Part shown: positions 1 to 64,000 of the stretch, one piece after another | Position numbering within the stretch: position 1 is the stretch's first letter | Layout of the letters: each line of letters begins with the position of its first letter | IMG/VR virus record: IMGVR_UViG_3300028364_000014 | Span: 1-64,000 of that record | Strand: one strand, 5' to 3' | DNA: 64,000 nt | The notes under the pieces: generated by a model | Databases searched by the model: none | What the model was told of the DNA's origin: nothing | Seen by the model: the letters and a program-made list of their open reading frames with translations, nothing else | Translations under genes and position numbers: made by a program

Positions 1-3000
1 AGGACCAGACATAGATGCTTTACCTTTAAGCTGGCTTGCTCGATACTTTTGTCCAAAGTCTGAATCCTTTAAATTATTCAAACCTCCAGTCAACTCTTGT
101 ACAATCTTTTGGGCTTCCTCTATTTTAGCGGTCATTTTATCAGAAAACTGTCCGCCACCACCAGTTGTAGCAGCCATACCTCTACCAGCACCTAACATTA
201 CTCCGGCATTATCTGCGATAGAATGAATATGTACAGGAACTACTTTTCCTGAATCATAAGTTAAAGGTCCTCCTCCTGTAAATGAGGGAATTCCTGTGCT
301 TCCACTACCCGTAGAGGCCATCCCTCCTCCTCCACCTACAGAAGTAGCACCAGTACCCATGCTTGGCGGAATGTTAGAAAGATTATATTGACTCCCCTCT
401 TTTAAACGGGATCTGGATTGTTTATACTTTTCTTCAAGGCTTAAATCTGATTTTTCAAATAAAGACCCCAAAAAATCACCCTCTTTAGCCTTAGTAGCAG
501 CAGCTTTAGTAAGCCTATCTAATTGTTCTAACAAAGCTAATTTTTTACGAATTTTGTCATTTTCTACATTAGTCTTCTCTTCATCATTAGGGTCTACCTG
601 ACTACGAACAAAAACCGCAGCATCGTCTGCGTACTTATCTTCTAATTGAATTTGGTCTGCCTTATCCATAACAGGCATTCCTACTGTACGATTTAATTGT
701 TCTAGTGCTTTATAAGCCTCATTAATTGGTTGATCCATGATATCTTTTACAAATGGTAGATGGTTATCTTGGGCTATTCTATTCATTGGAGCGATCTCTA
801 GAATATCTTTATTACCTTCTAACTGAGCATTTATACTCGCAATTTTTTTCTGGTCATTAAAAAGATTTTCTACAGTGGATTGCCCTAACAAAGCGTAACT
901 ACCTAAATCATCTTTCCCATAAGAACTAAGATCACCGAAAGAATCTTTTAAGTTTTTTGCTACAGCCCGAGCTTCTTTAAACTTCTTCTCAAAAACCTTA
1001 CGTTCGTCACTATCTCGTAATTTAAAATTCTTCAGTTCTGGTGCAGCCACATCATCGTATTTCTTATTATATCTAGTACGCTGGGAATAAGGACTAGCTG
1101 CAGAAGTCCTTAAATGATACAAAGGTGTAAGATGCTCTTCAGCCGTATTCTTTATATCTATGCCTTTTGATCTCATTTGATCCCCTATTAAATTTTCAGC
1201 ATACTCTCTAGGCTTCTTAGTACCTAATTTAATATTTCGTTTAGTAGGAGACATCTTGGCAAGATCCCGTTCCACACCCTCTATAGCAGCTTCTTGAATT
1301 TGTCTGCTTAATTCCTCTAAAAAACTATTAAAACCTAAAGCTTCAGTGATATAAGCCTTTAATGCGGAACGATCTAACTTACCTTCAACTTTGTCTTGTG
1401 CTAAAGAGGTGGCTTTAAATTTATCCCCTCCGCCTTGAGCTATCTTCAATGCATCATCAAATAAGTCACTAGTAGACATCCCGCCTAATCTTATACTAGT
1501 AGCTTTTTTCTGAGCATCAGAAAAATCCTTCAAATCACCATAGGATTTATTAGTCTCGATATTACTCTGTAGCTCAGCTACACCTTTAGGTCCTTTAGAT
1601 AATGACCCAACTATCTCACTGGCAATAGGAGTCTCACCAGCATGCTTAACATCCATGCCCTTCTGGATACCAACCCTCACTAGTTCGTTAACCATAGTAT
1701 TTAATTCATTACCCATACCTTTACCAAGCGACTTAAGGTCCATTGGGAATCTTTTCTGTAACTCGACAGAAGGACTAAAATCTGCTGTATCACTAATCTC
1801 TCCCTTGCCAAAACCTAGATTACTTTCAAATATCTTCAGTACTCTATTTAATCCCTCAGTATCTTGTCCAGTATTAATTTTATATAATTGAGCATTTACA
1901 GTATTAGCATGCTTAGCTTCGTATAATTCGTCTCTCACACCTAAATCAATAGATTTACCTACACCTTCTGGTAAGGTAGCTAGAGCCGCCCTAAGCATCT
2001 CAATGTTAATGCCTTTATCATCACCAAGTTTAACACTGTCCAAGGTCTTTACAACACTATCTATAGTTTTGTCATCTCTAAAAATATTTCTTGCTACATT
2101 TTCTAATACTTGTGCTGGTTCAGGGGTAACTCCGGTAGAGTTCGGTATATTAGAAAGAATATCCAACCGTTTTGATTTATCTAAATACTCTAGATCTTCG
2201 GTGAGAAAAGGGCTCTCTAAAAATTTAAAACCTTCTTGTTCTGGAAACTTCTTATTAAACTTCATCTGCTGCTCAGCAAATAAAAATTCACCTGTGGATT
2301 TTTCACCAGTAGTAGCACCGTAAGTAAATGAATCTCTAAACACTTGAGCAGTGGAATTCACATCTTTATCAAACGTGGTTATTTTTTTATAATGTTTTGC
2401 AATGTCTTGTCTAGCCGCCATTGTTTGAGCTGAATGAACTTCTATCTGATCACCGTCAAAATCAAGTTTTTGTTGGTGCGCTATATATTTAGGAATCACA
2501 TCAGATACGGCTTTATTTAATTGATTTATAGTACCAGTTAATTTTTTAATTTTATCAAGGTCTGGGTCTTCCTTATCCCATTCCTCTTCTCTTTTAGCAC
2601 TTAACCCTGTTATTACATCCTCTACTTTATTTTTAGCTTCAGCAAAACCACCTAGATCCATCTCTGGAACACCAGGAGCCATCAGAGTATGTTTAGCTAG
2701 AAATCTACCGCCCCCATCTTTACTCTCTTCTTTTAATAACTTAGCTTCATAGGGCTGAACTGAAGAAGTTCCAGTAAAAGGATAACGAACACTCTCTATA
2801 TAAGGAGTTAGTTCGTTTTTTAATTGGTCTCTAACATCCATCTTATTGACTTCATCCATACCAGAGGGATTACCTGTTTCTAATAATTCCCTATACTCCA
2901 ATAACTCTTTTAAAGTCTCCCCTTGAGTTTGCTTAACCCTTTTTAAATCCCCAGTATTATCTTGAGCGTACCTACGTTTAAACCTAGCTGGTAATTTTTT

Positions 3001-6000
3001 AGCATAATCCTCTGACACACCAAGTTCATGCTGTTTTAAGGTTACAAAACCTTTATCCTTTTGATTCTTAATTATCTCAGAATGACCTTTTGATACACCC
3101 TTAATTTTATTAGCGGCTTCTTGTAAAGATTTTATTTCTTCAGTACCAAGATCAGAGTCTTTTGACACACTTTCAAGAGCTTTAGCAAAAGCATTTAAGT
3201 CATCAGTCTTATCCACCATCGCCGTAGTGGCTTTAGCCATAATAGCTGGAATCTTACGTGTAAAAAAAGCTTCTTGTACAGAACCAGTTTTCCCTAAAAC
3301 AGTTTGAGCAAGCGTGTGATAATATTCTATTTTTGCTCTATCTAAACTATCCACAGCCTGCTGTAATCGATCTTCCTTAGTGGCAGGAGTAACCTTCAAC
3401 CCCTTTGCTAATTTATTAAGGTCTTGAACCCCAGATCTAAAACTCTCATCTATCATAGAGTCAACGTCATAACGTCCTTGATGTTTTAATGGAGAAGACT
3501 CACGTTTACTAGGATCTAACCCTATTATTTGATCAACAGCAGCATTAATAGTCTCAGAATAAGCTTGAGGTTCTTTTTGACCACGTTCCTTTTGTTTTGT
3601 GTAAAGCTGTCCCATAACGTAATCTTTTTTAGTTCCACCTCCCCTATTAAATGCCTGATCTACCTGACTATCCCCCATTACATCAGTCAAGCCGCGTAAT
3701 GTCGCCTCTAAACTAGATTGATCTTGCGGATCTAAAAAATCTTTATATTGTATTTTACCTTGCTCATTTCTACCTTTACCATCTACAGAAACTACACGAT
3801 CTACCTCTTCACGCAGCTCCTGCATATGTTTTATAATCCTACCCTTTGTATCAGATTTATTGGTACTACCGTCATCACTTATCTCGGCACCATTAATAAT
3901 ATCTTCAAGATGTTTTGCAGAGTTAATTACCTGAGTTAGTCTTCTGGATACCCCATCCAAGCCCCGTTCTCCAGCTAGTAAAGGTTCTGGATAAGTAGTC
4001 CTTGCTAAAGCCCCCGGCACATAAAAAGACTCTTTTTTACTTATATCCCTTGTATCTGGAATAGAAACATCCATGGCCCCTGGAAACTTGGCTGTATCTA
4101 ATACAGTACTAACTAAACTCCGTTCCGGATCTAAATCTTTACCAAAACCACCAGTAGACCCGTAAAAAGAATGTAACTCATCTAAACCTACCTTCTGAGC
4201 TGAACCTAACAAACTTTGTTTTAATTCAGGAGAGTCTGTATTTAAAACCTGTAACCCTTTTAAATACTCCCAGTGCTTTCTTGCGTCTAAAGGAATCTCA
4301 CCAGAAACTCCTTGCATCATTGCAGAATCTTTACCAAATATGGTAGAGTAGGCACCATAAGCCGGTATATTTAGTTTCTCACCTTTAACTTGATTCTCTA
4401 TGTCAGACTTGCTCCACGCTGGATTAGCACTTGGATCTTCAACTATCTCTACAAACTTAGGACCAACAAAACCTTTCCTAGCTTTACCAAACTCATCTAT
4501 AATACGTGAGTAATAACTACTTTTAGCTTCTAAAGCTGCAGCTGCGTTTGCTTCTGTAACCGCTTTATCTCGTTTAGATAAAGACTCGGTTTCATCTTCT
4601 GAAAGTACGCCCCCCTTAGTCTTTTTATCTCTAAGTCCCTTTGCCTCAGTACCAGATATCAAACCCCTACTGACTGTCATATCCTTTAACAAAGAATCAC
4701 GTATGGACCCTTGTGACTTTCCAGTGCCTGAAAAACCCAAAACTTTACTATATTCACCTAGACTAGGAAATAACTCTTTACCTTCTTCCATAGTACCAAG
4801 CATGCTTTTATAAGTATTAGTATCAAACTTAGTATTTAATGTTGTAGACCCTTGCCAGCCAGATCCAATTACGTTATTCATCATCATCTCAAGGCTTTCT
4901 GTTTGAAGACCACGTTTACCAGCATTACTAGAGTTAATTCTAATATCTATAGGTTTTTCTTCAAACTGTTTAGCTCCTTCTACTTCCTTACGATGTAACA
5001 TTTTTACACCAGCTATACCAGATAAACCTTGTTCTAACGAACCCCCAAAAGAATTAACCATTTTCTTGGCATCCTCAAAAAGATCCGATTGTACCATTGC
5101 ATCTTTTTCAGAAACCACCCCTGCTGATTTATCAGTAAACATACTCATCATAAATTTACTACCACTAGCTTTTAACTGATCCTTTAATAAATCAACGTCC
5201 TTACCTGTGTACTTGGTCCCTGTTTCAGAGTCCGGGTCACTTCTTAGAATAACTGCTCTATTTTTTTGTATAACCTCAGAAAGTAACGAACCCATACTTT
5301 TTGGAAGAATAGCAGTACCTAATCCTGCTTTTTCTCTCTCAGAATCACTTAGTACTTTTATATTTTTAGTCTTATAGGCGGCTTCTAATACAGACGAATC
5401 TTTAAACCCTTTAGAAGGAGATACAGCCACTCCCTTCATACCATACCTGGTAGTAAATTTTCTACCATAGTAGTTAAAAAAGGTTTCAGCTATCTTAGCG
5501 GTCTGTACGTTTATATCCTGTCCCCTAGCTACGGTAACAGCCTTCTGTATATCTGTTATTAGTGTTTTATCAGCCCTACCTCTATACTTTTGTGGCACAC
5601 CTAGTACATTTTGAAATACTCTATTAAGTTCATCTATTTGCGCTAACGGATCTGTATCAGTAAGTACATTACCCTGCCCTTTCTTTCCGCCTTCCCCTTT
5701 AATTCTAGATCTAATATCTTCCACACTGATTGCATTACTCGGTAGATCTCGTAAATTACCTTCACTTGTTATTAAATCCAATCTACCTAAAGCGTCAGGC
5801 TGCACGATTGTTTTAGTAACACTGGTAAGTACTTCTGCTAATTTACCTGAAATAACCATCTGGTCTTCAAATGTATTTGCAGTACTTCTTAACTCAGCTA
5901 TTACATTGAAACCATAACCTTGATCCCCGTACCTGCCGCCAGCAATCTGCTCGTTCTCCCTAGTAGACCTTAATCCTGGAAACTCAGTACCAGGCACACC

Positions 6001-9000
6001 TTTTTGTCTGTAAGCCATAGCATTAGTAGTACTGGCAATATTTCTGCCTGCCTGCTGAAATTGTTGTCCAAAAGGTGACATCTCAGGTAAAACATCAGAG
6101 TGCATTTTCAAATTAGTAGCCTTTAAACTACTAAGATATTTACTGTCTTCCTTAAAAGATGATCTGTATTCATCTAACGTAGAGGCGGAAGACTCAGGAA
6201 CACCAAGGGTAGATAAAGTTGTAACATCTTGTGGTATATTTCTAGCATACTCAGTAGTAGATAATACCTTAGATTCATTCATATAGTTTTTTAATACCAT
6301 ATTTAAATCACGTATATAACTTTTAGATTGATCAGGATCTAACCCAGCTGCACCTTTCTCATAAACCGGCGAGGTCATAGTCATCATATTGACTATTTTT
6401 TCTTGATGTGCATATCTTCTTGGTCTAGAGGGGTCTGCTATAGGTATTGTACCCACTAGCTTACTTAGATAAGACTCATACTCGCGAACTGTTTTATCAT
6501 GATTTGGATTTTTTGTAAGTTTATCAATTGGAGACTCTCCTGGAGCGTAATTGGATAGTACTTTTTCAAATACTTGGTATATATTTTTAAAATCAACTGT
6601 TTCCATACGTTTAACCACATCAAGAGCAGACACTCCAGCACCATCCATAGCTTGTATGAATTGCCCTACTGAAATTGAACCATCCTTTAAACTTTCACCC
6701 ATTTGATCTATATTTCTAATAGCTTCTACTTTAAATGTTTCAGGGTCACCTTGCTCCGTACGTGCTAACTCCGCTGATCTAACAATAGCCCCTTTTTTAT
6801 ATGTGCTCACTAATCTACCTTTATTTGCGTCACTTGCAGAAGCGAGATCTGTAAGCATCTCCTGAGCTAGTTTATTAGACTCAACATACTCTTTTCTATC
6901 AGGGCGTATACCTGCTTTTTGTATTCTTTCAGTGTACTTTTCTGGCATATTAGTACCAAAACTTTTAAGCTGATTAAATAGATTTTCAAAACCAGTTTTA
7001 TATTCGGCAAATTTAGGTATAACTCGTTGACTACCAGTAGATGTTTCAAATATTTGAGCACCTGTCTCAGTAAGACGTGCTGCGGGTACAGCTAAAGTCC
7101 TGGTAAGAGCACTCCTACTTTTACTACCTTTTGACGATCCAGCTACTCCAATATTAAGCCGTTTATTGGCTTCCATCTCCCCTAAAGTTTCCTGGTAAAT
7201 ACTCTCTAACTTACCAATATTCATACTATTAAGCATATCACTCATTTTTTTAGGAACGCCTGGACCAGCTTCATTAGTTTTATTTTTAATTCTAACTAAA
7301 TTTTCAGCAGAGTCTGGTTGAGAAAACTTCCAAGACTTTATATCATCAGTGGGTACACGCTTTAACCAAGTACCTACGGATTCACCAAGATTACTCCTAT
7401 TCTTATTTAAAAGGTCATTCTTAACTGTATCTTTAAATAAGCTTTTAAGTGCCTCAGGTGATTGAGTCCTATCAACAGGAGTAAAATCTTTATTATCCCG
7501 CCTCATTTTTTCAATTTCTTTAGCGATAGCCCCAACATCCGCAATTTGAAAAGTCCATTGTTTACCTGCTACTTTCTTATTAATACCAGAAGCAAGCTTA
7601 AAATATTCTGACGGATCTTGAGCGTCATCCCCCCTAAGAATTTTCCACTTTTGTGACTGAGTGATGACTTTAGTTTTTTTATCATAAGTTTGTTCAACAG
7701 GACCTCGCAATGCCAAGCCTTCTTCAACCTGCTTAATCATAAAATTCCTTAGATCCATTAAAGATTTAGCAGTAGTATTAACATTCTCTTTAATGATCTG
7801 TCTTGCTTTCTCTCCTGTATCAATACGGGTTTTAGGTGTGGGCAATTCATAATCTTTTCCTGGGGTAATTACATCTGATTTATACCCGTATAAAGTTTCT
7901 TTTGATGTTTTATACTTGTAGTCTGCAGGAGCCGATTTTTGACTAGTTTTAATATCCTTACCAAGTCTAAACTTCTCAGACTGCTCCCTCATACGCTGTC
8001 TTACTTCAATTTGTTTAAGTTTATCTTGCTCATTTGTACTTGGTAGTCTATTTTGAGAAGTAGAACCTGTAGTTCCAGAAAAAGGATTAGATGTTTGTTG
8101 GCTATTTATAGCGTCTGTTAAATCAGATAACTTGTCACCAAGAGAGGCTATTAACCTAGTAATATCACGAGGTAATATTTCCTTAGACAATAAGTTACCA
8201 GCAGTTTTAGTGTCTATACCACTAGTAATCACAGCTTTAAGTTTATTTGGGTCGTCTTTAGAAGCAGCAATCTGTGTTACTACTTTCATAATAGCGTCGT
8301 AAAGGCCCTGTGATGACTGGTTTTTAGGTTCAACGTAAAGATTAGATCTTAAAGTATCTTTAAGTACTGATAAAAACTGGTTAAGGTCAGAAAATATTTT
8401 TTCATCGGGCTTATTTCCTGTAGTACTTGAAGCGGATACTGCGACATTAAATTGTTGTTTAAAATCAGACTGTAGTTGAGTTATAAGTTTTTGAGAATCA
8501 GTAACTAGTTCAATATTAAACGGTGTAGAGTCAGCCTTCTTTCTAAGCTTTTCTAGATCACTTATTATAGTATTTTTAGACACAGAAGCAGTGAAATCGA
8601 CATTCTTACTCCTACCTAAGTCGTCTAAATCTTTTTTTGCACCTTTAAGACTTTTATCTGTAACTACAGATAAGGGAACCTCAATACCGGCTAATGACTT
8701 TATATCTTTAATAAAAGTAGCTACTTCTCCAGCACCTTCTACAACAAGTTCTAATTTAGCATTCCAATCTTTAACCTCTTTATTATTGGTAACACCTTTA
8801 GGTACTAATTCTTTAGGTATCATAGATACAGCGTCAGTTAACTTAACTAAATTCCCCTTTAAAGCATCAGCATCTATAGACCCAGAAGGACTACCCTTCA
8901 ATTCTTCTACTAGCTTAGTTAGCTGCTTCATAACAACAATAAAATCAGGAACACTCTCTAACTTTTTAGCTATAGCATCTAAAGATTTTCCCACCTCAGA

Positions 9001-9921
9001 CTCTTTTGCTTGAGGGATTTTGTTTATTACTTTAGATATTTCTGAAGTTATTACTTGAGCTAATTTTAAAGGATCTTCAGTGGCTTTTTTTACCACCGCA
9101 GTCTTCTTCTTAACAGCGGACGCCCTAAAACTTGTCACACTTTCTTTAAAAGCTGATGCCCCATCATTAAACTCTTTAGGAAGCTTCTTAACTTCACTAC
9201 GCACCAAAGTAATATCAGCAATTAACTCTTTAAAAGCAGTACCCATTTGAGCCATCAAACTTAAATACGTTTTAAACTCGGTTATATCAAAACCACCACC
9301 ACTTTTACGCTGCTCATTTACAGCCTTACCAGCAGAAGCTATTTTAGTAAAACTTGACTCTAATCTTTTTAAAATAGCAGAAATATCTTTGAGAGAAGCT
9401 ATCATATCAGTAGGCATAGCTGCTTTTAAATTAGAATTCAATGCATTCTCAATACCTTTAAAAACTGAGGGATCTATTGTTACTACACCCTTAGTGTTTT
9501 TAGATAACTCATCTGCAAAGTTTTTATATGCGATTTCTCTTTGCTTACTAGATATTTTCAATGCGGAAGCAACATCTACCAGGCCTGACTCTGGAGACTT
9601 TTGTACTTTAGCAGCTACATCTTTAACAGACTGCTTAGTGATGTCCACAACAAGGCGTTGTAACATATTGGCTAATTCAGTCTTGGTTACACCACCACTA
9701 TCTCCAGACGCATTACTAGTTATAACCTTACTAAGGATAGTAGGGAGTTCTTTTTTAATAGCAGATGCTACCGCATTAACGATACCGTCCTGCGTGCTTG
9801 ACATCCCCTTATTAAACTCAGTGTATAATTGCTTTAAGCTGGAATTTGGGGCTGACTGTTCATTTGCCCCTGAAGTGGTACCAGTAGATTTAATATTTAT
9901 ATTGACGTTTTTTTCGCCCAA
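1..9921 (-). CDS. Giant tape-measure-position protein containing a single-chain two-barrel (beta + beta-prime) RNA polymerase; 3' end beyond window
   Basis: TTG start at 9921 with GGAGG 7 nt upstream. The frame is consistent at every point checked down to position 1 (3307 codons); its absence from the ORF track fits an ORF running off the edge. In-frame motifs: ANTFEDQMVISG (~5845-5880), GRKFTTRYGMKGV (5428-5466), VLGKTGSVQEAFFTRK, SVRYPFTGTSSVQPYE (~2750-2793), LDFDGDQIEVH (DFDGD 2449-2463), IQKGMDVKHAG (1636-1668). Follows tail tube and chaperone genes. Confidence 0.85.
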   Translation of the reverse strand, partial: MGEKNVNINIKSTGTTSGANEQSAPNSSLKQLYTEFNKGMSSTQDGIVNAVASAIKKELPTILSKVITSNASGDSGGVTKTELANMLQRLVVDITKQSVKDVAAKVQKSPESGLVDVASALKISSKQREIAYKNFADELSKNTKGVVTIDPSVFKGIENALNSNLKAAMPTDMIASLKDISAILKRLESSFTKIASAGKAVNEQRKSGGGFDITEFKTYLSLMAQMGTAFKELIADITLVRSEVKKLPKEFNDGASAFKESVTSFRASAVKKKTAVVKKATEDPLKLAQVITSEISKVINKIPQAKESEVGKSLDAIAKKLESVPDFIVVMKQLTKLVEELKGSPSGSIDADALKGNLVKLTDAVSMIPKELVPKGVTNNKEVKDWNAKLELVVEGAGEVATFIKDIKSLAGIEVPLSVVTDKSLKGAKKDLDDLGRSKNVDFTASVSKNTIISDLEKLRKKADSTPFNIELVTDSQKLITQLQSDFKQQFNVAVSASSTTGNKPDEKIFSDLNQFLSVLKDTLRSNLYVEPKNQSSQGLYDAIMKVVTQIAASKDDPNKLKAVITSGIDTKTAGNLLSKEILPRDITRLIASLGDKLSDLTDAINSQQTSNPFSGTTGSTSQNRLPSTNEQDKLKQIEVRQRMREQSEKFRLGKDIKTSQKSAPADYKYKTSKETLYGYKSDVITPGKDYELPTPKTRIDTGEKARQIIKENVNTTAKSLMDLRNFMIKQVEEGLALRGPVEQTYDKKTKVITQSQKWKILRGDDAQDPSEYFKLASGINKKVAGKQWTFQIADVGAIAKEIEKMRRDNKDFTPVDRTQSPEALKSLFKDTVKNDLLNKNRSNLGESVGTWLKRVPTDDIKSWKFSQPDSAENLVRIKNKTNEAGPGVPKKMSDMLNSMNIGKLESIYQETLGEMEANKRLNIGVAGSSKGSKSRSALTRTLAVPAARLTETGAQIFETSTGSQRVIPKFAEYKTGFENLFNQLKSFGTNMPEKYTERIQKAGIRPDRKEYVESNKLAQEMLTDLASASDANKGRLVSTYKKGAIVRSAELARTEQGDPETFKVEAIRNIDQMGESLKDGSISVGQFIQAMDGAGVSALDVVKRMETVDFKNIYQVFEKVLSNYAPGESPIDKLTKNPNHDKTVREYESYLSKLVGTIPIADPSRPRRYAHQEKIVNMMTMTSPVYEKGAAGLDPDQSKSYIRDLNMVLKNYMNESKVLSTTEYARNIPQDVTTLSTLGVPESSASTLDEYRSSFKEDSKYLSSLKATNLKMHSDVLPEMSPFGQQFQQAGRNIASTTNAMAYRQKGVPGTEFPGLRSTRENEQIAGGRYGDQGYGFNVIAELRSTANTFEDQMVISGKLAEVLTSVTKTIVQPDALGRLDLITSEGNLRDLPSNAISVEDIRSRIKGEGGKKGQGNVLTDTDPLAQIDELNRVFQNVLGVPQKYRGRADKTLITDIQKAVTVARGQDINVQTAKIAETFFNYYGRKFTTRYGMKGVAVSPSKGFKDSSVLEAAYKTKNIKVLSDSEREKAGLGTAILPKSMGSLLSEVIQKNRAVILRSDPDSETGTKYTGKDVDLLKDQLKASGSKFMMSMFTDKSAGVVSEKDAMVQSDLFEDAKKMVNSFGGSLEQGLSGIAGVKMLHRKEVEGAKQFEEKPIDIRINSSNAGKRGLQTESLEMMMNNVIGSGWQGSTTLNTKFDTNTYKSMLGTMEEGKELFPSLGEYSKVLGFSGTGKSQGSIRDSLLKDMTVSRGLISGTEAKGLRDKKTKGGVLSEDETESLSKRDKAVTEANAAAALEAKSSYYSRIIDEFGKARKGFVGPKFVEIVEDPSANPAWSKSDIENQVKGEKLNIPAYGAYSTIFGKDSAMMQGVSGEIPLDARKHWEYLKGLQVLNTDSPELKQSLLGSAQKVGLDELHSFYGSTGGFGKDLDPERSLVSTVLDTAKFPGAMDVSIPDTRDISKKESFYVPGALARTTYPEPLLAGERGLDGVSRRLTQVINSAKHLEDIINGAEISDDGSTNKSDTKGRIIKHMQELREEVDRVVSVDGKGRNEQGKIQYKDFLDPQDQSSLEATLRGLTDVMGDSQVDQAFNRGGGTKKDYVMGQLYTKQKERGQKEPQAYSETINAAVDQIIGLDPSKRESSPLKHQGRYDVDSMIDESFRSGVQDLNKLAKGLKVTPATKEDRLQQAVDSLDRAKIEYYHTLAQTVLGKTGSVQEAFFTRKIPAIMAKATTAMVDKTDDLNAFAKALESVSKDSDLGTEEIKSLQEAANKIKGVSKGHSEIIKNQKDKGFVTLKQHELGVSEDYAKKLPARFKRRYAQDNTGDLKRVKQTQGETLKELLEYRELLETGNPSGMDEVNKMDVRDQLKNELTPYIESVRYPFTGTSSVQPYEAKLLKEESKDGGGRFLAKHTLMAPGVPEMDLGGFAEAKNKVEDVITGLSAKREEEWDKEDPDLDKIKKLTGTINQLNKAVSDVIPKYIAHQQKLDFDGDQIEVHSAQTMAARQDIAKHYKKITTFDKDVNSTAQVFRDSFTYGATTGEKSTGEFLFAEQQMKFNKKFPEQEGFKFLESPFLTEDLEYLDKSKRLDILSNIPNSTGVTPEPAQVLENVARNIFRDDKTIDSVVKTLDSVKLGDDKGINIEMLRAALATLPEGVGKSIDLGVRDELYEAKHANTVNAQLYKINTGQDTEGLNRVLKIFESNLGFGKGEISDTADFSPSVELQKRFPMDLKSLGKGMGNELNTMVNELVRVGIQKGMDVKHAGETPIASEIVGSLSKGPKGVAELQSNIETNKSYGDLKDFSDAQKKATSIRLGGMSTSDLFDDALKIAQGGGDKFKATSLAQDKVEGKLDRSALKAYITEALGFNSFLEELSRQIQEAAIEGVERDLAKMSPTKRNIKLGTKKPREYAENLIGDQMRSKGIDIKNTAEEHLTPLYHLRTSAASPYSQRTRYNKKYDDVAAPELKNFKLRDSDERKVFEKKFKEARAVAKNLKDSFGDLSSYGKDDLGSYALLGQSTVENLFNDQKKIASINAQLEGNKDILEIAPMNRIAQDNHLPFVKDIMDQPINEAYKALEQLNRTVGMPVMDKADQIQLEDKYADDAAVFVRSQVDPNDEEKTNVENDKIRKKLALLEQLDRLTKAAATKAKEGDFLGSLFEKSDLSLEEKYKQSRSRLKEGSQYNLSNIPPSMGTGATSVGGGGGMASTGSGSTGIPSFTGGGPLTYDSGKVVPVHIHSIADNAGVMLGAGRGMAATTGGGGQFSDKMTAKIEEAQKIVQELTGGLNNLKDSDFGQKYRASQLKGKASMSGP

Positions 9922-10001
9922 GATAGTGCCTCCAAAATTTAATTTATACGAAACTATGGTATAATTAAATACCCTTTAATTCTACACAAGTTACTTAATT
10001 C

Positions 10002-11006
10002 CTATCCGCGTTTCGTCCTTTTTTTCACGTCAGCTCTATCTTTTAATTTTTTTGCCTCTCTAGGTGTATCATACGTTATATCACGATACAGAGAGTTAGA
10101 AGCAGTAATAATAACCTCTTCTTGATCAAATGCAGATAACTTACCAGGTGTCTTATGTTTGCTTCGCCGTGAAGCGTCCTCGCGTGTCCTTTCCTCATAG
10201 AATGATTTCATATAAGCATCTAATGAATCATCATCCTCAATAACTAAGTCACTTGGTCGATCCTCTGGCATCATTTGATAAATACTATCGTAGTAATTAG
10301 ACCAATATGCTAAGCTTAACATATCAGTAGTGTAATCAGAAGAAGGTTTTCCGAACAACTTTTCTGAAACCTTTTGACTATTTACATACCTAATACGCCA
10401 TAAACTATGTCTAGCTATATAACGAATTATATTGGTAGGTATACCATAATAAAACCTTAAAAAAGTATTTAAAACTTCTTCTCTAAAAGATATATTTGTA
10501 GTCTCTTTAAAGTACTTTAATTTACTCCAGTATTTATTGTACCTATGGTCATAGGTACTATCCCAACATAAATATAAAGTACGTTCCTCATTAGCTCTAA
10601 CTTCAGCAGACATCATCATCCTAGAAGATTTTTTGCTAGATATTACAAACATTTCTTCTTTGATCTTTTGTATAATTTTCTTTATACGATCTTGATTAGC
10701 CCTAACTCTAGTAGTCTTCCCTAATAAAATTTTTTGGGCATCCAACTGTGACTCTAATTTAGATAATTTTTTTTCATCTTCAGCTGTAAAAATATTACGA
10801 TCTCTTATCAATTTCTCTAAGTCTATATCATTCAGGAGACCCTCATCGAGAGCCTCCTGATATGCCATTGTATAGATAGCATCTGCGTATAGTTTTACAT
10901 CATTAGTGGGATACTTAAAGATTATAAACTCTTTATTTATTTGAGTTATTAACTTACCAGAAGAAATTCTCACTAAGTATTGATCTACTTCAGCATCTGT
11001 TATCAT
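10002..11006 (-). CDS. Putative tail assembly chaperone (334 aa)
   Basis: ORF directly upstream of the tape-measure-position gene; helical and charged; call by synteny only. Confidence 0.45.
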   Translation of the reverse strand: MITDAEVDQYLVRISSGKLITQINKEFIIFKYPTNDVKLYADAIYTMAYQEALDEGLLNDIDLEKLIRDRNIFTAEDEKKLSKLESQLDAQKILLGKTTRVRANQDRIKKIIQKIKEEMFVISSKKSSRMMMSAEVRANEERTLYLCWDSTYDHRYNKYWSKLKYFKETTNISFREEVLNTFLRFYYGIPTNIIRYIARHSLWRIRYVNSQKVSEKLFGKPSSDYTTDMLSLAYWSNYYDSIYQMMPEDRPSDLVIEDDDSLDAYMKSFYEERTREDASRRSKHKTPGKLSAFDQEEVIITASNSLYRDITYDTPREAKKLKDRADVKKRTKRG

Positions 11007-11018
11007 TCTTTTGTGCCT

Positions 11019-11789
11019 TTATTTTTTCTTAGTACTCGTGGATTTTTTAACTGGTGCCTTTTTAACACCTTCTTTAATAGAGGAATCATCTGTTGATTTA
11101 GGGGTTTCAATCTTACCAGGCTTATTTACATCTTTCTCCAAATCAACTAGTCTTGCTTTTTCAGCCTCTACAGAAGCCTGATTAATAATATCTGTTTGTA
11201 CTTCTTGCATTGCTACTGCCTCTGGTGTATTATCAAGAAAGTCAGACTCATATCCCTGCAAAAATAACATAACTTCATACCTTGATTTCAATGACAGTGC
11301 CTGATCTTTTGACGACAAAAAAGCATCATAATCTGGCCAAACCTTGGTACCGTCATCATACTCAATCATACGAGATGTTAGTGCCTCAAGTCTAGCGTCA
11401 TCCGCCATCTGCTCACAAGTGTTACTCATAGGACCACTAAGACGCTGATTCCACTGAAAAAGATTATCTCGTGCTTTAGAAATCTGAATTGCCAACTCAG
11501 CTTTTTCTTCATTATTGCTAGCTTCGCGTAGTCTAAGAATATACTCATTCAGAATAGTAGTTAACTCCTCTACTCTGTTTTCAAAAGCTTCTCCAATCAC
11601 CCCGCGCCTCTTAAGAATATCCAACATCTCTGCACTAGTAGTAATACCCTCCACTAAACAATTAGTGTATGTTTTACTATACTGCCAATCAGCCTTTCTA
11701 ATAGCATCAGCACTTGGAGTACCAATAAAATACTCTGTCTCATCCGTACCTAAAAAACTTCTTCGATCACTTAAATTTTCGTTACTCAT
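11019..11789 (-). CDS. Putative tail assembly chaperone (256 aa)
   Basis: ORF between tail tube and tape-measure gene; Lys-rich C-terminal tail; synteny only. Confidence 0.45.
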   Translation of the reverse strand: MSNENLSDRRSFLGTDETEYFIGTPSADAIRKADWQYSKTYTNCLVEGITTSAEMLDILKRRGVIGEAFENRVEELTTILNEYILRLREASNNEEKAELAIQISKARDNLFQWNQRLSGPMSNTCEQMADDARLEALTSRMIEYDDGTKVWPDYDAFLSSKDQALSLKSRYEVMLFLQGYESDFLDNTPEAVAMQEVQTDIINQASVEAEKARLVDLEKDVNKPGKIETPKSTDDSSIKEGVKKAPVKKSTSTKKK

Positions 11790-11804
11790 TTTTAATTTTC
11801 TCCT

Positions 11805-12059
11805 TTACCCTTTATTCCTAAACTCAATTACTTCTTCAGTGAGTCTGGTATATTCAATGTTATAGTTATCCAACTCTTTAGCCATATTTCGCATACAATT
11901 GTTCCCTGCCCTTAGGATTTTAGATCTTAATTGTTTAAAATTTTCTGTAGGACAAGCCACGTGTGCAAAATCTAAAGACTGCTCCATCATTTTAGTGATT
12001 TCTTTCCTAGTATCTTGTATTAATCTAGCTCTGCTAGCTTCAATATATTTTTTATCCAT
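11805..12059 (-). CDS. Hypothetical protein (84 aa) in tail module
   Basis: ORF with AAGG-like RBS, co-oriented with neighbours. Confidence 0.6.
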   Translation of the reverse strand: MDKKYIEASRARLIQDTRKEITKMMEQSLDFAHVACPTENFKQLRSKILRAGNNCMRNMAKELDNYNIEYTRLTEEVIEFRNKG

Positions 12060-12089
12060 AGCCCTTTTCCTTCCTTTACCGTATTTATA

Positions 12090-12113
12090 TAAGGGAGGGA
12101 ATTACCCCTCCCC
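12090..12113 (-). terminator. Stem-loop after tail tube gene, possible terminator
   Basis: GGGAGGGG-TAATT-CCCCTCCC perfect 8-bp hairpin just after the stop at 12123; weak U-tract. Confidence 0.45.
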
Positions 12114-12122
12114 TAATCAAAA

Positions 12123-13599
12123 TTATGCGTTACGCGCAAGCCTAGCTTTTGCAGTAGCATAATTAATATCACCTTTTATAACGTATAGATCATTAGTGGT
12201 TCTAAATCCAAAAGTCTGAGTAGCATTAGATCCAACATCTAGAGACATACCTTCATCAGTAATCTTCAGGTTTTTAACTACAACCGTTTTTAGAGCACGT
12301 TCAGTATCCCCAGCTGCATAGGTATCAAGAACACCGTCAAGGAAGTAATCCTCACCGTCAAGAGCAGAACCACTGACAACTTTTCTATCAGTACTAGTTC
12401 CTCCAGCCTCCTCATCTGTTTGTTCATATACCTTAACTACGAGGATAAGATTATCCTTAATCATAAGATCACTAAGTTTAATATCCCCCATAGTATCCAA
12501 ATCATCCAACTTTCCTGCAAACTTTGCCCAGTTCTCCAAATCACCAGCTGTAGTATCTACAGTCAATGTAATAGGAATAGGCATAGTTAGAGGTCTATCA
12601 TAAGGTCCTAAATGCCCTAACTCAGTAAGAGGCTCACGAGTCAAATCAACTGAAATATTAGCACTCGTCAAACGCCAAGCATTAGCAAACGCTGTAGCAG
12701 AAGAATCCGGATCTACGATATACACCTCTACCTGACCCTGTCTAAGGGCACCAACACTATCAGGTCTTTCAGTAGGCTCTTCAAGCTCAACAAAATAATT
12801 ATTAGTAGTAGGAGTATAAGCATCCGCAGAGTAAATCAACTGAAGCCTGTCACCATCTGCTGGAGCATTAGTTCCTGTAGGTAGATAAAGCTTATGTTGT
12901 GCTGGCATAGTGGTATTATCATAAACATAAGTAGTCGCAGCAGCTGCCGTGCCGGTTACAACCTCAACGTTAATCATCTCATTTTTACTTTCATCGAACC
13001 AAGTAACAGCAGGAGCTCCACTATCACTCTTCCGTAGAAAACCAAGCCCTGTAGTTAGTGTAGCTACATCATTACCAGCCCCTAAGGTCATCATAACAAA
13101 TCCATCTGTTAGAGCCCCAGCTGATAAAAGGGTAAACTCCTCGTAGTTTACAAACCTACCATCATTTAACAACCACATCTTGTTATCAGTCTCTGCTCCA
13201 TAATTCTCTGTAGCATTTGCTCCAGTAGAGTAACTAAATTCGAGACTATTAACAAAAAGCTCATCAAGAAACAATGTCTGATCAATATTATTAGACAATG
13301 TTCCAATAGAACATTCCTCTTGTACTGGTGCCCATAAAGTTACACCAGGCAAGTTACCACAAGTTACTGCAAAGTCTGCTAGAGATACCCCATGCAGATA
13401 ATTAGCAGTCCCTGTTGGATCTGATACCAAATTCGCATTACCATCAACTGCGGTAATAGCCATCTCAACCTTGGCTGGGATAACCTGAGCCAATGTGGCT
13501 AAAGTCTTAACATCCCCAAAGTCATTAGTGTTCAATGTTACTGAAACGGCAGGGACATCATCTACTACGTCGATTATATCTAAGTGACCAAGCTCAAAT
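12123..13599 (-). CDS. Major tail (tube) protein, exon 2 (spliced product about 528 aa)
   Basis: Joining exon 1 (...GAC AT) to 13599 (A TTT GAG...) gives the continuous frame TSEDIFELGHLDIIDVVDDVPAVSVTLNTNDFG, in frame with track ORF 12123..13535. Beta-rich, Thr/Asp/Gly-rich, at the tail-tube position. Confidence 0.8.
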
Positions 13600-14665
13600 C
13601 ATTCTGTTACTTTTAGTGACCTCAGCTTTACCTGTTAGGCGGGGAAAGTTCTTCGACTCTCCCTCTTGGCGTCTCCGCCAAGTTCAGACTGTACCTTCAC
13701 CCTTTTTAAAAGGGGTTTCACACGCAGTCGTTGGGGAACAAATTTATAATGTATACATTCTGGTAATATATATGTTACCATATCCAGTAAATCATGTAAG
13801 TATTTAGTTTTACCTAGTCTTATAGTACTATTATAAGTATCAATACTTATAGTACCTTTAAAAAATTTACGTAAAGCTACTATTAAGACCTCTATTTCTT
13901 CTAAAGTAAAACTACATGTAGCAATTGAACCTCTTAAGGCTGTTTTACTACCATGAAAAGAAAAACTTCCATCATCAGCTAACCAAATACAAAGAGCTAA
14001 TAAATCTAAATCTTCTATTACATCAGTAATTACTCTTTTTTTACCTTTAACATAAAACTTATTAAAGTACTCAGTTATATCTGGATGAGCAATTGTGTTA
14101 ATAAAATAGTAACCTGAAGAGTATGAATTTTTACCATTAATAATTTTAGGTCCTGGTTTTTCTGCTAAAGTTATTTTTTTAACAAATGGAGATAATAAAT
14201 CTTTTTTCCATTTTAAGTAATCTAATTGTTTAGTACAATGACCAATTTGCAATCTAGCATTTTTAGATTTCCTATTCTTTAGCAAAGAGCCGTCTCCTAA
14301 AATAGAGCCTAATATAACAGATCTATGAACATCTGATATTTCTACAGATCTTAACTCTTCATAAACAGTCATACAACTAGGTAAAAGTTCTATATCATAA
14401 GATTTATACCACGAATATATAGTACTATAGGGTATAGATAACTCTGTAGCAACTTTGGCCACAGATTTATGACAATCTATTAATTCTTGAAGTTTTTCTT
14501 TACTTACTTTATTTCTTTTCATTATAAATCCTTTCCTGCGGATTGTCTATATCTTTAAGATTATTACTACCAATTCAGGTTAGTACCTAAAGCTTAACTA
14601 GAGTTTCCCGCATACCGTGAAATTTTTTCTCTTACTTGTTACCAAATAAGGGACACATTTAGTTT
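13600..14665 (-). ncRNA. Group I intron (1066 nt) interrupting the tail tube gene
   Basis: P1 GGACAU/GUGUCC with U.G at the 5' splice site; P10-like AAAU/AUUU; core elements GCGGGAAACUC, GACAAUCCGCAGG, ACGACUGCG, AAGGUACAGUCUG; terminal G at 13600; splicing restores the frame. Confidence 0.9.
13635..14522 (-). CDS. Intron-encoded LAGLIDADG homing endonuclease with N-terminal HTH
   Basis: Two motifs, VILGSILGDGSL and LCIWLADDGSF; the ORF reads through the 3' half of the intron core. Confidence 0.88.
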   Translation of the reverse strand: MKRNKVSKEKLQELIDCHKSVAKVATELSIPYSTIYSWYKSYDIELLPSCMTVYEELRSVEISDVHRSVILGSILGDGSLLKNRKSKNARLQIGHCTKQLDYLKWKKDLLSPFVKKITLAEKPGPKIINGKNSYSSGYYFINTIAHPDITEYFNKFYVKGKKRVITDVIEDLDLLALCIWLADDGSFSFHGSKTALRGSIATCSFTLEEIEVLIVALRKFFKGTISIDTYNSTIRLGKTKYLHDLLDMVTYILPECIHYKFVPQRLRVKPLLKRVKVQSELGGDAKRESRRTFPA

Positions 14666-14775
14666 ATGTCCTCGCTCGTAAATGATGTCGTGGTTCCTAG
14701 AGACTGTACTCGATAGAGCACTTCTCCATTAACCCAAACTGATTGTGAAGCATAGATTATTCTATTTCTTGCCAT
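14666..14775 (-). CDS. Major tail (tube) protein, exon 1
   Basis: AGGAGG RBS, ATG at 14775, MARNRIIYASQSVWVNGEVLYRVQSLGTTTSFTSED plus 2 nt; missed by the ORF track. Confidence 0.85.
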
Positions 14776-14867
14776 GTTTTAAATCCTCCTGTTAATTTTT
14801 TTTTATACTGCTTTCAGGTTGGTATGATAATTCATGTCCGTATTACCAGTTATATATTGAGGCTTTA

Positions 14868-15929
14868 CTATACAACCGATAACCTTTCCTTTATATTATA
14901 TCTTTTATACAAAATTGATTGATACCAATTCTTATGCCAAGTTCTATCTTTATTGGCTTTACTATTACAAGAACGACAGATGGTTATTAAATTACTTGGG
15001 TTACAGTTCTTTTTATCATAATCAATGTGATGAATTGTTAAATCCTTTGGATTTTTAGAATTACAGTACGGATTTAAACATTTATTTCCATCACGATTTC
15101 TTATGTCTTGTTTGTATTCTTTATCCTTCCAGGCTTCACAGTACGGCTCAAAGGTGATACCACCCTTCCAATTATAGTTTTTATCCCCTGATATACTTAT
15201 AAAATAGCAATCAGGGCATCTATGTCCAGACGACCAATCTTTCCAATTTATAGAGTTATAATGCCCTTTAGAACATTTATACTTTAATTTAGTACGTGCA
15301 TTTTTATACTCATTACTCAATAAAATATATTCCTCACTTTCAAAGGATTTTCTTATTTCATATATTGTGGGCATTATTTTAGCCATATAACACTTTGAAC
15401 ACCTAGAGCTATTACGATTCCAATTTTCCCAACTTACTTTGTAAACATGCCCTTTTGGGCATATAGAAATAAGTTTACTATTTCTATTAATATATTTATC
15501 ACTTAATAAAGTATAACCTTCTAACTCAAAAGAAGCTTTTATTTTTTTAAATGATGCCCTCTTTTTACCAGAGCACTCCATACACCTATTACCAAGTAAC
15601 CAATTATTCCAAATAACACTACCTAAATGCCCTTTAGGACAAATATACTTTAATTTACTTTTAGAATTTATATATTTATCAGTTAAAAGTACATAGCCAG
15701 CATCATTAAAAGAGGCTCTCACAAAATCGATAGATAATTTCCTATTACCTACACATTTAGAACATCTTACACCCTTTCTTAAATGATCTATACGCATACT
15801 ACCCTCGTGCCCTTTGTCGCAAACATATTTAAAAGATTGTCTAGAATTAACGTATACGGTTGACACTAAAGTATACTTAATTTCTTGAAACTCTTTTCTA
15901 ACTCTCTCTATTGTTAATTTTGAAGGCAT
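14868..15929 (-). CDS. HNH homing endonuclease, family A (CxKGH zinc-ribbon repeats)
   Basis: Repeated YxCxKGH...W..W....RCxxC units; C-terminal LTIHHIDYDKKNCNPSNLITICRSCN. Confidence 0.85.
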   Translation of the reverse strand: MPSKLTIERVRKEFQEIKYTLVSTVYVNSRQSFKYVCDKGHEGSMRIDHLRKGVRCSKCVGNRKLSIDFVRASFNDAGYVLLTDKYINSKSKLKYICPKGHLGSVIWNNWLLGNRCMECSGKKRASFKKIKASFELEGYTLLSDKYINRNSKLISICPKGHVYKVSWENWNRNSSRCSKCYMAKIMPTIYEIRKSFESEEYILLSNEYKNARTKLKYKCSKGHYNSINWKDWSSGHRCPDCYFISISGDKNYNWKGGITFEPYCEAWKDKEYKQDIRNRDGNKCLNPYCNSKNPKDLTIHHIDYDKKNCNPSNLITICRSCNSKANKDRTWHKNWYQSILYKRYNIKERLSVV

Positions 15930-15945
15930 ACTGTGACCCTTTCCT

Positions 15946-16986
15946 TTATTTCCTTGTATAAGTCTCTATTTCAAAACTTATTCGTGACCTATAAGCATTA
16001 AGATCACTAAGTATTACTTCATTAGTGCTACGAGACATTACTAACGGTAAATTAATATGTCTAGCAGAAACTTTACTAAAAGTCATATTACCGTGCGTAA
16101 CTCCTAAATCATCTAAAGAGGTTCTATTAAATAGAGAGGTTAGTTTATTAGAAGTTTTCTTTCTACCATAAAAAGTACCATCATAATCTAGTACATCCCC
16201 AGTAGGAAAGTTATATATAGGAGCGGATTTCAAATATAAACTATCATATATAGTTTCTACTAAATCGTTTCGCTCCGAAGGACTACTAGCAAACACATGT
16301 ATATCTACTTTTCGCTGAATCTTTTTACCAGCGCCTAATTGATACCCCTCTTTGTCTGTGCCATGCATGTCTACCACTACTACTGGAGGCTCTGCTGCCT
16401 CAATAGCCGCCCATTCATCGACAACACTTACGTAGTTCCAATAATAATCTATATACCGAGGAATAACCTTATTATTATCAAAAATAACCCTACCATCTTT
16501 GTAATCTATCATATACTCTGTACCAGAAATTACTACAAAATTTTCATCATAAACCTCTACCCTGTTTGATTGTTCAGGAGTACCTACACACTTATTACCA
16601 CCAAATACCATAATCCCAGAACAATTAGTAATCCCACTTTCAGTAGTATAATAACTACCGTCTGAGTATAAACATCCTGAAACAGAAGTATCAAGATCCC
16701 TACCTTGTACTGTAACAAATTCAGGAACACATGTAGAATTCAAATACTGACATTCTCCGTTTTTATCATAAGATGGGCAGTCAAAAAATACCCAACCACG
16801 TCCCCTATCATTAGGACTAGGAAGAGTATTAGACATAGCTTGGTACACATAACTTCCAGCACAAGTTAAATGCTCCATAATCTGTAAAGAAACTTGTTCG
16901 TCTTTCTCAATAAAATTCCTGAGAGCGGTGTCTTTTATATACCTATATAAACTTAGATCTTCTTTTCTTAACTGGGTCATCTCCAT
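15946..16986 (-). CDS. Putative tail completion/terminator protein (346 aa)
   Basis: Position before tail tube; C-terminal VDIHVFASSPSERNDLVETIYDSL resembles tail-terminator-like proteins. Confidence 0.45.
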   Translation of the reverse strand: MEMTQLRKEDLSLYRYIKDTALRNFIEKDEQVSLQIMEHLTCAGSYVYQAMSNTLPSPNDRGRGWVFFDCPSYDKNGECQYLNSTCVPEFVTVQGRDLDTSVSGCLYSDGSYYTTESGITNCSGIMVFGGNKCVGTPEQSNRVEVYDENFVVISGTEYMIDYKDGRVIFDNNKVIPRYIDYYWNYVSVVDEWAAIEAAEPPVVVVDMHGTDKEGYQLGAGKKIQRKVDIHVFASSPSERNDLVETIYDSLYLKSAPIYNFPTGDVLDYDGTFYGRKKTSNKLTSLFNRTSLDDLGVTHGNMTFSKVSARHINLPLVMSRSTNEVILSDLNAYRSRISFEIETYTRK

Positions 16987-16996
16987 AACAAGCTCC

Positions 16997-17629
16997 TTAA
17001 TATTTTGTTTTGATCAGTCTAGTGCTTTTTTCGTTTGCTTCGTCTATCCAAGCGTCTATATTTTCCTCATAATACTCATCTGCGGCGCCAAATACTTCGT
17101 CTTCTAGAGGCGGTACATTAGAAAAAGGAAATTTAATCAATTCTCGACTTAAAACAGTTTTCTCTTTATTTTTAAGACTAGGAGTATACTGTATTATATA
17201 TACTCGTTTTTTTCTTGGAACAGTAGAGTCGATAGGATCAGCATTAATAGTTGTTTTACCTGTTATTTTTTCCAAATCATCATGACTAACCTCTACATAA
17301 GTACCAGGAGTACCCTCTAAAATACGTTCTATTATTTTCATACCATTAAAGTCAAAATTTAATAGATCAGGTAAAATAATACGTACACCAGTAGTAGGAT
17401 GTTCCCCTATAAACTTAAATGCATCAAGAGACTCTTGAAATATTTTTCTAAATAAAGCAGGATCGGTGTTACTGTTTGGATCAGTTATCCTATCAGAAAG
17501 CCCATCAAAACCTGTCAATATAAGGTCTTTAAAATTAGGTACTTCAGCCACTAAACGCTCTTTTAAATGATAAGTAAAAGCACGTTCTATATCTTTTACT
17601 ACCCTAGTTATTCTAGAAGAATCAGCCAT
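16997..17629 (-). CDS. Putative neck/tail completion protein (210 aa)
   Basis: Synteny within the head-tail joining block. Confidence 0.4.
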   Translation of the reverse strand: MADSSRITRVVKDIERAFTYHLKERLVAEVPNFKDLILTGFDGLSDRITDPNSNTDPALFRKIFQESLDAFKFIGEHPTTGVRIILPDLLNFDFNGMKIIERILEGTPGTYVEVSHDDLEKITGKTTINADPIDSTVPRKKRVYIIQYTPSLKNKEKTVLSRELIKFPFSNVPPLEDEVFGAADEYYEENIDAWIDEANEKSTRLIKTKY

Positions 17630-18222
17630 TAACTACTATAATCCTTTATTATCTCATCACTATCAATACTAGGCTTATCAGTAGTAAACGCAGTTATTAC
17701 TAACACAGTTTGATTACCTAGACCTCTTAATACTGGGGGCTTAGATAACTTACAATTTACACCGTCGACTACTAATTTTTTACAATTTTTAAATGTATCA
17801 AAATTTTTAGGATCTGTTTTTAATTGAACTACTGATGACCCCTCAGAACCGGCTGGTGTATAAACCATCTTATTTCTATCATCAGGATTCCAAGTAATCA
17901 AACAATTTGTATAAACTTTACGAGGTGTTTCTAAAAACCCTTTACCTAGACATATAGGGCACCTACCTACTTTAAAATATTTAAACTGTAAAGACATATT
18001 ACCATCAGCTAACCATTCAGACTGTTTAATTTTTGCCTCAAGGGCAGTCCACTTACACTTACCTGTAGAGCTATCTGTGCCTTTATCATAATAACAATTA
18101 CTACATTGACTTTTTATAGATTGTTTATAAACAAGCACTTTTCTACTTAAACATTTTATAACGTCCCTCATAGCCGTACGAAATCTGTTTTTTGTTTTTG
18201 GGCTAATACGTCCACGAGCCAT
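17629..18222 (-). CDS. Putative head closure/neck protein with Cys pairs (197 aa)
   Basis: Synteny; CSNC and CPIC motifs; overlapping start/stop with neighbour. Confidence 0.4.
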   Translation of the reverse strand: MARGRISPKTKNRFRTAMRDVIKCLSRKVLVYKQSIKSQCSNCYYDKGTDSSTGKCKWTALEAKIKQSEWLADGNMSLQFKYFKVGRCPICLGKGFLETPRKVYTNCLITWNPDDRNKMVYTPAGSEGSSVVQLKTDPKNFDTFKNCKKLVVDGVNCKLSKPPVLRGLGNQTVLVITAFTTDKPSIDSDEIIKDYSS

Positions 18223-18236
18223 ATTAAGCTCTCCTT

Positions 18237-19085
18237 TTAATATCTATTTTTAATTATTGCTCTATACCAAGCTTTGTGCCACGTTCTATTTTTATTAGCC
18301 ATAGAATTGCACGATCTGCAAATTGTTATTAGATTACTTGGTTTGCAATTTTTTTTATTATAATCTATATGATGAATAGTTAGATCATTTGGATTTTTAG
18401 AATTGCAATACGGATTTAAGCATTTATTATTGTCACGATCTCTTATACTTTGTTTGTATTCTTTGTCTTTCCAAACTTCACAATAAGGTTCGAACGAGAT
18501 ACCACCTTTCCAATTATAATGACCAGTGCCTGCATTCTTAATATGTGAACAAGTAGGGCATCTGTATCCTTGCTGCCAATCAGCCCAAGTAATTAAATGT
18601 GTGTGCCCTTCCTTACACGTGTAACCTAACTTATCTTTACTACGTTTATATTTATCAGATATAAGTGTATACCCTTCTTTTTCAAAAGATTTTTTAACTG
18701 TGCTTAGAGTTGGCTTACCTTGTCCTACGCAATAAGGACATCTGTGTCCTTGCTGCCAATCAGTCCAAGTAATAGAATGCTTATGCCCCTTAGAACAAAT
18801 ATAATCTAACTTAGTGTAAGCGTTTTTATATACTTTAGAAACAAGTATATAATTAGCATTATTAAAACAAGTTCTTACATATTCAATAACAAGAGTAGTA
18901 TTTCCTACACAAGTAGGGCATCTATGGATTTGTTGCCAATCATTCCAAGCAATGCTGTGCTTATGTCCTTTAGGACAACTATAGTCTAACTTATGTTTAT
19001 TATTGATATACACTTCACTAAGCAAAACATAACCTTCTTTTTCAAAAGAATCTTTTACGTATTCTATTGTTAATTTTTTACCCAT
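18237..19085 (-). CDS. HNH homing endonuclease, family A
   Basis: CPKGH/CSKGH repeats; LTIHHIDYNKKNCKPSNLITICRSCN. Confidence 0.85.
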   Translation of the reverse strand: MGKKLTIEYVKDSFEKEGYVLLSEVYINNKHKLDYSCPKGHKHSIAWNDWQQIHRCPTCVGNTTLVIEYVRTCFNNANYILVSKVYKNAYTKLDYICSKGHKHSITWTDWQQGHRCPYCVGQGKPTLSTVKKSFEKEGYTLISDKYKRSKDKLGYTCKEGHTHLITWADWQQGYRCPTCSHIKNAGTGHYNWKGGISFEPYCEVWKDKEYKQSIRDRDNNKCLNPYCNSKNPNDLTIHHIDYNKKNCKPSNLITICRSCNSMANKNRTWHKAWYRAIIKNRY

Positions 19086-19088
19086 AGT

Positions 19089-20093
19089 CTAATCAACTCT
19101 AACCCCCGTAATTCCTTTCAACATTAACGAATTCACTACCTCATCTAAATCTTTCTTCAGGTCATCCAACAACATTTTTCTAATTTTTAAGCCGGCTTCT
19201 GGGTTATAGGAAGATCCTTCATCTTTTATGAAGCTCCCATCTTCAGTAGCGTCCTCCCATAACTCTTTACGCAGTAAGTCTATAGCAGTCTGTAATATAT
19301 ACGCCTGAGAAGTAGCTGTAACAGTTGTTAGCCCAGTAGGAGGCATTACAGTATCATACGCCTCCATAATCTCTCTATCAGAATGCCTAAAAGAGTGGTA
19401 AAAAATATCTACCCCGTGTTCGATCTCTTTTATTGTATCTGTACCACAAATATTAGTTATACCTGAACAAGTTATACATACCTCATCTATGTACTCTTGA
19501 AACTTAAGATACTTATAACCATTTACTGAAGGATTTAAAGTGTCTATAAAAGACTTACCCCCCATAGTTATAAAAACCGGCCATCCTTTTTGATCAAGCT
19601 GAAAAGTTTTACCATCAGGATGAATAGATGATTGAGCTTCAACTCCGTATTCTCTTATAAGTGATAAAGGGTCACCTATATACAACCTTATTCTATTTAT
19701 AATACGTTGATTATCTGTATCATATAAGACTTCTCTGGGGAATTCCGGATTATAATAAAGATCCCCAGTCTCTCCTAGTATTGGAGATGACCACCCATTA
19801 GCAGCACTAATAGTATCAATACCACTTTCAGTAGTAACCATAATATACCTAGAACTATACCAATCACTGAAGTTACCGTCAGTATCATAAGTTTGATAGA
19901 AAGTCTGACCTGCGTGTAATGCAATAGGTATTGGAAAAGTCTCTGACCCTAATACAGTTACCCAATCAATTAAATCCTCAGTAGGGTTTGGTGGCTGATC
20001 CGGTTCATTGCCTGCGTACTTAGCAATCTGTATATAGTTATACGCTGTAAGTACTGTAGCTATATTATCAACTGTAAACGATAAACTTATCAT
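19089..20093 (-). CDS. Putative head-tail adaptor (334 aa)
   Basis: Position after MCP block; IINRIRLYIGD motif typical of connector-like proteins. Confidence 0.45.
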   Translation of the reverse strand: MISLSFTVDNIATVLTAYNYIQIAKYAGNEPDQPPNPTEDLIDWVTVLGSETFPIPIALHAGQTFYQTYDTDGNFSDWYSSRYIMVTTESGIDTISAANGWSSPILGETGDLYYNPEFPREVLYDTDNQRIINRIRLYIGDPLSLIREYGVEAQSSIHPDGKTFQLDQKGWPVFITMGGKSFIDTLNPSVNGYKYLKFQEYIDEVCITCSGITNICGTDTIKEIEHGVDIFYHSFRHSDREIMEAYDTVMPPTGLTTVTATSQAYILQTAIDLLRKELWEDATEDGSFIKDEGSSYNPEAGLKIRKMLLDDLKKDLDEVVNSLMLKGITGVRVD

Positions 20094-20210
20094 GTATTCT
20101 CCTTAGTATTATGTATTCAGTAGTAAGTCAGTATCAATCACCGTAGTCTGCTCCCAATACCGAAATAATTATCTGCAAAAACCAACTAGTTATAAGCAGG
20201 TTACATAAAT

Positions 20211-20245
20211 AAAAAAAGGACCATACGCTAATAAACGCACAGCCC
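20211..20245 (-). terminator. Rho-independent terminator
   Basis: GGGCTGTGCG-TTTATTAG-CGTATGGTCC followed by T7 on the minus strand. Confidence 0.7.
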
Positions 20246-20270
20246 TTTAATAGGTCATAACTAATTTTAT

Positions 20271-20747
20271 TTATCTTGAAATCTGTAATTCACGTACTCT
20301 CTTATGTAATAATTTACATAGACTATCCTTTCCAGTAAGCTGATTAGCCTCTTTCAAAGCGTATCTTAGTAAATTAAGATTAGTAATTTTTGGTAAAGCT
20401 TCTCTTGCTTTTCTTACAGATAATGACGTTATATCATCTACAGTAGTCTCCTTACTAACCATCGGAGGTACATTACTGCCCCCTTGGCTTCTTGTTTGAG
20501 GTTCTACCGGAATATCAACTTCTAACTTATCCAAATCTTCATTATAGACAATCTTCCAAGTAGTTTTATCCGGTAGCTTTACATCTTTAAGCCAACTAAT
20601 AAATTGTTCATTAGGAGGCATACCGTGCTTTTTACCGTACTGCTCAAAAAGATCTTGAAGTGCAATTTCTCCTCCAGGGCGTACAGACCTTTTCATAGCG
20701 TATGCCCAATTAGGTGTAATGTTCTTAACATATCCTCGCATAATCAT
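20271..20747 (-). CDS. Hypothetical protein (158 aa), C-terminal small helical domain
   Basis: ORF with RBS; C-terminal segment resembles Rho-N/LEM-like helices (weak). Confidence 0.5.
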   Translation of the reverse strand: MIMRGYVKNITPNWAYAMKRSVRPGGEIALQDLFEQYGKKHGMPPNEQFISWLKDVKLPDKTTWKIVYNEDLDKLEVDIPVEPQTRSQGGSNVPPMVSKETTVDDITSLSVRKAREALPKITNLNLLRYALKEANQLTGKDSLCKLLHKRVRELQISR

Positions 20748-20788
20748 AATAGTTTTCTCCTTTTCTGTTTGTTAATTACCTTGTCCTT

Positions 20789-21106
20789 TTAATTAGTTCT
20801 TGTTTTATCTATCAAATTATGTATTAAATTTGATAAACGGTGTATAATAAGTCCTGTAATAAAAAATAAAATCGGTGTATAATCAGAATTTAATACTAAC
20901 ACCAGTGAAAAAAAACCAGCCCAAACTGAAAAACAATACCCACAATCTATAAGCTCATGGAAAAAGCTAAATACTCTACTATTTTGTCCACGATCAAATA
21001 ACCATTTTCTCATTGGCCAAAAAAGCTCAGATTTAACCACTAATTCAGTTAATGCTTCAGTTAGTATCACAGCCATTACGATATTATACATAAATATATA
21101 CATCAA
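20789..21106 (-). CDS. DUF1360-like membrane protein
   Basis: Hydrophobic segments and LIDCGYCFSVW, matching the CxxCxSVW pattern of DUF1360. Confidence 0.6.
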   Translation of the reverse strand: MMYIFMYNIVMAVILTEALTELVVKSELFWPMRKWLFDRGQNSRVFSFFHELIDCGYCFSVWAGFFSLVLVLNSDYTPILFFITGLIIHRLSNLIHNLIDKTRTN

Positions 21107-21124
21107 TACCTACTTATTATAAAG

Positions 21125-21991
21125 TCAGTTAATTACAAAATTAGTTATTAAATCAAAGCACTCATCTCTATACCAACTTTTATCACTAATACGTAATAAG
21201 TTAATATTATTATCCGCACAAAATATATCCTTAATTTTATCTCTAAAAATCATGTCTTTTCTGGAATGCCAATATTCACCGTCACATTCTATTGCTTTAT
21301 TAATATCCGGCAAATAAATATCAAGCTCTAAATATTTACCAGTTACTTCGTTAAATACTACCTCTCTATTATTATATAAAATATTACCATCATATATATT
21401 TTTTATGTACTCTCTAACGGATTGTTCAAACTTAGAAGTATAATTATTTTGTGAGTAACAAATAAAACATCTATTATTATTATCTTTAAAATTATGAACG
21501 GTCGAATACCATTTATGCCCTTCTGGACATTCTAATAATAATTTACCAACATGCGAATTAATGTAATTTGAACTATCAATTATATTATAATTATAATTAT
21601 TCAAATAAATAGTAAAAATTTTAAGATCATTTATTCGTTTTTTTTCTTGATTTGATTTAGTAATATATTTTTTCTTAATATTACGCTTTTTTTCTGCTTT
21701 TAGATTATTTTTTTTTAATCTGGATTTTTCACATGATAGACTGCCACAAGTAGTCTTATTTTTATAATAAGTAATAAATTCTACACCGCAAAACTTACAA
21801 TTGCGCGTAAATTCTACATAATTATTTCTTTTCCTACTTTGGTTTCTCCATTGAATCTTTTCTCTATCTTGTTTAGCAATATCTTTACAATTATTACAAT
21901 ATTTTTGACTGCCTGAAGTAGGTGTAAAAACCTCATTACAACCCGACATAGTGCATACTTTATCTTTATACATTTTAGTCCTTTTATCCAA
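21125..21991 (-). CDS. Endonuclease of Vsr/DUF559 (EDxHD-like) type with N-terminal Zn motifs
   Basis: LELDIYLPDINKAIECDGEYWHS motif; CPEGH repeat shared with family A HNHs. Confidence 0.75.
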   Translation of the reverse strand: MDKRTKMYKDKVCTMSGCNEVFTPTSGSQKYCNNCKDIAKQDREKIQWRNQSRKRNNYVEFTRNCKFCGVEFITYYKNKTTCGSLSCEKSRLKKNNLKAEKKRNIKKKYITKSNQEKKRINDLKIFTIYLNNYNYNIIDSSNYINSHVGKLLLECPEGHKWYSTVHNFKDNNNRCFICYSQNNYTSKFEQSVREYIKNIYDGNILYNNREVVFNEVTGKYLELDIYLPDINKAIECDGEYWHSRKDMIFRDKIKDIFCADNNINLLRISDKSWYRDECFDLITNFVIN

Positions 21992-22801
21992 TTAACATAC
22001 AAAATTTGCTATATTAATTGTTGTGCAATTATCCCTATGCCCAAATTTGTAATGACAGATACTGCAACAGGCTATTCCATTGTCTGGGTCCAAAGCATAA
22101 AACGATTCTAGTTTTTTTGGTTGTATATGATGTGCGACTGTTGCTTGCTTACCACAATATTCACATACGTACTTAGCTCTTTTAAGTACCTCTTTTGACC
22201 ATATTTGTAATTCATAACTTGTATATTCAATTATATTCCTACTTTTTCTTACATTAAATCCTACTGGATATTTATGTTTATTAAATATACTACAAGATGA
22301 TCTACACCCATCAGAACAATAAAGTTTTGATTCTCTATCTATATTACCTTTTATATATTGTGCACGAGCCTCCACAGAAGTTCTTTTAGCTACAAACCAT
22401 TCACCACATAATGAGCATTTTACTAAAAGAATACCATTATCATTCTTTACCTCTTCTATAGGAAAAATTTGATGAGCATAAGTATCAAATAATGGAATGT
22501 TTTTTTTAATCACACCGCCTTTTGACATTCTTTTTGAAATAGCCTTACACTCTTGTTTTGACTTCTTTACACCAGACATACTTTTTGAAATTTTCTTTTT
22601 TATTGTTTCTGATTGATGAGCACAATTAGCACTACATATTTTTGTAGGATAAGTAGCCCTCATAAAAAATGACTCACCACACACACTACAGGAATTTATA
22701 AATTTATAATACAAACGTTTTCTTCGAAACACATCTCTTTTATATATATAAGAAAAACTATCTAAATTTTCAAGTCCATCATTACCATACTTAATCTTCA
22801 T
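21992..22801 (-). CDS. HNH endonuclease with Zn-binding modules
   Basis: YVCEYCGKQATVAHHIQP...NGIACCSICH; CSLCGEWF and LYCSDGC modules. Confidence 0.8.
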   Translation of the reverse strand: MKIKYGNDGLENLDSFSYIYKRDVFRRKRLYYKFINSCSVCGESFFMRATYPTKICSANCAHQSETIKKKISKSMSGVKKSKQECKAISKRMSKGGVIKKNIPLFDTYAHQIFPIEEVKNDNGILLVKCSLCGEWFVAKRTSVEARAQYIKGNIDRESKLYCSDGCRSSCSIFNKHKYPVGFNVRKSRNIIEYTSYELQIWSKEVLKRAKYVCEYCGKQATVAHHIQPKKLESFYALDPDNGIACCSICHYKFGHRDNCTTINIANFVC

Positions 22802-22884
22802 AACATAATGCCTTTATTTATTTATTAGTATGGGTCCTTAAAAATAATATTCCTAAGGACCCACACCATATTAAAATATTTACA

Positions 22885-23958
22885 TTATAAACTTCTATCT
22901 ATAATACCCATGCCCAGCATTCTCGAATCTAGGCAAGCGAATCCGAGCTCTGCCCAACCAAAGAAACCTTGTTTCTGAACACGAAGAAGAGTGGGATCAT
23001 CATGAGCCTCATATTCTTTACGAATAGGCATAACAAGAGAATCATTAACACTAAGGTCAAACCCCATAATCTGTGTCTCGCCGAGATCACTAATAGTACC
23101 ATCAGCAGCAGTCACATTAGGATTATCAAGTGTATACCCATTATACTGCTCAGTACCAGCAGTGGCCACAAACTTACCATAAGCAGAGGCACTACCATTA
23201 ATGTTATAAAGTCCTGTTGCTCCTAGATGTTGAATCTCATGAAGAGTTACATTCCAAATACTACCCATACCTGACGCCTGAAAAATCTCACGCCTAGTAA
23301 CAGGGTCAATATCAGTGTCAGTCCACTCTCTGATGTCAGCAGCATCCTCTGGGGATACATAAAGATCAGTAAGTGTCCTGCCTGTCCTCTTAAATCCTAC
23401 AATCATCTTATTAATTAATTCCTTAGAAAGATATCCAGCTCCAGCAGCAGAAGGTGCGATCTCATAAAGAGGTGCAGGGCGTGAACCAAGTAGCCCTTTT
23501 CCTGAGAAAGCAGAAGTAGCAGCAGGCATAATAACACGCCAACCACACTCCTCCTCATAATTTGCTAGATCTTTTGCGGCACGCGTTGCTGCTCTTGAGG
23601 CAATATCAATCCTGGAATCCCTTGCGTATGTAATTTTCCAGTCAGCTGCCGCATCAATAGTAAACGTAGGAACGTATACCTCTTCACCAATACCTTCGAT
23701 GAAGTTCTGTGCAACATAACCAAGTCCTGGAAGTACCCATACTGGAATCTCAAAATCTTCTGCGACGGGATAAACCGCCTGAGCGCCCGGGCCTAATCTT
23801 TCCACTGTAAAGAGCTGACGCATAATAGAGTCGAGCTCGATCTTTTGTAGTATTGGAGTTGTTAAAGCAGCTGCAAATGCTCGATAAGCAGCCAAACCTT
23901 CAGGGGTATTAACCTCTGCGGTTGCTCTAAAAAGCTCCATCATTTCCTTTCTTTCCAT
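22885..23958 (-). CDS. Major capsid protein (HK97-like fold)
   Basis: 357 aa after scaffold and decoration genes; C-terminal QKQGFFGWAELGFACLDSR typical of MCP ends; strong GGAGG RBS. Confidence 0.8.
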   Translation of the reverse strand: MERKEMMELFRATAEVNTPEGLAAYRAFAAALTTPILQKIELDSIMRQLFTVERLGPGAQAVYPVAEDFEIPVWVLPGLGYVAQNFIEGIGEEVYVPTFTIDAAADWKITYARDSRIDIASRAATRAAKDLANYEEECGWRVIMPAATSAFSGKGLLGSRPAPLYEIAPSAAGAGYLSKELINKMIVGFKRTGRTLTDLYVSPEDAADIREWTDTDIDPVTRREIFQASGMGSIWNVTLHEIQHLGATGLYNINGSASAYGKFVATAGTEQYNGYTLDNPNVTAADGTISDLGETQIMGFDLSVNDSLVMPIRKEYEAHDDPTLLRVQKQGFFGWAELGFACLDSRMLGMGIIDRSL

Positions 23959-24027
23959 AATTTCCTCCTAAATGTATTATAATAATTTTGGATGTGTATA
24001 TCACATTAATCCAAAGTTTTTTAAAAT

Positions 24028-24651
24028 CTAAACTAAAAGTTTAATTCTAATTGGGTATAGCGTGGTGTTAGCAATATTAGCAGTAGCTTTAGCAGCACTA
24101 GCTCCCTTAACTACTCTAGCAACAACAGTACCAGACGCGCCACTAATAGCTGCGCCAGTTGCTTTGTCAGTAGAACCATCAGATGAACCAACACTCGTTG
24201 TTACTCTTGCTTCATCAGCAGCAGCCCTCAAGGACTCACCTGGCGCTATTGCAGCAACACCATTAAGTGATGTGTAATGCACGGTGTCAAAAATACCGAG
24301 GTGCGCTACACCTACTGGTACCGATTTAGTACCCACAATCGCACCAGTGTTATCATAAACTGGTTGAGATATAGCATCACTGGAACCTAAATCACCTGGC
24401 ATAACAAACCCAGTTGGATGTACACTGTGGTATCCAGCTTTAACTTTTTGCATAAGAAATCCAAACGGTGTTTCTGAAACACTGTGAGCCATTTTTTTTA
24501 CCATTGCTTCTTGGTTAGTTGCGTCAGGATCAAGATACACTACAGAACCGGCATAAGCAATAACACCCCCAACCCCGGCAGCCCCAAAAGAAGCATTCTC
24601 CGCGTAGCTACAAAATTGATTCTCTACAACTGAATGTCTAGGAATAAACAT
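24028..24651 (-). CDS. Putative capsid decoration/cement protein (207 aa)
   Basis: Ala/Gly/Val-rich ORF directly upstream of MCP. Confidence 0.55.
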   Translation of the reverse strand: MFIPRHSVVENQFCSYAENASFGAAGVGGVIAYAGSVVYLDPDATNQEAMVKKMAHSVSETPFGFLMQKVKAGYHSVHPTGFVMPGDLGSSDAISQPVYDNTGAIVGTKSVPVGVAHLGIFDTVHYTSLNGVAAIAPGESLRAAADEARVTTSVGSSDGSTDKATGAAISGASGTVVARVVKGASAAKATANIANTTLYPIRIKLLV

Positions 24652-24689
24652 ACTTTATTTCCTCCTTATTAATTTCAATATTTATTTAT

Positions 24690-25397
24690 TTATTTATCAG
24701 TCTTAGTCATACTAGCAGCCATGGCTTTACCCATATTAGCGTACTTAGTCAACATATCATCTGATGGTTTACTTTCAAAATTCATTGCAGCAGCCATACT
24801 CTGTCCAGGAGTAATTTTAGCTGGAGGAGTCTTTACGTCTTTATTAGACGCAGTTTCTTTCCCAGAAGTACCCTCTTCTTTGTCAGAAGCAGGCTCTTGT
24901 TTAGAAGCAGCCTCTAGCTCTGCAGATACAGCATTACGAAGTTCTACACGGTCAGCCTTATAAGATGCAAACTCTTCATCAGTAAGTTCCTTAACTTTGG
25001 CGGTCTGTGTTTTAAGATCAGACAAAATAGCTACCTTCTCTTCTTTGAGTTCAGTCATTCTAGACTCAGCTACCCTATCTTTTTCTATACTCTCCAGTGC
25101 TTCTTTGGTTTCTACAAGAGAAGCCTCTAATTCCGTTACTTTTAACTGTGCCGCCTCAAGCTCAGTAGTAAGTTCGGAAATTTTAGTATCTTTCTCAGCA
25201 GTAAGTGTCTTAGAAGATACATTAGCTTCTTCTAGCTCAATCACTTTTGCTTCCAGTGACTGAGTAAGTGTTTCGATTGTTTCAGCAGACTCATTGAGTG
25301 CATCCTGTGTTTTTTGTACTTGTCCAGCCCTTTCTTTATCAGAAAAGATTTCTGTTACAATAGCTTCAATGTCTTGCTTTAATGTGTCTTTATCCAT
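24690..25397 (-). CDS. Putative capsid scaffolding protein
   Basis: Long acidic coiled coil, low-complexity linker and conserved-looking C-terminus; lies between protease and MCP. Confidence 0.65.
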   Translation of the reverse strand: MDKDTLKQDIEAIVTEIFSDKERAGQVQKTQDALNESAETIETLTQSLEAKVIELEEANVSSKTLTAEKDTKISELTTELEAAQLKVTELEASLVETKEALESIEKDRVAESRMTELKEEKVAILSDLKTQTAKVKELTDEEFASYKADRVELRNAVSAELEAASKQEPASDKEEGTSGKETASNKDVKTPPAKITPGQSMAAAMNFESKPSDDMLTKYANMGKAMAASMTKTDK

Positions 25398-25526
25398 TAA
25401 GGTATTTCCTCCTTATAAATTGTTTTTTTTGTTATTAACTTTTGTTTACTCATTTTGGCTACCAACCTATTTTAGTAAAAATTTTAATACCCTTTTCCGC
25501 AATAGTTAATAAGCTATTTTAATTAA

Positions 25527-25955
25527 TTATGGGTAACTCTGTGATGGTGCTCCAGTACCTCTAGTACTAAGTGTGCTTACATCAATTTTTGGTCCTAACA
25601 TAAACTGTAAATTAAAATCTACATCTGCATCGGCTTTTACACTGGCCATTTTAATTTCGATTGTGTTAGCTTCAGTATCAAAAGCCACCCAATGATCTGA
25701 GCCTGCATTAGTTGTAGGTGTAGCTGTTACACTAGCGTAAGCAGCCAAGTCCATATCATAGAACTTAACCCCACTAGCAACAGTAACAGAGGTAGTACCA
25801 CTTGCAACAGTAGCAGTAGCAGACCACATAAACGGTACATTATGGTTATTACCCATATTCTTGAATACAGTAGCAGAATTTGCTGAGCTTGTAATCTTTA
25901 CCTGTCTAGGTGTGCTGTTTAAAGAACCTGTTTGTGCTTGTCCTAAATCTGGCAT
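25527..25955 (-). CDS. Virion structural protein (142 aa, beta-rich)
   Basis: Thr/Ala/Ser-rich; head module position. Confidence 0.5.
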   Translation of the reverse strand: MPDLGQAQTGSLNSTPRQVKITSSANSATVFKNMGNNHNVPFMWSATATVASGTTSVTVASGVKFYDMDLAAYASVTATPTTNAGSDHWVAFDTEANTIEIKMASVKADADVDFNLQFMLGPKIDVSTLSTRGTGAPSQSYP

Positions 25956-27118
25956 TAGTTTTCCTCCTTATTTTTGTCAGTAAAAACTTTTTTGGCATTA
26001 ACCAATGCTTTTTCTAATCTTAACAAACATCTCGAACTTTCTTTACTATCGAGTTCAAATTGTTTACCAGCTAGAAGCTTCTTTGTATAAGATGACGCCG
26101 TAAATTCTGCAATAAACCTGAGACAGCGCGGGTCAAGCGCATCTCTTGTATCAGAAGTACACGGAGAATCAAACAAAGTACAGTAGTTTTCAGCCAAAAC
26201 AACATCGTGCTTATCAGTGAGACGTTTTTTGTAATTTATACAAATACCCACTGTATCATCATAATTTAAATTAGAGTTTTCTTTTTTATCTTCTATACTT
26301 TGGGAGGTTACATTAATACCCTCAACTTTTTTATCAATAACAGGTGTGACAACTTCTTCTTTTGTAGAACTATTTTCTACTAAATCAAGATCAAATATAA
26401 TCGGTTTAATATCATCATCAGACGCGGTTTCTAAAATAACACTCGGAGGATTAGCTGGATTTTTAACAATCCCGCACCCAGAGAAACATATCCCTCTAAG
26501 TACTCTAGCTACAGTGCCTTCGGCTACCTCTTTACCACCTTTCATTATCTTTGCTGATTTTCCAAAAATACTTTCATCAGATAACTCAATACCTAAAGAG
26601 TTTGCTACAGACTTTGGTATAATCATATCACCTACTTTAATATCAAAGTCTTTAAAATAACATTCCATAGATACCTTCCATTCATTATTAGCAATTTCTT
26701 TTGCTATGTCTGGAAATCTATTTTTATAAACAATAGAACCTATTTGTATATGCATATCCTTAGTATCTAAAGTTGCAGTCTCAGTAGAGGACAACTCAGT
26801 AAGGTCAAGTGCTTTATGCTGATCATCAGTAAAAGCATGAGAATATAAATGACCAATAATCTCAGTCTCTTCATGTTCCACATCTAGTGCTTTACTAACA
26901 ATAGTATTAGCAGCGGCTACTAGCTCTGACCCTAAGAAAAAAGCATGGTTAAGGTTTTCACCTGAGCTAACAAGAATGGCAGAAAAATAAGAAAGGTCGG
27001 GTTGTTTCTCACCAGGACCTGGTAAATTGATTACAGAAGCCACCTCCTTCTTTAATTCCTCTGTTTCCTCATCCATGTCAATACTAGCTGTTAAATAAAA
27101 TTTATACTTATCTTCCAT
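25955..27118 (-). CDS. Putative prohead maturation protease
   Basis: WKVSMEC (candidate catalytic Ser) and FSGCGIVKNPANPPSVI motifs; position between portal and scaffold. Confidence 0.65.
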   Translation of the reverse strand: MEDKYKFYLTASIDMDEETEELKKEVASVINLPGPGEKQPDLSYFSAILVSSGENLNHAFFLGSELVAAANTIVSKALDVEHEETEIIGHLYSHAFTDDQHKALDLTELSSTETATLDTKDMHIQIGSIVYKNRFPDIAKEIANNEWKVSMECYFKDFDIKVGDMIIPKSVANSLGIELSDESIFGKSAKIMKGGKEVAEGTVARVLRGICFSGCGIVKNPANPPSVILETASDDDIKPIIFDLDLVENSSTKEEVVTPVIDKKVEGINVTSQSIEDKKENSNLNYDDTVGICINYKKRLTDKHDVVLAENYCTLFDSPCTSDTRDALDPRCLRFIAEFTASSYTKKLLAGKQFELDSKESSRCLLRLEKALVNAKKVFTDKNKEEN

Positions 27119-27304
27119 TATCCTCTCCTAGTAATTATTTATTCTATTTATTTCCATACTTCTCTCTTAATATCTCAAGAGCGCTATAAAAATCATAACC
27201 ATTCATAATCAATTCTTTCATTTCATTATAAAACGCCACATAGTCTATATCAAAAGTCATTAATATTCTCCGTGAGTTTTTATTTATTATGAATCAACTA
27301 ATTA

Positions 27305-27958
27305 TTACTGACTTGCTTTTATATTATCTATTCTTTGGCATTTAAATCCTCTGTGGTGATTTCTACCATAAAGTGCTACCAATCTCATTCCTGAATCATT
27401 TAAATTATTCTCTCTACAAAAAGCACTTAAGTTTTTTATTACCTTATGAGTACCGTTAGGATACACTACATCCCAATACTTACTTTTTGATGCTACTACA
27501 TTAGCCACATGAGCTTTTGATTTTTTAACCCCACGACGCATAGTTGATAATTTTTTCTTAAATTCTTCAGACATTTTTTTACCAGTTTTAGCTTTGGAAA
27601 TTTTACATTTAGTACTTTCCTTACATATTCTTCCTACAGTACCTTCACCACCTAAAGTCATATTATACCCGTTTTTATATGTATCATAATACTCGATGTA
27701 GTACACCTCTTTCTTGTCTAACTCAGCCTTTCTATTACAAGAACATAGAATTTGCCAAACAAAATTAGTTTCCCCGTATTTATTAATTGCCCTATGAAAA
27801 TGAGTTTTTATATTTGATCTTGTAGCCAGATTTAAATGTTTAATTTTTCTTTTATTCAAAGAATGGATAGTTTGTCCTATATAAGCTTTATTATTTATCA
27901 TATTAGTTACTTTATAAACAATACCGTCTACTTTTATATTTGAATCATATTTATACAT
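27305..27958 (-). CDS. GIY-YIG homing endonuclease with NUMOD3 repeats
   Basis: GIVYKVTNMINNKAYIGQT; E-containing KKEVYYIEYY; GYNMTLGGEG; NUMOD3-like KCKISKAKTGKKMSEE. Confidence 0.9.
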   Translation of the reverse strand: MYKYDSNIKVDGIVYKVTNMINNKAYIGQTIHSLNKRKIKHLNLATRSNIKTHFHRAINKYGETNFVWQILCSCNRKAELDKKEVYYIEYYDTYKNGYNMTLGGEGTVGRICKESTKCKISKAKTGKKMSEEFKKKLSTMRRGVKKSKAHVANVVASKSKYWDVVYPNGTHKVIKNLSAFCRENNLNDSGMRLVALYGRNHHRGFKCQRIDNIKASQ

Positions 27959-28136
27959 ATGACACCGCTTTTATATTATACCTATTCTTAAGCACCACCC
28001 GATGCCAACCTTTATGCCCCTTCTGACAAATACAATCTAATTTATAACCATTATTGACATACTCTTTACTAAGTAAAGTATAATCTTCTGAATCAAATGA
28101 CTCTTTAACAAATGCATATGTAAGTCTCTTACTCAT
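27951..28136 (-). pseudogene. Internally deleted remnant of a family A HNH endonuclease
   Basis: First CQKGH repeat fused directly to the family A C-terminal tail (W..VLKNRYNI); nuclease core absent. Confidence 0.65.
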
Positions 28137-30108
28137 ACCTAACTACCTCTACAGCTTCCAAAAATTCTGCGTATTCTGTATCATCTAAAACACTTCTTGC
28201 GCCACCCAGAAAAGCCGAATACTGTTCATCATCCATAACACTTATATCCCCAATAGCCGCTGTCTTTTTTGGTTTAGTAGGCTTACTACCAGGTTGTTTG
28301 TCTGGGTTTGTATTAGGTTTTTTCTTTGTCTTTGTTTCACCAGCCGGTCTTCCTTTACTAGGTGTTCCTGTAGGTGATTTTTGCTTAGGCTGAACTCCTG
28401 GACCATCTACTGCTTTTTGAAACGGGCTGCCAATTATACCAAAAATACCACCTTCTACTAAAGGCAACTCTGTTTGCATATTCTTTAATTCATTATCGTA
28501 ATCAAACCCTAAGGCCTCTAAGGCTGTTTGATATGACAACATCCTTCTATCGACTAGCGAACTCAATGTGCTCATATATAATACCTCATCACGTAACACA
28601 CTATCGTCCCAACGTATTTTAGGAAAACGATCAAAACCCATTGCCTCTGCTATTTGTCTATATTCCTTATAAATCCATTTCTCTACTTGCCGACGGGCAT
28701 AATGAATCTCCTCCATTAGACCTTTAGTAAGTAAATTTACTTCTGCTGCATTGATATCCCCTGTTCCATCTATTATGGCACGAGTTACAGCAAGACCTGC
28801 TGTCATATCCTCGTTTACCTGTTTGTACTTATCTTGCCCTAAAATAGCTTCAATCTCGGGCGAAACTATTTTTTGAATATCCAGTGTATGGTTCCATACC
28901 ACATCAAATGCTTTTGATGGACTATTAAATAACTGAGCAACTGTCTCTAATTCTTGCTGACTAACGACTGGGTACTCATCATTACCTATGGTAATCTTTA
29001 GAATATAATTAGAAATACCATCAAGTGTACTTACATCAGCCTCTTGTAGTGATTGTTTATATTTTATAGTATCCAATATCCTAGTTACCCTAGGTCTTGC
29101 ATAACGTTCATAAGGCTGTTTTCTATAAGTAACCATTCCCACAAGTCTCGAATCTAGTTGAAACTCACCGCCTTGCTCTGCTGCAGATTTAATCTCTTTA
29201 GGTAGTGACTTAATTAGTTCTTTTTCTTCTTCTGTTAGTTCTCCAGAAGCTTTTTGTAATAACTGACCTAGCTCTTGTGGGGGAGTTAATTTTACAGCTA
29301 CTTTATCAAATAAAAGGTTACCTTCTATATTAACTAGTTGATGATTTAAAACTGTGTATGAGGAGGGAAGAAATCCTTTGGACCATATATTTTTTTTGGC
29401 GGCTTTTTCAACCTCCATTAACTGCTCAAAAGAAGCACCTTTTTTCTTAGCAGACTCGACAAGCTTTGCCACTTCCGCATCTTTTTCATCTTCAAATTCA
29501 GCATGTAATTTATGAAGCCTGACAGTTTCTGAAGCAGAGTCGCCTTTTTTAGTCTTCTGCCCTGGTACGGGTGATAAAAAAGATACTCTAGGTTCATACT
29601 TAGATAAAACTTTATAAGTTACAACATGTCCTATCTTAAAAAAATCAAGAAAAATCCACTCTAGTACTTCTTTAAAATCTACATCAAATGTCCAGGTATC
29701 ATAAAACTGTTTGATATTCTCATCATCAATATCATTTTCAAACCCTTTCATTGACAAAGAGGCTAAGGCGTTTGTAGCAGAACCAACCAATGGATCAGTG
29801 TAATAATGTTTTTCTGCTTGTTTATATAGTGTTTTAGGGTCTTCGTCATAAGGATTTTTACTCAGGGCTAAATCCAAAGTTTGCCGTGAAGTATAGTCTC
29901 TATTTATAGTTGCAGCAGATTCAAGCCTAGGTTTAATAGCCATACCAGGTTTATCTAATATAGCTAGATTACGTTTATTTGGTTTGAGCATAAAAACAGA
30001 TTGACCAGTCTCTCTATTTATCTCTAGAGATTCTATACCAGCATCTGGGTATCTATTTTGTAGATCAGAAGTTAGTTTATTTATATCTATTATATTATCA
30101 TCTGCCAT
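28129..30108 (-). CDS. Portal protein
   Basis: 659 aa between terminase and protease; helical core with Pro/Lys-rich C-terminal extension. Confidence 0.7.
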   Translation of the reverse strand: MADDNIIDINKLTSDLQNRYPDAGIESLEINRETGQSVFMLKPNKRNLAILDKPGMAIKPRLESAATINRDYTSRQTLDLALSKNPYDEDPKTLYKQAEKHYYTDPLVGSATNALASLSMKGFENDIDDENIKQFYDTWTFDVDFKEVLEWIFLDFFKIGHVVTYKVLSKYEPRVSFLSPVPGQKTKKGDSASETVRLHKLHAEFEDEKDAEVAKLVESAKKKGASFEQLMEVEKAAKKNIWSKGFLPSSYTVLNHQLVNIEGNLLFDKVAVKLTPPQELGQLLQKASGELTEEEKELIKSLPKEIKSAAEQGGEFQLDSRLVGMVTYRKQPYERYARPRVTRILDTIKYKQSLQEADVSTLDGISNYILKITIGNDEYPVVSQQELETVAQLFNSPSKAFDVVWNHTLDIQKIVSPEIEAILGQDKYKQVNEDMTAGLAVTRAIIDGTGDINAAEVNLLTKGLMEEIHYARRQVEKWIYKEYRQIAEAMGFDRFPKIRWDDSVLRDEVLYMSTLSSLVDRRMLSYQTALEALGFDYDNELKNMQTELPLVEGGIFGIIGSPFQKAVDGPGVQPKQKSPTGTPSKGRPAGETKTKKKPNTNPDKQPGSKPTKPKKTAAIGDISVMDDEQYSAFLGGARSVLDDTEYAEFLEAVEVVRYE

Positions 30109-30118
30109 TTAATAACCT

Positions 30119-30328
30119 TTATCCTTTTAAAATACTACCAGGAGTACCTGATACTGTAGCTACAGAATCAGTAGATAATATCCATTTAGTAACATCTTTT
30201 CTTCCTATTATATCATCCATTGTCCAAGTAGCCTTACCAGATCTACTTTTGGTATAGTCAGCAGGCATATTATTTATCCACCAAGGTGTACCAATAGCTT
30301 CACCTCTATTTTCTTCTGACATATTCAA
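30119..30328 (-). CDS. Hypothetical protein (69 aa)
   Basis: ORF with AGGAGG RBS. Confidence 0.55.
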   Translation of the reverse strand: MNMSEENRGEAIGTPWWINNMPADYTKSRSGKATWTMDDIIGRKDVTKWILSTDSVATVSGTPGSILKG

Positions 30329-30436
30329 TCCTCCTATTATTAAAAGTGGGTACCTGGGTAATCAAAAGCTTTATTTATTTTTTTACCATGTACCAAGGCC
30401 CCACTATATAAATACTCTAATTATTACAGAGGTTAG

Positions 30437-30814
30437 TTAATTATTACCTGTTAAATCTTTTTTAATTTGCTCAACAAGCTCAGTAAAACCAAAACCTTTA
30501 CTCAATACCTTATCAAATCCAGCTACTGACGGTTCTATAGAATCAAATATATTAGAATAACCAGTCATAGCATAAATCTTAGCATCTTTAAATTTCTTCC
30601 TAAAAACTACACCTAAATCAACACCAGATAGTTCCTTACTTCTTAAATTAATGTCTACTATAAAAATATCAAAAGACATAGTCTCTATTAACTGCAGCGC
30701 TTCTTCTCCGGTTGTAGCTATTTTATAAGAGTAAGGAGATAGTGCCATAATAGCTCTATATACTGATATTATATTTTTATCATCGTCGATAAATAAAATA
30801 TTATAATTTTCCAT
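30437..30814 (-). CDS. Single-domain response regulator receiver (CheY-like)
   Basis: ILFIDDD acidic pocket, FIVD phosphoacceptor, AMTG, VLSKGF conserved Lys. Confidence 0.88.
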   Translation of the reverse strand: MENYNILFIDDDKNIISVYRAIMALSPYSYKIATTGEEALQLIETMSFDIFIVDINLRSKELSGVDLGVVFRKKFKDAKIYAMTGYSNIFDSIEPSVAGFDKVLSKGFGFTELVEQIKKDLTGNN

Positions 30815-30828
30815 TATAAACTTCCCCC

Positions 30829-33819
30829 TTATTTAATTCTTTTCTTTAATACCGCGTGGCCTAGTCCGTATTCCAATAGTGGGGGTGCTTGAAAACTTGA
30901 AGTGCCTTGAGATCCTAAATAATCAAAACTAGTCCCTACTCTACTACGCACTAAGCCACTTACACTATGAAGAATAGGACCATCTCCCTCTTCGAGTTCC
31001 CTCTCAACCTGTCTTGCTCCATGGGCTCCTAATATAAGTGCAGAATATAAATCCTTATTCATATGCTTAGTAGGAGTATCGAAATGCAATATACCAGTAG
31101 AAGTTTGAGTAACTACTATATTTAATAACTGTGATTTAAGCGTTATTATATTTATATAAGCCCTAGCTAATAAATCGTTAGTAGAATTAGATGGATTATC
31201 TGGAAATAAAAGACTCTTATCCTCAAACATAGCTTTTGTAGTAAAATTGGCATCAGCTATCCAAGTAGGATTAAAATTAACCATATCTAGTATATGTCTT
31301 CCTTCTAAATGTATATGATCTTGGTTTCCTCTATCAATAATAGGTTCGGTTTCTCCGTAACCCTCCTCTAATAAATCACATACTGCCTTTCCACCTCCGC
31401 CTTTATCCATGAATATTCTAATGATATTATATTGATTACAAAGTTGTTGTACTGATCTTGTAAGTCCTTGTGTGGTCTGCTTTTTAAGTTCTATTACATT
31501 AACTATTTTATTAGGTTTACCTATTTCAATAATAACCACACCACAACTGGCGCTTCCCCCCTGATTAGGGTCAATACCCATTATATACTGTTTATTAGGC
31601 GCTCCATTGAACTGTAAAGTAAAATCATTCCCTAAAGTACAATCATCTAATAGGGATGCCTTAAAAAATCCCTCTGAATCTGAAACCATGGCAGCTTCAT
31701 ATTCCATACTATACTCATGTCTAGACATAATACGTTTAGCTTCAGCAATATTATTATTATCCAAGAACCCCTCAGGTAAGTCCCAATAAGGTACTTGCCA
31801 CACTGCATAATCACAATCCTTACCTTGAGCTTCAGCTTCCGCCACCATCTTCCAATGGTCCCTCATACGTCGCCACATATGATTAAATTTATAATACCCT
31901 GAGGAAGTCATTACCATCTTGTTAACTTTTTCCTCAGCAAAATCATCAGCAGCAGCAAGACCAGCATTAATCAAACGAGTCTGTTCCTCTAGTCTACGAA
32001 CTCTTTCCATCGGTGCCAAAGAGGTTGCTCCCATTGGTCTTACTACCATATCCAAAGTTTGATCTGGAACTTGCGCTAACTCATCCACAAGAATTAGATA
32101 GAAACGTGATCCACGAATTTTACTACCATCTCCTAGTGGTAGTCCCTCAATATATGATGGAGTTTTACCAGCAACCGACTTAAATTTTAAATAAGCTGTG
32201 TCTGAACCACGAGTTGGTTTCTTTGCAGAAGCTTCTCTAAGAATTGAAGATTGATCATATAGTTTCTCTACTTCAGCAAATATCATTTTTGAATTGTGAT
32301 TAATAAACCCGTTAGCCCAATAACAGTGTTCATTTTTTACTTCTATATCTATTGTTTCTGAAAAGAAGTAATCAACCTCTTTAATTTTAACAAAGTATAA
32401 CCCTTGTTCATATAATTTTTTGGCTTTATTGTAATTATCCTTTATTAATTTATTTGTAAGACCAATAGCCCTAGCTAAACTTTCTTCTTGATTAAAATGG
32501 TTATCTATATAAGCATTAAGCTTTTCTTTCTTTCTTAAGCATCTAAATCCAACAGTATCATTGAATCTTTTGATAAAAGTTTGTCCTGTAATCCTAACTT
32601 TATAGGCTTCTGCACATTTAGACGGTTTATTTCCTTGCGATAATTGTCTTATACATGCCTTTTTACTTATACCAAAGTTAGACACTATACCTAAATTTAG
32701 TAGTATAGCCTGCACTTCTTTAGCTAGTTGTTTAGAAGAAGTACTAAAGGCAATTTCAGAACCTTTATTTTTTTGCACATAAAAACACCCATCTGTGTCA
32801 TATAAACCCTGTAAACAAGCTATTAAGTTATCTCGTGAAGCTTTTTTTAAAATACTAGGAATCTTTTTATCCAGAGCTGTTGTTTTAGTAAAACCACACT
32901 CTAATAAATACTGGGCTAGTTGCTTACAAAAGTATTGAATTTCCCAAGTATCATTCCTTCTATTCCTTCTATCTATCTTTTCTTCTTTATCTACACAAAA
33001 ATATCTTCTTAGATTATTCTCAAAAGAGTCTAATAAATCCTGGTCTTCACTTACAAAGTCTACACGCTGTTTTCTTTTATTTTTACTAACAGAAACACAG
33101 CCATCACCTAGTAAAAGACCCATCCAATAAGATAAAGAAGGTGTTAATTCTTTAGGTATTAAACAATTTTTAGTTCTCCAATCATGTTCAAATTCAAATT
33201 CAGGCATCGAGTTATCATTACCAAAATAATTAAATCCTGTTTTTATTGCTATATATTCATCTTTTATATCCTGTAAGTCTTTAAATTCAGTATCTAAATC
33301 ATCGTTTAAACACACAACGGCATGATCTATAGTACCAGACAATTCAAATCCTTTTGTAGTTTTTATATACTTACATGCTTTATCTTTATCTGTCCATTTA
33401 CTGACTACTGTATTATGATTAAAATTTGACTGTACTCTTGTTTTTCCTGGAATTACTTTATTATAAAAATCCTCTGTACCTGTATTTAATCCTTCATTTG
33501 TCCAAAACGTAGCAAGTGTGTCTGATTTTATTAACGATTGTCTAAATACTGGGCCAATTAGACCTACCCTATAACCTGGATACAACAAGCAACTTAATGC
33601 AGCTAAAGTACCGAGCATAAAAGTTTTTCCCACGCCACGTCCACAAATAGCTATGACGTAGTTCTTAAACCACATGTCTCTAAAAACCAATCGCTGAATA
33701 GGTGCTAAATCTACCCCTAGGAGCTCATAAGCGGCTGTACAAGGGTGAGCTCTATAAAACTCTATAAGTTCCTTACCTTGTACCAGCAACGCTTCCATGT
33801 TTTGTCTTTTTTTAGCCAT
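30829..33819 (-). CDS. terL: Terminase large subunit with intein
   Basis: Walker A CGRGVGKT, Walker B LILVDE, nuclease GIDP and IFMDKGGG, KDLYSAL; intein insert after GPVFRQ. Confidence 0.92.
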   Translation of the reverse strand: MAKKRQNMEALLVQGKELIEFYRAHPCTAAYELLGVDLAPIQRLVFRDMWFKNYVIAICGRGVGKTFMLGTLAALSCLLYPGYRVGLIGPVFRQSLIKSDTLATFWTNEGLNTGTEDFYNKVIPGKTRVQSNFNHNTVVSKWTDKDKACKYIKTTKGFELSGTIDHAVVCLNDDLDTEFKDLQDIKDEYIAIKTGFNYFGNDNSMPEFEFEHDWRTKNCLIPKELTPSLSYWMGLLLGDGCVSVSKNKRKQRVDFVSEDQDLLDSFENNLRRYFCVDKEEKIDRRNRRNDTWEIQYFCKQLAQYLLECGFTKTTALDKKIPSILKKASRDNLIACLQGLYDTDGCFYVQKNKGSEIAFSTSSKQLAKEVQAILLNLGIVSNFGISKKACIRQLSQGNKPSKCAEAYKVRITGQTFIKRFNDTVGFRCLRKKEKLNAYIDNHFNQEESLARAIGLTNKLIKDNYNKAKKLYEQGLYFVKIKEVDYFFSETIDIEVKNEHCYWANGFINHNSKMIFAEVEKLYDQSSILREASAKKPTRGSDTAYLKFKSVAGKTPSYIEGLPLGDGSKIRGSRFYLILVDELAQVPDQTLDMVVRPMGATSLAPMERVRRLEEQTRLINAGLAAADDFAEEKVNKMVMTSSGYYKFNHMWRRMRDHWKMVAEAEAQGKDCDYAVWQVPYWDLPEGFLDNNNIAEAKRIMSRHEYSMEYEAAMVSDSEGFFKASLLDDCTLGNDFTLQFNGAPNKQYIMGIDPNQGGSASCGVVIIEIGKPNKIVNVIELKKQTTQGLTRSVQQLCNQYNIIRIFMDKGGGGKAVCDLLEEGYGETEPIIDRGNQDHIHLEGRHILDMVNFNPTWIADANFTTKAMFEDKSLLFPDNPSNSTNDLLARAYINIITLKSQLLNIVVTQTSTGILHFDTPTKHMNKDLYSALILGAHGARQVERELEEGDGPILHSVSGLVRSRVGTSFDYLGSQGTSSFQAPPLLEYGLGHAVLKKRIK
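32293..33537 (-). mobile_element. Intein (415 aa) with LAGLIDADG endonuclease in TerL
   Basis: Starts SLIKSDT, ends YWANGFINHN followed by Ser+1; LLLGDGC and LQGLYDTDG motifs; removal gives GPVFRQ-SKMIF. Confidence 0.9.
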
Positions 33820-34328
33820 TAGTCTTCTTCGCCTTTTGTTTCCTCTATATCAAGCCTGTTGCCATCATAACTTTCTCTATTTTTCCTCATCAACTTCTCT
33901 TCAGCTCTTAGTTTAGCCATACGTTTGGCTTGAGCTGCTTTTGCTTGCTGGTCATAGGCTACCGCTAAATCAACAATGGAGAAGCCTTTAAGCTCATTAG
34001 GATTAATCCTATCTCGCCTCCTAGAAGACAAGTTTTCTTTAAGTTTTTCATTTCGTTTATCAAGCTTCTCTATAGTAGCCGCCATATCAAGTTGTTTATC
34101 AGAGTCACCCTTAGTTTCTTTTAATAGTCTAAACGACAATACTTTATTCATAGACAAACTCATAATGTCATCTAGATCACTAGAAATTAACTCATCAGCA
34201 TCAAAATCTGCTAAGTATACCTCTACATACTCTCCGTACAATTTCAACTCATCATCATCAAAAATATCTTTAGCTGGCAAAAGGTCTCTAACTTTTCTAT
34301 GTGCTGGATGTAATTTTGGTCTAGCCAT
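33819..34328 (-). CDS. Putative terminase small subunit
   Basis: 169-aa helical protein whose stop overlaps the TerL start; synteny only. Confidence 0.5.
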   Translation of the reverse strand: MARPKLHPAHRKVRDLLPAKDIFDDDELKLYGEYVEVYLADFDADELISSDLDDIMSLSMNKVLSFRLLKETKGDSDKQLDMAATIEKLDKRNEKLKENLSSRRRDRINPNELKGFSIVDLAVAYDQQAKAAQAKRMAKLRAEEKLMRKNRESYDGNRLDIEETKGEED

Positions 34329-34333
34329 TATCT

Positions 34334-34735
34334 TTACTCCTCCATTTTTTGTTTGTACATTAGGAGTAATTCAGGAGTTAAAGAATGACCAAACATTTCT
34401 TCTATGTTTTCACCATATGAAATCTCTATTCTTAATTTATTCTGTAAAGACTTAAAAGTCAATACATCACGTATATCATCCAATTCCTCCTCTACATTTA
34501 ATACCCACTCACACATATCATCATCAATTATTCTACAATAAGTATTTATAATTTCTTGTGATAAAGGGTCTTTTCTTCTAAAATAATTCTGTAAAGATCT
34601 TGATATTTTATTTTTTGTAGCCTCTTTATGTTTTTGTCCCTTCTTGGCTTCACTTATAGCATGCTTACTAGCTTCACTAAGTTTAAAACCAATAGGTCTA
34701 CCTTTTCTACCTTGAGTTAGTCTAATCGGTTTCAT
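34334..34735 (-). CDS. NUMOD3-motif DNA-binding protein
   Basis: KLSEASKHAISEAKKGQKHKEATKNKISRSL. Confidence 0.6.
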   Translation of the reverse strand: MKPIRLTQGRKGRPIGFKLSEASKHAISEAKKGQKHKEATKNKISRSLQNYFRRKDPLSQEIINTYCRIIDDDMCEWVLNVEEELDDIRDVLTFKSLQNKLRIEISYGENIEEMFGHSLTPELLLMYKQKMEE

Positions 34736-35036
34736 AAGTTACCTCCGATACTGAAGAAAATTTATTACAACCACTACATATTACACCTACAGTAGCAGTC
34801 GTTCCATAAAGTATTTTACCACAATTATCACACCTAATAACGGAAGATCTCCCTTTAGATTTTAACGGTTTTCTAAACTCAAACGGTAAGTTTTTATAAT
34901 GATCTGCAAACTTACTCTCTTTATGTATTTTCTCATTTAGTTTAGTAACCCCTCCTTCCGGTTCCCATCTTCTAGGCGTTTGCCCAGGTCTTAATTCCCC
35001 TGTACCTAAACTACCAAATGTATTATCTTTATTCAT
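34722..35036 (-). CDS. Zinc-ribbon protein (104 aa)
   Basis: CDNC...CSGC. Confidence 0.55.
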   Translation of the reverse strand: MNKDNTFGSLGTGELRPGQTPRRWEPEGGVTKLNEKIHKESKFADHYKNLPFEFRKPLKSKGRSSVIRCDNCGKILYGTTATVGVICSGCNKFSSVSEVTYETD

Positions 35037-35049
35037 ATACTTCTCCTGT

Positions 35050-35463
35050 TCAACTTTCGAGATCTATATTTAGAATTTTTAAAATATCTTCTATCTCTAT
35101 ATACAAAAGCTGCTTAGCTTCCTCTATCCCTAACTCATAATCCTCTTGTAATTTTAAAGGAACTACTACTGAGTCATTAAACCTTTTCCCAGGTTCAGGT
35201 CTATCCTCTATAATTCTATTATATACTTCTAAGTTAGCCTTATATTTCCTTACCATAAAAAGCATTGAAGAATCTAGTATTTCTTTTATTAGTGTTATTT
35301 TTTTACTATTACTTAAATTATCCATCTGAGAAATACTTAACACAAAAGAAAATAGACCACAGTAACCTTTAAATGCATCCATTACATCTCTAACCACTAA
35401 ACCTTCACCCTCAAGTAACAAACTATCTAGATACTCAGTACTACTCTTATTAACTCTACTCAT
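35050..35463 (-). CDS. Hypothetical protein (137 aa)
   Basis: ORF in operon. Confidence 0.6.
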   Translation of the reverse strand: MSRVNKSSTEYLDSLLLEGEGLVVRDVMDAFKGYCGLFSFVLSISQMDNLSNSKKITLIKEILDSSMLFMVRKYKANLEVYNRIIEDRPEPGKRFNDSVVVPLKLQEDYELGIEEAKQLLYIEIEDILKILNIDLES

Positions 35464-36025
35464 GTTTTATATCCTTATATTGAACGTCTAAGAACTTTTT
35501 AGACCCTATATAATCACTTATATAAACACAAAGTTCTGGTAAAGTATATTCAGTCATAGGCTTAGCAAAAGCTTTAGTAGTCCAAGGACCATAGTGATAA
35601 TAAACACTACCATAAATTATGTTATAATCTTCTTCAGTTAGTAATTGAGTGTCTCTCTGTACCTCCATAACCAAATCAGCCGCTAATCTAGGATGATTTT
35701 TTAAGGTCCAGCTGGTTTTTTCCTTTCCGCGTTTTAATAAATCATGAATTATACAAGCACTTAAAACAGCATCACGATTACTGTCTATAGCAAGGGCTCT
35801 AGTTAGAGCGTAAGCTATATGAAATACTTTTTTAGTGTGTATAATAGTACCATCCCAACTCAATTCATTTAGAGGGTGATACTTACCAGTAGAACTAGCA
35901 GGACAATCTGTAAAAATATAATCAGGAGCTAATGCTAAACATAATTTAGTAAATTCTCTAATATTAGAATCAGTTATTAGTGCTAATTCAGCTTCAAACA
36001 TCTCTTCTCTTTGTTTACTTCTCAT
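35456..36025 (-). CDS. HD-domain phosphohydrolase
   Basis: ASSTGKYHP, IIHT, CIIHDLLK, HPRL, YHYG, SD pattern. Confidence 0.85.
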   Translation of the reverse strand: MRSKQREEMFEAELALITDSNIREFTKLCLALAPDYIFTDCPASSTGKYHPLNELSWDGTIIHTKKVFHIAYALTRALAIDSNRDAVLSACIIHDLLKRGKEKTSWTLKNHPRLAADLVMEVQRDTQLLTEEDYNIIYGSVYYHYGPWTTKAFAKPMTEYTLPELCVYISDYIGSKKFLDVQYKDIKHE

Positions 36026-36040
36026 TTAATTCTCCAAATA

Positions 36041-36286
36041 CTAGTACGGACGAAGTTGTAAATCATCCGTAGTTAAATTAATTCTTTCGATAGATGTAGA
36101 ATTGTGATTAGGGTTGTACCCTGGTTGTTTCCAACCACTACCATCTATACTATGCGATCTGCCTTGAGCTATTTTAGGATTAACTACTGTAGCAGTCCAC
36201 CTATCATTTTTATTATAACTAATAGGGTATCTTTCTCGGTATCTACTTAGTTGGGGTTCTCTAAATTCATTTTCACTAATTGGCAT
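36041..36286 (-). CDS. Hypothetical protein (81 aa)
   Basis: ORF with GGGGAG RBS. Confidence 0.55.
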   Translation of the reverse strand: MPISENEFREPQLSRYRERYPISYNKNDRWTATVVNPKIAQGRSHSIDGSGWKQPGYNPNHNSTSIERINLTTDDLQLRPY

Positions 36287-36314
36287 TATACTCCCCCTTT
36301 ATTCACATAATTAA

Positions 36315-36704
36315 TTACTTTTTTTTCTTATCATCTTTTTTATTTTTCTTAAAAGGAAAACCATCATCTTCTTCGTCTTCCATATCTTTCTTATCTTTCT
36401 TATCCTCTTTCATTTTAGCTGCTTGCTCGATAAAAAAGTTCCCAGCCCTTTCCAAAGAAGCTGCATAATCATTATCTTTAGATGATTCTTCCTTACCTAT
36501 TGATTTCATGATTTCCATAACATTTAGTGCAAACTCAGGAATTTGTTTCCCACTCCACTCATAGTGCACACTCATATACTCATTATCACCCATTTTAGAA
36601 GAGATACTAGCGTAATTATATCCATCACTGTATCTACTAATAACAGCATTCTTAACCGTTTTAACATCAATACCTACATTAAAGTTACTATCTTTCATTT
36701 TCAA
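36315..36704 (-). CDS. Hypothetical protein with K/D-rich tail (129 aa)
   Basis: ORF with RBS. Confidence 0.55.
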   Translation of the reverse strand: MKMKDSNFNVGIDVKTVKNAVISRYSDGYNYASISSKMGDNEYMSVHYEWSGKQIPEFALNVMEIMKSIGKEESSKDNDYAASLERAGNFFIEQAAKMKEDKKDKKDMEDEEDDGFPFKKNKKDDKKKK

Positions 36705-37275
36705 TCTCCTTTTTAATTTCTAAAGCTTTTAATTTCAATTCATCTAATGTACCATTATTATCTACCACAAAATCGGCATCACAAAAGTCATCAAGAGATG
36801 TCTCTGAGGTATGCTGAGTATTATGTATTTTAATATCATGATTTCTATTTATTTTTATATGGTAACCTCCACGATCTGTAACAGCTTTAATTTCGTCAGG
36901 GAATCTACCATCGGTGATAATAACATTTTTAAGACCACTACTGTCTATATGATTAAATAACTGTTTTATCCAAAACTTATTATCTATAGTTCTATAAGCT
37001 TCAGTACCCATATACTGCATAATCTCTCTTGGAGTCCAATACTCTATCTCAGATAAGTCGTTATCAAGTAGAGTTTTAGGATACCTCTTATCAGGTACTT
37101 CCTTTAAGTCACCATACAATTGGGCGGAGCTTAAACCAAAATCGTTAGCTAACCTTTCTTTAAGATTATTAGCGTAACCCATAATAAAATAATTAGCATC
37201 CATTACATCTTGTAACATTTTACCTAAGGTGTCTTTTCCACATCTAGCCTTAGAGCTTATAACTATTAGAGCCAT
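36688..37275 (-). CDS. Deoxynucleoside monophosphate kinase
   Basis: ISSKARCGKDT P-loop; TPREIMQYMGTE; VIITDGRFPDE; HTSETSLD. Confidence 0.85.
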   Translation of the reverse strand: MALIVISSKARCGKDTLGKMLQDVMDANYFIMGYANNLKERLANDFGLSSAQLYGDLKEVPDKRYPKTLLDNDLSEIEYWTPREIMQYMGTEAYRTIDNKFWIKQLFNHIDSSGLKNVIITDGRFPDEIKAVTDRGGYHIKINRNHDIKIHNTQHTSETSLDDFCDADFVVDNNGTLDELKLKALEIKKEIENER

Positions 37276-37389
37276 TTTAATTCCTTATTTATTTTTTAAA
37301 AGTCTAATTACACTACAAAATGTATCCCAATCTTTTATACCACTTAGTGCTTGCTTATCATAGGCGTTTTCCATAGGTACTCCTTTATA

Positions 37390-37794
37390 TTAATCAATAG
37401 TTACTCTCCAATCAAGCTGTCTAATAGCGCTATCAATACTAACAAACTCGTGCAATAAACCGTCCCTTTGTTTTTGTAAAGTTATTATATCCAAACTTTT
37501 ATTATCAGAACCAATAAGTTCCGTAATAACAGCTACTTTTAATTCTATAGCTTCTCTGAGTTCAATAGCAGTACTAAGAGTTACTTCAGTATCTCCTATA
37601 CTAATCTTAGACTGTGTATTAGCCTGAATTAATATTAAATTTATAGTTTGTAATTTATTAATATAATTTAATAACACAACTACAATACCATTAGCTTCTA
37701 TCTCATTTACAAGCCCAGAAGATAATTTTCTCCTGAGCTCGTTTATTTTTTGTTTTAATAATATACGTTCATCTAATTTTTCTCGTAAGTACAT
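37390..37794 (-). CDS. Hypothetical coiled-coil protein (134 aa)
   Basis: ORF with RBS. Confidence 0.55.
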   Translation of the reverse strand: MYLREKLDERILLKQKINELRRKLSSGLVNEIEANGIVVVLLNYINKLQTINLILIQANTQSKISIGDTEVTLSTAIELREAIELKVAVITELIGSDNKSLDIITLQKQRDGLLHEFVSIDSAIRQLDWRVTID

Positions 37795-37807
37795 AATCTC
37801 CTATTGT

Positions 37808-38524
37808 TTAATAGCGTAAGCTTGTTGAACAATTACCGCAGTACTTAATATTACTTTTCCAACGATGGCCACAGGTTGGGCAAGTAACTTTAGTTTTAAC
37901 AGTAATAGGTTTTTGTATTTTTTTTCTTTTAACCTCACCTTTAAGGTTTAGTATAATTGTGTATGGAAAAAGTTCTAACTTACCAATAGCCCCAGTAACA
38001 AACTCTTGAAAAATCTCTTTACCAGGGACTGTGATACCTACGGCATTTTCGGGCTCATTATAGTCAGATACAATAGATTCAAATTTATTTGCAGAATAAG
38101 CAAGAGGATCACAAAAGTTACCATAACGAATACCAGTTTCTTTAAAAAAAGAAGGTCTAGTCTGGCTAATAAACTCTCGTTCCTCAAACCTATAAGTTAC
38201 TTCTATCAAACCATCCTCTATTAAATTACCTCTAAATTTAGATATAGACTCAGTACGCTCTATAAATCTAAACTTATTAGTAACTTTTAATCCATTCATA
38301 AATCCTTTTAATTCTGTAGACCCGTTAGGATCAATTATTATACTATTACCATTTAAAACATCCTGACCGTCGACTTTCACCTCTACGAGTGCCTTTCTAC
38401 TTTCTTTATTTTTTAATAAAAGAGAGTAGTCTGAACCAAATGGTAATCGTACTACATTATTATTGAATTCTCTTAATACTTTACCCTTATGCTTAATCAC
38501 TACTATAAAATTATTACCGTACAT
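37808..38524 (-). CDS. Hypothetical protein with C-terminal double zinc ribbon
   Basis: CPTCG...YCGNC. Confidence 0.6.
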   Translation of the reverse strand: MYGNNFIVVIKHKGKVLREFNNNVVRLPFGSDYSLLLKNKESRKALVEVKVDGQDVLNGNSIIIDPNGSTELKGFMNGLKVTNKFRFIERTESISKFRGNLIEDGLIEVTYRFEEREFISQTRPSFFKETGIRYGNFCDPLAYSANKFESIVSDYNEPENAVGITVPGKEIFQEFVTGAIGKLELFPYTIILNLKGEVKRKKIQKPITVKTKVTCPTCGHRWKSNIKYCGNCSTSLRY

Positions 38525-38601
38525 TATTTTTATCCTTTAACGGGCTACTAGTTAAAGCCCCTATTTATTTTAAACTAGTTAGTGTTATTATTAATTAGTT
38601 A

Positions 38602-38817
38602 CTATACAGGTGTTACATCTATTGCTTGAGTACCTTTATCGGTAATTTTCAACGCAAACGTAACTGCTTGTCCATCAGTCAAAGTTTTATACCCTGATAC
38701 ATTTATAGCACTATAATGAACAAAATACTCCTCTGTATCCATTTCTTCCTCGTAGACAAATCCATACCCTCTGTCATTATTAAACCATTTTACAATTCCA
38801 TCAATCTTTTCTACCAT
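38602..38817 (-). CDS. cspA: Cold-shock protein
   Basis: GIVKWFNNDRGYGFV (RNP1), YFVHYSAI (RNP2), GYKTLTDGQAVTF. Confidence 0.93.
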   Translation of the reverse strand: MVEKIDGIVKWFNNDRGYGFVYEEEMDTEEYFVHYSAINVSGYKTLTDGQAVTFALKITDKGTQAIDVTPV

Positions 38818-38953
38818 GTTAATTATTCTCCATTTTTTAATTTTATTTTAGTTTTTACTAGTCATTGTGGCCATAATGATTAGTAATTATAATTCTTATT
38901 TTTAATTTAATCAAAGTATTTTATCACTATACATCTAGAAGTTACATTAATAG

Positions 38954-39994
38954 TTATATTTTATATCTATTATTTAATATAGCCTGATACCAAGACTTAT
39001 GCCACTCTCTATCTTTATTAGCCCTTGAATTACAAGAGCGACATACCGTTATTAAATTACTTGGTTTACAATTCTTTTTATTATAATCTATATGATGGAT
39101 TGTTAGTACCTTGTCCCTATTCCAACAAACAGGATTTAGACACACATTCCCATCACGATCCATAATACCTTGTTTATATTCTTTATCCTTCCATGCTTCA
39201 CAATAAGGGTCAAATGTAATACCACCTCTCCAATTCGGAGTATTTGATCCAAAATAGTTATTAATATAACATGTAGAGCATCTATTACCTTGACTAAAAT
39301 TATTCCAAGTCACATAATTAGTATGTCCATTATCACATATGTATTTTAATTTCTGTTTTCCATTTCTATATTCAGTAGACAGTAAAGTATATCCTACTTT
39401 ACTAAACTCATCTTTTATATACTCTACATTGTGTCTAACTTTACCAGAGCACACTGAGCACCTATTACCGTTACTCCAATTTGCCCAAGTAATATTTCTA
39501 ATATGACCTTTGGGGCATTTAACTTTTAAATTAGAAAAAGCATTTTTATATTTATTTAATAGCACATAACCCTCTGACGCTAGTAACTCAAACACATCAT
39601 CAGTAGTTAACTTGGCATTATTACTACATATAGCACATCTACTATTTTTAGAACTCCAAGCATCCCAAGAAGTACTATACTTATGACCATTTGGACATAT
39701 ATAATCTAATTTTTCAGAACAATTTATATATTCAGAGGTTAATAAAACATACCCCTCGTCAGCAAAGGCTTTCCTTATACTCTCGATTGTTCTTCTTCTT
39801 ACTCTACCATTAGGATTACAATAAGAACATCTTCTTCCAGTTTGCCATTTATTCCACGATATTTTATATTTATGCCCTTTAGGACAAATATATTCTAACA
39901 ACGTAGCTGAGTTTGTATAACTAGTAGCTAATAATTTATATCCTTCAGACTCAAAAGAACTTTTTACATATTCTATAGTAAGCTTTTTAGACAT
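38954..39994 (-). CDS. HNH homing endonuclease, family A
   Basis: CPKGH/CPNGH/CDNGH repeats; LTIHHIDYNKKNCKPSNLITVCRSCN. Confidence 0.85.
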   Translation of the reverse strand: MSKKLTIEYVKSSFESEGYKLLATSYTNSATLLEYICPKGHKYKISWNKWQTGRRCSYCNPNGRVRRRTIESIRKAFADEGYVLLTSEYINCSEKLDYICPNGHKYSTSWDAWSSKNSRCAICSNNAKLTTDDVFELLASEGYVLLNKYKNAFSNLKVKCPKGHIRNITWANWSNGNRCSVCSGKVRHNVEYIKDEFSKVGYTLLSTEYRNGKQKLKYICDNGHTNYVTWNNFSQGNRCSTCYINNYFGSNTPNWRGGITFDPYCEAWKDKEYKQGIMDRDGNVCLNPVCWNRDKVLTIHHIDYNKKNCKPSNLITVCRSCNSRANKDREWHKSWYQAILNNRYKI

Positions 39995-39995
39995 A

Positions 39996-40397
39996 TCACT
40001 CTACTAACTCAAAATGAGGTCCGTCGAAGAATTTATTATTCATTTTCCTATTAGAAGACCAGTCGCCTCCCCATCGAATATTTATACCCATCTGTGATGC
40101 TACGCCAAGAACAAACCCCGCAAAAAGTACAAATTTTTCTTTACTCTCCCAAGGGATACCCTCCCCTACATAATACGGAGTTACATCAACTGCTTTAGAT
40201 GGAAATGTATTGTGGTTACTATTAGGCCACTTTACTTTAGAACGTCCAGAATTAAATGCATTATCTTGTTCCGTTTGCTCTCTATGCCCGCATATAACAC
40301 TACAATCGTAATACTTAATAATCTCATTAAATAATCTTTGTAGAGCTACATCAGTTGTTTCAAGATTTCTTTTAGATCTTTTTCCAAACTCTGGCAT
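39996..40397 (-). CDS. Peptidase M15 endolysin (L-Ala-D-Glu peptidase type)
   Basis: GHREQTEQD, SNHN...AVD, IRWGGDW, DGPHFEL. Confidence 0.88.
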   Translation of the reverse strand: MPEFGKRSKRNLETTDVALQRLFNEIIKYYDCSVICGHREQTEQDNAFNSGRSKVKWPNSNHNTFPSKAVDVTPYYVGEGIPWESKEKFVLFAGFVLGVASQMGINIRWGGDWSSNRKMNNKFFDGPHFELVE

Positions 40398-40435
40398 ATT
40401 TCTATCTCCTGCTGATTTAGAGGTTACATTAATGT

Positions 40436-41488
40436 TTATAAATTAGCCGCCAATAAAGCACCATTAGCCACAGAAGTTAGTGGAGAAGCTGCTAATCTTA
40501 CTTCCGATATCTTTATAGGTAACTCTGTTTTAGCTAGTTGTTCTTCTACTCTTCTAACAAAACCTTCAGCTAGTGCTAAGCCTCCAGATACTACCAGAGG
40601 TATTCCATCTTTAAATACTGGAAGTTTTTTACTATTCTTTTTTAACTCATAAGCTATATTCTCTATAGTGTATTTAATAACATTATTGTAGTAAACACAA
40701 ATTGCATCAGCTATATCACCTTTAGGATTATATAAATCAGTTCCAGCTTCTTTTTCTTGTAGTACAAGAGACGGAGATATATCTAACGCGCGTCCAACTG
40801 AGCTATCTATAAAATCACCAGACTTGGTCATAGAGAATTCTAGTAAAGGGTCGCCATCTACTATCACAATGCAGTTAGCCATCCCAGCCCCAAAACTAAC
40901 AGCAATACCGACCAACCCATCATCAATTAATTCAGAAAGTGCTATAGCGAATGCTTCATTAATAGGCTGTGGGGCATAGCCCAAACTTCCAAGATACTGA
41001 TTAATAATTTCCGTATGATAAAGAATGTCAAAGTCACTGTCAATAGGAGCGGCAGGTACGCTATATACTACCTTTGAACCAGGAACAGCTTCGCCTAATA
41101 AATTTTTAATAATTAATTTAATTATTGGCAATGATTTTTTTGACTTAGGGCTAATAACCCCCTGACTAAGAGGTCTTTCAGCAACTCCTCTACGCTCTAT
41201 AGCAATATCTAATGCATCATCTCCTATCACTATAAATGATCCATCTGTATCTATAATATAGTCAGCATCTCTTTTATCCAACGACATTTTAATAGCGTTA
41301 CTATTAACTTCTGATTTAGGTACTAGTCTATAGAATGCATCACGTTGCATTTTGAATATTGGATTTCCTTCTGTATCCATACTAGATGCAATTAGAAGAT
41401 TAGTTCCCACATCTAGTCCTTTATGTATCAGTGCTTGTGTAGTTGGAACTTCTACAACCACACCAACAGCTTCATTTTCTTCAGTCAT
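40436..41488 (-). CDS. Actin-like ATPase (ParM/MreB/FtsA superfamily)
   Basis: GLDVGT (phosphate 1), PINEAFA (connect 1), SFGAGMAN (phosphate 2), VVSGGLA (adenosine), VANGA (connect 2). Confidence 0.8.
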   Translation of the reverse strand: MTEENEAVGVVVEVPTTQALIHKGLDVGTNLLIASSMDTEGNPIFKMQRDAFYRLVPKSEVNSNAIKMSLDKRDADYIIDTDGSFIVIGDDALDIAIERRGVAERPLSQGVISPKSKKSLPIIKLIIKNLLGEAVPGSKVVYSVPAAPIDSDFDILYHTEIINQYLGSLGYAPQPINEAFAIALSELIDDGLVGIAVSFGAGMANCIVIVDGDPLLEFSMTKSGDFIDSSVGRALDISPSLVLQEKEAGTDLYNPKGDIADAICVYYNNVIKYTIENIAYELKKNSKKLPVFKDGIPLVVSGGLALAEGFVRRVEEQLAKTELPIKISEVRLAASPLTSVANGALLAANL

Positions 41489-41497
41489 TTATATCTC

Positions 41498-42109
41498 CTA
41501 TTTTTTAGGTAATTTATCCATAAGATTTTTTAATTTATTTATGTTAGCTTCAGTATTAGAATTATACTTAATCTCTTTAATTTTAACATGAGATTCCATT
41601 TTATCTTCAGCCCCTTTCTTAGACGGGTCAATAAATATATCATCCATAGAAGGTCTATCAGATCCTTCTTCTGATTGAGTATTACTAATTGAAGGCGCGC
41701 TACCTGTTAAACTTGATAACTTAGTTATTTTATCAGTTAAACTTAAAATAATGTTATCTTTAGACTCAAGTACCGCCTCTTTCTTGTCTAAAACTAGTTC
41801 CATTTTATCCATGGTTGTAGTAATTTCTACTATTTTTAACTCAAGTTGTTTAATATTTTGTATATATTTTTTTTCTAACTCAATCGAAACCTCTGCTATT
41901 GCCTCATTCAACATATCATCTACTTGCTGCTGGGAATAACCACTAGAAACTATATTACTACTATTAGCCAATTTAATTATTTCAGCTTTAAGTTCTTTTA
42001 TGTCTTCAGAAGCGTTATTTACTATAGAAGCCCTACTCTGAACATTTCTTGGTCCAGTAGAACTCAATCTTCTACCTCCTTTTAAGGAGGACTCTTTATT
42101 ATATATCAT
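41498..42109 (-). CDS. Coiled-coil hypothetical protein adjacent to the actin-like gene
   Basis: Heptad-like central region; 203 aa. Confidence 0.55.
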   Translation of the reverse strand: MIYNKESSLKGGRRLSSTGPRNVQSRASIVNNASEDIKELKAEIIKLANSSNIVSSGYSQQQVDDMLNEAIAEVSIELEKKYIQNIKQLELKIVEITTTMDKMELVLDKKEAVLESKDNIILSLTDKITKLSSLTGSAPSISNTQSEEGSDRPSMDDIFIDPSKKGAEDKMESHVKIKEIKYNSNTEANINKLKNLMDKLPKK

Positions 42110-43019
42110 TATTGCACCTCAACTCACTGTAACTACAACCAGGTAATTTATGCACATCTTTATGACATTCTTTACAAAGTGTTATACAATTAACTACGTC
42201 ATTACCTAAACGAGGATTTTGAGTGTACCCTTCGATGTGATGACAATGAAGTGTGGCCTCTTTTTGAGTAGCACCACAAATTTGACATCTCCAATTATCT
42301 CGTTCAAAACAAAGCTGCCTAATTAGAGGATCAACTTCCCGCGAGGTTGCTTTTTTAAAACCTTTAGGATATAACTCTTGCCCATAGGTAGGGCAAGATT
42401 CTTTACAATAATTAGAACAATATAGATAACAATCACCTCTACAATTACCTAACCCGTCTAAAGCACTCACCCTCGACTGTATCTGTAAATTAGTTGGTAT
42501 AAAATATCCATTACAGTATTTACAAAGCACTTCCAAAGAAACCCCGTCTTTAGCTAATCTTGGTAACTCGTCTACAGTTAATCTACCACAATAAGTTTCA
42601 TAATTTGCTCCACTTTTATAATACTTTTGGAGATATAACAATCTATCAGTTTTATTTTTTTTATAATATAGCATACTCTTATCAGATAATCTAGCCTTAT
42701 TACTCTTTCTATAAAGCTTATTAACATCAGCAATTCTCTCTTTATTACTATTTCTATATATTTTAGATTTTTTAGCTATCTTTTCTTTATTTTTTTGATA
42801 GTATTGTTTTTGTTTAGACAAACTAACTTCTCTATTATCATAATAATAGTCACTAGACTGTCTATTAAGTAACTCTTTATTAGAGTCTCTATATAACTTT
42901 CTGCATGACTTGCAAACGTACTGTAATCCATCAGCATTACATTTGCATTTACCAAAACATGTAATGCTTTTAGAAATACCACATCTGGTACACACCTTAA
43001 TACCATCCTTAGCCATCAT
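42099..43019 (-). CDS. HNH homing endonuclease, family B
   Basis: N-terminal CTRC/CKSC, KY-rich helical repeats, RDNWRCQICG...LHCHHIEG...NCITLCKECH. Confidence 0.85.
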   Translation of the reverse strand: MMAKDGIKVCTRCGISKSITCFGKCKCNADGLQYVCKSCRKLYRDSNKELLNRQSSDYYYDNREVSLSKQKQYYQKNKEKIAKKSKIYRNSNKERIADVNKLYRKSNKARLSDKSMLYYKKNKTDRLLYLQKYYKSGANYETYCGRLTVDELPRLAKDGVSLEVLCKYCNGYFIPTNLQIQSRVSALDGLGNCRGDCYLYCSNYCKESCPTYGQELYPKGFKKATSREVDPLIRQLCFERDNWRCQICGATQKEATLHCHHIEGYTQNPRLGNDVVNCITLCKECHKDVHKLPGCSYSELRCNNDI

Positions 43020-43028
43020 TTACTAAAA

Positions 43029-43610
43029 TCACCTCTTATCTTGTATTTTGTCAATAACACCATAAGTAACAGCCTCTTCAGCTGACATATAGAAGTCCTT
43101 CTTCATATCTTCTTTCACTGTTTCAATACTTTGACCTGTAAACTCTACATAGTATTTTGCCATCTTCTCATATAAATGTTTAGTGTGTGCAAAACTATTT
43201 TCCATTTCATGATATTTACCTTGATGCCCGCTGCTTAACTCATGTAACATAATCGATGAATTAGTTAGTGCAAAACGTTTGCCCTTTGTGCCTGCAGCTA
43301 GAATAAATGAACCTGCTGAGGAAGCTTGTCCATAAGCTAACGTACAGATATCTGGTTTAATATAGTTCATCGTGTCAAATATTGAGAACATAGCGGTTAT
43401 TTCACCGCCAGGACTATTGATATACATATTAATATCTTTAGTGGCATCGGAAGATTCAAGAAACAGTAACTGTGCTACTACAGCATCAGCCATGTGCTGA
43501 TCAAAAACTCCCTTAATAAAAACTACGCGGTCCTTTAACAGACGAGAATAGATATCGTAAGTCCTCTCCTGTCCTTTATCACCTTTTTCAATAACGTATG
43601 GTACACTCAT
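43029..43610 (-). CDS. clpP: ATP-dependent Clp protease proteolytic subunit
   Basis: [28 protein letters not shown] (Ser), MLHE (His), DFYMSAEEA (Asp). Confidence 0.95.
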
Positions 43611-43673
43611 AATTCTTTAATTCCTTTTTCGTTAATTAATTCATAATTATGCGGGACCATCCCACATGTATAT

Positions 43674-43701
43674 AATATAAACATATTTAGTTATTTGTCA
43701 A
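43674..43701 (-). promoter_or_regulatory. Sigma70-type promoter upstream of clpP
   Basis: TTGACA-N16-TATATT. Confidence 0.7.
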
Positions 43702-43713
43702 GTATTTTTTTAA

Positions 43714-43935
43714 TCAAGCTAAAAACTGTTTCACTACTGCTTTTATTATTACCATATCTTCTTGTTGTAACACAGGATTTAACAACATATCCGATATAGT
43801 ACAATTTAAATTGTTATACAGTATGAGAAGAGGTCTATCTCTCCAAATCATATGAACGAAACTTAAACAAGCATTTTGGCTCTTCAGAGTGATAGTTCTT
43901 TCGGCTACATACTTAGTAATATTGTTATCAACCAT
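43714..43935 (-). CDS. Hypothetical protein (73 aa)
   Basis: Track ORF; weak support. Confidence 0.35.
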   Translation of the reverse strand: MVDNNITKYVAERTITLKSQNACLSFVHMIWRDRPLLILYNNLNCTISDMLLNPVLQQEDMVIIKAVVKQFLA

Positions 43936-44362
43936 AGTTATTAGTATCCATTATCCTATTATGATGTATTTAAACGAGTTTAAACATACCTTAGGGCTCG
44001 TTACAAATAAAACTGATAGTAGTGTACCAACTAAGGTATAAGTACATTCTTAATACCTACTAAGGACTACTAGTATGTTATTAAACTTAGTTTACTCTTG
44101 TATCTTCTGTGAAAGGTAAATAACTTACACAAAAAAATACCTAGAAGAACTTCCTTAATCAAGACTTATTTTTAATATTATTGCGTGAGTTTCTTTATTT
44201 TTAAAGTATTGCATTTTTCCAAAAATGCTATTAATACTTATGAATTAAATACTAGTCATAAGTATTGTTATCTTATTATATGAGTATCTTCTTATATTGG
44301 GTACATTTCGGCCCCTTTCACATGGGTACATTTTGGAACTGTTGTCTGGTATGAGGGGCTCT

Positions 44363-44854
44363 TCATCCCCTTAATTCAGCAAGCATTATTGGACCCATAC
44401 TTTCTTCCCAAGCAGTTTGTTTTTCTTGATCGGTGGTTTCTAAGTCTAACATAATATCCTTAAATAAGTGTTCTCTATAATTTTTATTACTGCCTTTATG
44501 TGTTCCTAGCATATATACATTTTGACCATTACTTACTTTTCTATTTTTTTTAATCCATCCAGCATTAAGTAATAGTTTAATATGTTTTTTAGTTTTGCGC
44601 TCACCCATTTTAGTGAATTTCATTATTTCAACTATAGGGTATGTACACGCTAATATACCTTCATCAAAATAGTTTTTTTTAATAGGGTATCCTGTATAAT
44701 CATTCCAAGTGTTTCGTATTATTTTATCCCATAGTACTGAGTAAGTAAGGATTGCTCCATTACGAAGTATCTCTATATTCATTTCTTGTTGTTTTGTTAA
44801 CTTATCTTTAGTACTAATGCTTTTACTGTATATTTTAAAAAATGTATCTGCCAT
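44363..44854 (-). CDS. Putative winged-helix DNA-binding protein (paralogue of next gene)
   Basis: LLLNAGWIKK...NVYMLGTH...LFKDIM shared with 44854..45252. Confidence 0.55.
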   Translation of the reverse strand: MADTFFKIYSKSISTKDKLTKQQEMNIEILRNGAILTYSVLWDKIIRNTWNDYTGYPIKKNYFDEGILACTYPIVEIMKFTKMGERKTKKHIKLLLNAGWIKKNRKVSNGQNVYMLGTHKGSNKNYREHLFKDIMLDLETTDQEKQTAWEESMGPIMLAELRG

Positions 44855-45252
44855 TAGTCTACTTCCTCTGACATAATATCTTTGAATAGTTTTATATTAC
44901 CATCTATATGCGTTCCTAATATATAAACACATTGACTAGAGAACCCGTCTTTATTTATTTTTATCCAGCCCTTATCCACAAGGGTTTTGATAGCCCTATT
45001 TAATACTTTTATGCCACACCCGAGTTTAGCCATTAGTGTTTTTTTACTGAGACTTGCTACAATAAACCCTTTGTCATAGAAATCTTTTTTAAGCGGTGGA
45101 AATTTACATAAATGCCAATAACCTTTATATTCTGGCGCAGACTGCTCCAACCAGTACTCATCCGTGTAATACTCATCAGCTATGTTGAACCATAAGTATC
45201 CAAATAGTTTTTTTGAAACATCTTTTTTCATAATTTTAGCTCCTGGGCTCAA
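44854..45252 (-). CDS. Putative winged-helix DNA-binding protein
   Basis: SKKTLMAKLGCGIKVLNRAIKTLVDKGWIKI HTH-wing pattern. Confidence 0.6.
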   Translation of the reverse strand: MSPGAKIMKKDVSKKLFGYLWFNIADEYYTDEYWLEQSAPEYKGYWHLCKFPPLKKDFYDKGFIVASLSKKTLMAKLGCGIKVLNRAIKTLVDKGWIKINKDGFSSQCVYILGTHIDGNIKLFKDIMSEEVD

Positions 45253-45285
45253 TTACTGTATTTCTTTTTACTGATTATTAGTTAT

Positions 45286-45546
45286 TTAGTATACAAATTC
45301 CCTTATTAATCTGTATCTATTAATTGGAGTATACATACTACATTCATGAACTATTGTGTCTAAATCTTCCCCTGTAATTAAACATTTATATTGCTCTAAA
45401 AAAAGATCGAAGTCGTCTGTGTCTTCTAAGTCAAACATTTCTGCGTAATAATCTCTATCTTCTTGTGTTATAGGTTCAAGTAGTCTTGATAGTCTATGTT
45501 CGCATGTAGAGCACTTTGATTTTTCAAGTAGGTTAATGATATTCAT
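45286..45546 (-). CDS. Hypothetical Cys-containing protein (86 aa)
   Basis: CSTCEH...C...C. Confidence 0.55.
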   Translation of the reverse strand: MNIINLLEKSKCSTCEHRLSRLLEPITQEDRDYYAEMFDLEDTDDFDLFLEQYKCLITGEDLDTIVHECSMYTPINRYRLIREFVY

Positions 45547-45564
45547 AAATGATCTCTCCAGTAA

Positions 45565-45789
45565 CTAGTTATTATTTAAATCTATACCTCTTTGTTTATA
45601 TGCTCTTTTAATAGTAGTATCATCTTTTCCATCTAATATTTCACCAGAGCGTTTCATTCTTTTAATCTTATTGTTTATTGATTCACGAGTTCTGTTAGGA
45701 AACATGTCCTCTAGTTCTTTTATAGTCATAGTTTCATAATTGTCAAGTAATAATCTTTTTTCTGAGTATCCCCAACTTTTAGTTTTCAT
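45565..45789 (-). CDS. Small Myb/SANT-like helix-turn-helix protein
   Basis: WGYSEKRLLLDNY...FPNRTRESINNK. Confidence 0.6.
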   Translation of the reverse strand: MKTKSWGYSEKRLLLDNYETMTIKELEDMFPNRTRESINNKIKRMKRSGEILDGKDDTTIKRAYKQRGIDLNNN

Positions 45790-46780
45790 TTATAGCCCCC
45801 TTGTTATTACACCTAAGTTCATAATACCCACATCCTGGAAGCTTATGCACATCTTTATGGCATGTTTTACATAAAGTAGTAGTGTTAGTCACATCATTTC
45901 CTAAACGTGGATTCTGGGTGTATCCTTCGATGTGATGGCAATGTAGTGGAGCTTCATTTTGAGTTGCTCCACAGATTTGACATCTCCAATTATCTCGCTC
46001 GAAACACATTTGTCTAACTAGTGGATTTACTTCGCGAGAAGATGCAGGTTTGAATCCTTTAGGGTATAGAATTTGTCCGTATATTGGGCAAGATTCTTTG
46101 CATCCAGCAGAACAATATAATAAATTTTCTGATGTTATTATTCCATTTATAGCACTTATTCTATGTATTACTTGAGAATTAGTAGGCATAAAATATTTAC
46201 CACAATAACGGCATTTAACTTCTAGTGACTTATTATCCTTAGCAAGTCTGGGTGATTCTTCAATTGTTAATTTATCTTTGTATGGGTAGTACTTTGCATT
46301 TGATTTACGATATTGGTTTTTGTTGCTTGATATTTTTTCTTTATTGTTTTCTCCATATAGTTTTGATTTTTTATCTAGGTGTTTTTTATTATTTAAATAG
46401 TACTGTTTAATGTAATCTGCTAATTCTTCCTTATTGTCTTTTTGGTATTGTTTAATATATTTAGCTAGTTTTTTCTTATTATTTTTACGATACGTTTTAT
46501 TATATTCCGATGTTTTTTCTTTATTATTTATACGGCACTGTTTAGTTTGTTCATTCATCTTAATTTTATTATTTCTATAATAATTTTTACTATATTTTAG
46601 TGTCTTTTCTCTATTTCCTTCTCTATAAACTTTATTACATATACTAATTTTGTTTTTATTAACTATTCTGTATTCTTTATCGCACAATTTGCATCTATAA
46701 CTTAAACCGTCTTCGGTATTTTTATTTTTACTAAAGTCACTATAATTTTTTTCTTTTTTACACTTAGTACATCTTTTCAC
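45779..46780 (-). CDS. HNH homing endonuclease, family B
   Basis: C-terminal part nearly identical to 42099..43019 (ERDNWRCQICGATQ..LHCHHIEGYTQNPRLGNDV). Confidence 0.85.
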   Translation of the reverse strand: MKRCTKCKKEKNYSDFSKNKNTEDGLSYRCKLCDKEYRIVNKNKISICNKVYREGNREKTLKYSKNYYRNNKIKMNEQTKQCRINNKEKTSEYNKTYRKNNKKKLAKYIKQYQKDNKEELADYIKQYYLNNKKHLDKKSKLYGENNKEKISSNKNQYRKSNAKYYPYKDKLTIEESPRLAKDNKSLEVKCRYCGKYFMPTNSQVIHRISAINGIITSENLLYCSAGCKESCPIYGQILYPKGFKPASSREVNPLVRQMCFERDNWRCQICGATQNEAPLHCHHIEGYTQNPRLGNDVTNTTTLCKTCHKDVHKLPGCGYYELRCNNKGAINEN

Positions 46781-46804
46781 AATCTTTATCCTCCTCTTTA
46801 AGTA

Positions 46805-47029
46805 CTAAAAACAATTCAACTGCTCAGAATTATTAATTGACATAACAGCCTTTGTCTCTTGAGAATGTCTAAAATTTTTACGTATGCTAGATGATTTTTG
46901 TTTTACTGTAGAATTACATACAAAACATTTAGTACTGCAATATAATCCTTTGGTAATACTTCTCACTAAACAATACTCATTACAGGTTTCACATATTTTT
47001 ATATAGTAAGTAGCTGTACCTTTTTCCAA
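46805..47029 (-). pseudogene. Probable truncated endonuclease N-terminal fragment
   Basis: CETC..YCSTKC plus NUMOD3-like HSQETK; resembles the N-terminus of 47614..48189; no nuclease domain. Confidence 0.4.
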
Positions 47030-47060
47030 TTACCATTTCTAGTAAGTAACATATTACTAA

Positions 47061-47624
47061 TCATCGAATTGAGAATGTCAAATCCTTATTAAAAGTGTTT
47101 AATATTATAGAAGTTACTTTATTTATAGTTTTTAAGCCTGGTTCTAAATTTATATAATTGATTTTATGTTGATCTAAGACAGATTTAATTATACCATCGA
47201 TATCTATTGCCTCTGCTTTAGATTGCTTTCTACCAAATTTTTCATACTTAATTGAATTATTTCTCGTCAAATATATATTTAAATTATTATATGAGTTGTA
47301 TACACTCATAATATAGTCCTCAAACTCCTTAGTTAGGGTGTTCCTTTGATAAACTAAAGAAAGCAGTAGTGACGTATCAGTAACTACTACAGCCGCTTTA
47401 TTCTCTATTCTAGCGAGTCGTCTATTTTGTTCCCCAAACACTGAACCTTGCATACTAAGTGCTTTCCAATTTTCTTCAAAGGTTAATTCTTTAGGGTATT
47501 CAGTCACTAGTTCACAATCTATATAGTGTAATTTTAGTAATGAAAATATTCCTGAGGCGGACGCTGATTTTAGACTGCCAGGTCCTCCTAGGAAATTTAT
47601 TATTAGTGGTTTTTTAATACTCAA
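47061..47624 (-). CDS. NadR-like P-loop kinase (AAA_28 type)
   Basis: INFLGGPGSLKS, VTEYPKEL, VVTDTSLL, YEKFGRKQ. Confidence 0.75.
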   Translation of the reverse strand: MSIKKPLIINFLGGPGSLKSASASGIFSLLKLHYIDCELVTEYPKELTFEENWKALSMQGSVFGEQNRRLARIENKAAVVVTDTSLLLSLVYQRNTLTKEFEDYIMSVYNSYNNLNIYLTRNNSIKYEKFGRKQSKAEAIDIDGIIKSVLDQHKINYINLEPGLKTINKVTSIILNTFNKDLTFSIR

Positions 47625-48189
47625 ATTCTTTATCCTTTTTACTATTCATAAAAATGGCTAATTGTTCTTTAGTATTATTTCCATACCCAAAATATTTATG
47701 GAATTTTATATGGCATTTTTCACACAGGGTTATACCATTGTCAACATTTAATCTATACTTAGGATAAGCTGAATAAGACATTATGTGATGAGCCACTAAA
47801 TTACCACCTTTATCATCATTACATTTTTTACAATTGTAATTATCTTTTTTATACACCTTAAGTCGCCAATCTATATAATCTGTATAATCCCTGTTACGTA
47901 TTCTATCTTCATCAGATAAGTTTGGGTTATACCTATAGCTGCTTTTGCCACTGTTTGCTTTAGATATTATTAATTTATGTGCTTTGGACATTGACTTACC
48001 ATACCTTGGGTTATTATCTCCTAAATTTGCACAACGCTTACTGCAAAAAGTATTTTTCTTACTTTTTATTCTTAAAAATGTTTCTTTACAAAGGGGACAA
48101 ATATCTATTACGTAAATATCCGACCCCTTTCTAAAAGTGCCTCTAGTAGTTAAGTATACATTCTCTAAATTATCCCAACAAATAATCAT
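47614..48189 (-). CDS. HNH endonuclease with NUMOD3
   Basis: KDNYNCKKC...LVAHHIMS...NGITLCEKCH. Confidence 0.85.
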   Translation of the reverse strand: MIICWDNLENVYLTTRGTFRKGSDIYVIDICPLCKETFLRIKSKKNTFCSKRCANLGDNNPRYGKSMSKAHKLIISKANSGKSSYRYNPNLSDEDRIRNRDYTDYIDWRLKVYKKDNYNCKKCNDDKGGNLVAHHIMSYSAYPKYRLNVDNGITLCEKCHIKFHKYFGYGNNTKEQLAIFMNSKKDKEFEY

Positions 48190-48192
48190 TTA

Positions 48193-49533
48193 TTACCCTA
48201 TTGTTTTATCTTGTAGTAAATCAGCTATTTCTAATATATCACTTCTATATGAGTTCTGTAATTCAACATAAGCTATAGATCTGTGTGGTAGAACTCTAAG
48301 TAATTTTAATAGACCTGATTCTGATGGCTTAACTACGTTATATGTTTGTTTTAAATCACCAAGTAGTATCAACCTACCAGAAGCCGATGGACGACTTAGA
48401 ATCATGCTCATATAGTCTACAGTAATAAGTTGAACTTCATCTACGATTAGTGTGTCGTTATCTAGAAGAGATAGTCCTTGAATTGAATTTAAAGATATAG
48501 GCTCAAACTTTTCTTTAAAAATTATATCTTTAACGTAATCATAGCGTTTCTTTATGTCTTGACCTCTAGTATTTGAATAGATATAATATAGAGCGCTCAT
48601 AAAACCAGCAAGCCAGTCTTGCATTTTATCCATTTTATCCCCAGGAAGAAATCCCAACTCATACTTAGAATTAATTCCTATAGGTGCTCTCGACACAAAC
48701 ACTTTTTTATCTCGATCTTTAGCTAATGCCGCTGCTGAAGCCAGCAAAGTCTTACCAGAGCCCCATCTGCCGGTGATTAAGCAATGAGGGGCTTCTTTGA
48801 GTGCAAATATAGCGCATACTTGATAAGCATCTCTTGCTTTTACAGTAGTTTGTTCTACTTTTATTTCCCTATATTCAGGATTATCATCTATTTTAATAAA
48901 TACTTTTTTTATGGGATTATGTGCATATATAATCGTGTTAGGGGTAGGATTTTTAATAAATACAAAAAACCAGGAGTTTTCATCTAATGATTTTTCACTG
49001 GATCTTTCAAATAAATCAAATGTGTTTGAATAATCATTACCGTTTGGGTCATCACTAATGTATCTCCCATAACCAAATACACCTTCTTCACAATTCCAAT
49101 AAAGAGCGTCTTGTTCAATGTAAACATAAGGATTAAATAAATTATTTAACACAACATCAAAAAGCTTTACCATCACTCCTTGAGATTCAGCGATTATTGA
49201 CATTGACATATCTTTTGTAGCCAGTACTGCTCCGTGTTTTTTTGCGGAAGCTATAATAGCTTGATCATTATTGAACGTGCCATTAAACGCCTCAGTGTCA
49301 AATTCTATCTTATCTGGAAATTCTTTTTTAAAGTCTATAATAGCTCTTATAGCCTCTCTCGCACTATAAGAAGTGTCTGGTTTAAATTTATGTTTATCTA
49401 GTTCTTGTAATACAGTAATAGGCAGAATTAACTTTATATATTCTTTTGAAAGTTTAAATAAGATTTTTGAGTCATCAAGTAATAAGTTAGTATCAATAAC
49501 TACTTTAGTGTTGTTTTTTATTGACTTAAGCAT
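48193..49533 (-). CDS. phoH: PIN-PhoH protein
   Basis: N-terminal PIN VIDTNLLL, VLQELD, NNDQAI, LATKD; PhoH GRWGSGKT, LGFLPGD, LIVDEVQ, LLGDLKQ. Confidence 0.9.
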   Translation of the reverse strand: MLKSIKNNTKVVIDTNLLLDDSKILFKLSKEYIKLILPITVLQELDKHKFKPDTSYSAREAIRAIIDFKKEFPDKIEFDTEAFNGTFNNDQAIIASAKKHGAVLATKDMSMSIIAESQGVMVKLFDVVLNNLFNPYVYIEQDALYWNCEEGVFGYGRYISDDPNGNDYSNTFDLFERSSEKSLDENSWFFVFIKNPTPNTIIYAHNPIKKVFIKIDDNPEYREIKVEQTTVKARDAYQVCAIFALKEAPHCLITGRWGSGKTLLASAAALAKDRDKKVFVSRAPIGINSKYELGFLPGDKMDKMQDWLAGFMSALYYIYSNTRGQDIKKRYDYVKDIIFKEKFEPISLNSIQGLSLLDNDTLIVDEVQLITVDYMSMILSRPSASGRLILLGDLKQTYNVVKPSESGLLKLLRVLPHRSIAYVELQNSYRSDILEIADLLQDKTIG

Positions 49534-49925
49534 AAATAAGTCTCCTTATTGTGTATTGGGATTTATTTTGAAAAAACATAGGTTAGTTAAATACACTAAC
49601 ACTTTTTATGAACAAAACTGGGAAGGGGTTTTATAAAATCATTGGCATACTCTAGCTCCTAGTAAATATATATTGTAAGAAGGTAAGAGGCTAACCTCCT
49701 TAATAATAAGAAGGTTAGTTAAAGCTAGATTATAGAGAGATGTATTAATAATTTCATCGATATTACAGTGGGGGACACTGTTGAAGTTTGTTGTTAGTAT
49801 TATGGCTACAGATTTTTTTATCAGTTCGGCCTTTAGGCCGTAAAACCCAATGCTTTAGCTTTGGGATATAAGCCTTTGCTTTAGCAGTTTTTGTTAGATA
49901 TGATTCATTTACCGCAACAAGGATA

Positions 49926-51413
49926 TTAGTAAGTCACCAAGCCGCAATTGTTTGTCAATTTACGACAACGTTTAATGCCAAAAGTATCTAATTTTTTTGG
50001 ATTAAGAATGTTCTCAAAAGTAATAACCTCACCTTTGTTTTGCACGCCTTTACAAACTTGTATCATTGATTCTACGTTGACAACATCACCTTTTCGGATC
50101 TTGTAGTCAGTGATTAAACTTCTCATTACTTTTTTTCCTGGGATTGCAACTATAACTGTTGAGTTAAGCTTCCCCTCAACCATGAGAGATTGTTTTAATT
50201 CGGTAAGACTCTTTTTCTTAGGGTCTTGTCCTGCCCGTCGTTTACGATTCCAGGCTACTATCTTTTTCTTTTTTTCCGGTATTGAGTCAAAAATCATATA
50301 TCTACGATCCGTAGATCTTAACGTAAATGACCGGGTGTGCCTAGGAAATTGTCTCATATTCAACTCAGAATTATAATCTTTCCAAGAGTAATCTTGTAAA
50401 TCCTGATTTCCTAAACTGTCGTTGAATGCAATGAGGCTTGCATCACTGGCATGAGATTTAATAATATTGTCTCGATTCCTAACGCCACTCGTAATATATC
50501 CGTAAGTGTCTTGAATTGGACATTTGTCTTCAAATTCATTCCAGATCGTTTTCATGACTGAATTTAAAACTCCAGCATCACGGTATCCGTTTACAGAAGT
50601 AGATTCCTTTGGACATTTTAATCCATTTTTGTGAACTTTGTTATGACAATTTTCACACAGCAATATTAAATTTTCAGGTCGATCTGAACCACCATTACTC
50701 TTCCAAGTGATATGATGAACTTCGTTTCTAATTTTACCAACATCTTTTTTACAGATTTGACATTGGTAATTGTCTCTATTCCTTACATAACTTTTTACGT
50801 TTTCAAAACCAAATTGTAATCCTTTTTGATACCAAAAAGATTGGACCTTTGGAGTAATCATCTTGTGGATATCAAATTTATTATACTCTAAATGAATTTT
50901 AACTTGTTCAATTGGAACCAACTTTAATAACTTTGCCAATACATTTCTATGCGATTGGATCAAATGAAGATGAGTAACTTGAAACTTATGTTTACTTCGA
51001 TTTTTCCAAATAGGGTGCTTGAACTTAGCATTTCCAGCCCCATACTTTTTTTTGATACCTTTTCGAGCCAGATATCTTCGACTGCGGCGATACATTCTTT
51101 TGGCATCAAGCCCTTCTTTGATCTTTGCTGTGCGTAGGTATACCTCTCCGTTAATAAGTTTAGTAATAACATCCCTTTGGATTTTAAATACTGCAAACCC
51201 AATGTTCGCATATCCAGGATCAATACCTATTCTAAACTCACAATTAATTGTTTCACTTTTATAAAATACTTTTGTTAATAATTGAACAATAATTACGTCT
51301 TTGTTTAATCGTTTTATAACTTTAGCTTTCTTGTTTCGAATCAACCTTCCCACCATATCGTGTTTTTTGGTAGGGTGGCCGATATTGTTTCTTGCGTCTA
51401 CAATGTAAATCAT
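49926..51413 (-). CDS. iscB: IscB RNA-guided endonuclease
   Basis: PLMP-like N-terminus (GHPT), RuvC-I GIDPG, Arg-rich RRSRR bridge helix, RuvC-II HLEYNKFD, HNH EVHH...PENLILLCENCH, RuvC-III SHASDA. Confidence 0.92.
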   Translation of the reverse strand: MIYIVDARNNIGHPTKKHDMVGRLIRNKKAKVIKRLNKDVIIVQLLTKVFYKSETINCEFRIGIDPGYANIGFAVFKIQRDVITKLINGEVYLRTAKIKEGLDAKRMYRRSRRYLARKGIKKKYGAGNAKFKHPIWKNRSKHKFQVTHLHLIQSHRNVLAKLLKLVPIEQVKIHLEYNKFDIHKMITPKVQSFWYQKGLQFGFENVKSYVRNRDNYQCQICKKDVGKIRNEVHHITWKSNGGSDRPENLILLCENCHNKVHKNGLKCPKESTSVNGYRDAGVLNSVMKTIWNEFEDKCPIQDTYGYITSGVRNRDNIIKSHASDASLIAFNDSLGNQDLQDYSWKDYNSELNMRQFPRHTRSFTLRSTDRRYMIFDSIPEKKKKIVAWNRKRRAGQDPKKKSLTELKQSLMVEGKLNSTVIVAIPGKKVMRSLITDYKIRKGDVVNVESMIQVCKGVQNKGEVITFENILNPKKLDTFGIKRCRKLTNNCGLVTY

Positions 51414-51419
51414 CTTTTC

Positions 51420-51675
51420 CCCTCTTAATAAATACCCATTGATCGGGCAAACTAAGAATAGTTCGGTTCGTCTCCCCCGACTTAATCAAAAGTAATACTG
51501 ATCTTCGTTACCTACTAATCAGCAATGAGGACTTGTAATGCTCCGCTTACCTCCATTGCTACGGACTGGGAGTGGCATCCGTAGGTGAACTCTCGATTAA
51601 ACGTCTGTTCAATCCTGAATTAAATCAGCTTGCTGTTGATTGCAAGCCCAAGTCCTTTAGGCTTGGGTAATTGAC
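51420..51675 (-). ncRNA. omegaRNA/HEARO-type scaffold of IscB
   Basis: About 255-nt structured noncoding region between the left end and iscB, with CACCTACGGATGCCACTCCCAGTCCGTAGC and GTCGGGGGAGAC elements typical of HEARO/omegaRNA. Confidence 0.8.
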
Positions 51676-51841
51676 TATTATTTTGTAAGTATGTGTTAAT
51701 GATGGTTGATTGGTCATCAGAAGATAGGTTATTAAATAATTCGTTACACATAATTAAGCAATCTGTTGGTGACACATCAATTGTTAAATTAAACTTTGCT
51801 CCGCTTGTTTCTAAGGTAGTTTCAAAAAATTTCTTACTCAT
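51620..51841 (-). CDS. Small gene whose 3' end is interrupted by the IscB element
   Basis: GGAGG RBS; the last 18 codons (SQLPKPKGLG...) come from the element left end. Confidence 0.55.
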   Translation of the reverse strand: MSKKFFETTLETSGAKFNLTIDVSPTDCLIMCNELFNNLSSDDQSTIINTYLQNNSQLPKPKGLGLAINSKLI

Positions 51842-51848
51842 AGTCCTC

Positions 51849-52340
51849 CTAAATTCTAAAATATTTTTCTAAGATGTGACACGCCTCTTCTTCAGTACGT
51901 ACCCAACAATTAACCACACTTTTAACAAACGGATGGTTGCATTTGGCATCTTTGGTAGGGTCTCCGTCCAAGATCCCTATTACGGCTTTATGGTTATTAT
52001 CGTGATACCATGCCAATTCAAAAAAAGTACCTATCATGTCTTTGGCTGTGTCATAATGATTCATATTTGCTATAGCCCCTGTAGACTTCATAACATACAT
52101 CTTGTCTTTAGGAACTAGTAGGTTAATCCCTTCAGTGGTATACACCTTAGTTCTATCTGGATCAGATCCGTCGCTGTATTCTTTTTGTACTGATTTATTA
52201 AATTCATTTTTGCATGGGTCAATGAAATAAAACTGTCTATCACCGTTAAAATGGTTTTTTACTCTTTTTCTCCAGTTATAAGTTTCTGGCTCATTAACGC
52301 TGATTTGTCCAATTAAATAAATCTTATCTCTCATAACCAT
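51849..52340 (-). CDS. Nucleoside 2-deoxyribosyltransferase-like protein
   Basis: KIYLIGQI..WRKRV..FIDP..D...GTFFELAW pattern. Confidence 0.65.
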   Translation of the reverse strand: MVMRDKIYLIGQISVNEPETYNWRKRVKNHFNGDRQFYFIDPCKNEFNKSVQKEYSDGSDPDRTKVYTTEGINLLVPKDKMYVMKSTGAIANMNHYDTAKDMIGTFFELAWYHDNNHKAVIGILDGDPTKDAKCNHPFVKSVVNCWVRTEEEACHILEKYFRI

Positions 52341-52478
52341 AATTCCTTGTTTCTAAGTGTGTTTTTAAAAAAGCTATTTCATTTTCAATGGTGATTTTTT
52401 CTTTTCCTTTTGTAACATCTAATATTGTATTTAATAAATTAAGTTTTTTTATTAAATTATCATTCTGTAATTTTTTTT

Positions 52479-52733
52479 TCATAATATTAAATCTTCCTCA
52501 GTGTAAACATCTCCGTTTAGTTCAATCTTACTATTTTCATAATTTTCTATGACTCGTCTATAGAATTCTAGTTTAGCTCCTTCACATGCACCTATTATAT
52601 CATTAAATGTTGAATAACACTTACCGTTGTGTCTCATATACTTAAGTAATAACTCTGTTATCATAAAATTTAATTCTCCCGATGTTTCTGGAGTAGTTAT
52701 GTCGTTTCTTCTAAATTGTTCAATATATGGCAT
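52479..52733 (-). CDS. Conserved phage hypothetical protein (MPYI...GELNF...KLEFYRR...NGDVY)
   Basis: Motif pattern familiar from phage genomes; function unknown. Confidence 0.6.
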   Translation of the reverse strand: MPYIEQFRRNDITTPETSGELNFMITELLLKYMRHNGKCYSTFNDIIGACEGAKLEFYRRVIENYENSKIELNGDVYTEEDLIL

Positions 52734-52745
52734 TATATCTCCTTT

Positions 52746-52934
52746 TTATCCAACACTGATGTTTTTATATAACCAACTATCGTAATGTTTTCTAATACTT
52801 TTGGCATATTCATGTTTGTCTTTAAACTCTTCTCTTTTGTATATTGATTTGTCTATTAAAAACTTTATTTCCTCGTCTACAAACTTTTCATCTAAGTCTG
52901 TTTCAGGTATTACAAAGAAATCGCTATATTTCAT
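52746..52934 (-). CDS. Hypothetical protein (62 aa)
   Basis: ORF with RBS. Confidence 0.5.
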   Translation of the reverse strand: MKYSDFFVIPETDLDEKFVDEEIKFLIDKSIYKREEFKDKHEYAKSIRKHYDSWLYKNISVG

Positions 52935-52986
52935 TTTAAGTTTTCTCCTGATAGTGTTTAAATTTACTTATTAAAACATAGTGTTA

Positions 52987-53304
52987 TTATCCCTTTTTTA
53001 AACTATCTATATAGAGCATCTGTCTAGCTATAGTAGACATCAGCATTACTTCAATTATATCTGAAGCCACTTCCTCTGTCGTGGTGTTGAATTTAGTTGC
53101 AGTAGTTTTAACTCCCGGATCTATTAACAATTCATTTTCTACTGATTGTATGTACTCCATTACTTCGTATGTTTTTTCTGTTAGTTTTGGCAAGTCAATT
53201 TGATCCTCGAAAGTAGGGTCACTTTGGTAAAGTTTGGACAAGGTTTGCCCAAGGTTGTTCATAATTTCTTGTTTCTCTATAAAATCTGATAATTTACTCG
53301 TCAT
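52987..53304 (-). CDS. Hypothetical protein (105 aa)
   Basis: ORF with RBS. Confidence 0.55.
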   Translation of the reverse strand: MTSKLSDFIEKQEIMNNLGQTLSKLYQSDPTFEDQIDLPKLTEKTYEVMEYIQSVENELLIDPGVKTTATKFNTTTEEVASDIIEVMLMSTIARQMLYIDSLKKG

Positions 53305-53318
53305 AATTAGTCCCTTAA

Positions 53319-53519
53319 TTAAATTTTATTAAATAAATCATCTATTGCATCAATTAAAGATGTTTTTAATTTAGCTAGATCATTAGATTGCATAGTTATA
53401 ACTGGTTGCTTTTGTTCTGTACCATCTTCAAATACTATTCTTATATCACTAACACCGGTAGCAAAATTTCTATCATGTAATCCAATTGTTGCTATTAGTT
53501 GATATTTATTTTTCTTCAT
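53319..53519 (-). CDS. Hypothetical protein (66 aa)
   Basis: ORF downstream of a promoter, AAGGA RBS. Confidence 0.55.
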   Translation of the reverse strand: MKKNKYQLIATIGLHDRNFATGVSDIRIVFEDGTEQKQPVITMQSNDLAKLKTSLIDAIDDLFNKI

Positions 53520-53562
53520 TTTTAATTCCTTTATTAGTTAATATTATTTCCGACATGTATAT

Positions 53563-53590
53563 ATTATAAGCATGTTTTTATGTTTGTCAA
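53563..53590 (-). promoter_or_regulatory. Sigma70-type promoter
   Basis: TTGACA-N16-TATAAT. Confidence 0.75.
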
Positions 53591-53593
53591 GTT

Positions 53594-53914
53594 TTATTTA
53601 CTAAAATATTTTTTACCTAAATGAGTTAGTCTAAATGCAAACATTGAACCACCATTAACATTCCCTCTAACTGTTACTTCTAATAATCGCTCATCCGCGA
53701 ATTCATCTAAATAACCCCAATCATTTTCTTCTATGTCAATATAAACTACATCCGAATTAGGAGACTCTAAGATAGCTCTTTGTATAGCCCTTCCTTCTGT
53801 AGTTTTTAATAAAGCTTTTATATAAGGTTCTCGTTTTTTTATAGCTTTATCTATTTTATATTTTAACCATACAAATTTAAATGCATGACTTAGTGCCGAA
53901 AGTGGTACAGTCAT
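53594..53914 (-). CDS. Hypothetical protein (106 aa)
   Basis: GGAGG RBS. Confidence 0.55.
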   Translation of the reverse strand: MTVPLSALSHAFKFVWLKYKIDKAIKKREPYIKALLKTTEGRAIQRAILESPNSDVVYIDIEENDWGYLDEFADERLLEVTVRGNVNGGSMFAFRLTHLGKKYFSK

Positions 53915-53915
53915 A

Positions 53916-54158
53916 TTAACCCTCCTTTTCTTTTGCTTTAAAGCCTGTATAAAAAGCTATCGCTGTGCCAGCTACCGTACTAAATGAGTAGTAAAAAGGC
54001 GCGAAGGTATCAATCGCTAACCCAAACAATGAACTAACCATTAATGCTAATGTAATAAAGATATAAATTAATACGGTGCTAAATAATACTACACGTCTAG
54101 CCCTATTAGGCTCTTTCTCTGCCCATTCTATTAGTTCTAATACATTAGTCATTTCCAT
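53916..54158 (-). CDS. Two-TM membrane protein (holin-like topology)
   Basis: Two hydrophobic helices, charged C-terminus KAKEKEG. Confidence 0.5.
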   Translation of the reverse strand: MEMTNVLELIEWAEKEPNRARRVVLFSTVLIYIFITLALMVSSLFGLAIDTFAPFYYSFSTVAGTAIAFYTGFKAKEKEG

Positions 54159-54164
54159 TATAGT

Positions 54165-54413
54165 TTATCCTTTTTCTACATTTTCTATATACTCCTTATA
54201 TAGTTTTAATTCTTTTTTATTTAACATCCTACATTTTACAGATGTGCCTTTCTGGCTACCTATAAAACAAATTTCTTCAGTAGTACAATTTTCTGCTTTA
54301 TGCGGTCGTCCATGTAAACAGGTATCATGACAATGGTCCACTTTCTTTTTTTTATTACATATATAATAGATCATATTATAAACCTCTGTGTTATAGTATA
54401 AGTATTTAGACAC
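54165..54413 (-). CDS. Cys/His-rich hypothetical protein
   Basis: CHDTCLHGRPH...C...C; the true start may be internal. Confidence 0.45.
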   Translation of the reverse strand: MSKYLYYNTEVYNMIYYICNKKKKVDHCHDTCLHGRPHKAENCTTEEICFIGSQKGTSVKCRMLNKKELKLYKEYIENVEKG

Positions 54414-54555
54414 ATCTAATATAGCTTTTTAATGACCATAATGGTATTTATGAAATAGATAGTTGATTTAGAACTGACCATCATGTTCATTATAATTTCA
54501 AAGATAAAGGCGCAACTACTATCTTTAAAATTATAACTATAATTGTTATTATTGA

Positions 54556-54591
54556 AGTATTCAGTCTTCTAGTATTCAGTCTTCTAGTATT
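54556..54591. repeat. 15-bp tandem repeat, 2.4 copies
   Basis: AGTATTCAGTCTTCT x2 plus AGTATT in an intergenic region. Confidence 0.8.
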
Positions 54592-54739
54592 TACCCCATA
54601 GTATTTTTCATACTAGTAATAATGATTGTTTCAAAATAGTGCTTAAATATTTAAATTAAAAAAATAAATAAACAAAAAAAATATCTGTATTATGTAATAA
54701 GTATTTTTAACTACCCACTCACGCAAGAATGTTTTAAAT

Positions 54740-54976
54740 TTATAAGCTTTCATTGTACTTATCTGTTCTTAGTTCTTTATCAGTACCGTCCAGGTAGTTA
54801 CTTGTTAGACAATAGAACTTATATAGAATGTCCGATACATACTCGGCTTGTTTTTTTAATTCAGGGTTAGATTGCACCGCCGGATGATCTACTATATGCT
54901 CATTAAATATGTCTACGGCTATATAAGATCTATCCATAACTTCAAAGTAATGATAATCGGTTAATTTATTATCCAC
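54740..54976 (-). CDS. Hypothetical protein (78 aa)
   Basis: GTG start with AGGAG RBS. Confidence 0.55.
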   Translation of the reverse strand: MDNKLTDYHYFEVMDRSYIAVDIFNEHIVDHPAVQSNPELKKQAEYVSDILYKFYCLTSNYLDGTDKELRTDKYNESL

Positions 54977-55016
54977 AGATTCTCCTAGTATTTAATTAGT
55001 TAGTAAAACTATAAAA

Positions 55017-55358
55017 CTATATAACTATGAACTGATATAGTATAATTATTCCTAGTACTAATATATTTATTATCTTTATATGGTTAGTGTATATAAAATT
55101 AAGCAACTTATTAGTATCATTTTTAATAACATCTAATGTCGCTGTTTTAAGTTCTATATAAGCTTTATTTAACTCGTTGATACATTCACTGGACGACTTA
55201 ATATGTTCTTTAGTCATTTGATGTGTTATTTTAGGGTTATACTCGTTATAGTACCAACCTGTAGGTGATTCTATAGCCCCGCAATTTAAACACTTCTCTG
55301 GAGACCACGAACCTCCAGAGGTATTCGTACTTCTGCTTTGTTGACATTCATTTATCAT
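55017..55358 (-). CDS. Hypothetical protein with C-terminal TM helix
   Basis: CLNC motif; hydrophobic C-terminus. Confidence 0.5.
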   Translation of the reverse strand: MINECQQSRSTNTSGGSWSPEKCLNCGAIESPTGWYYNEYNPKITHQMTKEHIKSSSECINELNKAYIELKTATLDVIKNDTNKLLNFIYTNHIKIINILVLGIIILYQFIVI

Positions 55359-55404
55359 ATTTTAACCCTTTTCTCCTCCCGCCCTTGTTTAATTTATTAC
55401 AGTG

Positions 55405-55659
55405 TTATTCCTCATAATATGCTAAACACGTCTCTGTGTTAGGAGGTACTTCAGTGTAACCAGCGTCTATAACCCTGTAGTGACGGGTATCTTGAAGTTT
55501 TTCGGCATTTTCAAAATATTTATTATCACTCATCATTAAAACTATTACACTCAAATTACAGTCAGTTACACCTAGTCCGATTACAGCGTGACAGGTTTGT
55601 GCTGCTAGCTTCTGTGGTGACATTTTTAAATTACGTCTGTATAAAATTTTTACTTTCAT
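55405..55659 (-). CDS. Peptidyl-tRNA hydrolase type 2 (Pth2)
   Basis: RRNLKMSPQKLAAQTCHA and VIDAGYTEVPPNTETCLA. Confidence 0.85.
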   Translation of the reverse strand: MKVKILYRRNLKMSPQKLAAQTCHAVIGLGVTDCNLSVIVLMMSDNKYFENAEKLQDTRHYRVIDAGYTEVPPNTETCLAYYEE

Positions 55660-55699
55660 TTAAATTCCTTTATGTAGATAACGTGCATGTGTATATTTA

Positions 55700-55727
55700 A
55701 GTATAAGCACTAATAGTTATTTGTCAA
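55700..55727 (-). promoter_or_regulatory. Sigma70-type promoter upstream of Pth2
   Basis: TTGACA-N16-TATACT. Confidence 0.7.
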
Positions 55728-55731
55728 TGTA

Positions 55732-56661
55732 TTAACTTCCAAAAATATTACGTGATTTAATTAGGGTATTATCTCCAGTCAGTTGTGGTTCTTGAGTATA
55801 TCCATTAATATTTAAAGTAGCTGTAATATCTTCATGTATATTAATCCAATTTTTATTAGAATTACTCTTAATTGTGTTAATTAGGTACGAAGTCATGGCA
55901 CCTTGCCACTTACCTTCTATATACGCATCAGCCGATGTTTGATTGTCTTTACAACCTGATAGAAGTACATACTCTTGATAGCTTTTAATTTCTTTATTAA
56001 GTCTATTTATAGGAGTATCCACATTATTTCGTATCTGAATATCAATCGGGGGACTTATGAATCTATCCTCCTGTTTTATAGACCTAGCCATTGAACCACT
56101 ATGACATGAATCACAAATGAATGTTAAAAACACTCCATTGGCTTTTTTATTGAAATTATGTCGAATAATGTCATCTGTTAATGGGTCATCCCAATTTAAA
56201 TCCGTAGGGCAAAGTATTTCATCTAAATGATCATTAAGTTCATCTCCATCACGATCTCTCACTTGAGACCCGTGCCCTGAAAAATGAAGAACCAATTCAT
56301 CACCTGGAACAGTGTGACTTAATAACCAGTCTATTCTACTTAAAATGTTCTTTTTAGTAGCTCTTTTGTCTACTAGTACTCTAACATTGTCTGATGGAAA
56401 CTTATAGATATTAACTAATACATCGTGCATAGCAACAGCGTCATTTACACAGCCTTTGAGATCTGAGTTAAGGCTTGAATCATAGATATTAATACCTATA
56501 ATAACGGCGAACTTAGATGGTTCCCTCTTAGCAGTAATACCCTCTTCTATGGTCTCATCTATAGTGGCGTAAATAGGGTTATTCTTTATCTCCCCTGTTG
56601 TTTCTGGAGTTTTTAATACTGTAGTAATCCAACCCCAAAAGCTTGTTAAAAAGTTTGTCAT
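55732..56661 (-). CDS. Metacaspase / peptidase C14 (caspase-like)
   Basis: AVIIGINIY, LKGCVNDA, HFSGHG (His), ICDSCHSG (Cys), LSGCKDNQTSAD, QEPQL. Confidence 0.92.
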   Translation of the reverse strand: MTNFLTSFWGWITTVLKTPETTGEIKNNPIYATIDETIEEGITAKREPSKFAVIIGINIYDSSLNSDLKGCVNDAVAMHDVLVNIYKFPSDNVRVLVDKRATKKNILSRIDWLLSHTVPGDELVLHFSGHGSQVRDRDGDELNDHLDEILCPTDLNWDDPLTDDIIRHNFNKKANGVFLTFICDSCHSGSMARSIKQEDRFISPPIDIQIRNNVDTPINRLNKEIKSYQEYVLLSGCKDNQTSADAYIEGKWQGAMTSYLINTIKSNSNKNWINIHEDITATLNINGYTQEPQLTGDNTLIKSRNIFGS

Positions 56662-56662
56662 A

Positions 56663-56923
56663 TTATTTCTCCTTATTATTTTTATACATCTCTGCTAATA
56701 AATCTAATTGAAATTTTTCTGGTAATTCCCAATACTCCCATTCTATTCCTTTTAGTGGTTTTTCACATAAAGATTGTTTTATGATGTTTCCATCCATTAT
56801 ACACCAACCACCAAATAAAATTTTTATAAAAACATATTTAGATTTTGATGGAAAAACTCTTGATGCAATAAGTATTAAAAATTTTGCTATTTGTTCTCGT
56901 GCACTCTTATTAGAGTAACTCAT
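56663..56923 (-). CDS. Hypothetical protein (86 aa)
   Basis: AGGAG RBS. Confidence 0.55.
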   Translation of the reverse strand: MSYSNKSAREQIAKFLILIASRVFPSKSKYVFIKILFGGWCIMDGNIIKQSLCEKPLKGIEWEYWELPEKFQLDLLAEMYKNNKEK

Positions 56924-56989
56924 TTTTTCTCCTTATTTATTTTTTTAAAATACTAGTTCATAGTTCTTATCCATAAGTAGGTTTGTTTA

Positions 56990-58117
56990 TTACGAATTAT
57001 TTAGTAAATAAGCTTTACATATTATGTATAATTCCTTTTCTGTATAATGACCTAATCCCGCATTAAACACCCAAATAACCAATCTACAGTTTTCAGGTGT
57101 ATATCCCTTACTAACATCAATTCTATCAATACTTGGTCCGAATGGGTTTCTCTGAAGAGTGGTATCGTAGTCGAATGGTAATTCAGTGACCTCACATAAA
57201 TTTGACTCTGTCTTCTCGTTTAACCATTTTCTAGTTATACTGTGATCCATATTTTTTTCTTTCGCGCGGACTTTTGAGTACACAAACAACCGTCTTAGTT
57301 TAAACTCCTTAGGGTTTTCTGTCCTTAGTTTTTCTAATCGTTCTTTCTGGTCTCTACTATAGTCATTAGGCGTCTTATAGTTGGCTATTCGCTCTAATCT
57401 CTTACGTTCTTTTTCTAGCTCTCTAATTTCTTTTAATTTCTTACGTTTTAATACTAGTAAAGCTTGCCGCTCTTTCTTTTCTTTCTTTTTTATTATTTTA
57501 CTAAGGTAAAGTTCTTTTTCCCTTATTGCTTCTCTTTCTTCTATTATAAATTGCTCTATAGGTATATTTTTCTTATACCACAGATTAGTAAGTCTCCTTA
57601 GTTCTCGATAGAGTAGTGTTTGGTGTTCAGTACAACAATAGAAGGTACTGATTATTTTTTTACTGTTATGTCCTTGTACGAAGCACTTAACTTTAGTAGC
57701 TGTGTTAATACTAGGGGTAAACCACTCATGGCAATAAGCACATTTTATTTCTAAATAGTCTCTATCTAGTACTGCTCTTCTTATCTCATAATATGGAGCT
57801 AGTATTTCATACCTCTCGTATAATGGATGTATTTGACCTTTATCAATCAATTCGAAGTATCTCTTGTTTTTAATTACCTTAGCTTCCTCTACTTCTTCCC
57901 AATCTTTAAGTTCTTCCTCTGATGGTTTATACTTATGTTTACACTTGGCACCACAGAATAATGACTGGTGTTGATTTGAAGTTAAATACGGCTCGCCACA
58001 GTTCTTGCATGCATCCTTATATATATAGGAGCACCCTTTTCTCCTAAAGAACCCGTTCCTACTAAGTGTCATTTGATCCAGTTTTTCATAACACAATCTC
58101 ATTGTTATCCTCCTCAT
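56990..58117 (-). CDS. Endonuclease-like protein: Zn modules, coiled coil, C-terminal His-Me/HNH-like domain
   Basis: CKNC, CAYC modules; CEVTELPF...PSIDRIDVSKGYTPENCRLV. Confidence 0.7.
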   Translation of the reverse strand: MRRITMRLCYEKLDQMTLSRNGFFRRKGCSYIYKDACKNCGEPYLTSNQHQSLFCGAKCKHKYKPSEEELKDWEEVEEAKVIKNKRYFELIDKGQIHPLYERYEILAPYYEIRRAVLDRDYLEIKCAYCHEWFTPSINTATKVKCFVQGHNSKKIISTFYCCTEHQTLLYRELRRLTNLWYKKNIPIEQFIIEEREAIREKELYLSKIIKKKEKKERQALLVLKRKKLKEIRELEKERKRLERIANYKTPNDYSRDQKERLEKLRTENPKEFKLRRLFVYSKVRAKEKNMDHSITRKWLNEKTESNLCEVTELPFDYDTTLQRNPFGPSIDRIDVSKGYTPENCRLVIWVFNAGLGHYTEKELYIICKAYLLNNS

Positions 58118-58472
58118 ACTTCTTCACAAATGCAGCAGCCCAATAGGCAAACACTTCCTCAGGAAACTCACATTTGGCCGTATTATACATATGACAAACC
58201 ATTTGGCAGTTATTTTCTGTATATCCTTTGTTTGAATCTACTCTATCAATACTTGGGTAGTAGGGATTTACATACGGATCTCTGTGAGTCTTAAAAGGCA
58301 AGCCAGTGACCTCACAACGACCAGCATCCAATTTATCACGTATCCAGTTAGGTGTTAAACTAAACGGGATATTTTTTCGGCGGGCGCGCTTTTCAAGTTT
58401 TTGTAGTTTGTTGTTTAAATTACTAAAATAATTATCCATGGTTGGTTCCTTTTTTTTATCTTTTTCCCCCAT
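58086..58472 (-). CDS. Short His-Me/HNH-like endonuclease, paralogue of the C-terminal domain of 56990..58117
   Basis: CEVTGLPF...PSIDRVDSNKGYTENNCQMVC. Confidence 0.7.
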   Translation of the reverse strand: MGEKDKKKEPTMDNYFSNLNNKLQKLEKRARRKNIPFSLTPNWIRDKLDAGRCEVTGLPFKTHRDPYVNPYYPSIDRVDSNKGYTENNCQMVCHMYNTAKCEFPEEVFAYWAAAFVKKYEEDNNEIVL

Positions 58473-58548
58473 CTCTTCTTCGGAGGTAAGTCCTAATCGT
58501 GGTTGTTTGTAAGCAGTGCTTCAAAAATAAATAATCAATAGAAAGGTG

Positions 58549-58702
58549 TTCTGACGAGTTAGATACTAAAGGTCTTCAGTACTAAAGGTCTTCAGTACTA
58601 ATAGTTTAAGTACTAATAGTTTAAGTACTAATAGTTTAAGTACTAAAGGTCTTCAGTATTGATAGTTTAAGTACTAAAGGTCTTCAGTACTGATGAGTTA
58701 GA
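58549..58702. repeat. Mixed 15/16-bp tandem repeat array at the strand switch
   Basis: A=TACTAAAGGTCTTCAG, B=TACTAATAGTTTAAG, C=T(A/T)CTGA(T/C)GAGTTAGA in the order C A A B B B A B' A C. Confidence 0.9.
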
Positions 58703-58997
58703 TACTATGTAGTTACTGCCTATATAGTAGTTAGTTTAATATAGCCTAAAGGTACTACTATCGTGGTCTAATACAATTTTAGAACCCCCAAAATAAGTGG
58801 GACAGGGACACTGTAGTATGATAGAGTATTATTGCATACATACAATACATTATAGGCCCCTTACTTCTTATTTAGTAGAGTGCCTTTATGCGATGACAGC
58901 TCTATGATAAACATACCAGCCGGGTGAGTCGGTTTGATATGAGATCAAGTTTGATCCCCCCCCCTCCCCCTGGGAGGCAACTACAAAGGAGATTATT

Positions 58998-59231
58998 ATG
59001 ACTACCACACAAAAGACTTATGAGCAAGTAATCGAGACTAAGGAATCTTATATTGATGTATATCAGCCAGTTGCAGGTTGGAAACCTCAACTAATGGTTT
59101 GGATGGAAGAGGATGGCATGACTGGATTTGTATGTCTCAACACAAGCTACTTCGCATATGAAACAAGGGAGAAGGCTGTTGTTGAGGCTAAGCAGTGGGC
59201 TGAGGATGAGGATATAGCCTATGTAGAATAA
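58998..59231 (+). CDS. Early-region hypothetical protein (77 aa, acidic)
   Basis: AAGGAG RBS. Confidence 0.7.
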   Translation: MTTTQKTYEQVIETKESYIDVYQPVAGWKPQLMVWMEEDGMTGFVCLNTSYFAYETREKAVVEAKQWAEDEDIAYVE

Positions 59232-59234
59232 ACA

Positions 59235-59300
59235 ATCCGAAACGGGACTATACATCCCGTCTACAGCCTTAAGCAAGCTGTACTGATGAAGGTAGCTTAA
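59235..59300 (+). ncRNA. Hammerhead ribozyme (type II-like, open stem II)
   Basis: GAAAC-GGGA/UCCC-GUC stem III, UACAGC/GCUGUA stem I, CUGAUGA core; 2-bp stem II after an extra A; loop I UUAAGC can pair with the 3' GCUUAA. Confidence 0.75.
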
Positions 59301-59327
59301 TTAATATATAACTTAAGGAGACTTATC

Positions 59328-59516
59328 ATGACTAATTCAATCAACATTACTGACGCACCAAAATGTAAAACATTTGAAATGAATGGTAATACTTGTGAAG
59401 GTTGTTTGGTTGACCCTTGTCCTTGTGGAACCGATGACGCTAATTCACTTGAATACATCGATCATGTTGGATATTGTATAATTAACAAAAATAACGAAAT
59501 TGTGGAGGTGATGTAA
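59328..59516 (+). CDS. Cys-rich small protein (62 aa)
   Basis: AAGGAG RBS. Confidence 0.65.
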   Translation: MTNSINITDAPKCKTFEMNGNTCEGCLVDPCPCGTDDANSLEYIDHVGYCIINKNNEIVEVM

Positions 59517-59662
59517 TGATAAAGTTTATTAAACCTTTAGTAATGTTTACCACATCATTCAGCGCAGTATGGTACGCAGCATTCATTCTTGACCCAGACT
59601 TTGTTAAGTTTGTCTGGGAAGCAGTCAAATACACTACCCAGCATTGGCTGTGGATAGTGTAG
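59516..59662 (+). CDS. Small hydrophobic protein (48 aa), not in the ORF track
   Basis: GGAGG RBS; MIKFIKPLVMFTTSFSAVWYAAFILDPDFVKFVWEAVKYTTQHWLWIV. Confidence 0.55.
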   Translation: MIKFIKPLVMFTTSFSAVWYAAFILDPDFVKFVWEAVKYTTQHWLWIV

Positions 59663-59705
59663 ATTTTAACTCTTTCGTCTTGGGCAGGACGTTAACTTAC
59701 CCATC

Positions 59706-59773
59706 ACTCGTCTGAGCGAGTATAAACAGTCCTTAGGCTCAGAGCGTCGTCCCACTTCGGTGGGGCGGGTGGC
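59706..59773 (+). ncRNA. Pistol ribozyme, copy 1
   Basis: P1 ACUCG/CGAGU, loop UCUGAG pairing with CUCAGA (pseudoknot), UAAA linker, GCGU junction, P3 with UUCG loop, G-GU-GGC cleavage context. Confidence 0.85.
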
Positions 59774-59807
59774 AATAACGCCTTAATTAGTTAAATAGGA
59801 GTTTATT

Positions 59808-60095
59808 ATGAAAGTAAGAACAACTGCACTTATTATGTCGTCTATCCTCGATTCAGGACGCACCATTGATATGAGTGGGGCAAGTAACCTTCTTCAGTTT
59901 GGTAATAAAGCCAGTTACCTTGGTGGTGGGTGGTGGTACATCAGTGATAGTGGAGGAACATCATTGAAGAAAACCATTATGGCTATTAGGTCACTTACCA
60001 GGTCTGGTAAGGTGTGTGTGGAATGTGGAAAACTTCACATCTGTAATGACAAGTGTGTAAAATGCGCCAGTGCATCATCGCCTGAATACTGGTAA
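59808..60095 (+). CDS. Hypothetical protein with C-terminal zinc ribbon
   Basis: AGGAG RBS; CVECG...CVKC. Confidence 0.65.
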   Translation: MKVRTTALIMSSILDSGRTIDMSGASNLLQFGNKASYLGGGWWYISDSGGTSLKKTIMAIRSLTRSGKVCVECGKLHICNDKCVKCASASSPEYW

Positions 60096-60146
60096 TCAAC
60101 AGTCCTTTCGAATATTAAATATATAGATATTAAAAGGAGTATTACT

Positions 60147-60347
60147 ATGGAATTAAAGGAAGTGGGAAAAAGAGAACTAGCGGAACAGTACAATATTCCT
60201 GAAGAGTATTTAAGGTATATAGGACCCACTGATTGCTCAATGCTAGCTGGAGGAGGTAAACTTCATCAGTATAATATCCACCTCAAAGGACACCCGAACG
60301 ACAAATCGACGGTTGCATACAGACAAAAGGAGGTACAAAATGGTTAA
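60147..60347 (+). CDS. Hypothetical protein (66 aa)
   Basis: AAGGAG RBS. Confidence 0.65.
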   Translation: MELKEVGKRELAEQYNIPEEYLRYIGPTDCSMLAGGGKLHQYNIHLKGHPNDKSTVAYRQKEVQNG

Positions 60348-60744
60348 TGTATACGTAGACCTTGACGGCACCCTACTAGATAGCCGGCTTGATGATAAGT
60401 ACAAAGCCATCAGCACTCAGTATGGTAAGGGTTTTGCTGATGACTGGTATGAATCCACCTATTACGATACCCTTGAGCTCAATTTGGCTCTGTGGTGTCG
60501 TCTATTGGTATTAAAGGAAGAGGGTGCTTCTATTGTAGCCTGGACTAATAGACGAGAATCTAAGGCTGACATGACATTCAGTAATTTGGCTAAGCTTGGT
60601 ATTATGGATTTGTTTTCAGGATTTATGTTCTGTAACGGACAAAAACATACTATGCCACTCAGGGATGGAGTAGTATTTGAGAATGAGTTCGACAATGAGA
60701 TTGAATGTTCAGAATTTAATTTTATCCCAACATTTAAACTGTAA
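60340..60744 (+). CDS. HAD-superfamily hydrolase
   Basis: ATG at 60340 after AGGAGG; YVDLDGT motif I, AWTNR motif II. Confidence 0.75.
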   Translation: MVNVYVDLDGTLLDSRLDDKYKAISTQYGKGFADDWYESTYYDTLELNLALWCRLLVLKEEGASIVAWTNRRESKADMTFSNLAKLGIMDLFSGFMFCNGQKHTMPLRDGVVFENEFDNEIECSEFNFIPTFKL

Positions 60745-60755
60745 GGAGATTCAAG

Positions 60756-60848
60756 ATGGATAAATGGTTAGAAATTGTGTCTGGAATTGTGTGTGGGTTG
60801 CTGATTGTTGGTATGATATATATGGCAATGCTCGGAATGGCTAACTAA
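60756..60848 (+). CDS. 30-aa single-TM peptide, not in the ORF track
   Basis: AAGGAG RBS; MDKWLEIVSGIVCGLLIVGMIYMAMLGMAN. Confidence 0.55.
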   Translation: MDKWLEIVSGIVCGLLIVGMIYMAMLGMAN

Positions 60849-60860
60849 TAAGGAGGCATT

Positions 60861-61058
60861 ATGAAGGTAAGCAGATTTACTACAAAAAAGAATAACTATA
60901 GCAAGAGATACCTTGAGAAAGAGTATAGAGAGGAGTATTTGGTCGCTAAGTTATCAAAGAAATCCTCTACTCTTGCATACGATTTTAATTCTCCTACAGA
61001 AAATACAATAAACAACTGGGAAAGAACTTCAAATGGAGCAAAGATTTGGAGTTTTTAA
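60861..61058 (+). CDS. Hypothetical basic protein (65 aa)
   Basis: AAGGAGG RBS. Confidence 0.65.
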   Translation: MKVSRFTTKKNNYSKRYLEKEYREEYLVAKLSKKSSTLAYDFNSPTENTINNWERTSNGAKIWSF

Positions 61059-61094
61059 TATATTAACCTATAACTGCCCCTTACTTAGAGGGGC

Positions 61095-61156
61095 ACCACT
61101 AAAGCACCGTTGTCAGGGTTCCCAAGTCCTGGATGAGAAAACTGCTGAGGGGTGGT
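61095..61156 (+). ncRNA. Twister ribozyme candidate (P1 type)
   Basis: P1 ACCAC/GUGGU, L1 UAA opposite GAGGG, P2 AGCA/UGCU, P4 CAGG/CCUG with loop GUUCCCAAGU; T1 CCC/GGG; T2 pairing imperfect. Confidence 0.6.
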
Positions 61157-61383
61157 TACAATTATCACTATAAGGATAAATGCGTATGTTACTATTATGA
61201 TGTTCTTAATGGCCCTAAAGTGTTTTACCATCAACTACAGGTGTTGCTCCAAAATGTAGTGTAGTAGCTATCTAATACCTACGGGGCAAAATCACATCTT
61301 AGGATACCATAACTAAAAGATACGAGTGAACTTTTAAAAGCAATTCTATCTATATTTATAAATAACTAATAGGAGATTACACC

Positions 61384-62691
61384 ATGAAGACAATCACAGT
61401 TGAAAACAATCAGGTATTTATCACAAACACCATTACCAATGAGAAAGTAAAACATAACTATTCAATGAACAACCGACCACTCAGTGTTGTTGAACTGTAT
61501 ACGAGTATTGATCCTATAGATATTAGAAAATCTCGTGAAAAGAAAGAAATAACTGCATTGTGGCGAGCAGCTGGAGATGAGCTAGGGACTTCAGTAGCTA
61601 ACTTCTCCAGAATGTTAAATGGTGCGTGTTATAAAGCTTATATTAAAGACAATGAAGACCTACACAACAGGTTTGGGGTTGAGTACAAAAAAGTTGGAGG
61701 AAAAGTTAAAAGAGTCAGAACCCGTTTAGCTGTTGAAATGGTAAATACTTACTGTGAAGTAATACGACAATATATTGCTGACGGTAATACTCATTTAGCC
61801 GGATTTAGTATTCCGTTCGGTGAAGCTAGTGTAGCTAAAAAGAAATTAGGCAAAGGATTGTGGAAACAACTAAATAAGAATTCTAAAACTAAGAATGATT
61901 TAATATGTAAGATACTTAATGCGTACTCTGAACCTAAACTTGATACTACAGCTTATACAGCCATGTTGAATAATACACCATCTACAATACTCAGTATGGT
62001 AGACAGTGCCAATACATTGCTGGCTTTCTTTAATACGGAAAGTTCAACAGGGATGAAGGATACTGTTAAAAAGTCAATTCAGCACATAGGACTTCCTATG
62101 TACAAATTAGATTATGAAAGACTGCAACGTGTTATTGTATTGATTCGTGATACACACCGTATGCATCAAAACTTTAACCCTAATTGGTCTTTAACTAGAA
62201 TTAAAGAAGAACATCAAATAACAATAAACGAGCAGTTTGCCTTAAGACACTCTAAAGAGAGGTTTAGTTGGTTAAACCTCATTACTCAGTACTTTGAGGC
62301 TAATGGTAATAAAGCTGAACTCATGTGCTCAGCATATGATATAGCTATACTAGGTAAGGACCAAGGACATTACGTAGGTAATTATGCACGTTTCAGTAAA
62401 GATGCTAACTACGTTGTATATAGAATTACTGACTGTGAGGGAACGATCTCTACATTAGGGATTAGGCACCCAGATGAAACAAATCACTTATGTGATCAAC
62501 ACTACCTGAGATTTAATTATATAGTAGCTAATGAAGCTTGTTTATCCTTTGCAGCTAAAATTACCAGACAAGTAAAAAAGGAATTAGAGTTGATTGATAT
62601 ATCCAAAAAACAGGAACCTTTAAAACCTATCACACAAGCTATCGATTTTCCTCAAATTGAAGCTGATGATCCAGAAGACACCCCATTCTAG
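61384..62691 (+). CDS. PcfJ-like domain protein (435 aa)
   Basis: C-terminal WSLTRIKEEH...LGKDQGHYVGNYA...VVYRI..TLGI resembles the PcfJ HCVGxY region (Cys replaced by Tyr). Confidence 0.55.
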   Translation: MKTITVENNQVFITNTITNEKVKHNYSMNNRPLSVVELYTSIDPIDIRKSREKKEITALWRAAGDELGTSVANFSRMLNGACYKAYIKDNEDLHNRFGVEYKKVGGKVKRVRTRLAVEMVNTYCEVIRQYIADGNTHLAGFSIPFGEASVAKKKLGKGLWKQLNKNSKTKNDLICKILNAYSEPKLDTTAYTAMLNNTPSTILSMVDSANTLLAFFNTESSTGMKDTVKKSIQHIGLPMYKLDYERLQRVIVLIRDTHRMHQNFNPNWSLTRIKEEHQITINEQFALRHSKERFSWLNLITQYFEANGNKAELMCSAYDIAILGKDQGHYVGNYARFSKDANYVVYRITDCEGTISTLGIRHPDETNHLCDQHYLRFNYIVANEACLSFAAKITRQVKKELELIDISKKQEPLKPITQAIDFPQIEADDPEDTPF

Positions 62692-62697
62692 TCAATT

Positions 62698-62763
62698 ATC
62701 TGTTTGAGCAGGTACACAGGCCTTAAGCTCAAAGCGTCGCCTCACTTCGGTGGGGCGGGTGGC
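62698..62763 (+). ncRNA. Pistol ribozyme, copy 2
   Basis: P1 AUCUG/CAGGU, loop UUUGAG pairing with CUCAAA (compensatory change relative to copy 1), GCGU, P3 with UUCG, P2 GCC/GGC; linker UACAC instead of UAAAC. Confidence 0.8.
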
Positions 62764-62814
62764 AAAATGGACATTCCGTCCACAATTAAACCGTAATACA
62801 TAGGAGATTACACC

Positions 62815-63420
62815 ATGACTAACATTATCAAAAAGAATGCTAAAGTACTTAACAATCGTGAACTTATAACTGGAATGGGCGCTAATGGTATTGTGCCCTC
62901 TCTTAACAACAAAGGCACACTTATTTTTACTCATTGCCCTATGTGCGAAGCAGAGCTCCTTGCAGATAACCCTGGTTATACTAAAGCTATTCTTAGTAAT
63001 AAACCTTGGTATCAAGCTACGCCAGCTATTGTGTTCAAAATGCCTAATGGCTCTACTCTCAAGGCGTGCTGTTGTGGTTATAGAGAGCTAGTAATTATTA
63101 CACCTAAACCTAGGTGCTCTAACTGCGGTAGTGTTCTTAAGAACGAAGGGGACAGGTGCTATGGTCCTAACTGCCAGCCTCCTACACAACAGGAGCTGGA
63201 CTCCATTGCGACCGAGAAAAAGCAAGCTCAGGAGATAAAGGCTGCTGAATTGAAAGCCAAACAAGAGGCTAAGCAAAAAGCCACTAAACCTCCTGTCAAA
63301 CAGTGCGTAACTCCTGGATGTACAAACCCAGTGCCTGAGAGTCGTTTTGTTAGATGCGAGGCATGTCGTGCAACACGAAGAACCCCAAAGGAGGAGGCTT
63401 GTACTGAAGTTCAGATGTAA
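62815..63420 (+). CDS. Multi-zinc-finger protein (201 aa)
   Basis: AGGAG RBS; CPMC, CCC, CSNC..C...C, CVTPGC..CEAC. Confidence 0.65.
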   Translation: MTNIIKKNAKVLNNRELITGMGANGIVPSLNNKGTLIFTHCPMCEAELLADNPGYTKAILSNKPWYQATPAIVFKMPNGSTLKACCCGYRELVIITPKPRCSNCGSVLKNEGDRCYGPNCQPPTQQELDSIATEKKQAQEIKAAELKAKQEAKQKATKPPVKQCVTPGCTNPVPESRFVRCEACRATRRTPKEEACTEVQM

Positions 63421-63589
63421 TCTGCTGGCTACCGAAGATGAACTCATCTATCTCATGATAGATGGACTAACCTATATCTACTGCCTTGATAAAGCTAAGC
63501 ATCCATACTTCATTAAAACATTGAAGTATAAACCAGGCAAAGCTATTAACTATATCAAAGCAGAAGCCTATTGGACAGAGATGGGTTAA
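63347..63589 (+). CDS. Hypothetical small protein (start uncertain)
   Basis: Track ORF overlapping the previous gene; probable start downstream (ATG 63455). Confidence 0.4.
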   Translation: MLDARHVVQHEEPQRRRLVLKFRCNLLATEDELIYLMIDGLTYIYCLDKAKHPYFIKTLKYKPGKAINYIKAEAYWTEMG

Positions 63590-63641
63590 ATTAAACCTGG
63601 GCACCTGAGTAATTAAGGTGTCCAAATTAAGGAGAATTATC

Positions 63642-63980
63642 ATGCAAAAAGCACTAAAAACTGTTAAACGAGCTACCTATGCACAAAAACGACAAGAGGC
63701 TTTTGATATGTTGAACAACACATATGAGGAAGAAGGTGTTCTTCTGTGCAGTGGGGAATTTAAAATCAATTCTCTGATGGCTATGATGATGGCAAGATCT
63801 GCTTTTAAAGAGACTTATGGAGCACTCGCCCCAAGGTACTTCAACATACCGGCTGACGAGCTTCCAGGAACTGAAGTACACCCAGGTGTATATATTTCAC
63901 GAGATGAGAATTCTCATTATTCTTTGGAGTACGAAGACGGTTTCCAAATGGAGGAATTTATTCAACAATGGGTATGTTAA
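63642..63980 (+). CDS. Hypothetical protein (112 aa)
   Basis: AAGGAG RBS before ATG 63642. Confidence 0.65.
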   Translation: MQKALKTVKRATYAQKRQEAFDMLNNTYEEEGVLLCSGEFKINSLMAMMMARSAFKETYGALAPRYFNIPADELPGTEVHPGVYISRDENSHYSLEYEDGFQMEEFIQQWVC

Positions 63981-64000
63981 ATAAATAAACAAGGGGCTCT

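What the first reader, a model, noticed from the sequence alone, without database searches (positions are those of the whole stretch)
59235..59300. Hammerhead with minimal stem II, extra core A and a loop I / 3'-tail pseudoknot
Seen: perfect stems I and III and the canonical CUGAUGA / GAAA / GUC core. Stem II is only 2 bp (GG/CC) after an additional A, while loop I UUAAGC is complementary to GCUUAA just downstream. Inference: a type II hammerhead stabilised by a pseudoknot, cleaving after C59261, 67 nt upstream of the next start codon.
Basis: partly seen in the sequence, partly recalled or inferred. Interest (0 to 1): 0.6.

Follow-up and report, generated by a model that had tools for sequence, protein, structure and literature searches.

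The report
Type II hammerhead ribozyme in phage
This is a genuine but ordinary self-cutting RNA (a type II hammerhead ribozyme) sitting between two small genes of a giant lake-water phage, one of several ribozymes that punctuate the same gene cluster.

Summary
Window 59235-59301 (+) holds a complete type II hammerhead: CUGAUGA, GAAA and GUC core, perfect 6-bp stems I and III, an open 2-bp stem II, one extra A between A9 and G10.1, and a 6-bp loop I / 3'-tail pseudoknot. The predicted cut is after C59261.

- **Score:** Rfam Hammerhead_II gives 36.6 bits, against a cut-off of 37. A loose descriptor finds it once in the 238-kb genome and never in 80 shuffles.
- **Not unusual:** the "unusual" traits are the family norm. 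A 2-bp stem II and this pseudoknot define the published type II consensus.
- **Extra A:** this is a known minor variant. It recurs in about 17 other phage contigs, where covariation supports both the bulged-A register and the pseudoknot.
- **Context:** a 238-kb lake / salt-lake virus record. The hammerhead lies 30 nt after one stop codon and 67 nt before the next start. Two pistol ribozymes and a twister-like motif lie on the same strand within 3.5 kb.
- **Strain variation:** a co-occurring strain carries an HDV-like ribozyme at the same junction.

It most likely cuts polycistronic phage mRNA. Cleavage itself is untested, because no RNA data exist. Verdict: new member of a known kind, modest interest.

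The parts
59235..59301 (+). Whole type II hammerhead ribozyme (extent of the Rfam Hammerhead_II match)
   Evidence: RF02276 at 36.6 bits, model positions 1-66 of 66. It is the only hit of my own descriptor in the genome, with 0 hits in 80 shuffles.
59237..59238 (+). Stem II 3' strand, C11.2 and C11.1. It pairs with G59292 and G59291.
   Evidence: Sequence. CG pairs are invariant in the 18 aligned extra-A hammerheads, although the search pattern fixed them. The next pair outward is U59236 with U59293, a mismatch here. In relatives that pair is GC 10, GU 3, AU 2.
59239..59241 (+). Core G12 A13 A14
   Evidence: Sequence; matches the Rfam consensus.
59242..59260 (+). Stem III hairpin: ACGGGA 59242-47 pairs with UCCCGU 59255-60, including A15.1-U16.1. 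The loop is 59248-54.
   Evidence: Sequence; present in the MFE and centroid folds.
59261..59261 (+). C17. The predicted scissile bond is 3' of this base (GUC triplet 59259-61).
   Evidence: Position relative to the core. The cleavage chemistry is inferred from the hammerhead family and was not measured.
59262..59282 (+). Stem I hairpin: UACAGC 59262-67 pairs with GCUGUA 59277-82. Loop I is 59268-76.
   Evidence: Sequence; present in the MFE and centroid folds.
59269..59274 (+). Pseudoknot 5' strand (UUAAGC in loop I)
   Evidence: Exact complement of 59295-59300. The equivalent loop I / tail helix covaries in relatives. It beats all 2000 tail shuffles.
59283..59289 (+). Core C3-A9 (CUGAUGA)
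   Evidence: Sequence; Rfam alignment.
59290..59290 (+). Extra A between A9 and G10.1 (bulged)
   Evidence: Rfam treats it as an insertion. The bulged-A register is supported by covariation of the third stem II pair in relatives. The alternative register would give G-G mismatches in most relatives.
59291..59292 (+). Stem II 5' strand, G10.1 and G10.2
   Evidence: Sequence.
59295..59300 (+). Pseudoknot 3' strand (GCUUAA), 2 nt after stem II
   Evidence: Sequence. [quoted passage not shown]
58998..59231 (+). Upstream ORF, 77 aa, no family match. Its stop codon ends 30 nt before the cut.
   Evidence: 97% identical in variant strain L062.
59328..59516 (+). Downstream ORF, 62 aa, Cys-rich, no family match. 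Its start codon is 67 nt after the cut.
   Evidence: 69% identical in variant strain L062.
59706..59774 (+). Context: pistol ribozyme 1, same strand, in the next intergenic gap
   Evidence: RF02679 at 71.3 bits, gathering score 34.5.
61096..61155 (+). Context: candidate type-P1 twister ribozyme lacking P3, same strand
   Evidence: RF03160 at 24.5 bits (gathering score 67.2). E is 0.0043 locally and 6.7e-4 in the genome. My own descriptor gives 1 hit against 3 in 200 shuffled genomes.
62698..62764 (+). Context: pistol ribozyme 2, same strand, 7 nt after the stop of the 435-aa ORF
   Evidence: RF02679 at 49 bits.

Best explanation
Window 59235-59301 (+) encodes a functional type II hammerhead self-cleaving ribozyme of the pseudoknot-stabilised kind (Rfam RF02276).

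How it most likely works:
- The + strand gene cluster of this roughly 238-kb phage is transcribed through the site.
- Stems III and I fold as hairpins.
- The 3' tail GCUUAA pairs with loop I UUAAGC. This pseudoknot holds stem I parallel to the 2-bp stem II and so completes the CUGAUGA / GAAA core.
- The 2'-OH of C59261 attacks its 3' phosphate.
- The 5' product ends in a 2',3'-cyclic phosphate just after the stem III hairpin, 30 nt past the stop codon of the 77-aa ORF.
- The 3' product starts with a 5'-OH at U59262. It carries the stem I hairpin and then the ribosome-binding site and ORF at 59328.
- After the cut only two stem II base pairs hold the halves together, so they should separate and the cut should be effectively irreversible.

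The likely biological effect is to divide a polycistronic phage transcript into separately stable or translatable pieces. Two pistol ribozymes and a twister-like motif in the following intergenic gaps would do the same.

Shown: the motif, its statistical significance, its fit to the family, and covariation in relatives. Inferred: cleavage itself, dependence on the pseudoknot, transcription through the site, and the physiological purpose.
For: - **Core and stems:** complete core and perfect stems.
- **Rfam score:** RF02276 at 36.6 bits, E 8.1e-7 in the genome.
- **Chance:** unique in 476 kb of two-strand sequence and absent from 80 shuffles.
- **Relatives:** 18 distinct extra-A type II hammerheads from IMG/VR phage contigs. 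92.9% of cells are paired against 67% in shuffles. The covariation score is 0.735 against 0.21, reached by 0 of 500 shuffles. Slid controls give 28-41% paired.
- **Unselected features:** the third stem II pair and the pseudoknot were not used to pick these sequences, yet both covary. The third pair is GC 10, GU 3, AU 2. The pseudoknot helix is 76% paired, and 3 of its 4 pairs show changes on both sides. No tail shuffle out of 2000 reaches the observed complementarity.
- **Family membership of the variant:** sibling extra-A hammerheads score up to 67.9 bits in Rfam.
- **Published tests:** in Perreault 2011, pseudoknot deletions lowered k_obs 20-fold to more than 100-fold and compensatory mutants restored it. 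The extra A10 in CChMVd lowers the rate only moderately.
- **Placement:** the site is intergenic, on the gene strand, 4 nt after a stop codon. Two pistols and a twister-like motif lie on the same strand within 3.5 kb.
- **Natural swap:** in strain L062 the same junction lies between orthologous ORFs (97% and 69% identity). It carries an HDV-like ribozyme whose predicted cut is 34 nt after the same stop codon. This suggests that cleavage at this place, not this particular sequence, is what is kept.
Against: - No RNA data exist. All 24 runs that hold the phage are DNA metagenomes, so neither transcription nor cleavage is observed.
- The score is 0.4 bits under Rfam's curated threshold.
- Stem II has only 2 bp, where most extra-A relatives have 3.
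- The pseudoknot is A/U-rich (duplex energy -6.3 kcal/mol). Taken alone it has about a 3% chance expectation.
- The only other contig carrying this hammerhead allele (L011/L048, 99.9% identical) shows no change in it, so there is no covariation at this exact locus.
- Stems I and III of the comparison set were selection criteria, so their pairing statistics are partly circular.
- The physiological role of phage hammerheads is unproven in general (PMC6765202).
Confidence: 0.85

Rival explanations
1. A decaying or crippled hammerhead relic. The motif descends from a real ribozyme, but the extra A, the 2-bp stem II with a U-U next pair, and the A/U-rich pseudoknot leave it with little activity. 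It persists only because it arose recently.
For: Sub-threshold Rfam score. Stem II is shorter than in most extra-A relatives. The region is hypervariable between strains and this segment is replaceable.
Against: No core position deviates. Perreault 2011 measured more than 1.2 per min for a natural type II hammerhead with a 1-bp stem II and a 6-bp pseudoknot, and found that lengthening stem II reduced activity. An extra A at this position costs only a moderate rate loss in CChMVd. The allele that replaces it in L062 is another intact-looking self-cleaver, which argues for selection on cleavage.
Confidence: 0.08
2. The ribozymes here serve chiefly as boundary or recombination modules of mobile gene cassettes, or as insulators. 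In this view their conserved sequences at cassette edges matter for gene shuffling between co-infecting phages, rather than for tuning expression of the flanking genes.
For: Strain L060 has a 1.39-kb insertion at window position 60105. It begins with an HDV-like ribozyme and ends shortly after a 44-bit type II hammerhead. In L062 the hammerhead is exchanged together with the ribosome-binding site and the first 18 codons of the next ORF. The two pistols are 89% identical over 53 nt. Other phage contigs carry arrays of 5-8 type II hammerheads in 2-4 kb.
Against: This is correlation only, from three variant contigs. It is not exclusive of the RNA-processing role and still requires an active ribozyme. 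The replaced block in L062 does not end at the ribozyme's edge on the right side.
Confidence: 0.1
3. Chance resemblance, or a different element such as a terminator or RNase III hairpin pair that happens to contain hammerhead-like words.
For: A terminator-like hairpin call overlaps stem III on the opposite strand.
Against: 0 hits in 80 shuffled genomes. E is 8.1e-7. No U-tract follows either hairpin on the + strand. No - strand gene runs into the site. Terminator-like calls in the region (6 against a mean of 3.4, sd 2.1, in shuffles) are not clearly above chance.
Confidence: 0.01

Closest known systems
Type II hammerhead ribozymes with a loop I / 3'-tail pseudoknot (Rfam RF02276; Perreault et al. 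2011, PMC3088659)
   Same: Same circular permutation: stems I and III capped, stem II open. Same invariant core. Short 2-bp stem II. The pseudoknot joins loop I to the nucleotides just 3' of stem II. The setting is intergenic, in phage or prophage DNA, next to other ribozymes.
   Different: One inserted A between A9 and G10.1. The tail and pseudoknot are A/U-rich (GCUUAA) rather than the consensus AGCC. The score is 36.6 bits against a cut-off of 37. The host is a roughly 238-kb lake / salt-lake phage.
CChMVd plus-strand hammerhead with extra A10 (De la Pena & Flores 2001, as summarised in PMC3705267). [quoted passage not shown]
   Same: An additional nucleotide, also an A in CChMVd, lies between A9 and G10.1, and the rest of the core is canonical.
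   Different: Those occur in a plant viroid and in eukaryotic retroelements rather than in phage DNA, and they are not type II. The viroid uses loop-loop contacts, not a pseudoknot.
Bacterial and phage loci where different self-cleaving ribozyme classes cluster and replace each other. This observation led to pistol, hatchet and twister-sister (summarised in PMC6765202 and PMC8216279).
   Same: Hammerhead, two pistols and a twister-like motif lie on one strand within 3.5 kb. A different class, HDV-like, sits at the identical junction in a sister strain.
   Different: Here the exchange is seen between near-identical co-occurring strains of one jumbo-sized phage. It involves hammerhead against HDV-like, rather than hammerhead against twister.

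Membership tests
Hammerhead ribozyme, type II (RF02276) | Invariant core: C3 U4 G5 A6 N7 G8 A9, G12 A13 A14, A15.1-U16.1, and H17 not G | tested here: met
   CUGAUGA 59283-89, GAA 59239-41, A59242-U59260, C59261.
Hammerhead ribozyme, type II (RF02276) | Three-way junction with stems I and III closed by loops and stem II open (type II permutation) | tested here: met
   Stem III 6 bp with a 7-nt loop; stem I 6 bp with a 9-nt loop; the stem II strands lie at the two ends.
Hammerhead ribozyme, type II (RF02276) | Watson-Crick 10.1-11.1 pair directly next to the core | tested here: met
   G59291-C59238 pair is present, but it is separated from A9 by one inserted A. Register supported by covariation of the third pair in 18 relatives.
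Hammerhead ribozyme, type II (RF02276) | Pseudoknot of 4 bp or more between loop I and the nucleotides immediately 3' of stem II (majority feature of the family) | tested here: met
   6 Watson-Crick pairs, 59269-74 with 59295-300, after a 2-nt spacer. Covaries at family level.
Hammerhead ribozyme, type II (RF02276) | Rfam curated gathering score (37 bits) | tested here: not met
   36.6 bits, 0.4 bits short. Other extra-A members score 36.0-67.9 bits.
Hammerhead ribozyme, type II (RF02276) | Site-specific self-cleavage 3' of H17 giving 2',3'-cyclic phosphate and 5'-OH ends | not testable with these tools
   No RNA run holds the phage. A bench assay is needed.
HDV-like ribozyme (the allele in strain L062 and the element in L060, both outside the window) | Nested double pseudoknot: P1 of 7 bp, P2, P3 of 3 bp, L3 with a CC that pairs with a GG (P1.1), and J4/2 with a C | tested here: met
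   Descriptor hits at L062:1862-1935 and L060:147-203. The strict descriptor gives 0.1 hits per shuffled 476 kb. P1 and P2 differ by compensatory changes between the two. Rfam gives only 13-24 bits.
HDV-like ribozyme (the allele in strain L062 and the element in L060, both outside the window) | G1-U37 wobble at the cleavage site | tested here: inconclusive
   Present in L060 (G-U). L062 has A-U at that pair.

The most novel reading that the evidence does not exclude
This intergenic junction may be a 'ribozyme slot' in a hypervariable early-gene region of a jumbo-sized phage. Unrelated self-cleaving classes are exchanged between co-occurring strains: type II hammerhead here, HDV-like in strain L062. 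Ribozymes also bound the insertion/deletion cassettes, as in L060. On this reading, self-cleaving ribozymes are the functional and possibly recombinational punctuation of mobile phage gene cassettes. The ribozyme-free gaps of the same cluster would then be good places to look for unknown self-cleaving classes.
Probability: 0.3. Interest if true: 0.55.

Novelty: new member of a known kind. Interest (0 to 1): 0.3.

Why it matters
By itself this adds one more type II hammerhead, just under Rfam's threshold, to the thousands already known.

Its value lies in the context. One phage population offers a natural experiment: the same junction between orthologous genes carries either a hammerhead or an HDV-like ribozyme. 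Pistol and twister-like ribozymes occupy the neighbouring gaps. The biological purpose of bacterial and phage self-cleaving ribozymes is still called 'largely elusive' (PMC6765202). A compact multi-class locus with natural swaps is therefore a convenient system for testing whether mRNA cutting, transcript insulation or cassette exchange is what is selected.

It also shows that extra-nucleotide variants of the core can fall below curated cut-offs and be missed by routine annotation.

Tried and rejected
- **Whole-window Rfam scans** did not list the hammerhead. It appears only when the region is searched alone or through the genome search.
- **Orthologous copies for covariation.** Flanking-protein searches in IMG/VR found only one contig, 99.9% identical. 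The metagenome scan gave the source contig and three variants, none with a diverged hammerhead at this site. Covariation therefore had to come from unrelated extra-A hammerheads.
- **Expression evidence.** All 24 holders are DNA metagenomes kept as contigs. Laying four of them shows variants but no RNA ends.
- **A switch between the pseudoknot and sequestration of the ribosome-binding site.** The tail can pair with UUAAG 59313-17, but the fold is not better than shuffles (z = -0.28). The CUUAAGGAG context is a ribosome-binding-site consensus repeated at other genes. Rejected as unsupported.
- **Terminator or promoter readings.** Sigma-70-like sites are at chance level, 19 found against 19.1 expected. 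No + strand terminator lies at the site.
- **Alternative stem II register** (A59290 opposite C59238, then G-C, G-U, U-A). It would put G opposite G in most relatives. Rejected.
- **Other ribozyme classes in the genome.** Hammerhead types I and III, twister-sister, hatchet and HDV-F-prausnitzii gave nothing. No further Rfam ribozymes above threshold lie at 63.9-203 kb, only tRNAs. Positions 203-238 kb were covered only by my own descriptors and the family searches.
- **A pattern for the HDV-like element with its conserved leader** in IMG/VR gave 0 matches.
- **Pfam and PHROGs on the ten + strand ORFs** gave only a weak HAD-like hit for 60313-60744.
- The large protein searches, structure prediction and complex prediction were not used because nothing rested on them.

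Full report
**1. The observation.**
- CC 59237-38 and GAA 59239-41.
- Stem III: ACGGGA pairs with UCCCGU (59242-47 with 59255-60, including A15.1-U16.1), with a 7-nt loop.
- C17 is C59261.
- Stem I: UACAGC pairs with GCUGUA (59262-67 with 59277-82), with a 9-nt loop.
- CUGAUGA 59283-89, one additional A (59290), and GG 59291-92.
- After a 2-nt spacer, GCUUAA 59295-300 is the perfect complement of loop I UUAAGC 59269-74.
- The next ATG is at 59328, 67 nt after C59261. The upstream ORF's stop codon ends at 59231, 30 nt before the cut.

**2. Is it more than chance?**
- Rfam's Hammerhead_II model (RF02276) matches 59235-59301 over its full length at 36.6 bits. E is 3.5e-6 in the 251 nt searched and 8.1e-7 for the whole 237,910-bp record.
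- This is 0.4 bits under the gathering score of 37, so the two whole-window scans did not report it.
- I wrote a deliberately loose type II descriptor: stems I and III of at least 4 bp, stem II of at least 2 bp, and 0 or 1 inserted nucleotide. It finds this site and nothing else on either strand of the genome. It finds nothing in 80 dinucleotide-preserving shuffles of the genome.
- MFE and centroid folds recover stems III and I.
- The pseudoknot on its own is weaker evidence. 2.9% of random 10-mers from this A/T-rich genome can form 6 contiguous pairs (G-U allowed) with loop I.

**3. The 'unusual' features are the family norm.**
- Perreault et al. [quoted passage not shown] - They showed by deletion and compensatory mutation that the pseudoknot is needed for fast cleavage. 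They also showed that lengthening stem II lowers activity.
- The Rfam model annotates only two stem II pairs followed by an 8-nt tail.
- The extra nucleotide between A9 and G10.1 is also known. The CChMVd plus-strand hammerhead has an extra A10 there with a moderate rate cost (PMC3705267). Penelope-like-element hammerheads conserve a nucleotide at that position (PMC4209133).

**4. Relatives and covariation.**
- The flanking proteins have no relatives in IMG/VR except one contig 99.9% identical to the window, with an identical hammerhead.
- I therefore collected phage hammerheads sharing the CC...GG stem II and the extra A, using a pattern scan of IMG/VR. It gave 46 matches in 44 loci. About 22 distinct ones fold as type II hammerheads.
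The extra-A form is therefore a recurrent minority.
- I aligned 18 of these sequences, including the window. On that alignment 92.9% of cells pair, against 67% in shuffles and 28-41% in slid controls. The covariation score is 0.735 against 0.21, reached by 0 of 500 shuffles.
- Stems I and III were selection criteria, so those numbers are partly circular. Two features were not used for selection.
  - The third stem II pair is GC 10, GU 3, AU 2 and unpaired 3; the window is one of the unpaired, with U-U. This supports the bulged-A register and rules out the shifted one.
  - The loop I / tail helix is 76% paired, with changes on both sides at 3 of 4 positions.
- No shuffle of the tails out of 2000 reaches the observed loop-tail complementarity.
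- Other extra-A members score 36.0-67.9 bits in RF02276, so the variant lies inside the family as Rfam models it.

**5. Context.**
- The window is the first 64 kb of a 237,910-bp IMG/VR virus record (CheckV completeness 87%). Near-identical DNA is found in lake-water and salt-lake metagenomes from 24 studies.
- Genes run on the - strand up to about 58.5 kb and on the + strand from 58998.
- The hammerhead is in the first intergenic gap of the + strand cluster of small ORFs, which have no family matches.
- On the same strand lie pistol ribozymes at 59706-59774 (71.3 bits) and 62698-62764 (49 bits).
- A twister-like motif lacking P3 lies at 61096-61155. RF03160 gives 24.5 bits, with E 6.7e-4 in the genome. 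My own descriptor gives 1 hit against 3 in 200 shuffled genomes.
- No other ribozyme class was found elsewhere in the genome.
- Clustering of different self-cleaving classes near phage genes is an established pattern. It led to the discovery of pistol, hatchet and twister-sister (PMC6765202; PMC8216279).

**6. Strain variation.**
- Laying DNA contigs of four runs on 58400-63600 showed a 12-kb contig in which 59236-59390 is replaced by 170 other letters.
- The metagenome scan recovered that variant as L062. The upstream ORF is 97% identical and the downstream ORF 69% identical. The hammerhead is absent.
- In its place, at L062:1862-1935, is an element with all parts of an HDV-like ribozyme:
  - P1 of 7 bp;
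  - P2 with 7 of 8 pairs;
  - P3 GCC/GGC;
  - L3 with a CC that pairs with the following GG;
  - a P4 hairpin;
  - J4/2 with C-UAA.
- A second, P4-less copy sits at L060:147-203. It lies at the left edge of a 1.39-kb insertion at window position 60105. The insertion also carries a 315-aa ORF and a 44-bit type II hammerhead.
- The two HDV-like copies differ by compensatory changes in P1 and by wholly different but complementary P2 strands.
- The strict descriptor yields 0.1 hits per shuffled 476 kb. Rfam scores are low, 13-24 bits; my reading is that covariance models cannot score the nested pseudoknots.
- The predicted HDV-like cut is 34 nt after the same stop codon, against 30 nt for the hammerhead. 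This natural swap suggests that cleavage at this position is the conserved property.
- The literature already calls hammerhead and twister sites 'apparently interchangeable', so this is an instance of a known pattern, not a new principle.

**7. Mechanism and function.**
- I take the element to be an active ribozyme that cuts read-through transcripts after C59261.
- The upstream message would end in a stem III hairpin with a 2',3'-cyclic phosphate. The downstream message would begin with a 5'-OH and the stem I hairpin.
- With only two stem II pairs joining the halves, the products should dissociate.
- Processing of polycistronic transcripts into pieces of different stability or translatability is the function suggested in the literature. 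It remains unproven.
- I found no support for a pseudoknot / ribosome-binding-site switch or for a terminator.
- No RNA data exist for this phage, so cleavage and transcription are inferred.

**8. Verdict.**
The features flagged as special are standard for the family or are known variants. This is a new, slightly sub-threshold member of a known ribozyme family in a typical setting. The multi-class ribozyme island and the hammerhead / HDV-like allelism give it some extra value as a study system.

Noticed in passing
window 61096-61155 (+): Candidate type-P1 twister ribozyme without P3. It lies in the 326-nt gap between ORF 60861-61058 and ORF 61384-62691. It has P1 CCAC/GUGG, the UAA cleavage loop, P2 AGCA/UGCU, P4 CAGG/CCUG with a UCCCAAG loop, and GAGGG. 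Rfam gives 24.5 bits (gathering score 67.2), with E 6.7e-4 in the genome. My own descriptor gives 1 hit against 3 in 200 shuffles.
   Followed up: partly
window 59706-59774 and 62698-62764 (+): Two pistol ribozymes above the Rfam threshold (71.3 and 49 bits), 89% identical over 53 nt. Each lies in an intergenic gap of the same gene cluster.
   Followed up: partly
L062:1832-1992, replacing window 59236-59381: A sister strain (metagenome contig Ga0136555_1000208) has an HDV-like ribozyme (L062:1862-1935) where the window has the hammerhead. Its first P1 pair is A-U instead of the usual G-U wobble.
   Followed up: partly
L060:125-1511, inserted at window position 60105: A 1.39-kb strain-specific cassette. 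It holds a P4-less HDV-like ribozyme (147-203), a 315-aa ORF with no Pfam match, and a type II hammerhead (1250-1320, 44 bits) with two extra U between A9 and stem II, followed by about 190 nt of unassigned sequence.
   Followed up: partly
L062:1834-1861 and L060:121-146: Both HDV-like elements are preceded by a conserved leader of about 30 nt (GUCCU.AG.AAGACGUUAAA..GCUUA). It can form a small hairpin ending at the cleavage site. It gives a weak GP20-b match of 16 bits. Its first bases (AGUCC) are also present at the empty site in the window, 60101-60105. No match was found in IMG/VR with a combined pattern.
   Followed up: partly
window 49926-51413 (-) and 51492-51675 (-): An IscB-like ORF (RRXRR plus HNH domains) with a sub-threshold HEARO / omega-RNA-like match just upstream (46.5 bits, gathering score 83). 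A second copy of the element, about 85% identical, lies at genome 89740-90930.
   Followed up: no
window 58548-58707: Tandem array with period 15/31 (AGTACTAAAGGTCTTC and AGTACTAATAGTTTA units, about 6.5 copies). It lies in the divergent intergenic region between the - and + strand gene blocks and is bracketed by a 21-nt direct repeat. Copy number differs between strains: 15-16-nt deletions appear in runs X3 and X8. It may be an iteron or regulatory array.
   Followed up: no
window 58857-58993 and 59826-59914: Further strain-variable patches. 58857-58993 is replaced by 136 other letters in three runs. A dense cluster of substitutions lies at the start of ORF 59808-60095.
   Followed up: no
window 55732-56661 (-), 48193-49533 (-), 30829-33819 (-): A caspase-domain (Peptidase_C14) protein; a PIN plus PhoH-like protein; and a 995-aa ORF with an intein splicing domain and a LAGLIDADG endonuclease.
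   Followed up: no
genome about 139-158 kb (L052:15726 to L053:14722): A block of about 16-18 tRNA genes on the + strand of the same virus record. One has an odd anticodon loop and one carries a roughly 60-nt insertion according to Rfam coordinates.
   Followed up: no
L076 (IMGVR_UViG_3300038412_000035) and L087 (IMGVR_UViG_3300022548_000077): Phage contigs with 8 matches to the type II hammerhead pattern in about 4 kb, and 5 in about 2.3 kb. These are extreme ribozyme arrays.
   Followed up: no
window 61369-61387 and 62800-62818; 59310-59330 and 63624-63644: Translation-initiation regions are repeated almost verbatim in front of different genes. One pair is a 19-nt identical copy and the other is 90% identical over 21 nt. 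This suggests a shared ribosome-binding-site module downstream of the ribozymes.
   Followed up: no

What the first reader, a model, noticed from the sequence alone, without database searches (positions are those of the whole stretch)
59235..62763. Early-like operon punctuated by four self-cleaving ribozymes of three different classes
Seen: hammerhead (59235), pistol (59706), twister (61095) and pistol (62698) candidates all lie on the coding strand, each in an intergenic gap between a stop codon and the next Shine-Dalgarno. Known: each class occurs in phage and bacterial genomes. Inference: the phage may cut one long early transcript, possibly made by the virion RNAP, into separately stabilised or translated mRNAs without host RNases. 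Three classes used as punctuation within 3.5 kb is unusual.
Basis: partly seen in the sequence, partly recalled or inferred. Interest (0 to 1): 0.85.

Follow-up and report, generated by a model that had tools for sequence, protein, structure and literature searches.

The report
Phage operon cut by four ribozymes
A run of small genes in an uncultured jumbo phage is separated by four self-cutting RNA motifs of three classes, and relatives carry other ribozyme classes at the same slots, so this is a clear new example of a known but functionally unexplained phenomenon.

Summary
Two pistol ribozymes pass Rfam's gathering score (59706-59774, 71.3 bits; 62698-62764, 49 bits).

- **Hammerhead:** the type II hammerhead (59235-59301) misses the cut-off by 0.4 bits. 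It has the complete core and a 6-bp loop-I/3'-tail pseudoknot that covaries in four other phage loci.
- **Twister:** the twister (61096-61155) scores low because stem P3 is absent. A structure descriptor finds it uniquely (0 hits in 300 shuffles). A homolog in a related operon (L005) covaries in P1, P2, P4 and T1. Its 2-bp T2 pseudoknot is imperfect, so activity is likely but unproven.

All four lie on the coding strand, between a stop codon and the next Shine-Dalgarno. Each upstream cleavage product would end in a stable hairpin.

The same slots hold other classes in relatives. A ~98%-identical strain has an HDV-like element where the window has the hammerhead. A distant relative has a pistol and an HDV-like element where the window has the twister.

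Ribozyme clustering near phage genes, and transcript processing as its purpose, were proposed in 2011-2015. I found no support for a virion RNA polymerase. Verdict: a new member of a known kind, of moderate interest.

The parts
58473..58997 (.). Divergent intergenic region upstream of the operon. It holds a tandem-repeat array (58578-58699, 31-nt period x3.9) and sigma-70-like hexamers. The promoter presumably lies here.
   Evidence: ORF layout; tandem repeats; promoter-like sites are no more frequent than in shuffles. Promoter not identified.
58998..59231 (+). o1, a 77-aa orphan gene and first cistron.
   Evidence: no family match.
59235..59301 (+). Type II hammerhead. GAAA at 59239-59242, stem III hairpin 59242-59260, cleavage after C59261, stem I hairpin 59262-59282, CUGAUGA at 59283-59289, an extra A at 59290, a 2-bp stem II (59291-59292 with 59237-59238), and a pseudoknot (59269-59274 with 59295-59300).
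   Evidence: Rfam 36.6 bits against a gathering score of 37, E 7.9e-5; descriptor hit; the same extra-nucleotide architecture in L021, and a covarying pseudoknot in L021, L027, L070 and L084.
59328..59662 (+). o2 (62 aa) and o3 (48 aa), overlapping orphan genes. This is the second segment.
59706..59774 (+). Pistol ribozyme 1; cleavage between G59769 and U59770.
   Evidence: Rfam 71.3 bits. An independent pistol model, R1, gives 63.3 bits. The 123 nt around it are 100% identical in strain L097, where the flanks are about 91% identical.
59808..61058 (+). Third segment: o4 (95 aa), o5 (66 aa), o6 (134 aa, weak HAD-phosphatase-like), o7 (30 aa) and o8 (65 aa).
   Evidence: o4 and o8 have relatives in L012.
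61076..61094 (+). G+C-rich hairpin directly 5' of the twister, in the position of the optional twister stem P0. It would be the 3'-terminal hairpin of the upstream cleavage product.
   Evidence: Fold -13.8 kcal/mol, z -3.8. An equivalent hairpin precedes the ribozyme in L012, L005 and L009. P0 occurs in 21% of twisters (PMC6154101).
61096..61155 (+). Type P1 twister without P3; cleavage between U61100 and A61101. P1 is 61096-61099 with 61152-61155, P2 is 61103-61106 with 61143-61146, P4 is 61114-61117 with 61128-61131, and T1 is 61121-61123 with 61149-61151. T2 is imperfect.
   Evidence: Rfam 24.5 bits, E 0.066; unique descriptor hit with 0 in 300 shuffles; explicit pair checks and a covarying homolog at L005:3748-3803.
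61156..61383 (+). 228-nt spacer between the twister and the next start codon. No ORF with a ribosome-binding site and no excess structure.
   Evidence: Fold z -0.05; no Rfam match.
61384..62691 (+). 435-aa PcfJ-like protein (PF14284 in its relatives). This is the fourth segment, bounded by ribozymes on both sides.
   Evidence: Homologs. In L012 the homolog is also flanked by ribozymes on both sides.
62698..62764 (+). Pistol ribozyme 2; cleavage between G62759 and U62760.
   Evidence: Rfam 49.0 bits; R1 38.2 bits. Its pseudoknot differs from that of pistol 1 by a compensatory C-G to U-A change.
62815..63420 (+). o10, a 201-aa Cys-rich orphan, start of the fifth segment. The segment continues past the window end.
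   Evidence: a relative in L005.

Best explanation
The plus-strand gene string starting at 58998 is transcribed as one long RNA. Four cis-acting ribozymes cut it as it is made: a type II hammerhead, a pistol, a type P1 twister and a second pistol. The cuts yield five pieces: o1; o2-o3; o4-o8; the PcfJ-like gene; and o10 onward.

By the established chemistry of these ribozyme classes, each upstream piece ends in a 2',3'-cyclic phosphate and each downstream piece starts with a 5'-hydroxyl.

Shown here:
- Each upstream piece would end in, or within 6 nt of, a stable stem-loop. These are hammerhead stem III, pistol P3, or the hairpin before the twister.
- Each downstream piece starts 38-283 nt before a strong ribosome-binding site.

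Inferred: the modules act as class-independent 'hairpin plus cutter' insulators. They would give each gene cassette its own ends, and so its own stability and translation, independent of its neighbours and of host endonucleases.

Shown by comparison: the modules are interchangeable and mobile. Closely and distantly related phages carry a different ribozyme class, or none, at the same slot.
For: Ribozyme identity:
- Covariance-model matches.
- An independent pistol model.
- Descriptors with shuffle controls.
- Pseudoknot covariation for the hammerhead.
- Helix covariation for the twister against L005.

One transcript: all genes are co-oriented and no + strand terminator is predicted.

Protective 3' ends: terminal hairpins of -7.9 to about -27 kcal/mol at the ends of the 5' products.

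Cleavage, not class, is what is kept:
- Strain L098 (~98% identical) has an HDV-like element exactly where the window has the hammerhead.
- L012 has a pistol upstream and a pistol downstream of its PcfJ-like gene, where the window has twister and pistol.
- L012 also has an HDV-like element after the conserved o8 3' end and hairpin, where the window has the twister.
- L009, L010 and L011 have an HDV-like element right after the PcfJ-like stop.

Constraint: pistol 1 is identical in a strain whose flanks are 91% identical.

Precedent: the processing hypothesis for phage ribozymes (PMC3088659; PMC6765202).
Against: - No cleavage or transcript data exist for this uncultured phage.
- The hammerhead is 0.4 bits under Rfam's threshold. 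It needs an extra A between A9 and G10.1 to form its 2-bp stem II.
- The twister's 2-bp T2 pseudoknot has a C.U mismatch in register. In the high-throughput study PMC11662667, one imperfection there lowered the mean cleaved fraction from 0.76 to 0.53.
- Many of the roughly 19 loci with PcfJ-like homologs showed no ribozyme with the tools I could apply to them. The exceptions are L005, L009-L011, L012, L100 and L103. So the modules are dispensable for these genes.
- The promoter, and hence the single-transcript assumption, is unverified.
- The stabilising effect of 5'-OH ends and 3' hairpins is inferred from general knowledge of bacterial RNA decay, not shown here.
Confidence: 0.6

Rival explanations
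1. The ribozymes are mainly passengers or landmarks of mobile gene cassettes. They spread between phage genomes with, or at the edges of, inserted genes, and they persist because they are harmless. They would mark recombination joints rather than provide a regulatory benefit.
For: - Strain L096 has a ~1.4-kb insertion in the o4-o5 gap. It begins with an HDV-like element at 147-201, followed by a ~300-aa ORF.
- In L098 the swapped segment is the ribozyme plus the start of o2.
- The HDV-like elements of L012 and L096 differ at 2 of 55 positions, although the phages share only ~35% protein identity.
- The order of o4, o8 and the PcfJ-like gene differs between the window and L012, with ribozymes at the boundaries.
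- The two window pistols share almost identical 3' halves.
- Most PcfJ-like loci have no ribozyme.
Against: - Replacing one class by another at exactly the same slot is hard to explain without selection for cleavage there.
- The motifs keep intact catalytic cores and covarying helices.
- Pistol 1 is more conserved than its coding flanks.

This rival concerns origin and is compatible with the processing function.
Confidence: 0.2
2. Only the two pistols are active. The hammerhead and/or the twister are decaying relics that no longer cleave, so the operon is cut at two or three sites, not four.
For: - Both are below Rfam's gathering score.
- The hammerhead has an inserted A next to the core and only a 2-bp stem II.
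- The twister's T2 pair is changed on both sides to a non-pair (CC against GU), whereas its homolog in L005 keeps GC:GC.
- Pseudoknot imperfections are the ones twisters tolerate least (PMC11662667).
Against: - Stem II of 1-2 bp combined with a 4-6-bp pseudoknot is the normal, fast-cleaving type II design (PMC3088659).
- L021 has the same extra nucleotide with different stems and a different pseudoknot, so it is a recurrent variant.
- A natural viroid hammerhead with an extra nucleotide in the core is on record (De la Pena and Flores 2001, listed). That it sits at this same position and retains activity is from my own knowledge.
- A one-base shift gives the twister a fully paired AC:GU T2.
- All other conserved twister nucleotides are present.
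- Both elements are unchanged in strain L098, apart from the wholesale hammerhead swap.
Confidence: 0.25
3. The motifs are chance look-alikes in A+T-rich intergenic DNA.
For: Two of the four are below Rfam's thresholds.
Against: - E-values of 5e-11 and 7e-6 for the pistols over the whole window.
- 0 twister-descriptor hits in 300 shuffles.
- The hammerhead descriptor gives 15 sites in 78 pistol-bearing loci against 1.3 in shuffles, all on the pistol strand.
- Helices covary in homologs.
Confidence: 0.01

Closest known systems
Multiple hammerhead ribozymes flanking genes in prophages and phages (Perreault et al. 2011, PMC3088659)
   Same: Several self-cleaving ribozymes sit on the coding strand between small phage genes. 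The type II architecture has a very short stem II and a pseudoknot between loop I and the 3' tail. The authors proposed processing of long phage transcripts into gene-length mRNAs. They also describe a halovirus hammerhead 13 nt before the first gene of an early polycistronic transcript, with a mapped 5' end.
   Different: The window mixes three classes (hammerhead, pistol, twister), and its relatives add HDV-like elements. The hammerhead carries an extra nucleotide after A9.
Ribozyme-rich neighbourhoods that led to the discovery of pistol, hatchet and twister-sister (Weinberg et al. 2015, as summarised in PMC6765202 and PMC4604425)
   Same: Different classes of self-cleaving ribozyme lie close to each other and to phage-type genes. 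Pistols are frequent near phage genes. The function is unknown.
   Different: I could not read the 2015 paper itself. So I cannot say whether three classes within 3.5 kb, or class replacement between near-identical strains, was reported there. The host here is a ~238-kb uncultured phage.
Dense pistol and pistol-plus-hammerhead arrays in other IMG/VR viral contigs
   Same: L054 has 6 pistols in about 4 kb. L027 has 4 pistols plus a Hammerhead_II at 48.7 bits within 2.3 kb. L050 has 4 pistols plus hammerheads. L070 has 3 pistols plus about 5 hammerhead sites. In every case all are on one strand.
   Different: These have one or two classes each. No twister was found in those 78 loci with the strict descriptor; the looser descriptor gives one opposite-strand site in L042.
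Minimal HDV-like 'theta' ribozymes of gut phages (Kienbeck et al. 2024, PMC10879173)
   Same: The HDV-like elements in the window's relatives (L012, L096, L098, L005, L009, L100, L103) have the nested double-pseudoknot layout. P4 is tiny or absent, and a C opens J4/2. They occur in tailed-phage genomes.
   Different: Theta ribozymes abut tRNA genes and process tRNAs. These lie between protein-coding genes. None is present in the window itself. Rfam did not detect the L005 copy. Membership was tested only with my own descriptor and model.
Synthetic ribozyme insulators such as RiboJ
   Same: A self-cleaving ribozyme placed between a promoter or upstream sequence and the ribosome-binding site removes upstream RNA context from the downstream cistron.
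   Different: Those are engineered parts. Here the arrangement is natural, repeated four times, and paired with 3'-terminal hairpins for the upstream product.

Membership tests
Pistol ribozyme (RF02679) | Covariance-model score at or above Rfam's gathering score (34.5 bits) | tested here: met
   71.3 bits (59706-59774) and 49.0 bits (62698-62764), full-length matches to model positions 1-68. An independent model built from 20 other phage pistols gives 63.3 and 38.2 bits.
Pistol ribozyme (RF02679) | Stems P1, P2 and P3, plus a pseudoknot between the P1 loop and the P2-P3 junction | tested here: met
   P1 and P3 pair in both copies. The 7-bp pseudoknot is present in both, with a compensatory C-G to U-A difference between them. 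P2 of copy 1 has only 2-3 standard pairs, with one U.C mismatch flagged.
Pistol ribozyme (RF02679) | Two-nucleotide G-U junction linking P3 and P2, which is the cleavage site | tested here: met
   G59769-U59770 and G62759-U62760 align to the GU of the consensus. The feature is described in PMC4604425 and PMC6154101.
Pistol ribozyme (RF02679) | Conserved AUAAA linker between P1 and P2 | tested here: inconclusive
   Copy 1 has it intact. Copy 2 lacks two of these nucleotides (a gap in the alignment), which explains its lower score.
Pistol ribozyme (RF02679) | Mg2+-dependent site-specific self-cleavage | not testable with these tools
   Needs an in vitro transcription and cleavage assay.
Hammerhead ribozyme, type II (RF02276) | Covariance-model score at or above the gathering score (37 bits) | tested here: not met
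   36.6 bits, E 7.9e-5 in a 5.6-kb scan against all families. It is 0.4 bits short, and the model cannot score the pseudoknot.
Hammerhead ribozyme, type II (RF02276) | Catalytic core CUGANGA, GAAA and the NUH cleavage triplet, in type II order (stems I and III closed, stem II open) | tested here: met
   GAAA at 59239-59242, GUC ending at 59261 and CUGAUGA at 59283-59289. Stem III is a 6-bp hairpin and stem I a 6-bp hairpin.
Hammerhead ribozyme, type II (RF02276) | Standard pair at 10.1-11.1 directly adjoining the core | tested here: inconclusive
   This is met only if A59290 is read as an inserted nucleotide, giving G-C, G-C. Without the insertion, 10.1-11.1 is an A.C mismatch. L021 has the same layout with U as the extra base.
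Hammerhead ribozyme, type II (RF02276) | Pseudoknot of 4 or more bp between loop I and the 3' tail after stem II (present in the majority of type II members) | tested here: met
   6 Watson-Crick pairs, 59269-59274 with 59295-59300. Different but complementary sequences occupy the same place in L021, L027, L070 and L084. The feature and its functional importance are described in PMC3088659.
Twister ribozyme, type P1 (RF03160) | Covariance-model score at or above the gathering score (67.2 bits) | tested here: not met
   24.5 bits, E 0.066. The whole of P3 (16 model positions) is deleted. P3 is absent in about 20% of twisters.
Twister ribozyme, type P1 (RF03160) | Stems P1, P2 and P4, with the N-A cleavage step after P1 | tested here: met
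   4-bp P1, P2 and P4 all pair, with U61100/A61101 at the cleavage step. The homolog L005:3748-3803 keeps all three stems with different sequences.
Twister ribozyme, type P1 (RF03160) | Highly conserved loop nucleotides (L1 UAA and GAGGG; the L4 heptamer UCCCAAG) | tested here: met
   All are present. L4 carries a 2-nt insertion on its 5' side.
Twister ribozyme, type P1 (RF03160) | Pseudoknot T1 (3 bp, L4 with L1) | tested here: met
   CCC with GGG in the window and CCA with UGG in L005, which is a compensatory change.
Twister ribozyme, type P1 (RF03160) | Pseudoknot T2 (2 bp, conserved GC in L2 with GC in L4) | tested here: inconclusive
   In register it is CC against GU, giving one C.U mismatch. 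Shifted by one base it is AC with GU, fully paired but at the cost of one P2 pair. L005 has the canonical GC:GC. Published data: one imperfection here lowers the mean cleaved fraction from 0.76 to 0.53.
HDV-like ribozymes (elements in relatives L012, L096, L098, L005, L009, L100 and L103; none in the window) | Nested double pseudoknot (P1, P2, P3, P1.1) with a catalytic C at the start of J4/2 | tested here: inconclusive
   My descriptor hits L012:312-366, against about 0.9 expected per 922 kb of shuffles. A relaxed form also hits L096, L098 and L009-L011. P1 and P3 are 100% paired with 3 compensatory pairs in 4 sequences. P2 differs but stays complementary. Model R2 finds 3 members it was not trained on. 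L098 and L009 have A-U instead of the usual G.U first pair.

The most novel reading that the evidence does not exclude
The ribozyme-bounded gene segments form a class-agnostic, mobile 'cassette' system. A hairpin plus any fast self-cleaver (hammerhead, pistol, twister or HDV-like) serves as a portable boundary that phages exchange. Segments cut on both sides (o2-o3, o4-o8, the PcfJ-like gene) carry a 5'-OH and a 2',3'-cyclic phosphate on the same molecule. They are therefore substrates for RtcB-type ligases, and could be circularised or re-joined as RNA.
Probability: 0.07. Interest if true: 0.85.

Novelty: new member of a known kind. Interest (0 to 1): 0.55.

Why it matters
What small self-cleaving ribozymes do in bacteria and phages is an open question more than a decade old (PMC6765202). 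This locus and its relatives offer a natural experiment. Near-identical phage strains carry a hammerhead or an HDV-like element at the same nucleotide position, and more distant relatives carry a pistol or an HDV-like element where the window has a twister.

That pattern argues that selection acts on cleavage at that spot and not on a particular RNA fold. It also gives matched sequences for direct tests: swap, kill or delete the ribozyme, then measure mRNA ends, half-lives and protein output.

The recurring pairing of a G+C-rich hairpin immediately 5' of the cut is a concrete, testable design rule. It says how the upstream mRNA might be protected.

Tried and rejected
1. **Virion or phage RNA polymerase.** PHROGs and Pfam scans of about 30 window ORFs found terminase, portal, major head protein, PhoH and many HNH/LAGLIDADG endonucleases. 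No RNA polymerase appeared. The idea is left unsupported.
2. **More ribozymes in the window or just beyond it.** None at E<=5 and none up to contig position 68688. My HDV-like descriptor also finds none in the window.
3. **GCCCCTTACTT as a phage promoter motif.** There are only two exact copies, and the second is simply the hairpin before the twister. Not significant.
4. **o6 as the 3'-phosphatase half of a polynucleotide kinase that might heal cyclic-phosphate ends.** The only matches are weak: PHROG E 1.5e-4, Pfam below its cut-off, and a PDB class B acid phosphatase at E 0.019. Not pursued.
5. **The 228-nt spacer after the twister as another structured RNA.** Fold z -0.05 and no Rfam hit.
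6. **Close relatives among cultured phages.** None. Only 44-nt pistol-core matches turned up, and Bacillus phage Troll and Gordonia phage GMA2 each have a single pistol within +/-12 kb.
7. **Homologs of o8.** Only the protein itself was found.
8. **Formal pair counting for the two twisters.** The MAFFT alignment was out of register, so I checked the pairs explicitly in a script instead.
9. **Rfam's alignment of the L005 twister.** It was mis-registered at P1 and T1 and was corrected by reading the sequence.
10. **Original papers.** Roth 2014 and Weinberg 2015 are not held in the library. I relied on reviews.
11. **'PcfJ' plus 'ribozyme' literature search.** It returned only C. elegans plasmid names.

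Full report
**What the window is.** A search with the 435-aa protein returned two IMG/VR contigs at 100% identity. One is 237,910 bp long, and its coordinates coincide with the window. So the window is the first 64 kb of an uncultured jumbo phage. Bases 9.4-58.5 kb carry minus-strand genes: a terminase with an endonuclease insert, portal, major head protein, PhoH and many HNH/LAGLIDADG endonucleases. From 58998 to the window end, and at least 4.7 kb beyond, a divergent plus-strand string of small genes follows. Ten of its products have no Pfam or PHROG match, apart from a weak HAD-phosphatase-like hit for o6. Relatives of the 435-aa protein carry the PcfJ domain PF14284. No cultured phage resembles the region, apart from 44-nt matches to the pistol core.

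**Checking the observation.**
- Rfam at gathering threshold reports two pistols: 59706-59774 (71.3 bits) and 62698-62764 (49.0 bits).
- A permissive scan of 58400-64000 adds Hammerhead_II at 59235-59301 (36.6 bits against a cut-off of 37, E 7.9e-5). It also adds twister-P1 at 61096-61155 (24.5 bits against 67.2, E 0.066).
- Nothing else appears in the whole window at E<=5, except a sub-threshold HEARO RNA elsewhere.
- All four are on the + strand. They begin 3, 43, 37 and 6 nt after the stop codons ending at 59231, 59662, 61058 and 62691. They lie upstream of AGGAG-type ribosome-binding sites for the AUGs at 59328, 59808, 61384 and 62815.

**The pistols.**
- Both align over the full model.
- The P1-loop/junction pseudoknot, which the model does not score, is present in both. 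It differs by one compensatory C-G to U-A change.
- Copy 2 lacks two nucleotides of the AUAAA linker. Copy 1 has a weak P2.
- A model I built from 20 other phage pistols, with the window excluded, scores them 63.3 and 38.2 bits.
- The predicted cuts are G59769/U59770 and G62759/U62760. This is the G-U junction described for the class.

**The hammerhead.**
- The sequence has GAAA, a 6-bp stem III hairpin, GUC, a 6-bp stem I hairpin and CUGAUGA in type II order.
- Stem II is two G-C pairs, provided A59290 is read as an extra nucleotide after A9.
- Six nucleotides of loop I (59269-59274) are exactly complementary to the 3' tail (59295-59300).
- Perreault et al. 2011 describe this design: stem II of as few as one or two pairs, plus a pseudoknot between loop I and the 3' tail that is required for fast cleavage.
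- My hammerhead descriptor recovers the site.
- In other viral loci, type II hammerheads show the same pseudoknot with different complementary sequences (L021, L027, L070, L084). L021 also has the same extra-nucleotide, GG:CC stem II layout.
- A natural viroid hammerhead with an extra core nucleotide is on record (De la Pena and Flores 2001, listed). That it sits at this same position and remains active is from my own knowledge.

I consider this a genuine type II hammerhead, with its activity untested.

**The twister.**
- The low Rfam score comes from deletion of the optional stem P3, which is absent in about 20% of twisters.
- A descriptor requiring P1, N-AA, P2, P4, the conserved L4 heptamer and GAGGG hits only 61096-61155 in the window, and nothing in 300 dinucleotide shuffles. 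The descriptor was written after I had seen the candidate, although from the published consensus.
- Explicit checks show P1, P2, P4 and the 3-bp pseudoknot T1 all pair. The 2-bp T2 has a C.U mismatch in register, or pairs fully (AC:GU) if shifted by one base.
- A 6-8-bp hairpin (61076-61094; -13.8 kcal/mol, z -3.8) sits where the optional stem P0 lies.
- The related locus L005 has a homolog (3748-3803). Rfam had mis-registered it.
- Read correctly, the L005 copy has a P0 hairpin, P1 CUAC/GUAG, UAA, a canonical GC:GC T2, and T1 as CCA:UGG. That T1 is compensatory relative to CCC:GGG.
- High-throughput data on natural twisters show broad tolerance of imperfections. One imperfection in the 2-bp pseudoknot lowers the mean cleaved fraction from 0.76 to 0.53.

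I put the chance that the window's twister cleaves at about 0.7.

**Anatomy of the products.** With cuts at 59261/59262, 59769/59770, 61100/61101 and 62759/62760, the RNA falls into five pieces: o1; o2-o3; o4-o8; the PcfJ-like gene; and o10 onward. Each 5' product ends in a stable stem-loop, or within 6 nt of one. These are hammerhead stem III, pistol P3 (9 bp, G+C-rich) or the hairpin before the twister. No plus-strand intrinsic terminator is predicted. [quoted passage not shown] That such ends and hairpins slow exonucleases and 5'-end-dependent RNases is inference from general knowledge.

**Relatives.** Three things stand out.

1. *Other pistol-bearing viral contigs.*
   - Dense same-strand arrays are common. 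L054 has 6 pistols in about 4 kb. L027 has 4 pistols plus a Hammerhead_II at 48.7 bits. L050 has 4 pistols plus hammerheads. L070 has 3 pistols plus about 5 hammerhead sites.
   - Across 78 such loci, my hammerhead descriptor finds 15 sites in 9 loci, against 1.3 in shuffles. All are on the pistol strand.
   - No twister was found there with the strict descriptor.
2. *Distant relatives sharing operon genes.*
   - L012 shares o4-, o8- and PcfJ-like genes with the window.
   - It has a pistol (58 bits) just upstream of its PcfJ-like gene, and a second pistol, cut off by the contig end, just downstream.
   - After the conserved o8 3' end and hairpin, it has an element that fits the HDV-like nested double pseudoknot.
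3. *Strain variants of the window phage itself.*
   - L098 is about 98% identical. It has an HDV-like element precisely where the window has the hammerhead. The flanks are conserved up to the stop codon of o1 and from the o2 ribosome-binding site.
   - L096 has a ~1.4-kb insertion in the o4-o5 gap. It begins with an HDV-like element almost identical to that of L012.
   - L097 keeps the 123 nt around pistol 1 (59690-59812) identical, while its flanks are about 91% identical.

The HDV-like family is supported by 100% pairing of P1 and P3 with three compensatory pairs, and by a complementary but different P2 in each lineage. A model built from four members also finds three further members, all intergenic and on the coding strand in PcfJ-type operons. 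From memory, its core resembles the HDV genomic ribozyme. Many other PcfJ-like loci show no ribozyme.

**Interpretation.**
- The ribozymes are real, and they sit where they would separate cistron blocks.
- Replacement of one class by another at the same slot argues that cleavage at that position is what is maintained. The replacement occurs even between strains about 98% identical.
- The gains, losses and near-identical copies in unrelated backgrounds show that the modules are mobile.
- The best-supported mechanism is co-transcriptional processing of a polycistronic RNA. It would produce segments with protected 3' ends and 5'-OH starts. This is a natural counterpart of engineered ribozyme insulators.
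- The idea was published in 2011 and remains untested in phages.
- I found nothing that bears on a virion RNA polymerase.

**Novelty and score.** Ribozyme clustering near phage genes is known, so this is a new member of a known kind. The three-class arrangement, the hairpin-plus-cutter pattern and the strain-level class swaps are good material for testing an old question. I score interest at 0.55.

Noticed in passing
window 49926-51675 (-): A sub-threshold HEARO RNA match (51492-51675, 46.5 bits against 83, E 2e-6) lies directly upstream of a 495-aa ORF (49926-51413). The ORF matches HNH-endonuclease PHROG 119 over residues 2-328. Together they look like an IscB/omega-RNA (IS200/IS605-type) element inside the phage.
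   Followed up: no
window 58578-58699: A tandem array lies in the divergent intergenic region upstream of the operon. It has a 31-nt period x3.9, made of two interleaved ~15-nt units. It could be operator or iteron sites.
   Followed up: no
window 61369-61387 and 62800-62818: An identical 19-nt ribosome-binding-site-plus-start segment precedes both the PcfJ-like gene and o10, that is, the genes downstream of the twister and of pistol 2. About 0.03 such matches are expected by chance. This suggests duplication or gene conversion of the translation-initiation region.
   Followed up: partly
window 30829-33819 (-) and many other minus-strand ORFs: The large terminase subunit is 996 aa and has an internal endonuclease/HNH-like insert, possibly an intein. 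At least eight free-standing HNH or LAGLIDADG homing-endonuclease genes are scattered through the structural region.
   Followed up: no
L012:312-366, L096:147-201, L098:1862-1932, L005:909-963, L009:2577-2637, L100:1358-1415, L103:1289-1346: A family of minimal HDV-like candidate ribozymes sits between protein-coding genes of related phage operons. Rfam did not detect the one copy it was shown. L098 and L009 have A-U instead of G.U as the first P1 pair.
   Followed up: partly
L014 (Gordonia phage GMA2) 11281-12058: In this cultured phage a pistol (56.8 bits) lies immediately after tRNA-Trp, inside a large tRNA array and next to a tmRNA gene. Here a pistol would be processing a tRNA cluster rather than an mRNA.
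   Followed up: no
L054:306-4313: Six pistols lie on one strand within about 4 kb of an IMG/VR contig. This is the densest single-class array seen here.
   Followed up: no
window 60340-60744 (+): o6 is a 134-aa HAD-superfamily-like protein with weak similarity to class B acid phosphatases and to a 'polynucleotide kinase' PHROG. A 3'-end-healing role on ribozyme products is conceivable but unsupported.
   Followed up: partly
window 26310-26425 (-); L042:2940-2995 (-): Single descriptor hits: a type I hammerhead inside a coding region of the window, and a twister on the strand opposite the pistol in L042. Both are within the false-positive rate of my descriptors and are probably chance.
   Followed up: no

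What the first reader, a model, noticed from the sequence alone, without database searches (positions are those of the whole stretch)
59706..59773. Pistol ribozyme pair showing covariation between two copies 3 kb apart
Seen: copy 1 (59706-59773) and copy 2 (62698-62763) differ in sequence but keep the pairings. The pseudoknot is UCUGAG/CUCAGA versus UUUGAG/CUCAAA (compensatory change), P1 is ACUCG/CGAGU versus AUCUG/CAGGU, and P3 swaps G-C and G.U pairs around a UUCG loop. Both keep the GCGU junction and G-GU-GGC site of the pistol consensus. Copy 2 has UACAC where the A-minor linker is normally UAAA, a natural variant to test.
Basis: partly seen in the sequence, partly recalled or inferred. 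Interest (0 to 1): 0.7.

Follow-up and report, generated by a model that had tools for sequence, protein, structure and literature searches.

The report
Two pistol ribozymes in a jumbo phage
Two genuine pistol-class self-cleaving RNA motifs sit between genes of an uncultured 238-kb lake phage, probably cutting a multi-gene transcript into pieces; this is the usual setting for the class, and the only unusual feature is that the second copy lacks a nearly universal three-adenine linker.

Summary
Rfam's Pistol model (RF02679, gathering score 34.5 bits) hits 59706-59774 (71.3 bits) and 62698-62764 (49.0 bits), both full length on the + strand. These are the only Pistol hits in the 237,910-bp phage record. 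The copies differ at 14 positions. Every change inside a helix keeps pairing: three compensatory pairs (two in P1, one in the pseudoknot) and two one-sided G-C/G.U changes in P3 plus one in P1. The catalytic core and the G|U scissile step (59769|59770 and 62759|62760) are intact in both.

The pair is not unusual. Sampling phage contigs showed same-strand arrays of 2-6 pistols within a few kb are common. Pistols typically start a few nt after the stop codon of a co-oriented gene and lie 20-70 nt before the next gene, as here. The best reading is cis-cleaving elements that punctuate a polycistronic phage transcript. Cleavage itself was not tested, because no RNA run was listed.

Copy 2 is an outlier. 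Its J1/2 linker is ACACA, with no AAA, while 0/107, 0/102 and 2/105 unique natural pistols lacked AAA in three overlapping samples. Its activity is uncertain. Verdict: new members of a known class, of modest interest.

The parts
59706..59774 (+). Pistol ribozyme copy 1 (69 nt). P1 is 59706-59710/59717-59721. The pseudoknot is 59711-59716/59738-59743. The J1/2 linker AUAAACA is 59722-59728. P2 is 59729-59732/59771-59774 (2 canonical pairs, or 3 with U59730 bulged). The core is UUAG 59733-59736, G59737-C59745, G59744 and G59746. P3 is 59747-59755/59760-59768 with a UUCG loop.
   Evidence: Rfam RF02679 at 71.3 bits, model 1-68; pair counts; identical in three other metagenome contigs
59769..59770 (+). 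Predicted scissile phosphodiester of copy 1, between G59769 and U59770 (model G63|U64). The 5' product would end in a 2',3'-cyclic phosphate and the 3' product would begin with a 5'-OH.
   Evidence: Model alignment; cleavage at the G-U junction between P3 and P2 is established for the class (PMC4604425, PMC6154101); not tested here
62698..62764 (+). Pistol ribozyme copy 2 (67 nt). P1 is 62698-62702/62709-62713. The pseudoknot is 62703-62708/62728-62733. The shortened J1/2 linker ACACA is 62714-62718. P2 is 62719-62722/62761-62764 (3 canonical pairs). The core is UUAA 62723-62726, G62727-C62735, G62734 and G62736. P3 is 62737-62745/62750-62758 with a UUCG loop.
   Evidence: Rfam RF02679 at 49.0 bits, model 1-68 with a 2-nt deletion at model positions 19-20; pair counts; identical in the main strains
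62759..62760 (+). Predicted scissile phosphodiester of copy 2, between G62759 and U62760.
   Evidence: Model alignment; not tested
59516..59662 (+). Small ORF (48 aa) upstream of copy 1. Its stop codon ends 43 nt before the ribozyme.
   Evidence: ORF list; no family hit
59797..60095 (+). AGGAG ribosome-binding site (59797-59801) and a 95-aa ORF (59808-60095, with CxxC...CxxC cysteines). This is the first cistron downstream of cut 1. The start codon lies 38 nt after the cut.
   Evidence: Sequence; ORF list; translation
61384..62691 (+). 435-aa ORF whose homologues carry PF14284 (PcfJ-like). It is the last cistron before copy 2, which starts with 6 nt between the stop codon and its first base (first base 7 nt past the stop).
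62802..63420 (+). AGGAG ribosome-binding site (62802-62806) and a 201-aa ORF (62815-63420). This is the first cistron downstream of cut 2. The start codon lies 55 nt after the cut.
   Evidence: Sequence; ORF list
59612..59825 (+). Conserved island around copy 1. Two other strains show 0-1 differences here, while both flanks are about 10-30% diverged.
   Evidence: Alignment of L024 and L026 to the window; first read-laying table

Best explanation
Both elements are pistol-class self-cleaving ribozymes transcribed as part of a co-oriented, tightly packed plus-strand operon (about 59.0 kb onward) of an uncultured jumbo phage. Once transcribed, each should fold into P1, a 6-bp pseudoknot, P3 and a short P2. 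Each should then cut itself between G and U, at 59769|59770 and 62759|62760. Almost the whole ribozyme stays on the 3' end of the upstream cistron, as a compact pseudoknotted cap ending in a 2',3'-cyclic phosphate. The downstream cistron starts with a 5'-OH about 27-42 nt ahead of its AGGAG site. The likely effect is to break one long transcript into separately stable and separately translated pieces. Shown here: class membership, structure-preserving divergence, intergenic co-oriented placement, and the generality of that placement in phages. Inferred, not shown: cleavage, and its effect on RNA stability or translation. Copy 1 is very likely active. Copy 2 has the full catalytic core but lacks the A-triplet that forms A-minor triples with P1, so it may be slower or inactive.
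For: Rfam Pistol hits at 71.3 and 49.0 bits against a gathering score of 34.5, and these are the only two in the 237,910-bp record. Three compensatory and three one-sided pair changes, with 94% of cells paired against 36-48% for slid controls. The catalytic residues named in the literature are present in both copies: the purine equivalent to env25 position 32, the G-C pair, G40, G42 and the G-U step (PMC6154101). Similarity is confined to the ribozyme. No plus-strand terminator-like site lies between 58000 and 64000. Copy 1 is invariant inside a 214-nt island flanked by diverged DNA in other strains. A minor strain of copy 2 carries four substitutions, all inside helices and all pair-preserving. 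Context generalises. In about 115 phage pistols the upstream neighbour is co-oriented in 49 of 59 intergenic cases, and the ribozyme starts a median of 6 nt after that gene's stop codon. Locus L104 alternates gene-pistol-gene-pistol six times. Processing of polycistronic transcripts is the standing hypothesis for bacterial and phage ribozymes (PMC6765202).
Against: There is no RNA evidence, because no RNA run was listed, so neither transcription nor cleavage is shown. P2 has only 2-3 canonical pairs in both copies. Copy 2 lacks the AAA found in nearly all natural pistols. It can also form a competing AGGU/GCCU mini-hairpin that would sequester parts of P1 and P2. Relatives of the upstream PcfJ-like gene at 27-39% identity have no pistol nearby, so the ribozymes are not a required partner of these genes. 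The conserved island could reflect recombination block structure rather than selection. The ORF-context survey used crude ORF calls and has no matched control.
Confidence: 0.72

Rival explanations
1. Only copy 1 is a working ribozyme. Copy 2 is a decaying or strongly attenuated duplicate that still scores as Pistol but no longer folds productively, because it has lost the J1/2 A-triplet.
For: The A19-A21 triplet forms A-minor triples with P1 and is highly conserved (PMC6101554). It is present in 107/107, 102/102 and 103/105 unique natural phage pistols. Copy 2 scores 22 bits lower than copy 1. A competing AGGU/GCCU hairpin is the predicted nested MFE fold of copy 2.
Against: All helix substitutions relative to copy 1 are pair-preserving, including three double changes, which is not expected in a decaying copy. 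The catalytic core is fully intact. The minor-strain variant again changes only in pair-preserving ways and keeps the ACACA linker. Two other natural pistols with AAA-less short linkers pass the Rfam threshold: L152:8983-9052 at 55.3 bits and L157:7407-7472 at 42.1 bits. This suggests a tolerated rare variant.
Confidence: 0.35
2. The pistols matter mainly at the DNA or selfish-element level. They would be short conserved joints that spread by duplication and gene conversion and mark recombination boundaries between swappable gene cassettes, with RNA cleavage neutral for the phage.
For: Copy 1 lies at a mosaic boundary, a conserved island between diverged blocks. The interval between the copies is an indel hot spot in other strains, with a 1,388-nt insertion near 60105 and a 221-nt insertion near 60850. 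The 3' halves of the two copies are almost identical while the 5' halves differ. A minor strain carries copy 1 states inside copy 2, consistent with gene conversion. Arrays of pistols between small genes are common.
Against: A pure DNA-level role would not explain structure-preserving compensatory changes or retention of every catalytic nucleotide. The strict strand co-orientation with flanking genes points to an RNA-level role. The minor-strain unitig could be an assembly-graph chimera.
Confidence: 0.12
3. The two same-sense cuts release a 2,990-nt RNA (59770-62759) with 5'-OH and 2',3'-cyclic-phosphate ends, which the phage's own RtcB or RNA ligase re-joins or circularises.
For: These are the ends pistol cleavage produces (PMC4604425, PMC8782182). 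The same plus-strand module encodes an RNA ligase (genome 81464-82609; PF09414 + PF21189) and RtcB pieces (genome 83094-83636 and 83967-84557; PF01139). A small HAD-type phosphatase-like ORF with a VDLDGT motif lies between the copies.
Against: The ligase genes lie about 20 kb away, and the genome also has about 18 tRNA genes. This fits the usual tRNA-repair role of such enzymes (my own knowledge of phage RNA-repair systems). RtcB is split into two ORFs and may be interrupted or defective. The HAD-like ORF has no specific link to polynucleotide phosphatases; its best PDB hit is an acid phosphatase at E 0.009. No RNA data exist.
Confidence: 0.04
4. The elements are pseudoknot-type hammerhead ribozymes, which share the pistol's secondary structure and connectivity, rather than pistols.
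For: PK hammerheads and pistols have essentially identical secondary structure, including the A-minor triple on the first hairpin (PMC11300833).
Against: No hammerhead family hit anywhere in the window at E <= 1. The loop between P2 and the pseudoknot is the short pistol-type UUAG/UUAA rather than the longer conserved hammerhead core loop (PMC11300833). Both sequences match pistol-specific conserved positions.
Confidence: 0.01

Closest known systems
Pistol ribozyme class (Rfam RF02679; Weinberg et al. 2015; Harris et al. 2015, PMC4604425)
   Same: P1 hairpin, 6-bp pseudoknot between the P1 loop and the P2-P3 junction, P3 hairpin, 2-nt G-U junction as the cleavage site, conserved core nucleotides, phage-associated intergenic location, and occurrence near further ribozymes.
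   Different: P2 has only 2-3 canonical pairs, against 4 in the consensus. Copy 2 has a 5-nt ACACA linker without the A-triplet. The source is a 238-kb uncultured phage from lake and salt-lake metagenomes, rather than the Firmicutes and gut settings stressed in the original descriptions.
Pistol arrays in other uncultured phages (e.g. IMG/VR loci L104, L045, L069, L152 fetched here)
   Same: Several same-strand pistols within a few kb. Each starts within a few nt of an upstream stop codon and lies 20-45 nt before the next start codon.
   Different: The window's pair is more widely spaced (2,990 nt, spanning about five or six ORFs). Unusually, the two copies share an almost identical P3 and 3' half.
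Short-linker pistol variants L152:8983-9052 and L157:7407-7472
   Same: They lack the AAA triplet in J1/2 (AAUACA/AUACA and AUCAAG) yet pass the Rfam gathering score. L152's variant also sits next to a canonical pistol.
   Different: Their linker sequences and P1 sequences differ from copy 2. None has been tested biochemically as far as the papers searched here show.
Pseudoknot-containing hammerhead ribozyme (PMC11300833)
   Same: Same helix connectivity, a 6-bp pseudoknot, and an A-minor triple on the first hairpin.
   Different: It has the hammerhead catalytic core and a longer core loop. No hammerhead model matches here.

Membership tests
Pistol ribozyme (RF02679) | Covariance-model score at or above Rfam's gathering score (34.5 bits), full length | tested here: met
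   71.3 bits (copy 1) and 49.0 bits (copy 2), both model 1-68 (repeated)
Pistol ribozyme (RF02679) | P1 hairpin of about 5 bp with a 6-nt loop | tested here: met
   5/5 pairs in both copies, two pairs changed on both sides and one on one side
Pistol ribozyme (RF02679) | Six-bp pseudoknot between the P1 loop and the P2-P3 junction | tested here: met
   6/6 pairs in both copies, with one compensatory C-G to U-A change
Pistol ribozyme (RF02679) | P3 hairpin abutting the cleavage junction | tested here: met
   9/9 pairs in both copies, two one-sided G-C/G.U changes, UUCG loop
Pistol ribozyme (RF02679) | P2 helix (4 bp in the consensus) pairing the 3' end with the segment after J1/2 | tested here: inconclusive
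   Copy 1 has 2 canonical pairs (3 if U59730 is bulged) and copy 2 has 3. Helix 3 is 62.5% paired.
Pistol ribozyme (RF02679) | Conserved core: UUA, purine (env25 position 32), G-C pair, G (general base, env25 G40), G (env25 G42) | tested here: met
   UUAG-G...GAGCG-U in copy 1 and UUAA-G...AAGCG-U in copy 2. Roles are from PMC6154101.
Pistol ribozyme (RF02679) | Two-nucleotide G-U junction between P3 and P2 of strictly conserved length (the cleavage site) | tested here: met
   G59769-U59770 and G62759-U62760 align to model G63-U64 (PMC4604425)
Pistol ribozyme (RF02679) | Seven-nt J1/2 linker with an A-triplet forming A-minor triples on P1 | tested here: not met
   Met for copy 1 (AUAAACA). Not met for copy 2 (ACACA, with a 2-nt deletion at model positions 19-20). 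AAA is present in 107/107, 102/102 and 103/105 natural pistols. The role of the triplet is from PMC6101554.
Pistol ribozyme (RF02679) | Mg2+-dependent self-cleavage giving 2',3'-cyclic phosphate and 5'-OH ends | not testable with these tools
   No RNA run was listed for this phage. An in vitro assay is needed.
Pistol ribozyme (RF02679) | Phage-associated intergenic context, often near other ribozymes | tested here: met
   Jumbo-phage record. Both copies are intergenic and co-oriented with their neighbours. The same pattern holds in about 115 other phage pistols.
Pseudoknot hammerhead ribozyme | Hammerhead catalytic core in a long loop between helix I and the pseudoknot | tested here: not met
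   No hammerhead family hit at E <= 1 in the window. The corresponding loop is the 4-nt pistol type.

The most novel reading that the evidence does not exclude
The two same-sense pistols act as a cut-and-rejoin device. They would excise a 2,990-nt multi-gene RNA (59770-62759) whose 5'-OH and 2',3'-cyclic-phosphate ends are then sealed or circularised by the phage-encoded RtcB or RNA ligase lying about 20 kb downstream in the same transcription direction. A milder novel reading, more likely at about 0.5, is that copy 2 together with L152 and L157 defines a functional short-linker pistol subclass that folds without the canonical A-minor triplet.
Probability: 0.04. Interest if true: 0.8.

Novelty: new member of a known kind. 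Interest (0 to 1): 0.3.

Why it matters
The biological role of pistol ribozymes, and of most bacterial and phage self-cleaving ribozymes, is still described as largely elusive (PMC6765202). This locus adds no new class. It does give a clean natural example of the "one ribozyme directly behind each cistron" layout. It also offers a natural paired experiment: two paralogous pistols in one operon with the same P3 and cleavage site, one with the canonical A-minor linker and one without. Comparing their rates would measure how much the A-minor triple contributes in a natural sequence background. The survey done here (arrays of up to six pistols, and a median of 6 nt from the upstream stop codon) gives a testable rule for the transcript-punctuation hypothesis.

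Tried and rejected
1. Near-identical DNA search of 58500-64000 in cultured phages found nothing.

2. Searches for relatives of the flanking 435-aa and 95-aa proteins in IMG/VR found only an identical contig.

3. Contigs encoding homologues of the PcfJ-like protein at 27-39% identity (L016, L019, L020, L022) have no Rfam hit at E <= 0.1. The ribozymes are therefore not conserved with that gene.

4. The rest of the genome has no other ribozyme family above threshold, only about 18 tRNAs.

5. No RNA sequencing run was listed, so cleavage in vivo could not be examined. DNA runs gave only strain variation.

6. The sigma-70 promoter scan was at chance level, 19 found against 19.1 expected, and was not used.

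7. The pseudoknot-hammerhead reading was considered and rejected (PMC11300833).

8. An RNA-repair link for the HAD-like ORF 60313-60744 is not supported. Pfam gives 22.7 bits, below its cut-off of 27, and the best PDB hit is an acid phosphatase at E 0.009.

9. Several key papers were not held: Ren 2016, Nguyen 2017, Weinberg 2015, Lihanova 2021. Structural roles are therefore cited from secondary sources.

10. A predicted helix flanking copy 1 (59686-59694 with 59776-59784) has no counterpart at copy 2 and no covariation data. I treat it as possibly chance.

Full report
**Observation.** A scan of the whole window against Rfam 15 returns exactly two matches above gathering score. Both are Pistol (RF02679), on the + strand and full length (model 1-68). 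Copy 1 is 59706-59774 at 71.3 bits (E 5.2e-11). Copy 2 is 62698-62764 at 49.0 bits (E 6.6e-06). The gathering score is 34.5. A permissive scan (E <= 1) adds no hammerhead, twister or hatchet hit, only a sub-threshold HEARO match elsewhere.

**Covariation between the copies.** Aligned, the copies differ at 14 columns, including a 2-nt deletion in copy 2.

- Against the pistol structure with its pseudoknot, 94% of cells form standard pairs. Sliding the partners by 1-3 columns gives 36-48%.
- P1 has two pairs changed on both sides (U-A/C-G and C-G/U-A) and one changed on one side.
- The pseudoknot has one compensatory C-G to U-A change.
- P3 has two one-sided G-C/G.U changes opposite an identical 3' strand. 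So P3 is consistent with the structure but not compensatory.
- P2 is the weak point. Copy 1 has 2 canonical pairs (3 if U59730 bulges) and copy 2 has 3, against 4 in the consensus.
- The core residues that the literature ties to catalysis are all present in both copies: the purine at env25 position 32, the G33-C41 pair, G40, G42 and the G-U step (PMC6154101).
- Similarity between the copies ends exactly at the ribozyme borders.

**What genome this is.** The window is bases 1-64000 of a 237,910-bp IMG/VR virus record, estimated 87% complete.

- A long minus-strand module carries the terminase, the portal, PhoH and many HNH endonucleases.
- Transcription direction switches near 58.5 kb. The pistols lie in the plus-strand module that follows.
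- The portal is only about 23% identical to its nearest cultured relatives, which are Bacillus phages. No cultured phage shares the DNA.
- DNA runs holding the phage come from lake-water and salt-lake metagenomes.
- The rest of the genome has about 18 tRNA genes and no further ribozyme family. These two are its only Pistol hits.

**Local context.**

- Copy 1 lies between a 48-aa ORF (59516-59662) and a 95-aa ORF (59808-60095) that is preceded by AGGAG at 59797-59801.
- Copy 2 starts 7 nt past the end of the stop codon of a 435-aa ORF (61384-62691), so 6 nt lie between them. That ORF's homologues carry PF14284 (PcfJ-like).
- Copy 2 ends 50 nt before a 201-aa ORF (62815-63420) that is preceded by AGGAG at 62802-62806.
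- All these genes are co-oriented and closely spaced. No plus-strand terminator-like site was found between 58000 and 64000.
- Homologues of the 435-aa protein on four other contigs have no pistol or other Rfam RNA nearby. The ribozymes are therefore not tied to that gene.

**Population data.** Three independent metagenome contigs (L023, L024, L026) carry both copies with no change.

- For copy 1 this is informative. It sits in a 214-nt island (59612-59825) with 0-1 differences, while DNA on both sides is about 10-30% diverged in the same contigs.
- For copy 2 the flanks are nearly identical as well, so invariance there says little.
- A minor-strain unitig in two salt-lake runs has copy 2's flanks and ACACA linker plus four substitutions inside the ribozyme. 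These are 62732 A>G in the pseudoknot, and 62740 C>T, 62741 C>T and 62742 T>C in the P3 5' strand. All four preserve pairing.
- Three of those four are the copy 1 states. This hints at gene conversion between the copies, which would also explain their nearly identical 3' halves. A chimeric assembly path cannot be excluded.

- A covariance model built from the two window copies found 115 matches in 100 of those loci. Many loci hold 2-6 same-strand copies.
- Rfam confirms six Pistols within 4 kb in L104, four in L045, three in L069 and two in L152.
- In L104 the layout is strictly gene-pistol-gene-pistol. Each ribozyme begins within 0-34 nt of the upstream stop codon, in two cases overlapping it. 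The next ORF begins about 20-45 nt after it, except after the last copy, where the next called ORF follows after 136 nt.
- In a crude ORF survey of all hits, the upstream neighbour is co-oriented in 49 of 59 intergenic cases. The median distance from stop codon to pistol is 6 nt. The median distance from pistol to the next same-strand start is 67 nt.
- The window's two copies fit this rule. The literature already notes that bacterial ribozymes cluster with each other and with phage genes, and that their roles remain largely elusive. Polycistronic processing is the suggested role (PMC4604425, PMC6765202).

[quoted passage not shown] That gives it a structured 3' end with a 2',3'-cyclic phosphate. 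The downstream cistron is released with a 5'-OH just ahead of its ribosome-binding site. I infer that the two pistols split the operon RNA into three segments whose stability and translation are uncoupled. A compact 3' structure should impede 3' exonucleases, and a 5'-OH should be a poor entry point for 5'-monophosphate-stimulated RNases. Both points rest on my own knowledge of bacterial RNA decay, not on a test here. Class membership, structure and context are shown. Transcription, cleavage and the downstream effects are inferred. No RNA run could be listed.

**Copy 2's linker.** A19-A21 of the 7-nt J1/2 segment form A-minor triples on P1 and are described as highly conserved (PMC6101554; also PMC11300833).

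- Copy 1 has AUAAACA. Copy 2 has ACACA.
- In the linker-free sample, all 107 unique pistols have AAA.
- In the model-based alignment, all 102 unique pistols have it, including 17 that did not match the fetch pattern.
- In a second sample that leaves both P1 and the linker free, 103 of 105 have it.
- These three samples overlap, because all were drawn from the same collection.
- The two exceptions also have shortened or altered linkers and pass the Rfam threshold: L152:8983-9052 at 55.3 bits and L157:7407-7472 at 42.1 bits.
- Copy 2 is therefore one of a rare (about 1-2%) set of AAA-less natural pistols.
- Nested folding predicts a copy-2-specific competitor, an AGGU/GCCU hairpin closing the ACACAG loop.
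- Against decay stand the purely pair-preserving divergence and the intact core.
- I put the chance that copy 2 cleaves at a useful rate at roughly 0.55-0.65, and copy 1 at about 0.9.

**Rivals.**

- A pseudoknot hammerhead is excluded: there is no hammerhead hit and the core loop is the short pistol type (PMC11300833).
- A DNA-level or selfish role is suggested by the mosaic boundary at copy 1, by the indel hot spot between the copies, and by possible gene conversion. It does not explain the retention of the catalytic nucleotides, the compensatory changes or the strand co-orientation.
- The most adventurous reading uses the phage's own enzymes. An RNA ligase and a split RtcB lie about 20 kb downstream, and they could re-join or circularise the 2,990-nt excised RNA. 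These enzymes more plausibly serve tRNA repair, and the HAD-like ORF between the copies shows no specific tie to polynucleotide phosphatases.

**Verdict.** The finding is real and correctly interpreted, but it is an ordinary instance of a known class in its known habitat. The added value is threefold: a natural canonical/non-canonical linker pair in one operon, a rare AAA-less variant group, and quantified support for the cistron-punctuation layout.

Noticed in passing
window 49926-51675 (- strand): A 495-aa ORF (49926-51413) has RRXRR (PF14239, 9e-28) plus HNH (PF01844) domains, which is an IscB-like architecture. Directly 5' of it lies a sub-threshold HEARO/omega-RNA match at 51492-51675 (46.5 bits against a gathering score of 83, full model length). 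This looks like a phage-borne IscB-omega-RNA unit.
   Followed up: partly
window 1-9921 (- strand): A giant open reading frame of more than 3,307 aa runs off the start of the window and of the record. Its nature was not examined.
   Followed up: no
window 30829-33819 (- strand): The 996-aa ORF matches terminase large subunit only at residues ~509-935 (a 15-92 match is to unknown-function families), with endonuclease, HNH and helicase-like matches at about 225-470. This suggests an inserted homing-endonuclease or intein-like segment, or a fusion.
   Followed up: no
G000 83094-84557 (L145:2595-4058), outside the window: RtcB (PF01139) is split into two ORFs. The first covers profile positions 11-86 and the second 218-412. 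They are about 330 nt apart, and profile positions ~87-217 are not matched; the first ORF extends 44 aa beyond its match. No Rfam intron hit was found. This could be an unrecognised intron or intervening element, or a broken gene. An RNA ligase (PF09414 + PF21189) lies just upstream at genome 81464-82609.
   Followed up: partly
window ~60105 and ~60850-60863, compared with L023 and L024: Other strains carry a 1,388-nt insertion encoding a 304-aa ORF near 60105 (L023). They also carry a 221-nt insertion near 60850-60863 (L023, L024). In addition, 58.8-59.6 kb and 59.83-60.4 kb are strongly diverged or replaced. The interval around and between the pistols is therefore a hypervariable cassette region.
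   Followed up: partly
window 60313-60744 (+): A small HAD-superfamily phosphatase-like ORF has the VDLDGT motif after an internal Met (likely start near 60340). The family matches are weak: Pfam 22.7 bits (below cut-off), and PHROG phosphoheptose isomerase and polynucleotide kinase at E about 1e-5 to 1e-4.
   Followed up: partly
window 59686-59694 with 59776-59784: The predicted fold of copy 1 with its flanks includes an 8-pair helix (with one mismatch) that joins the sequence just upstream of P1 to the sequence just downstream of P2. It could clamp the weak P2 or hold the 3' product. There is no counterpart at copy 2 and no covariation data.
   Followed up: no
L104 1-4400; L045; L069 (IMG/VR contigs): These are arrays of three to six Rfam-confirmed pistols that alternate one-to-one with small ORFs. 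This is a striking gene-ribozyme-gene punctuation pattern, and it deserves a systematic survey.
   Followed up: partly
G000 139300-158300 (L006, L007), outside the window: A cluster of about 16-18 tRNA genes. One ARAGORN call has an undetermined anticodon, and one Rfam tRNA hit is 131 nt long (L007:2430-2560), which may contain an insertion.
   Followed up: no
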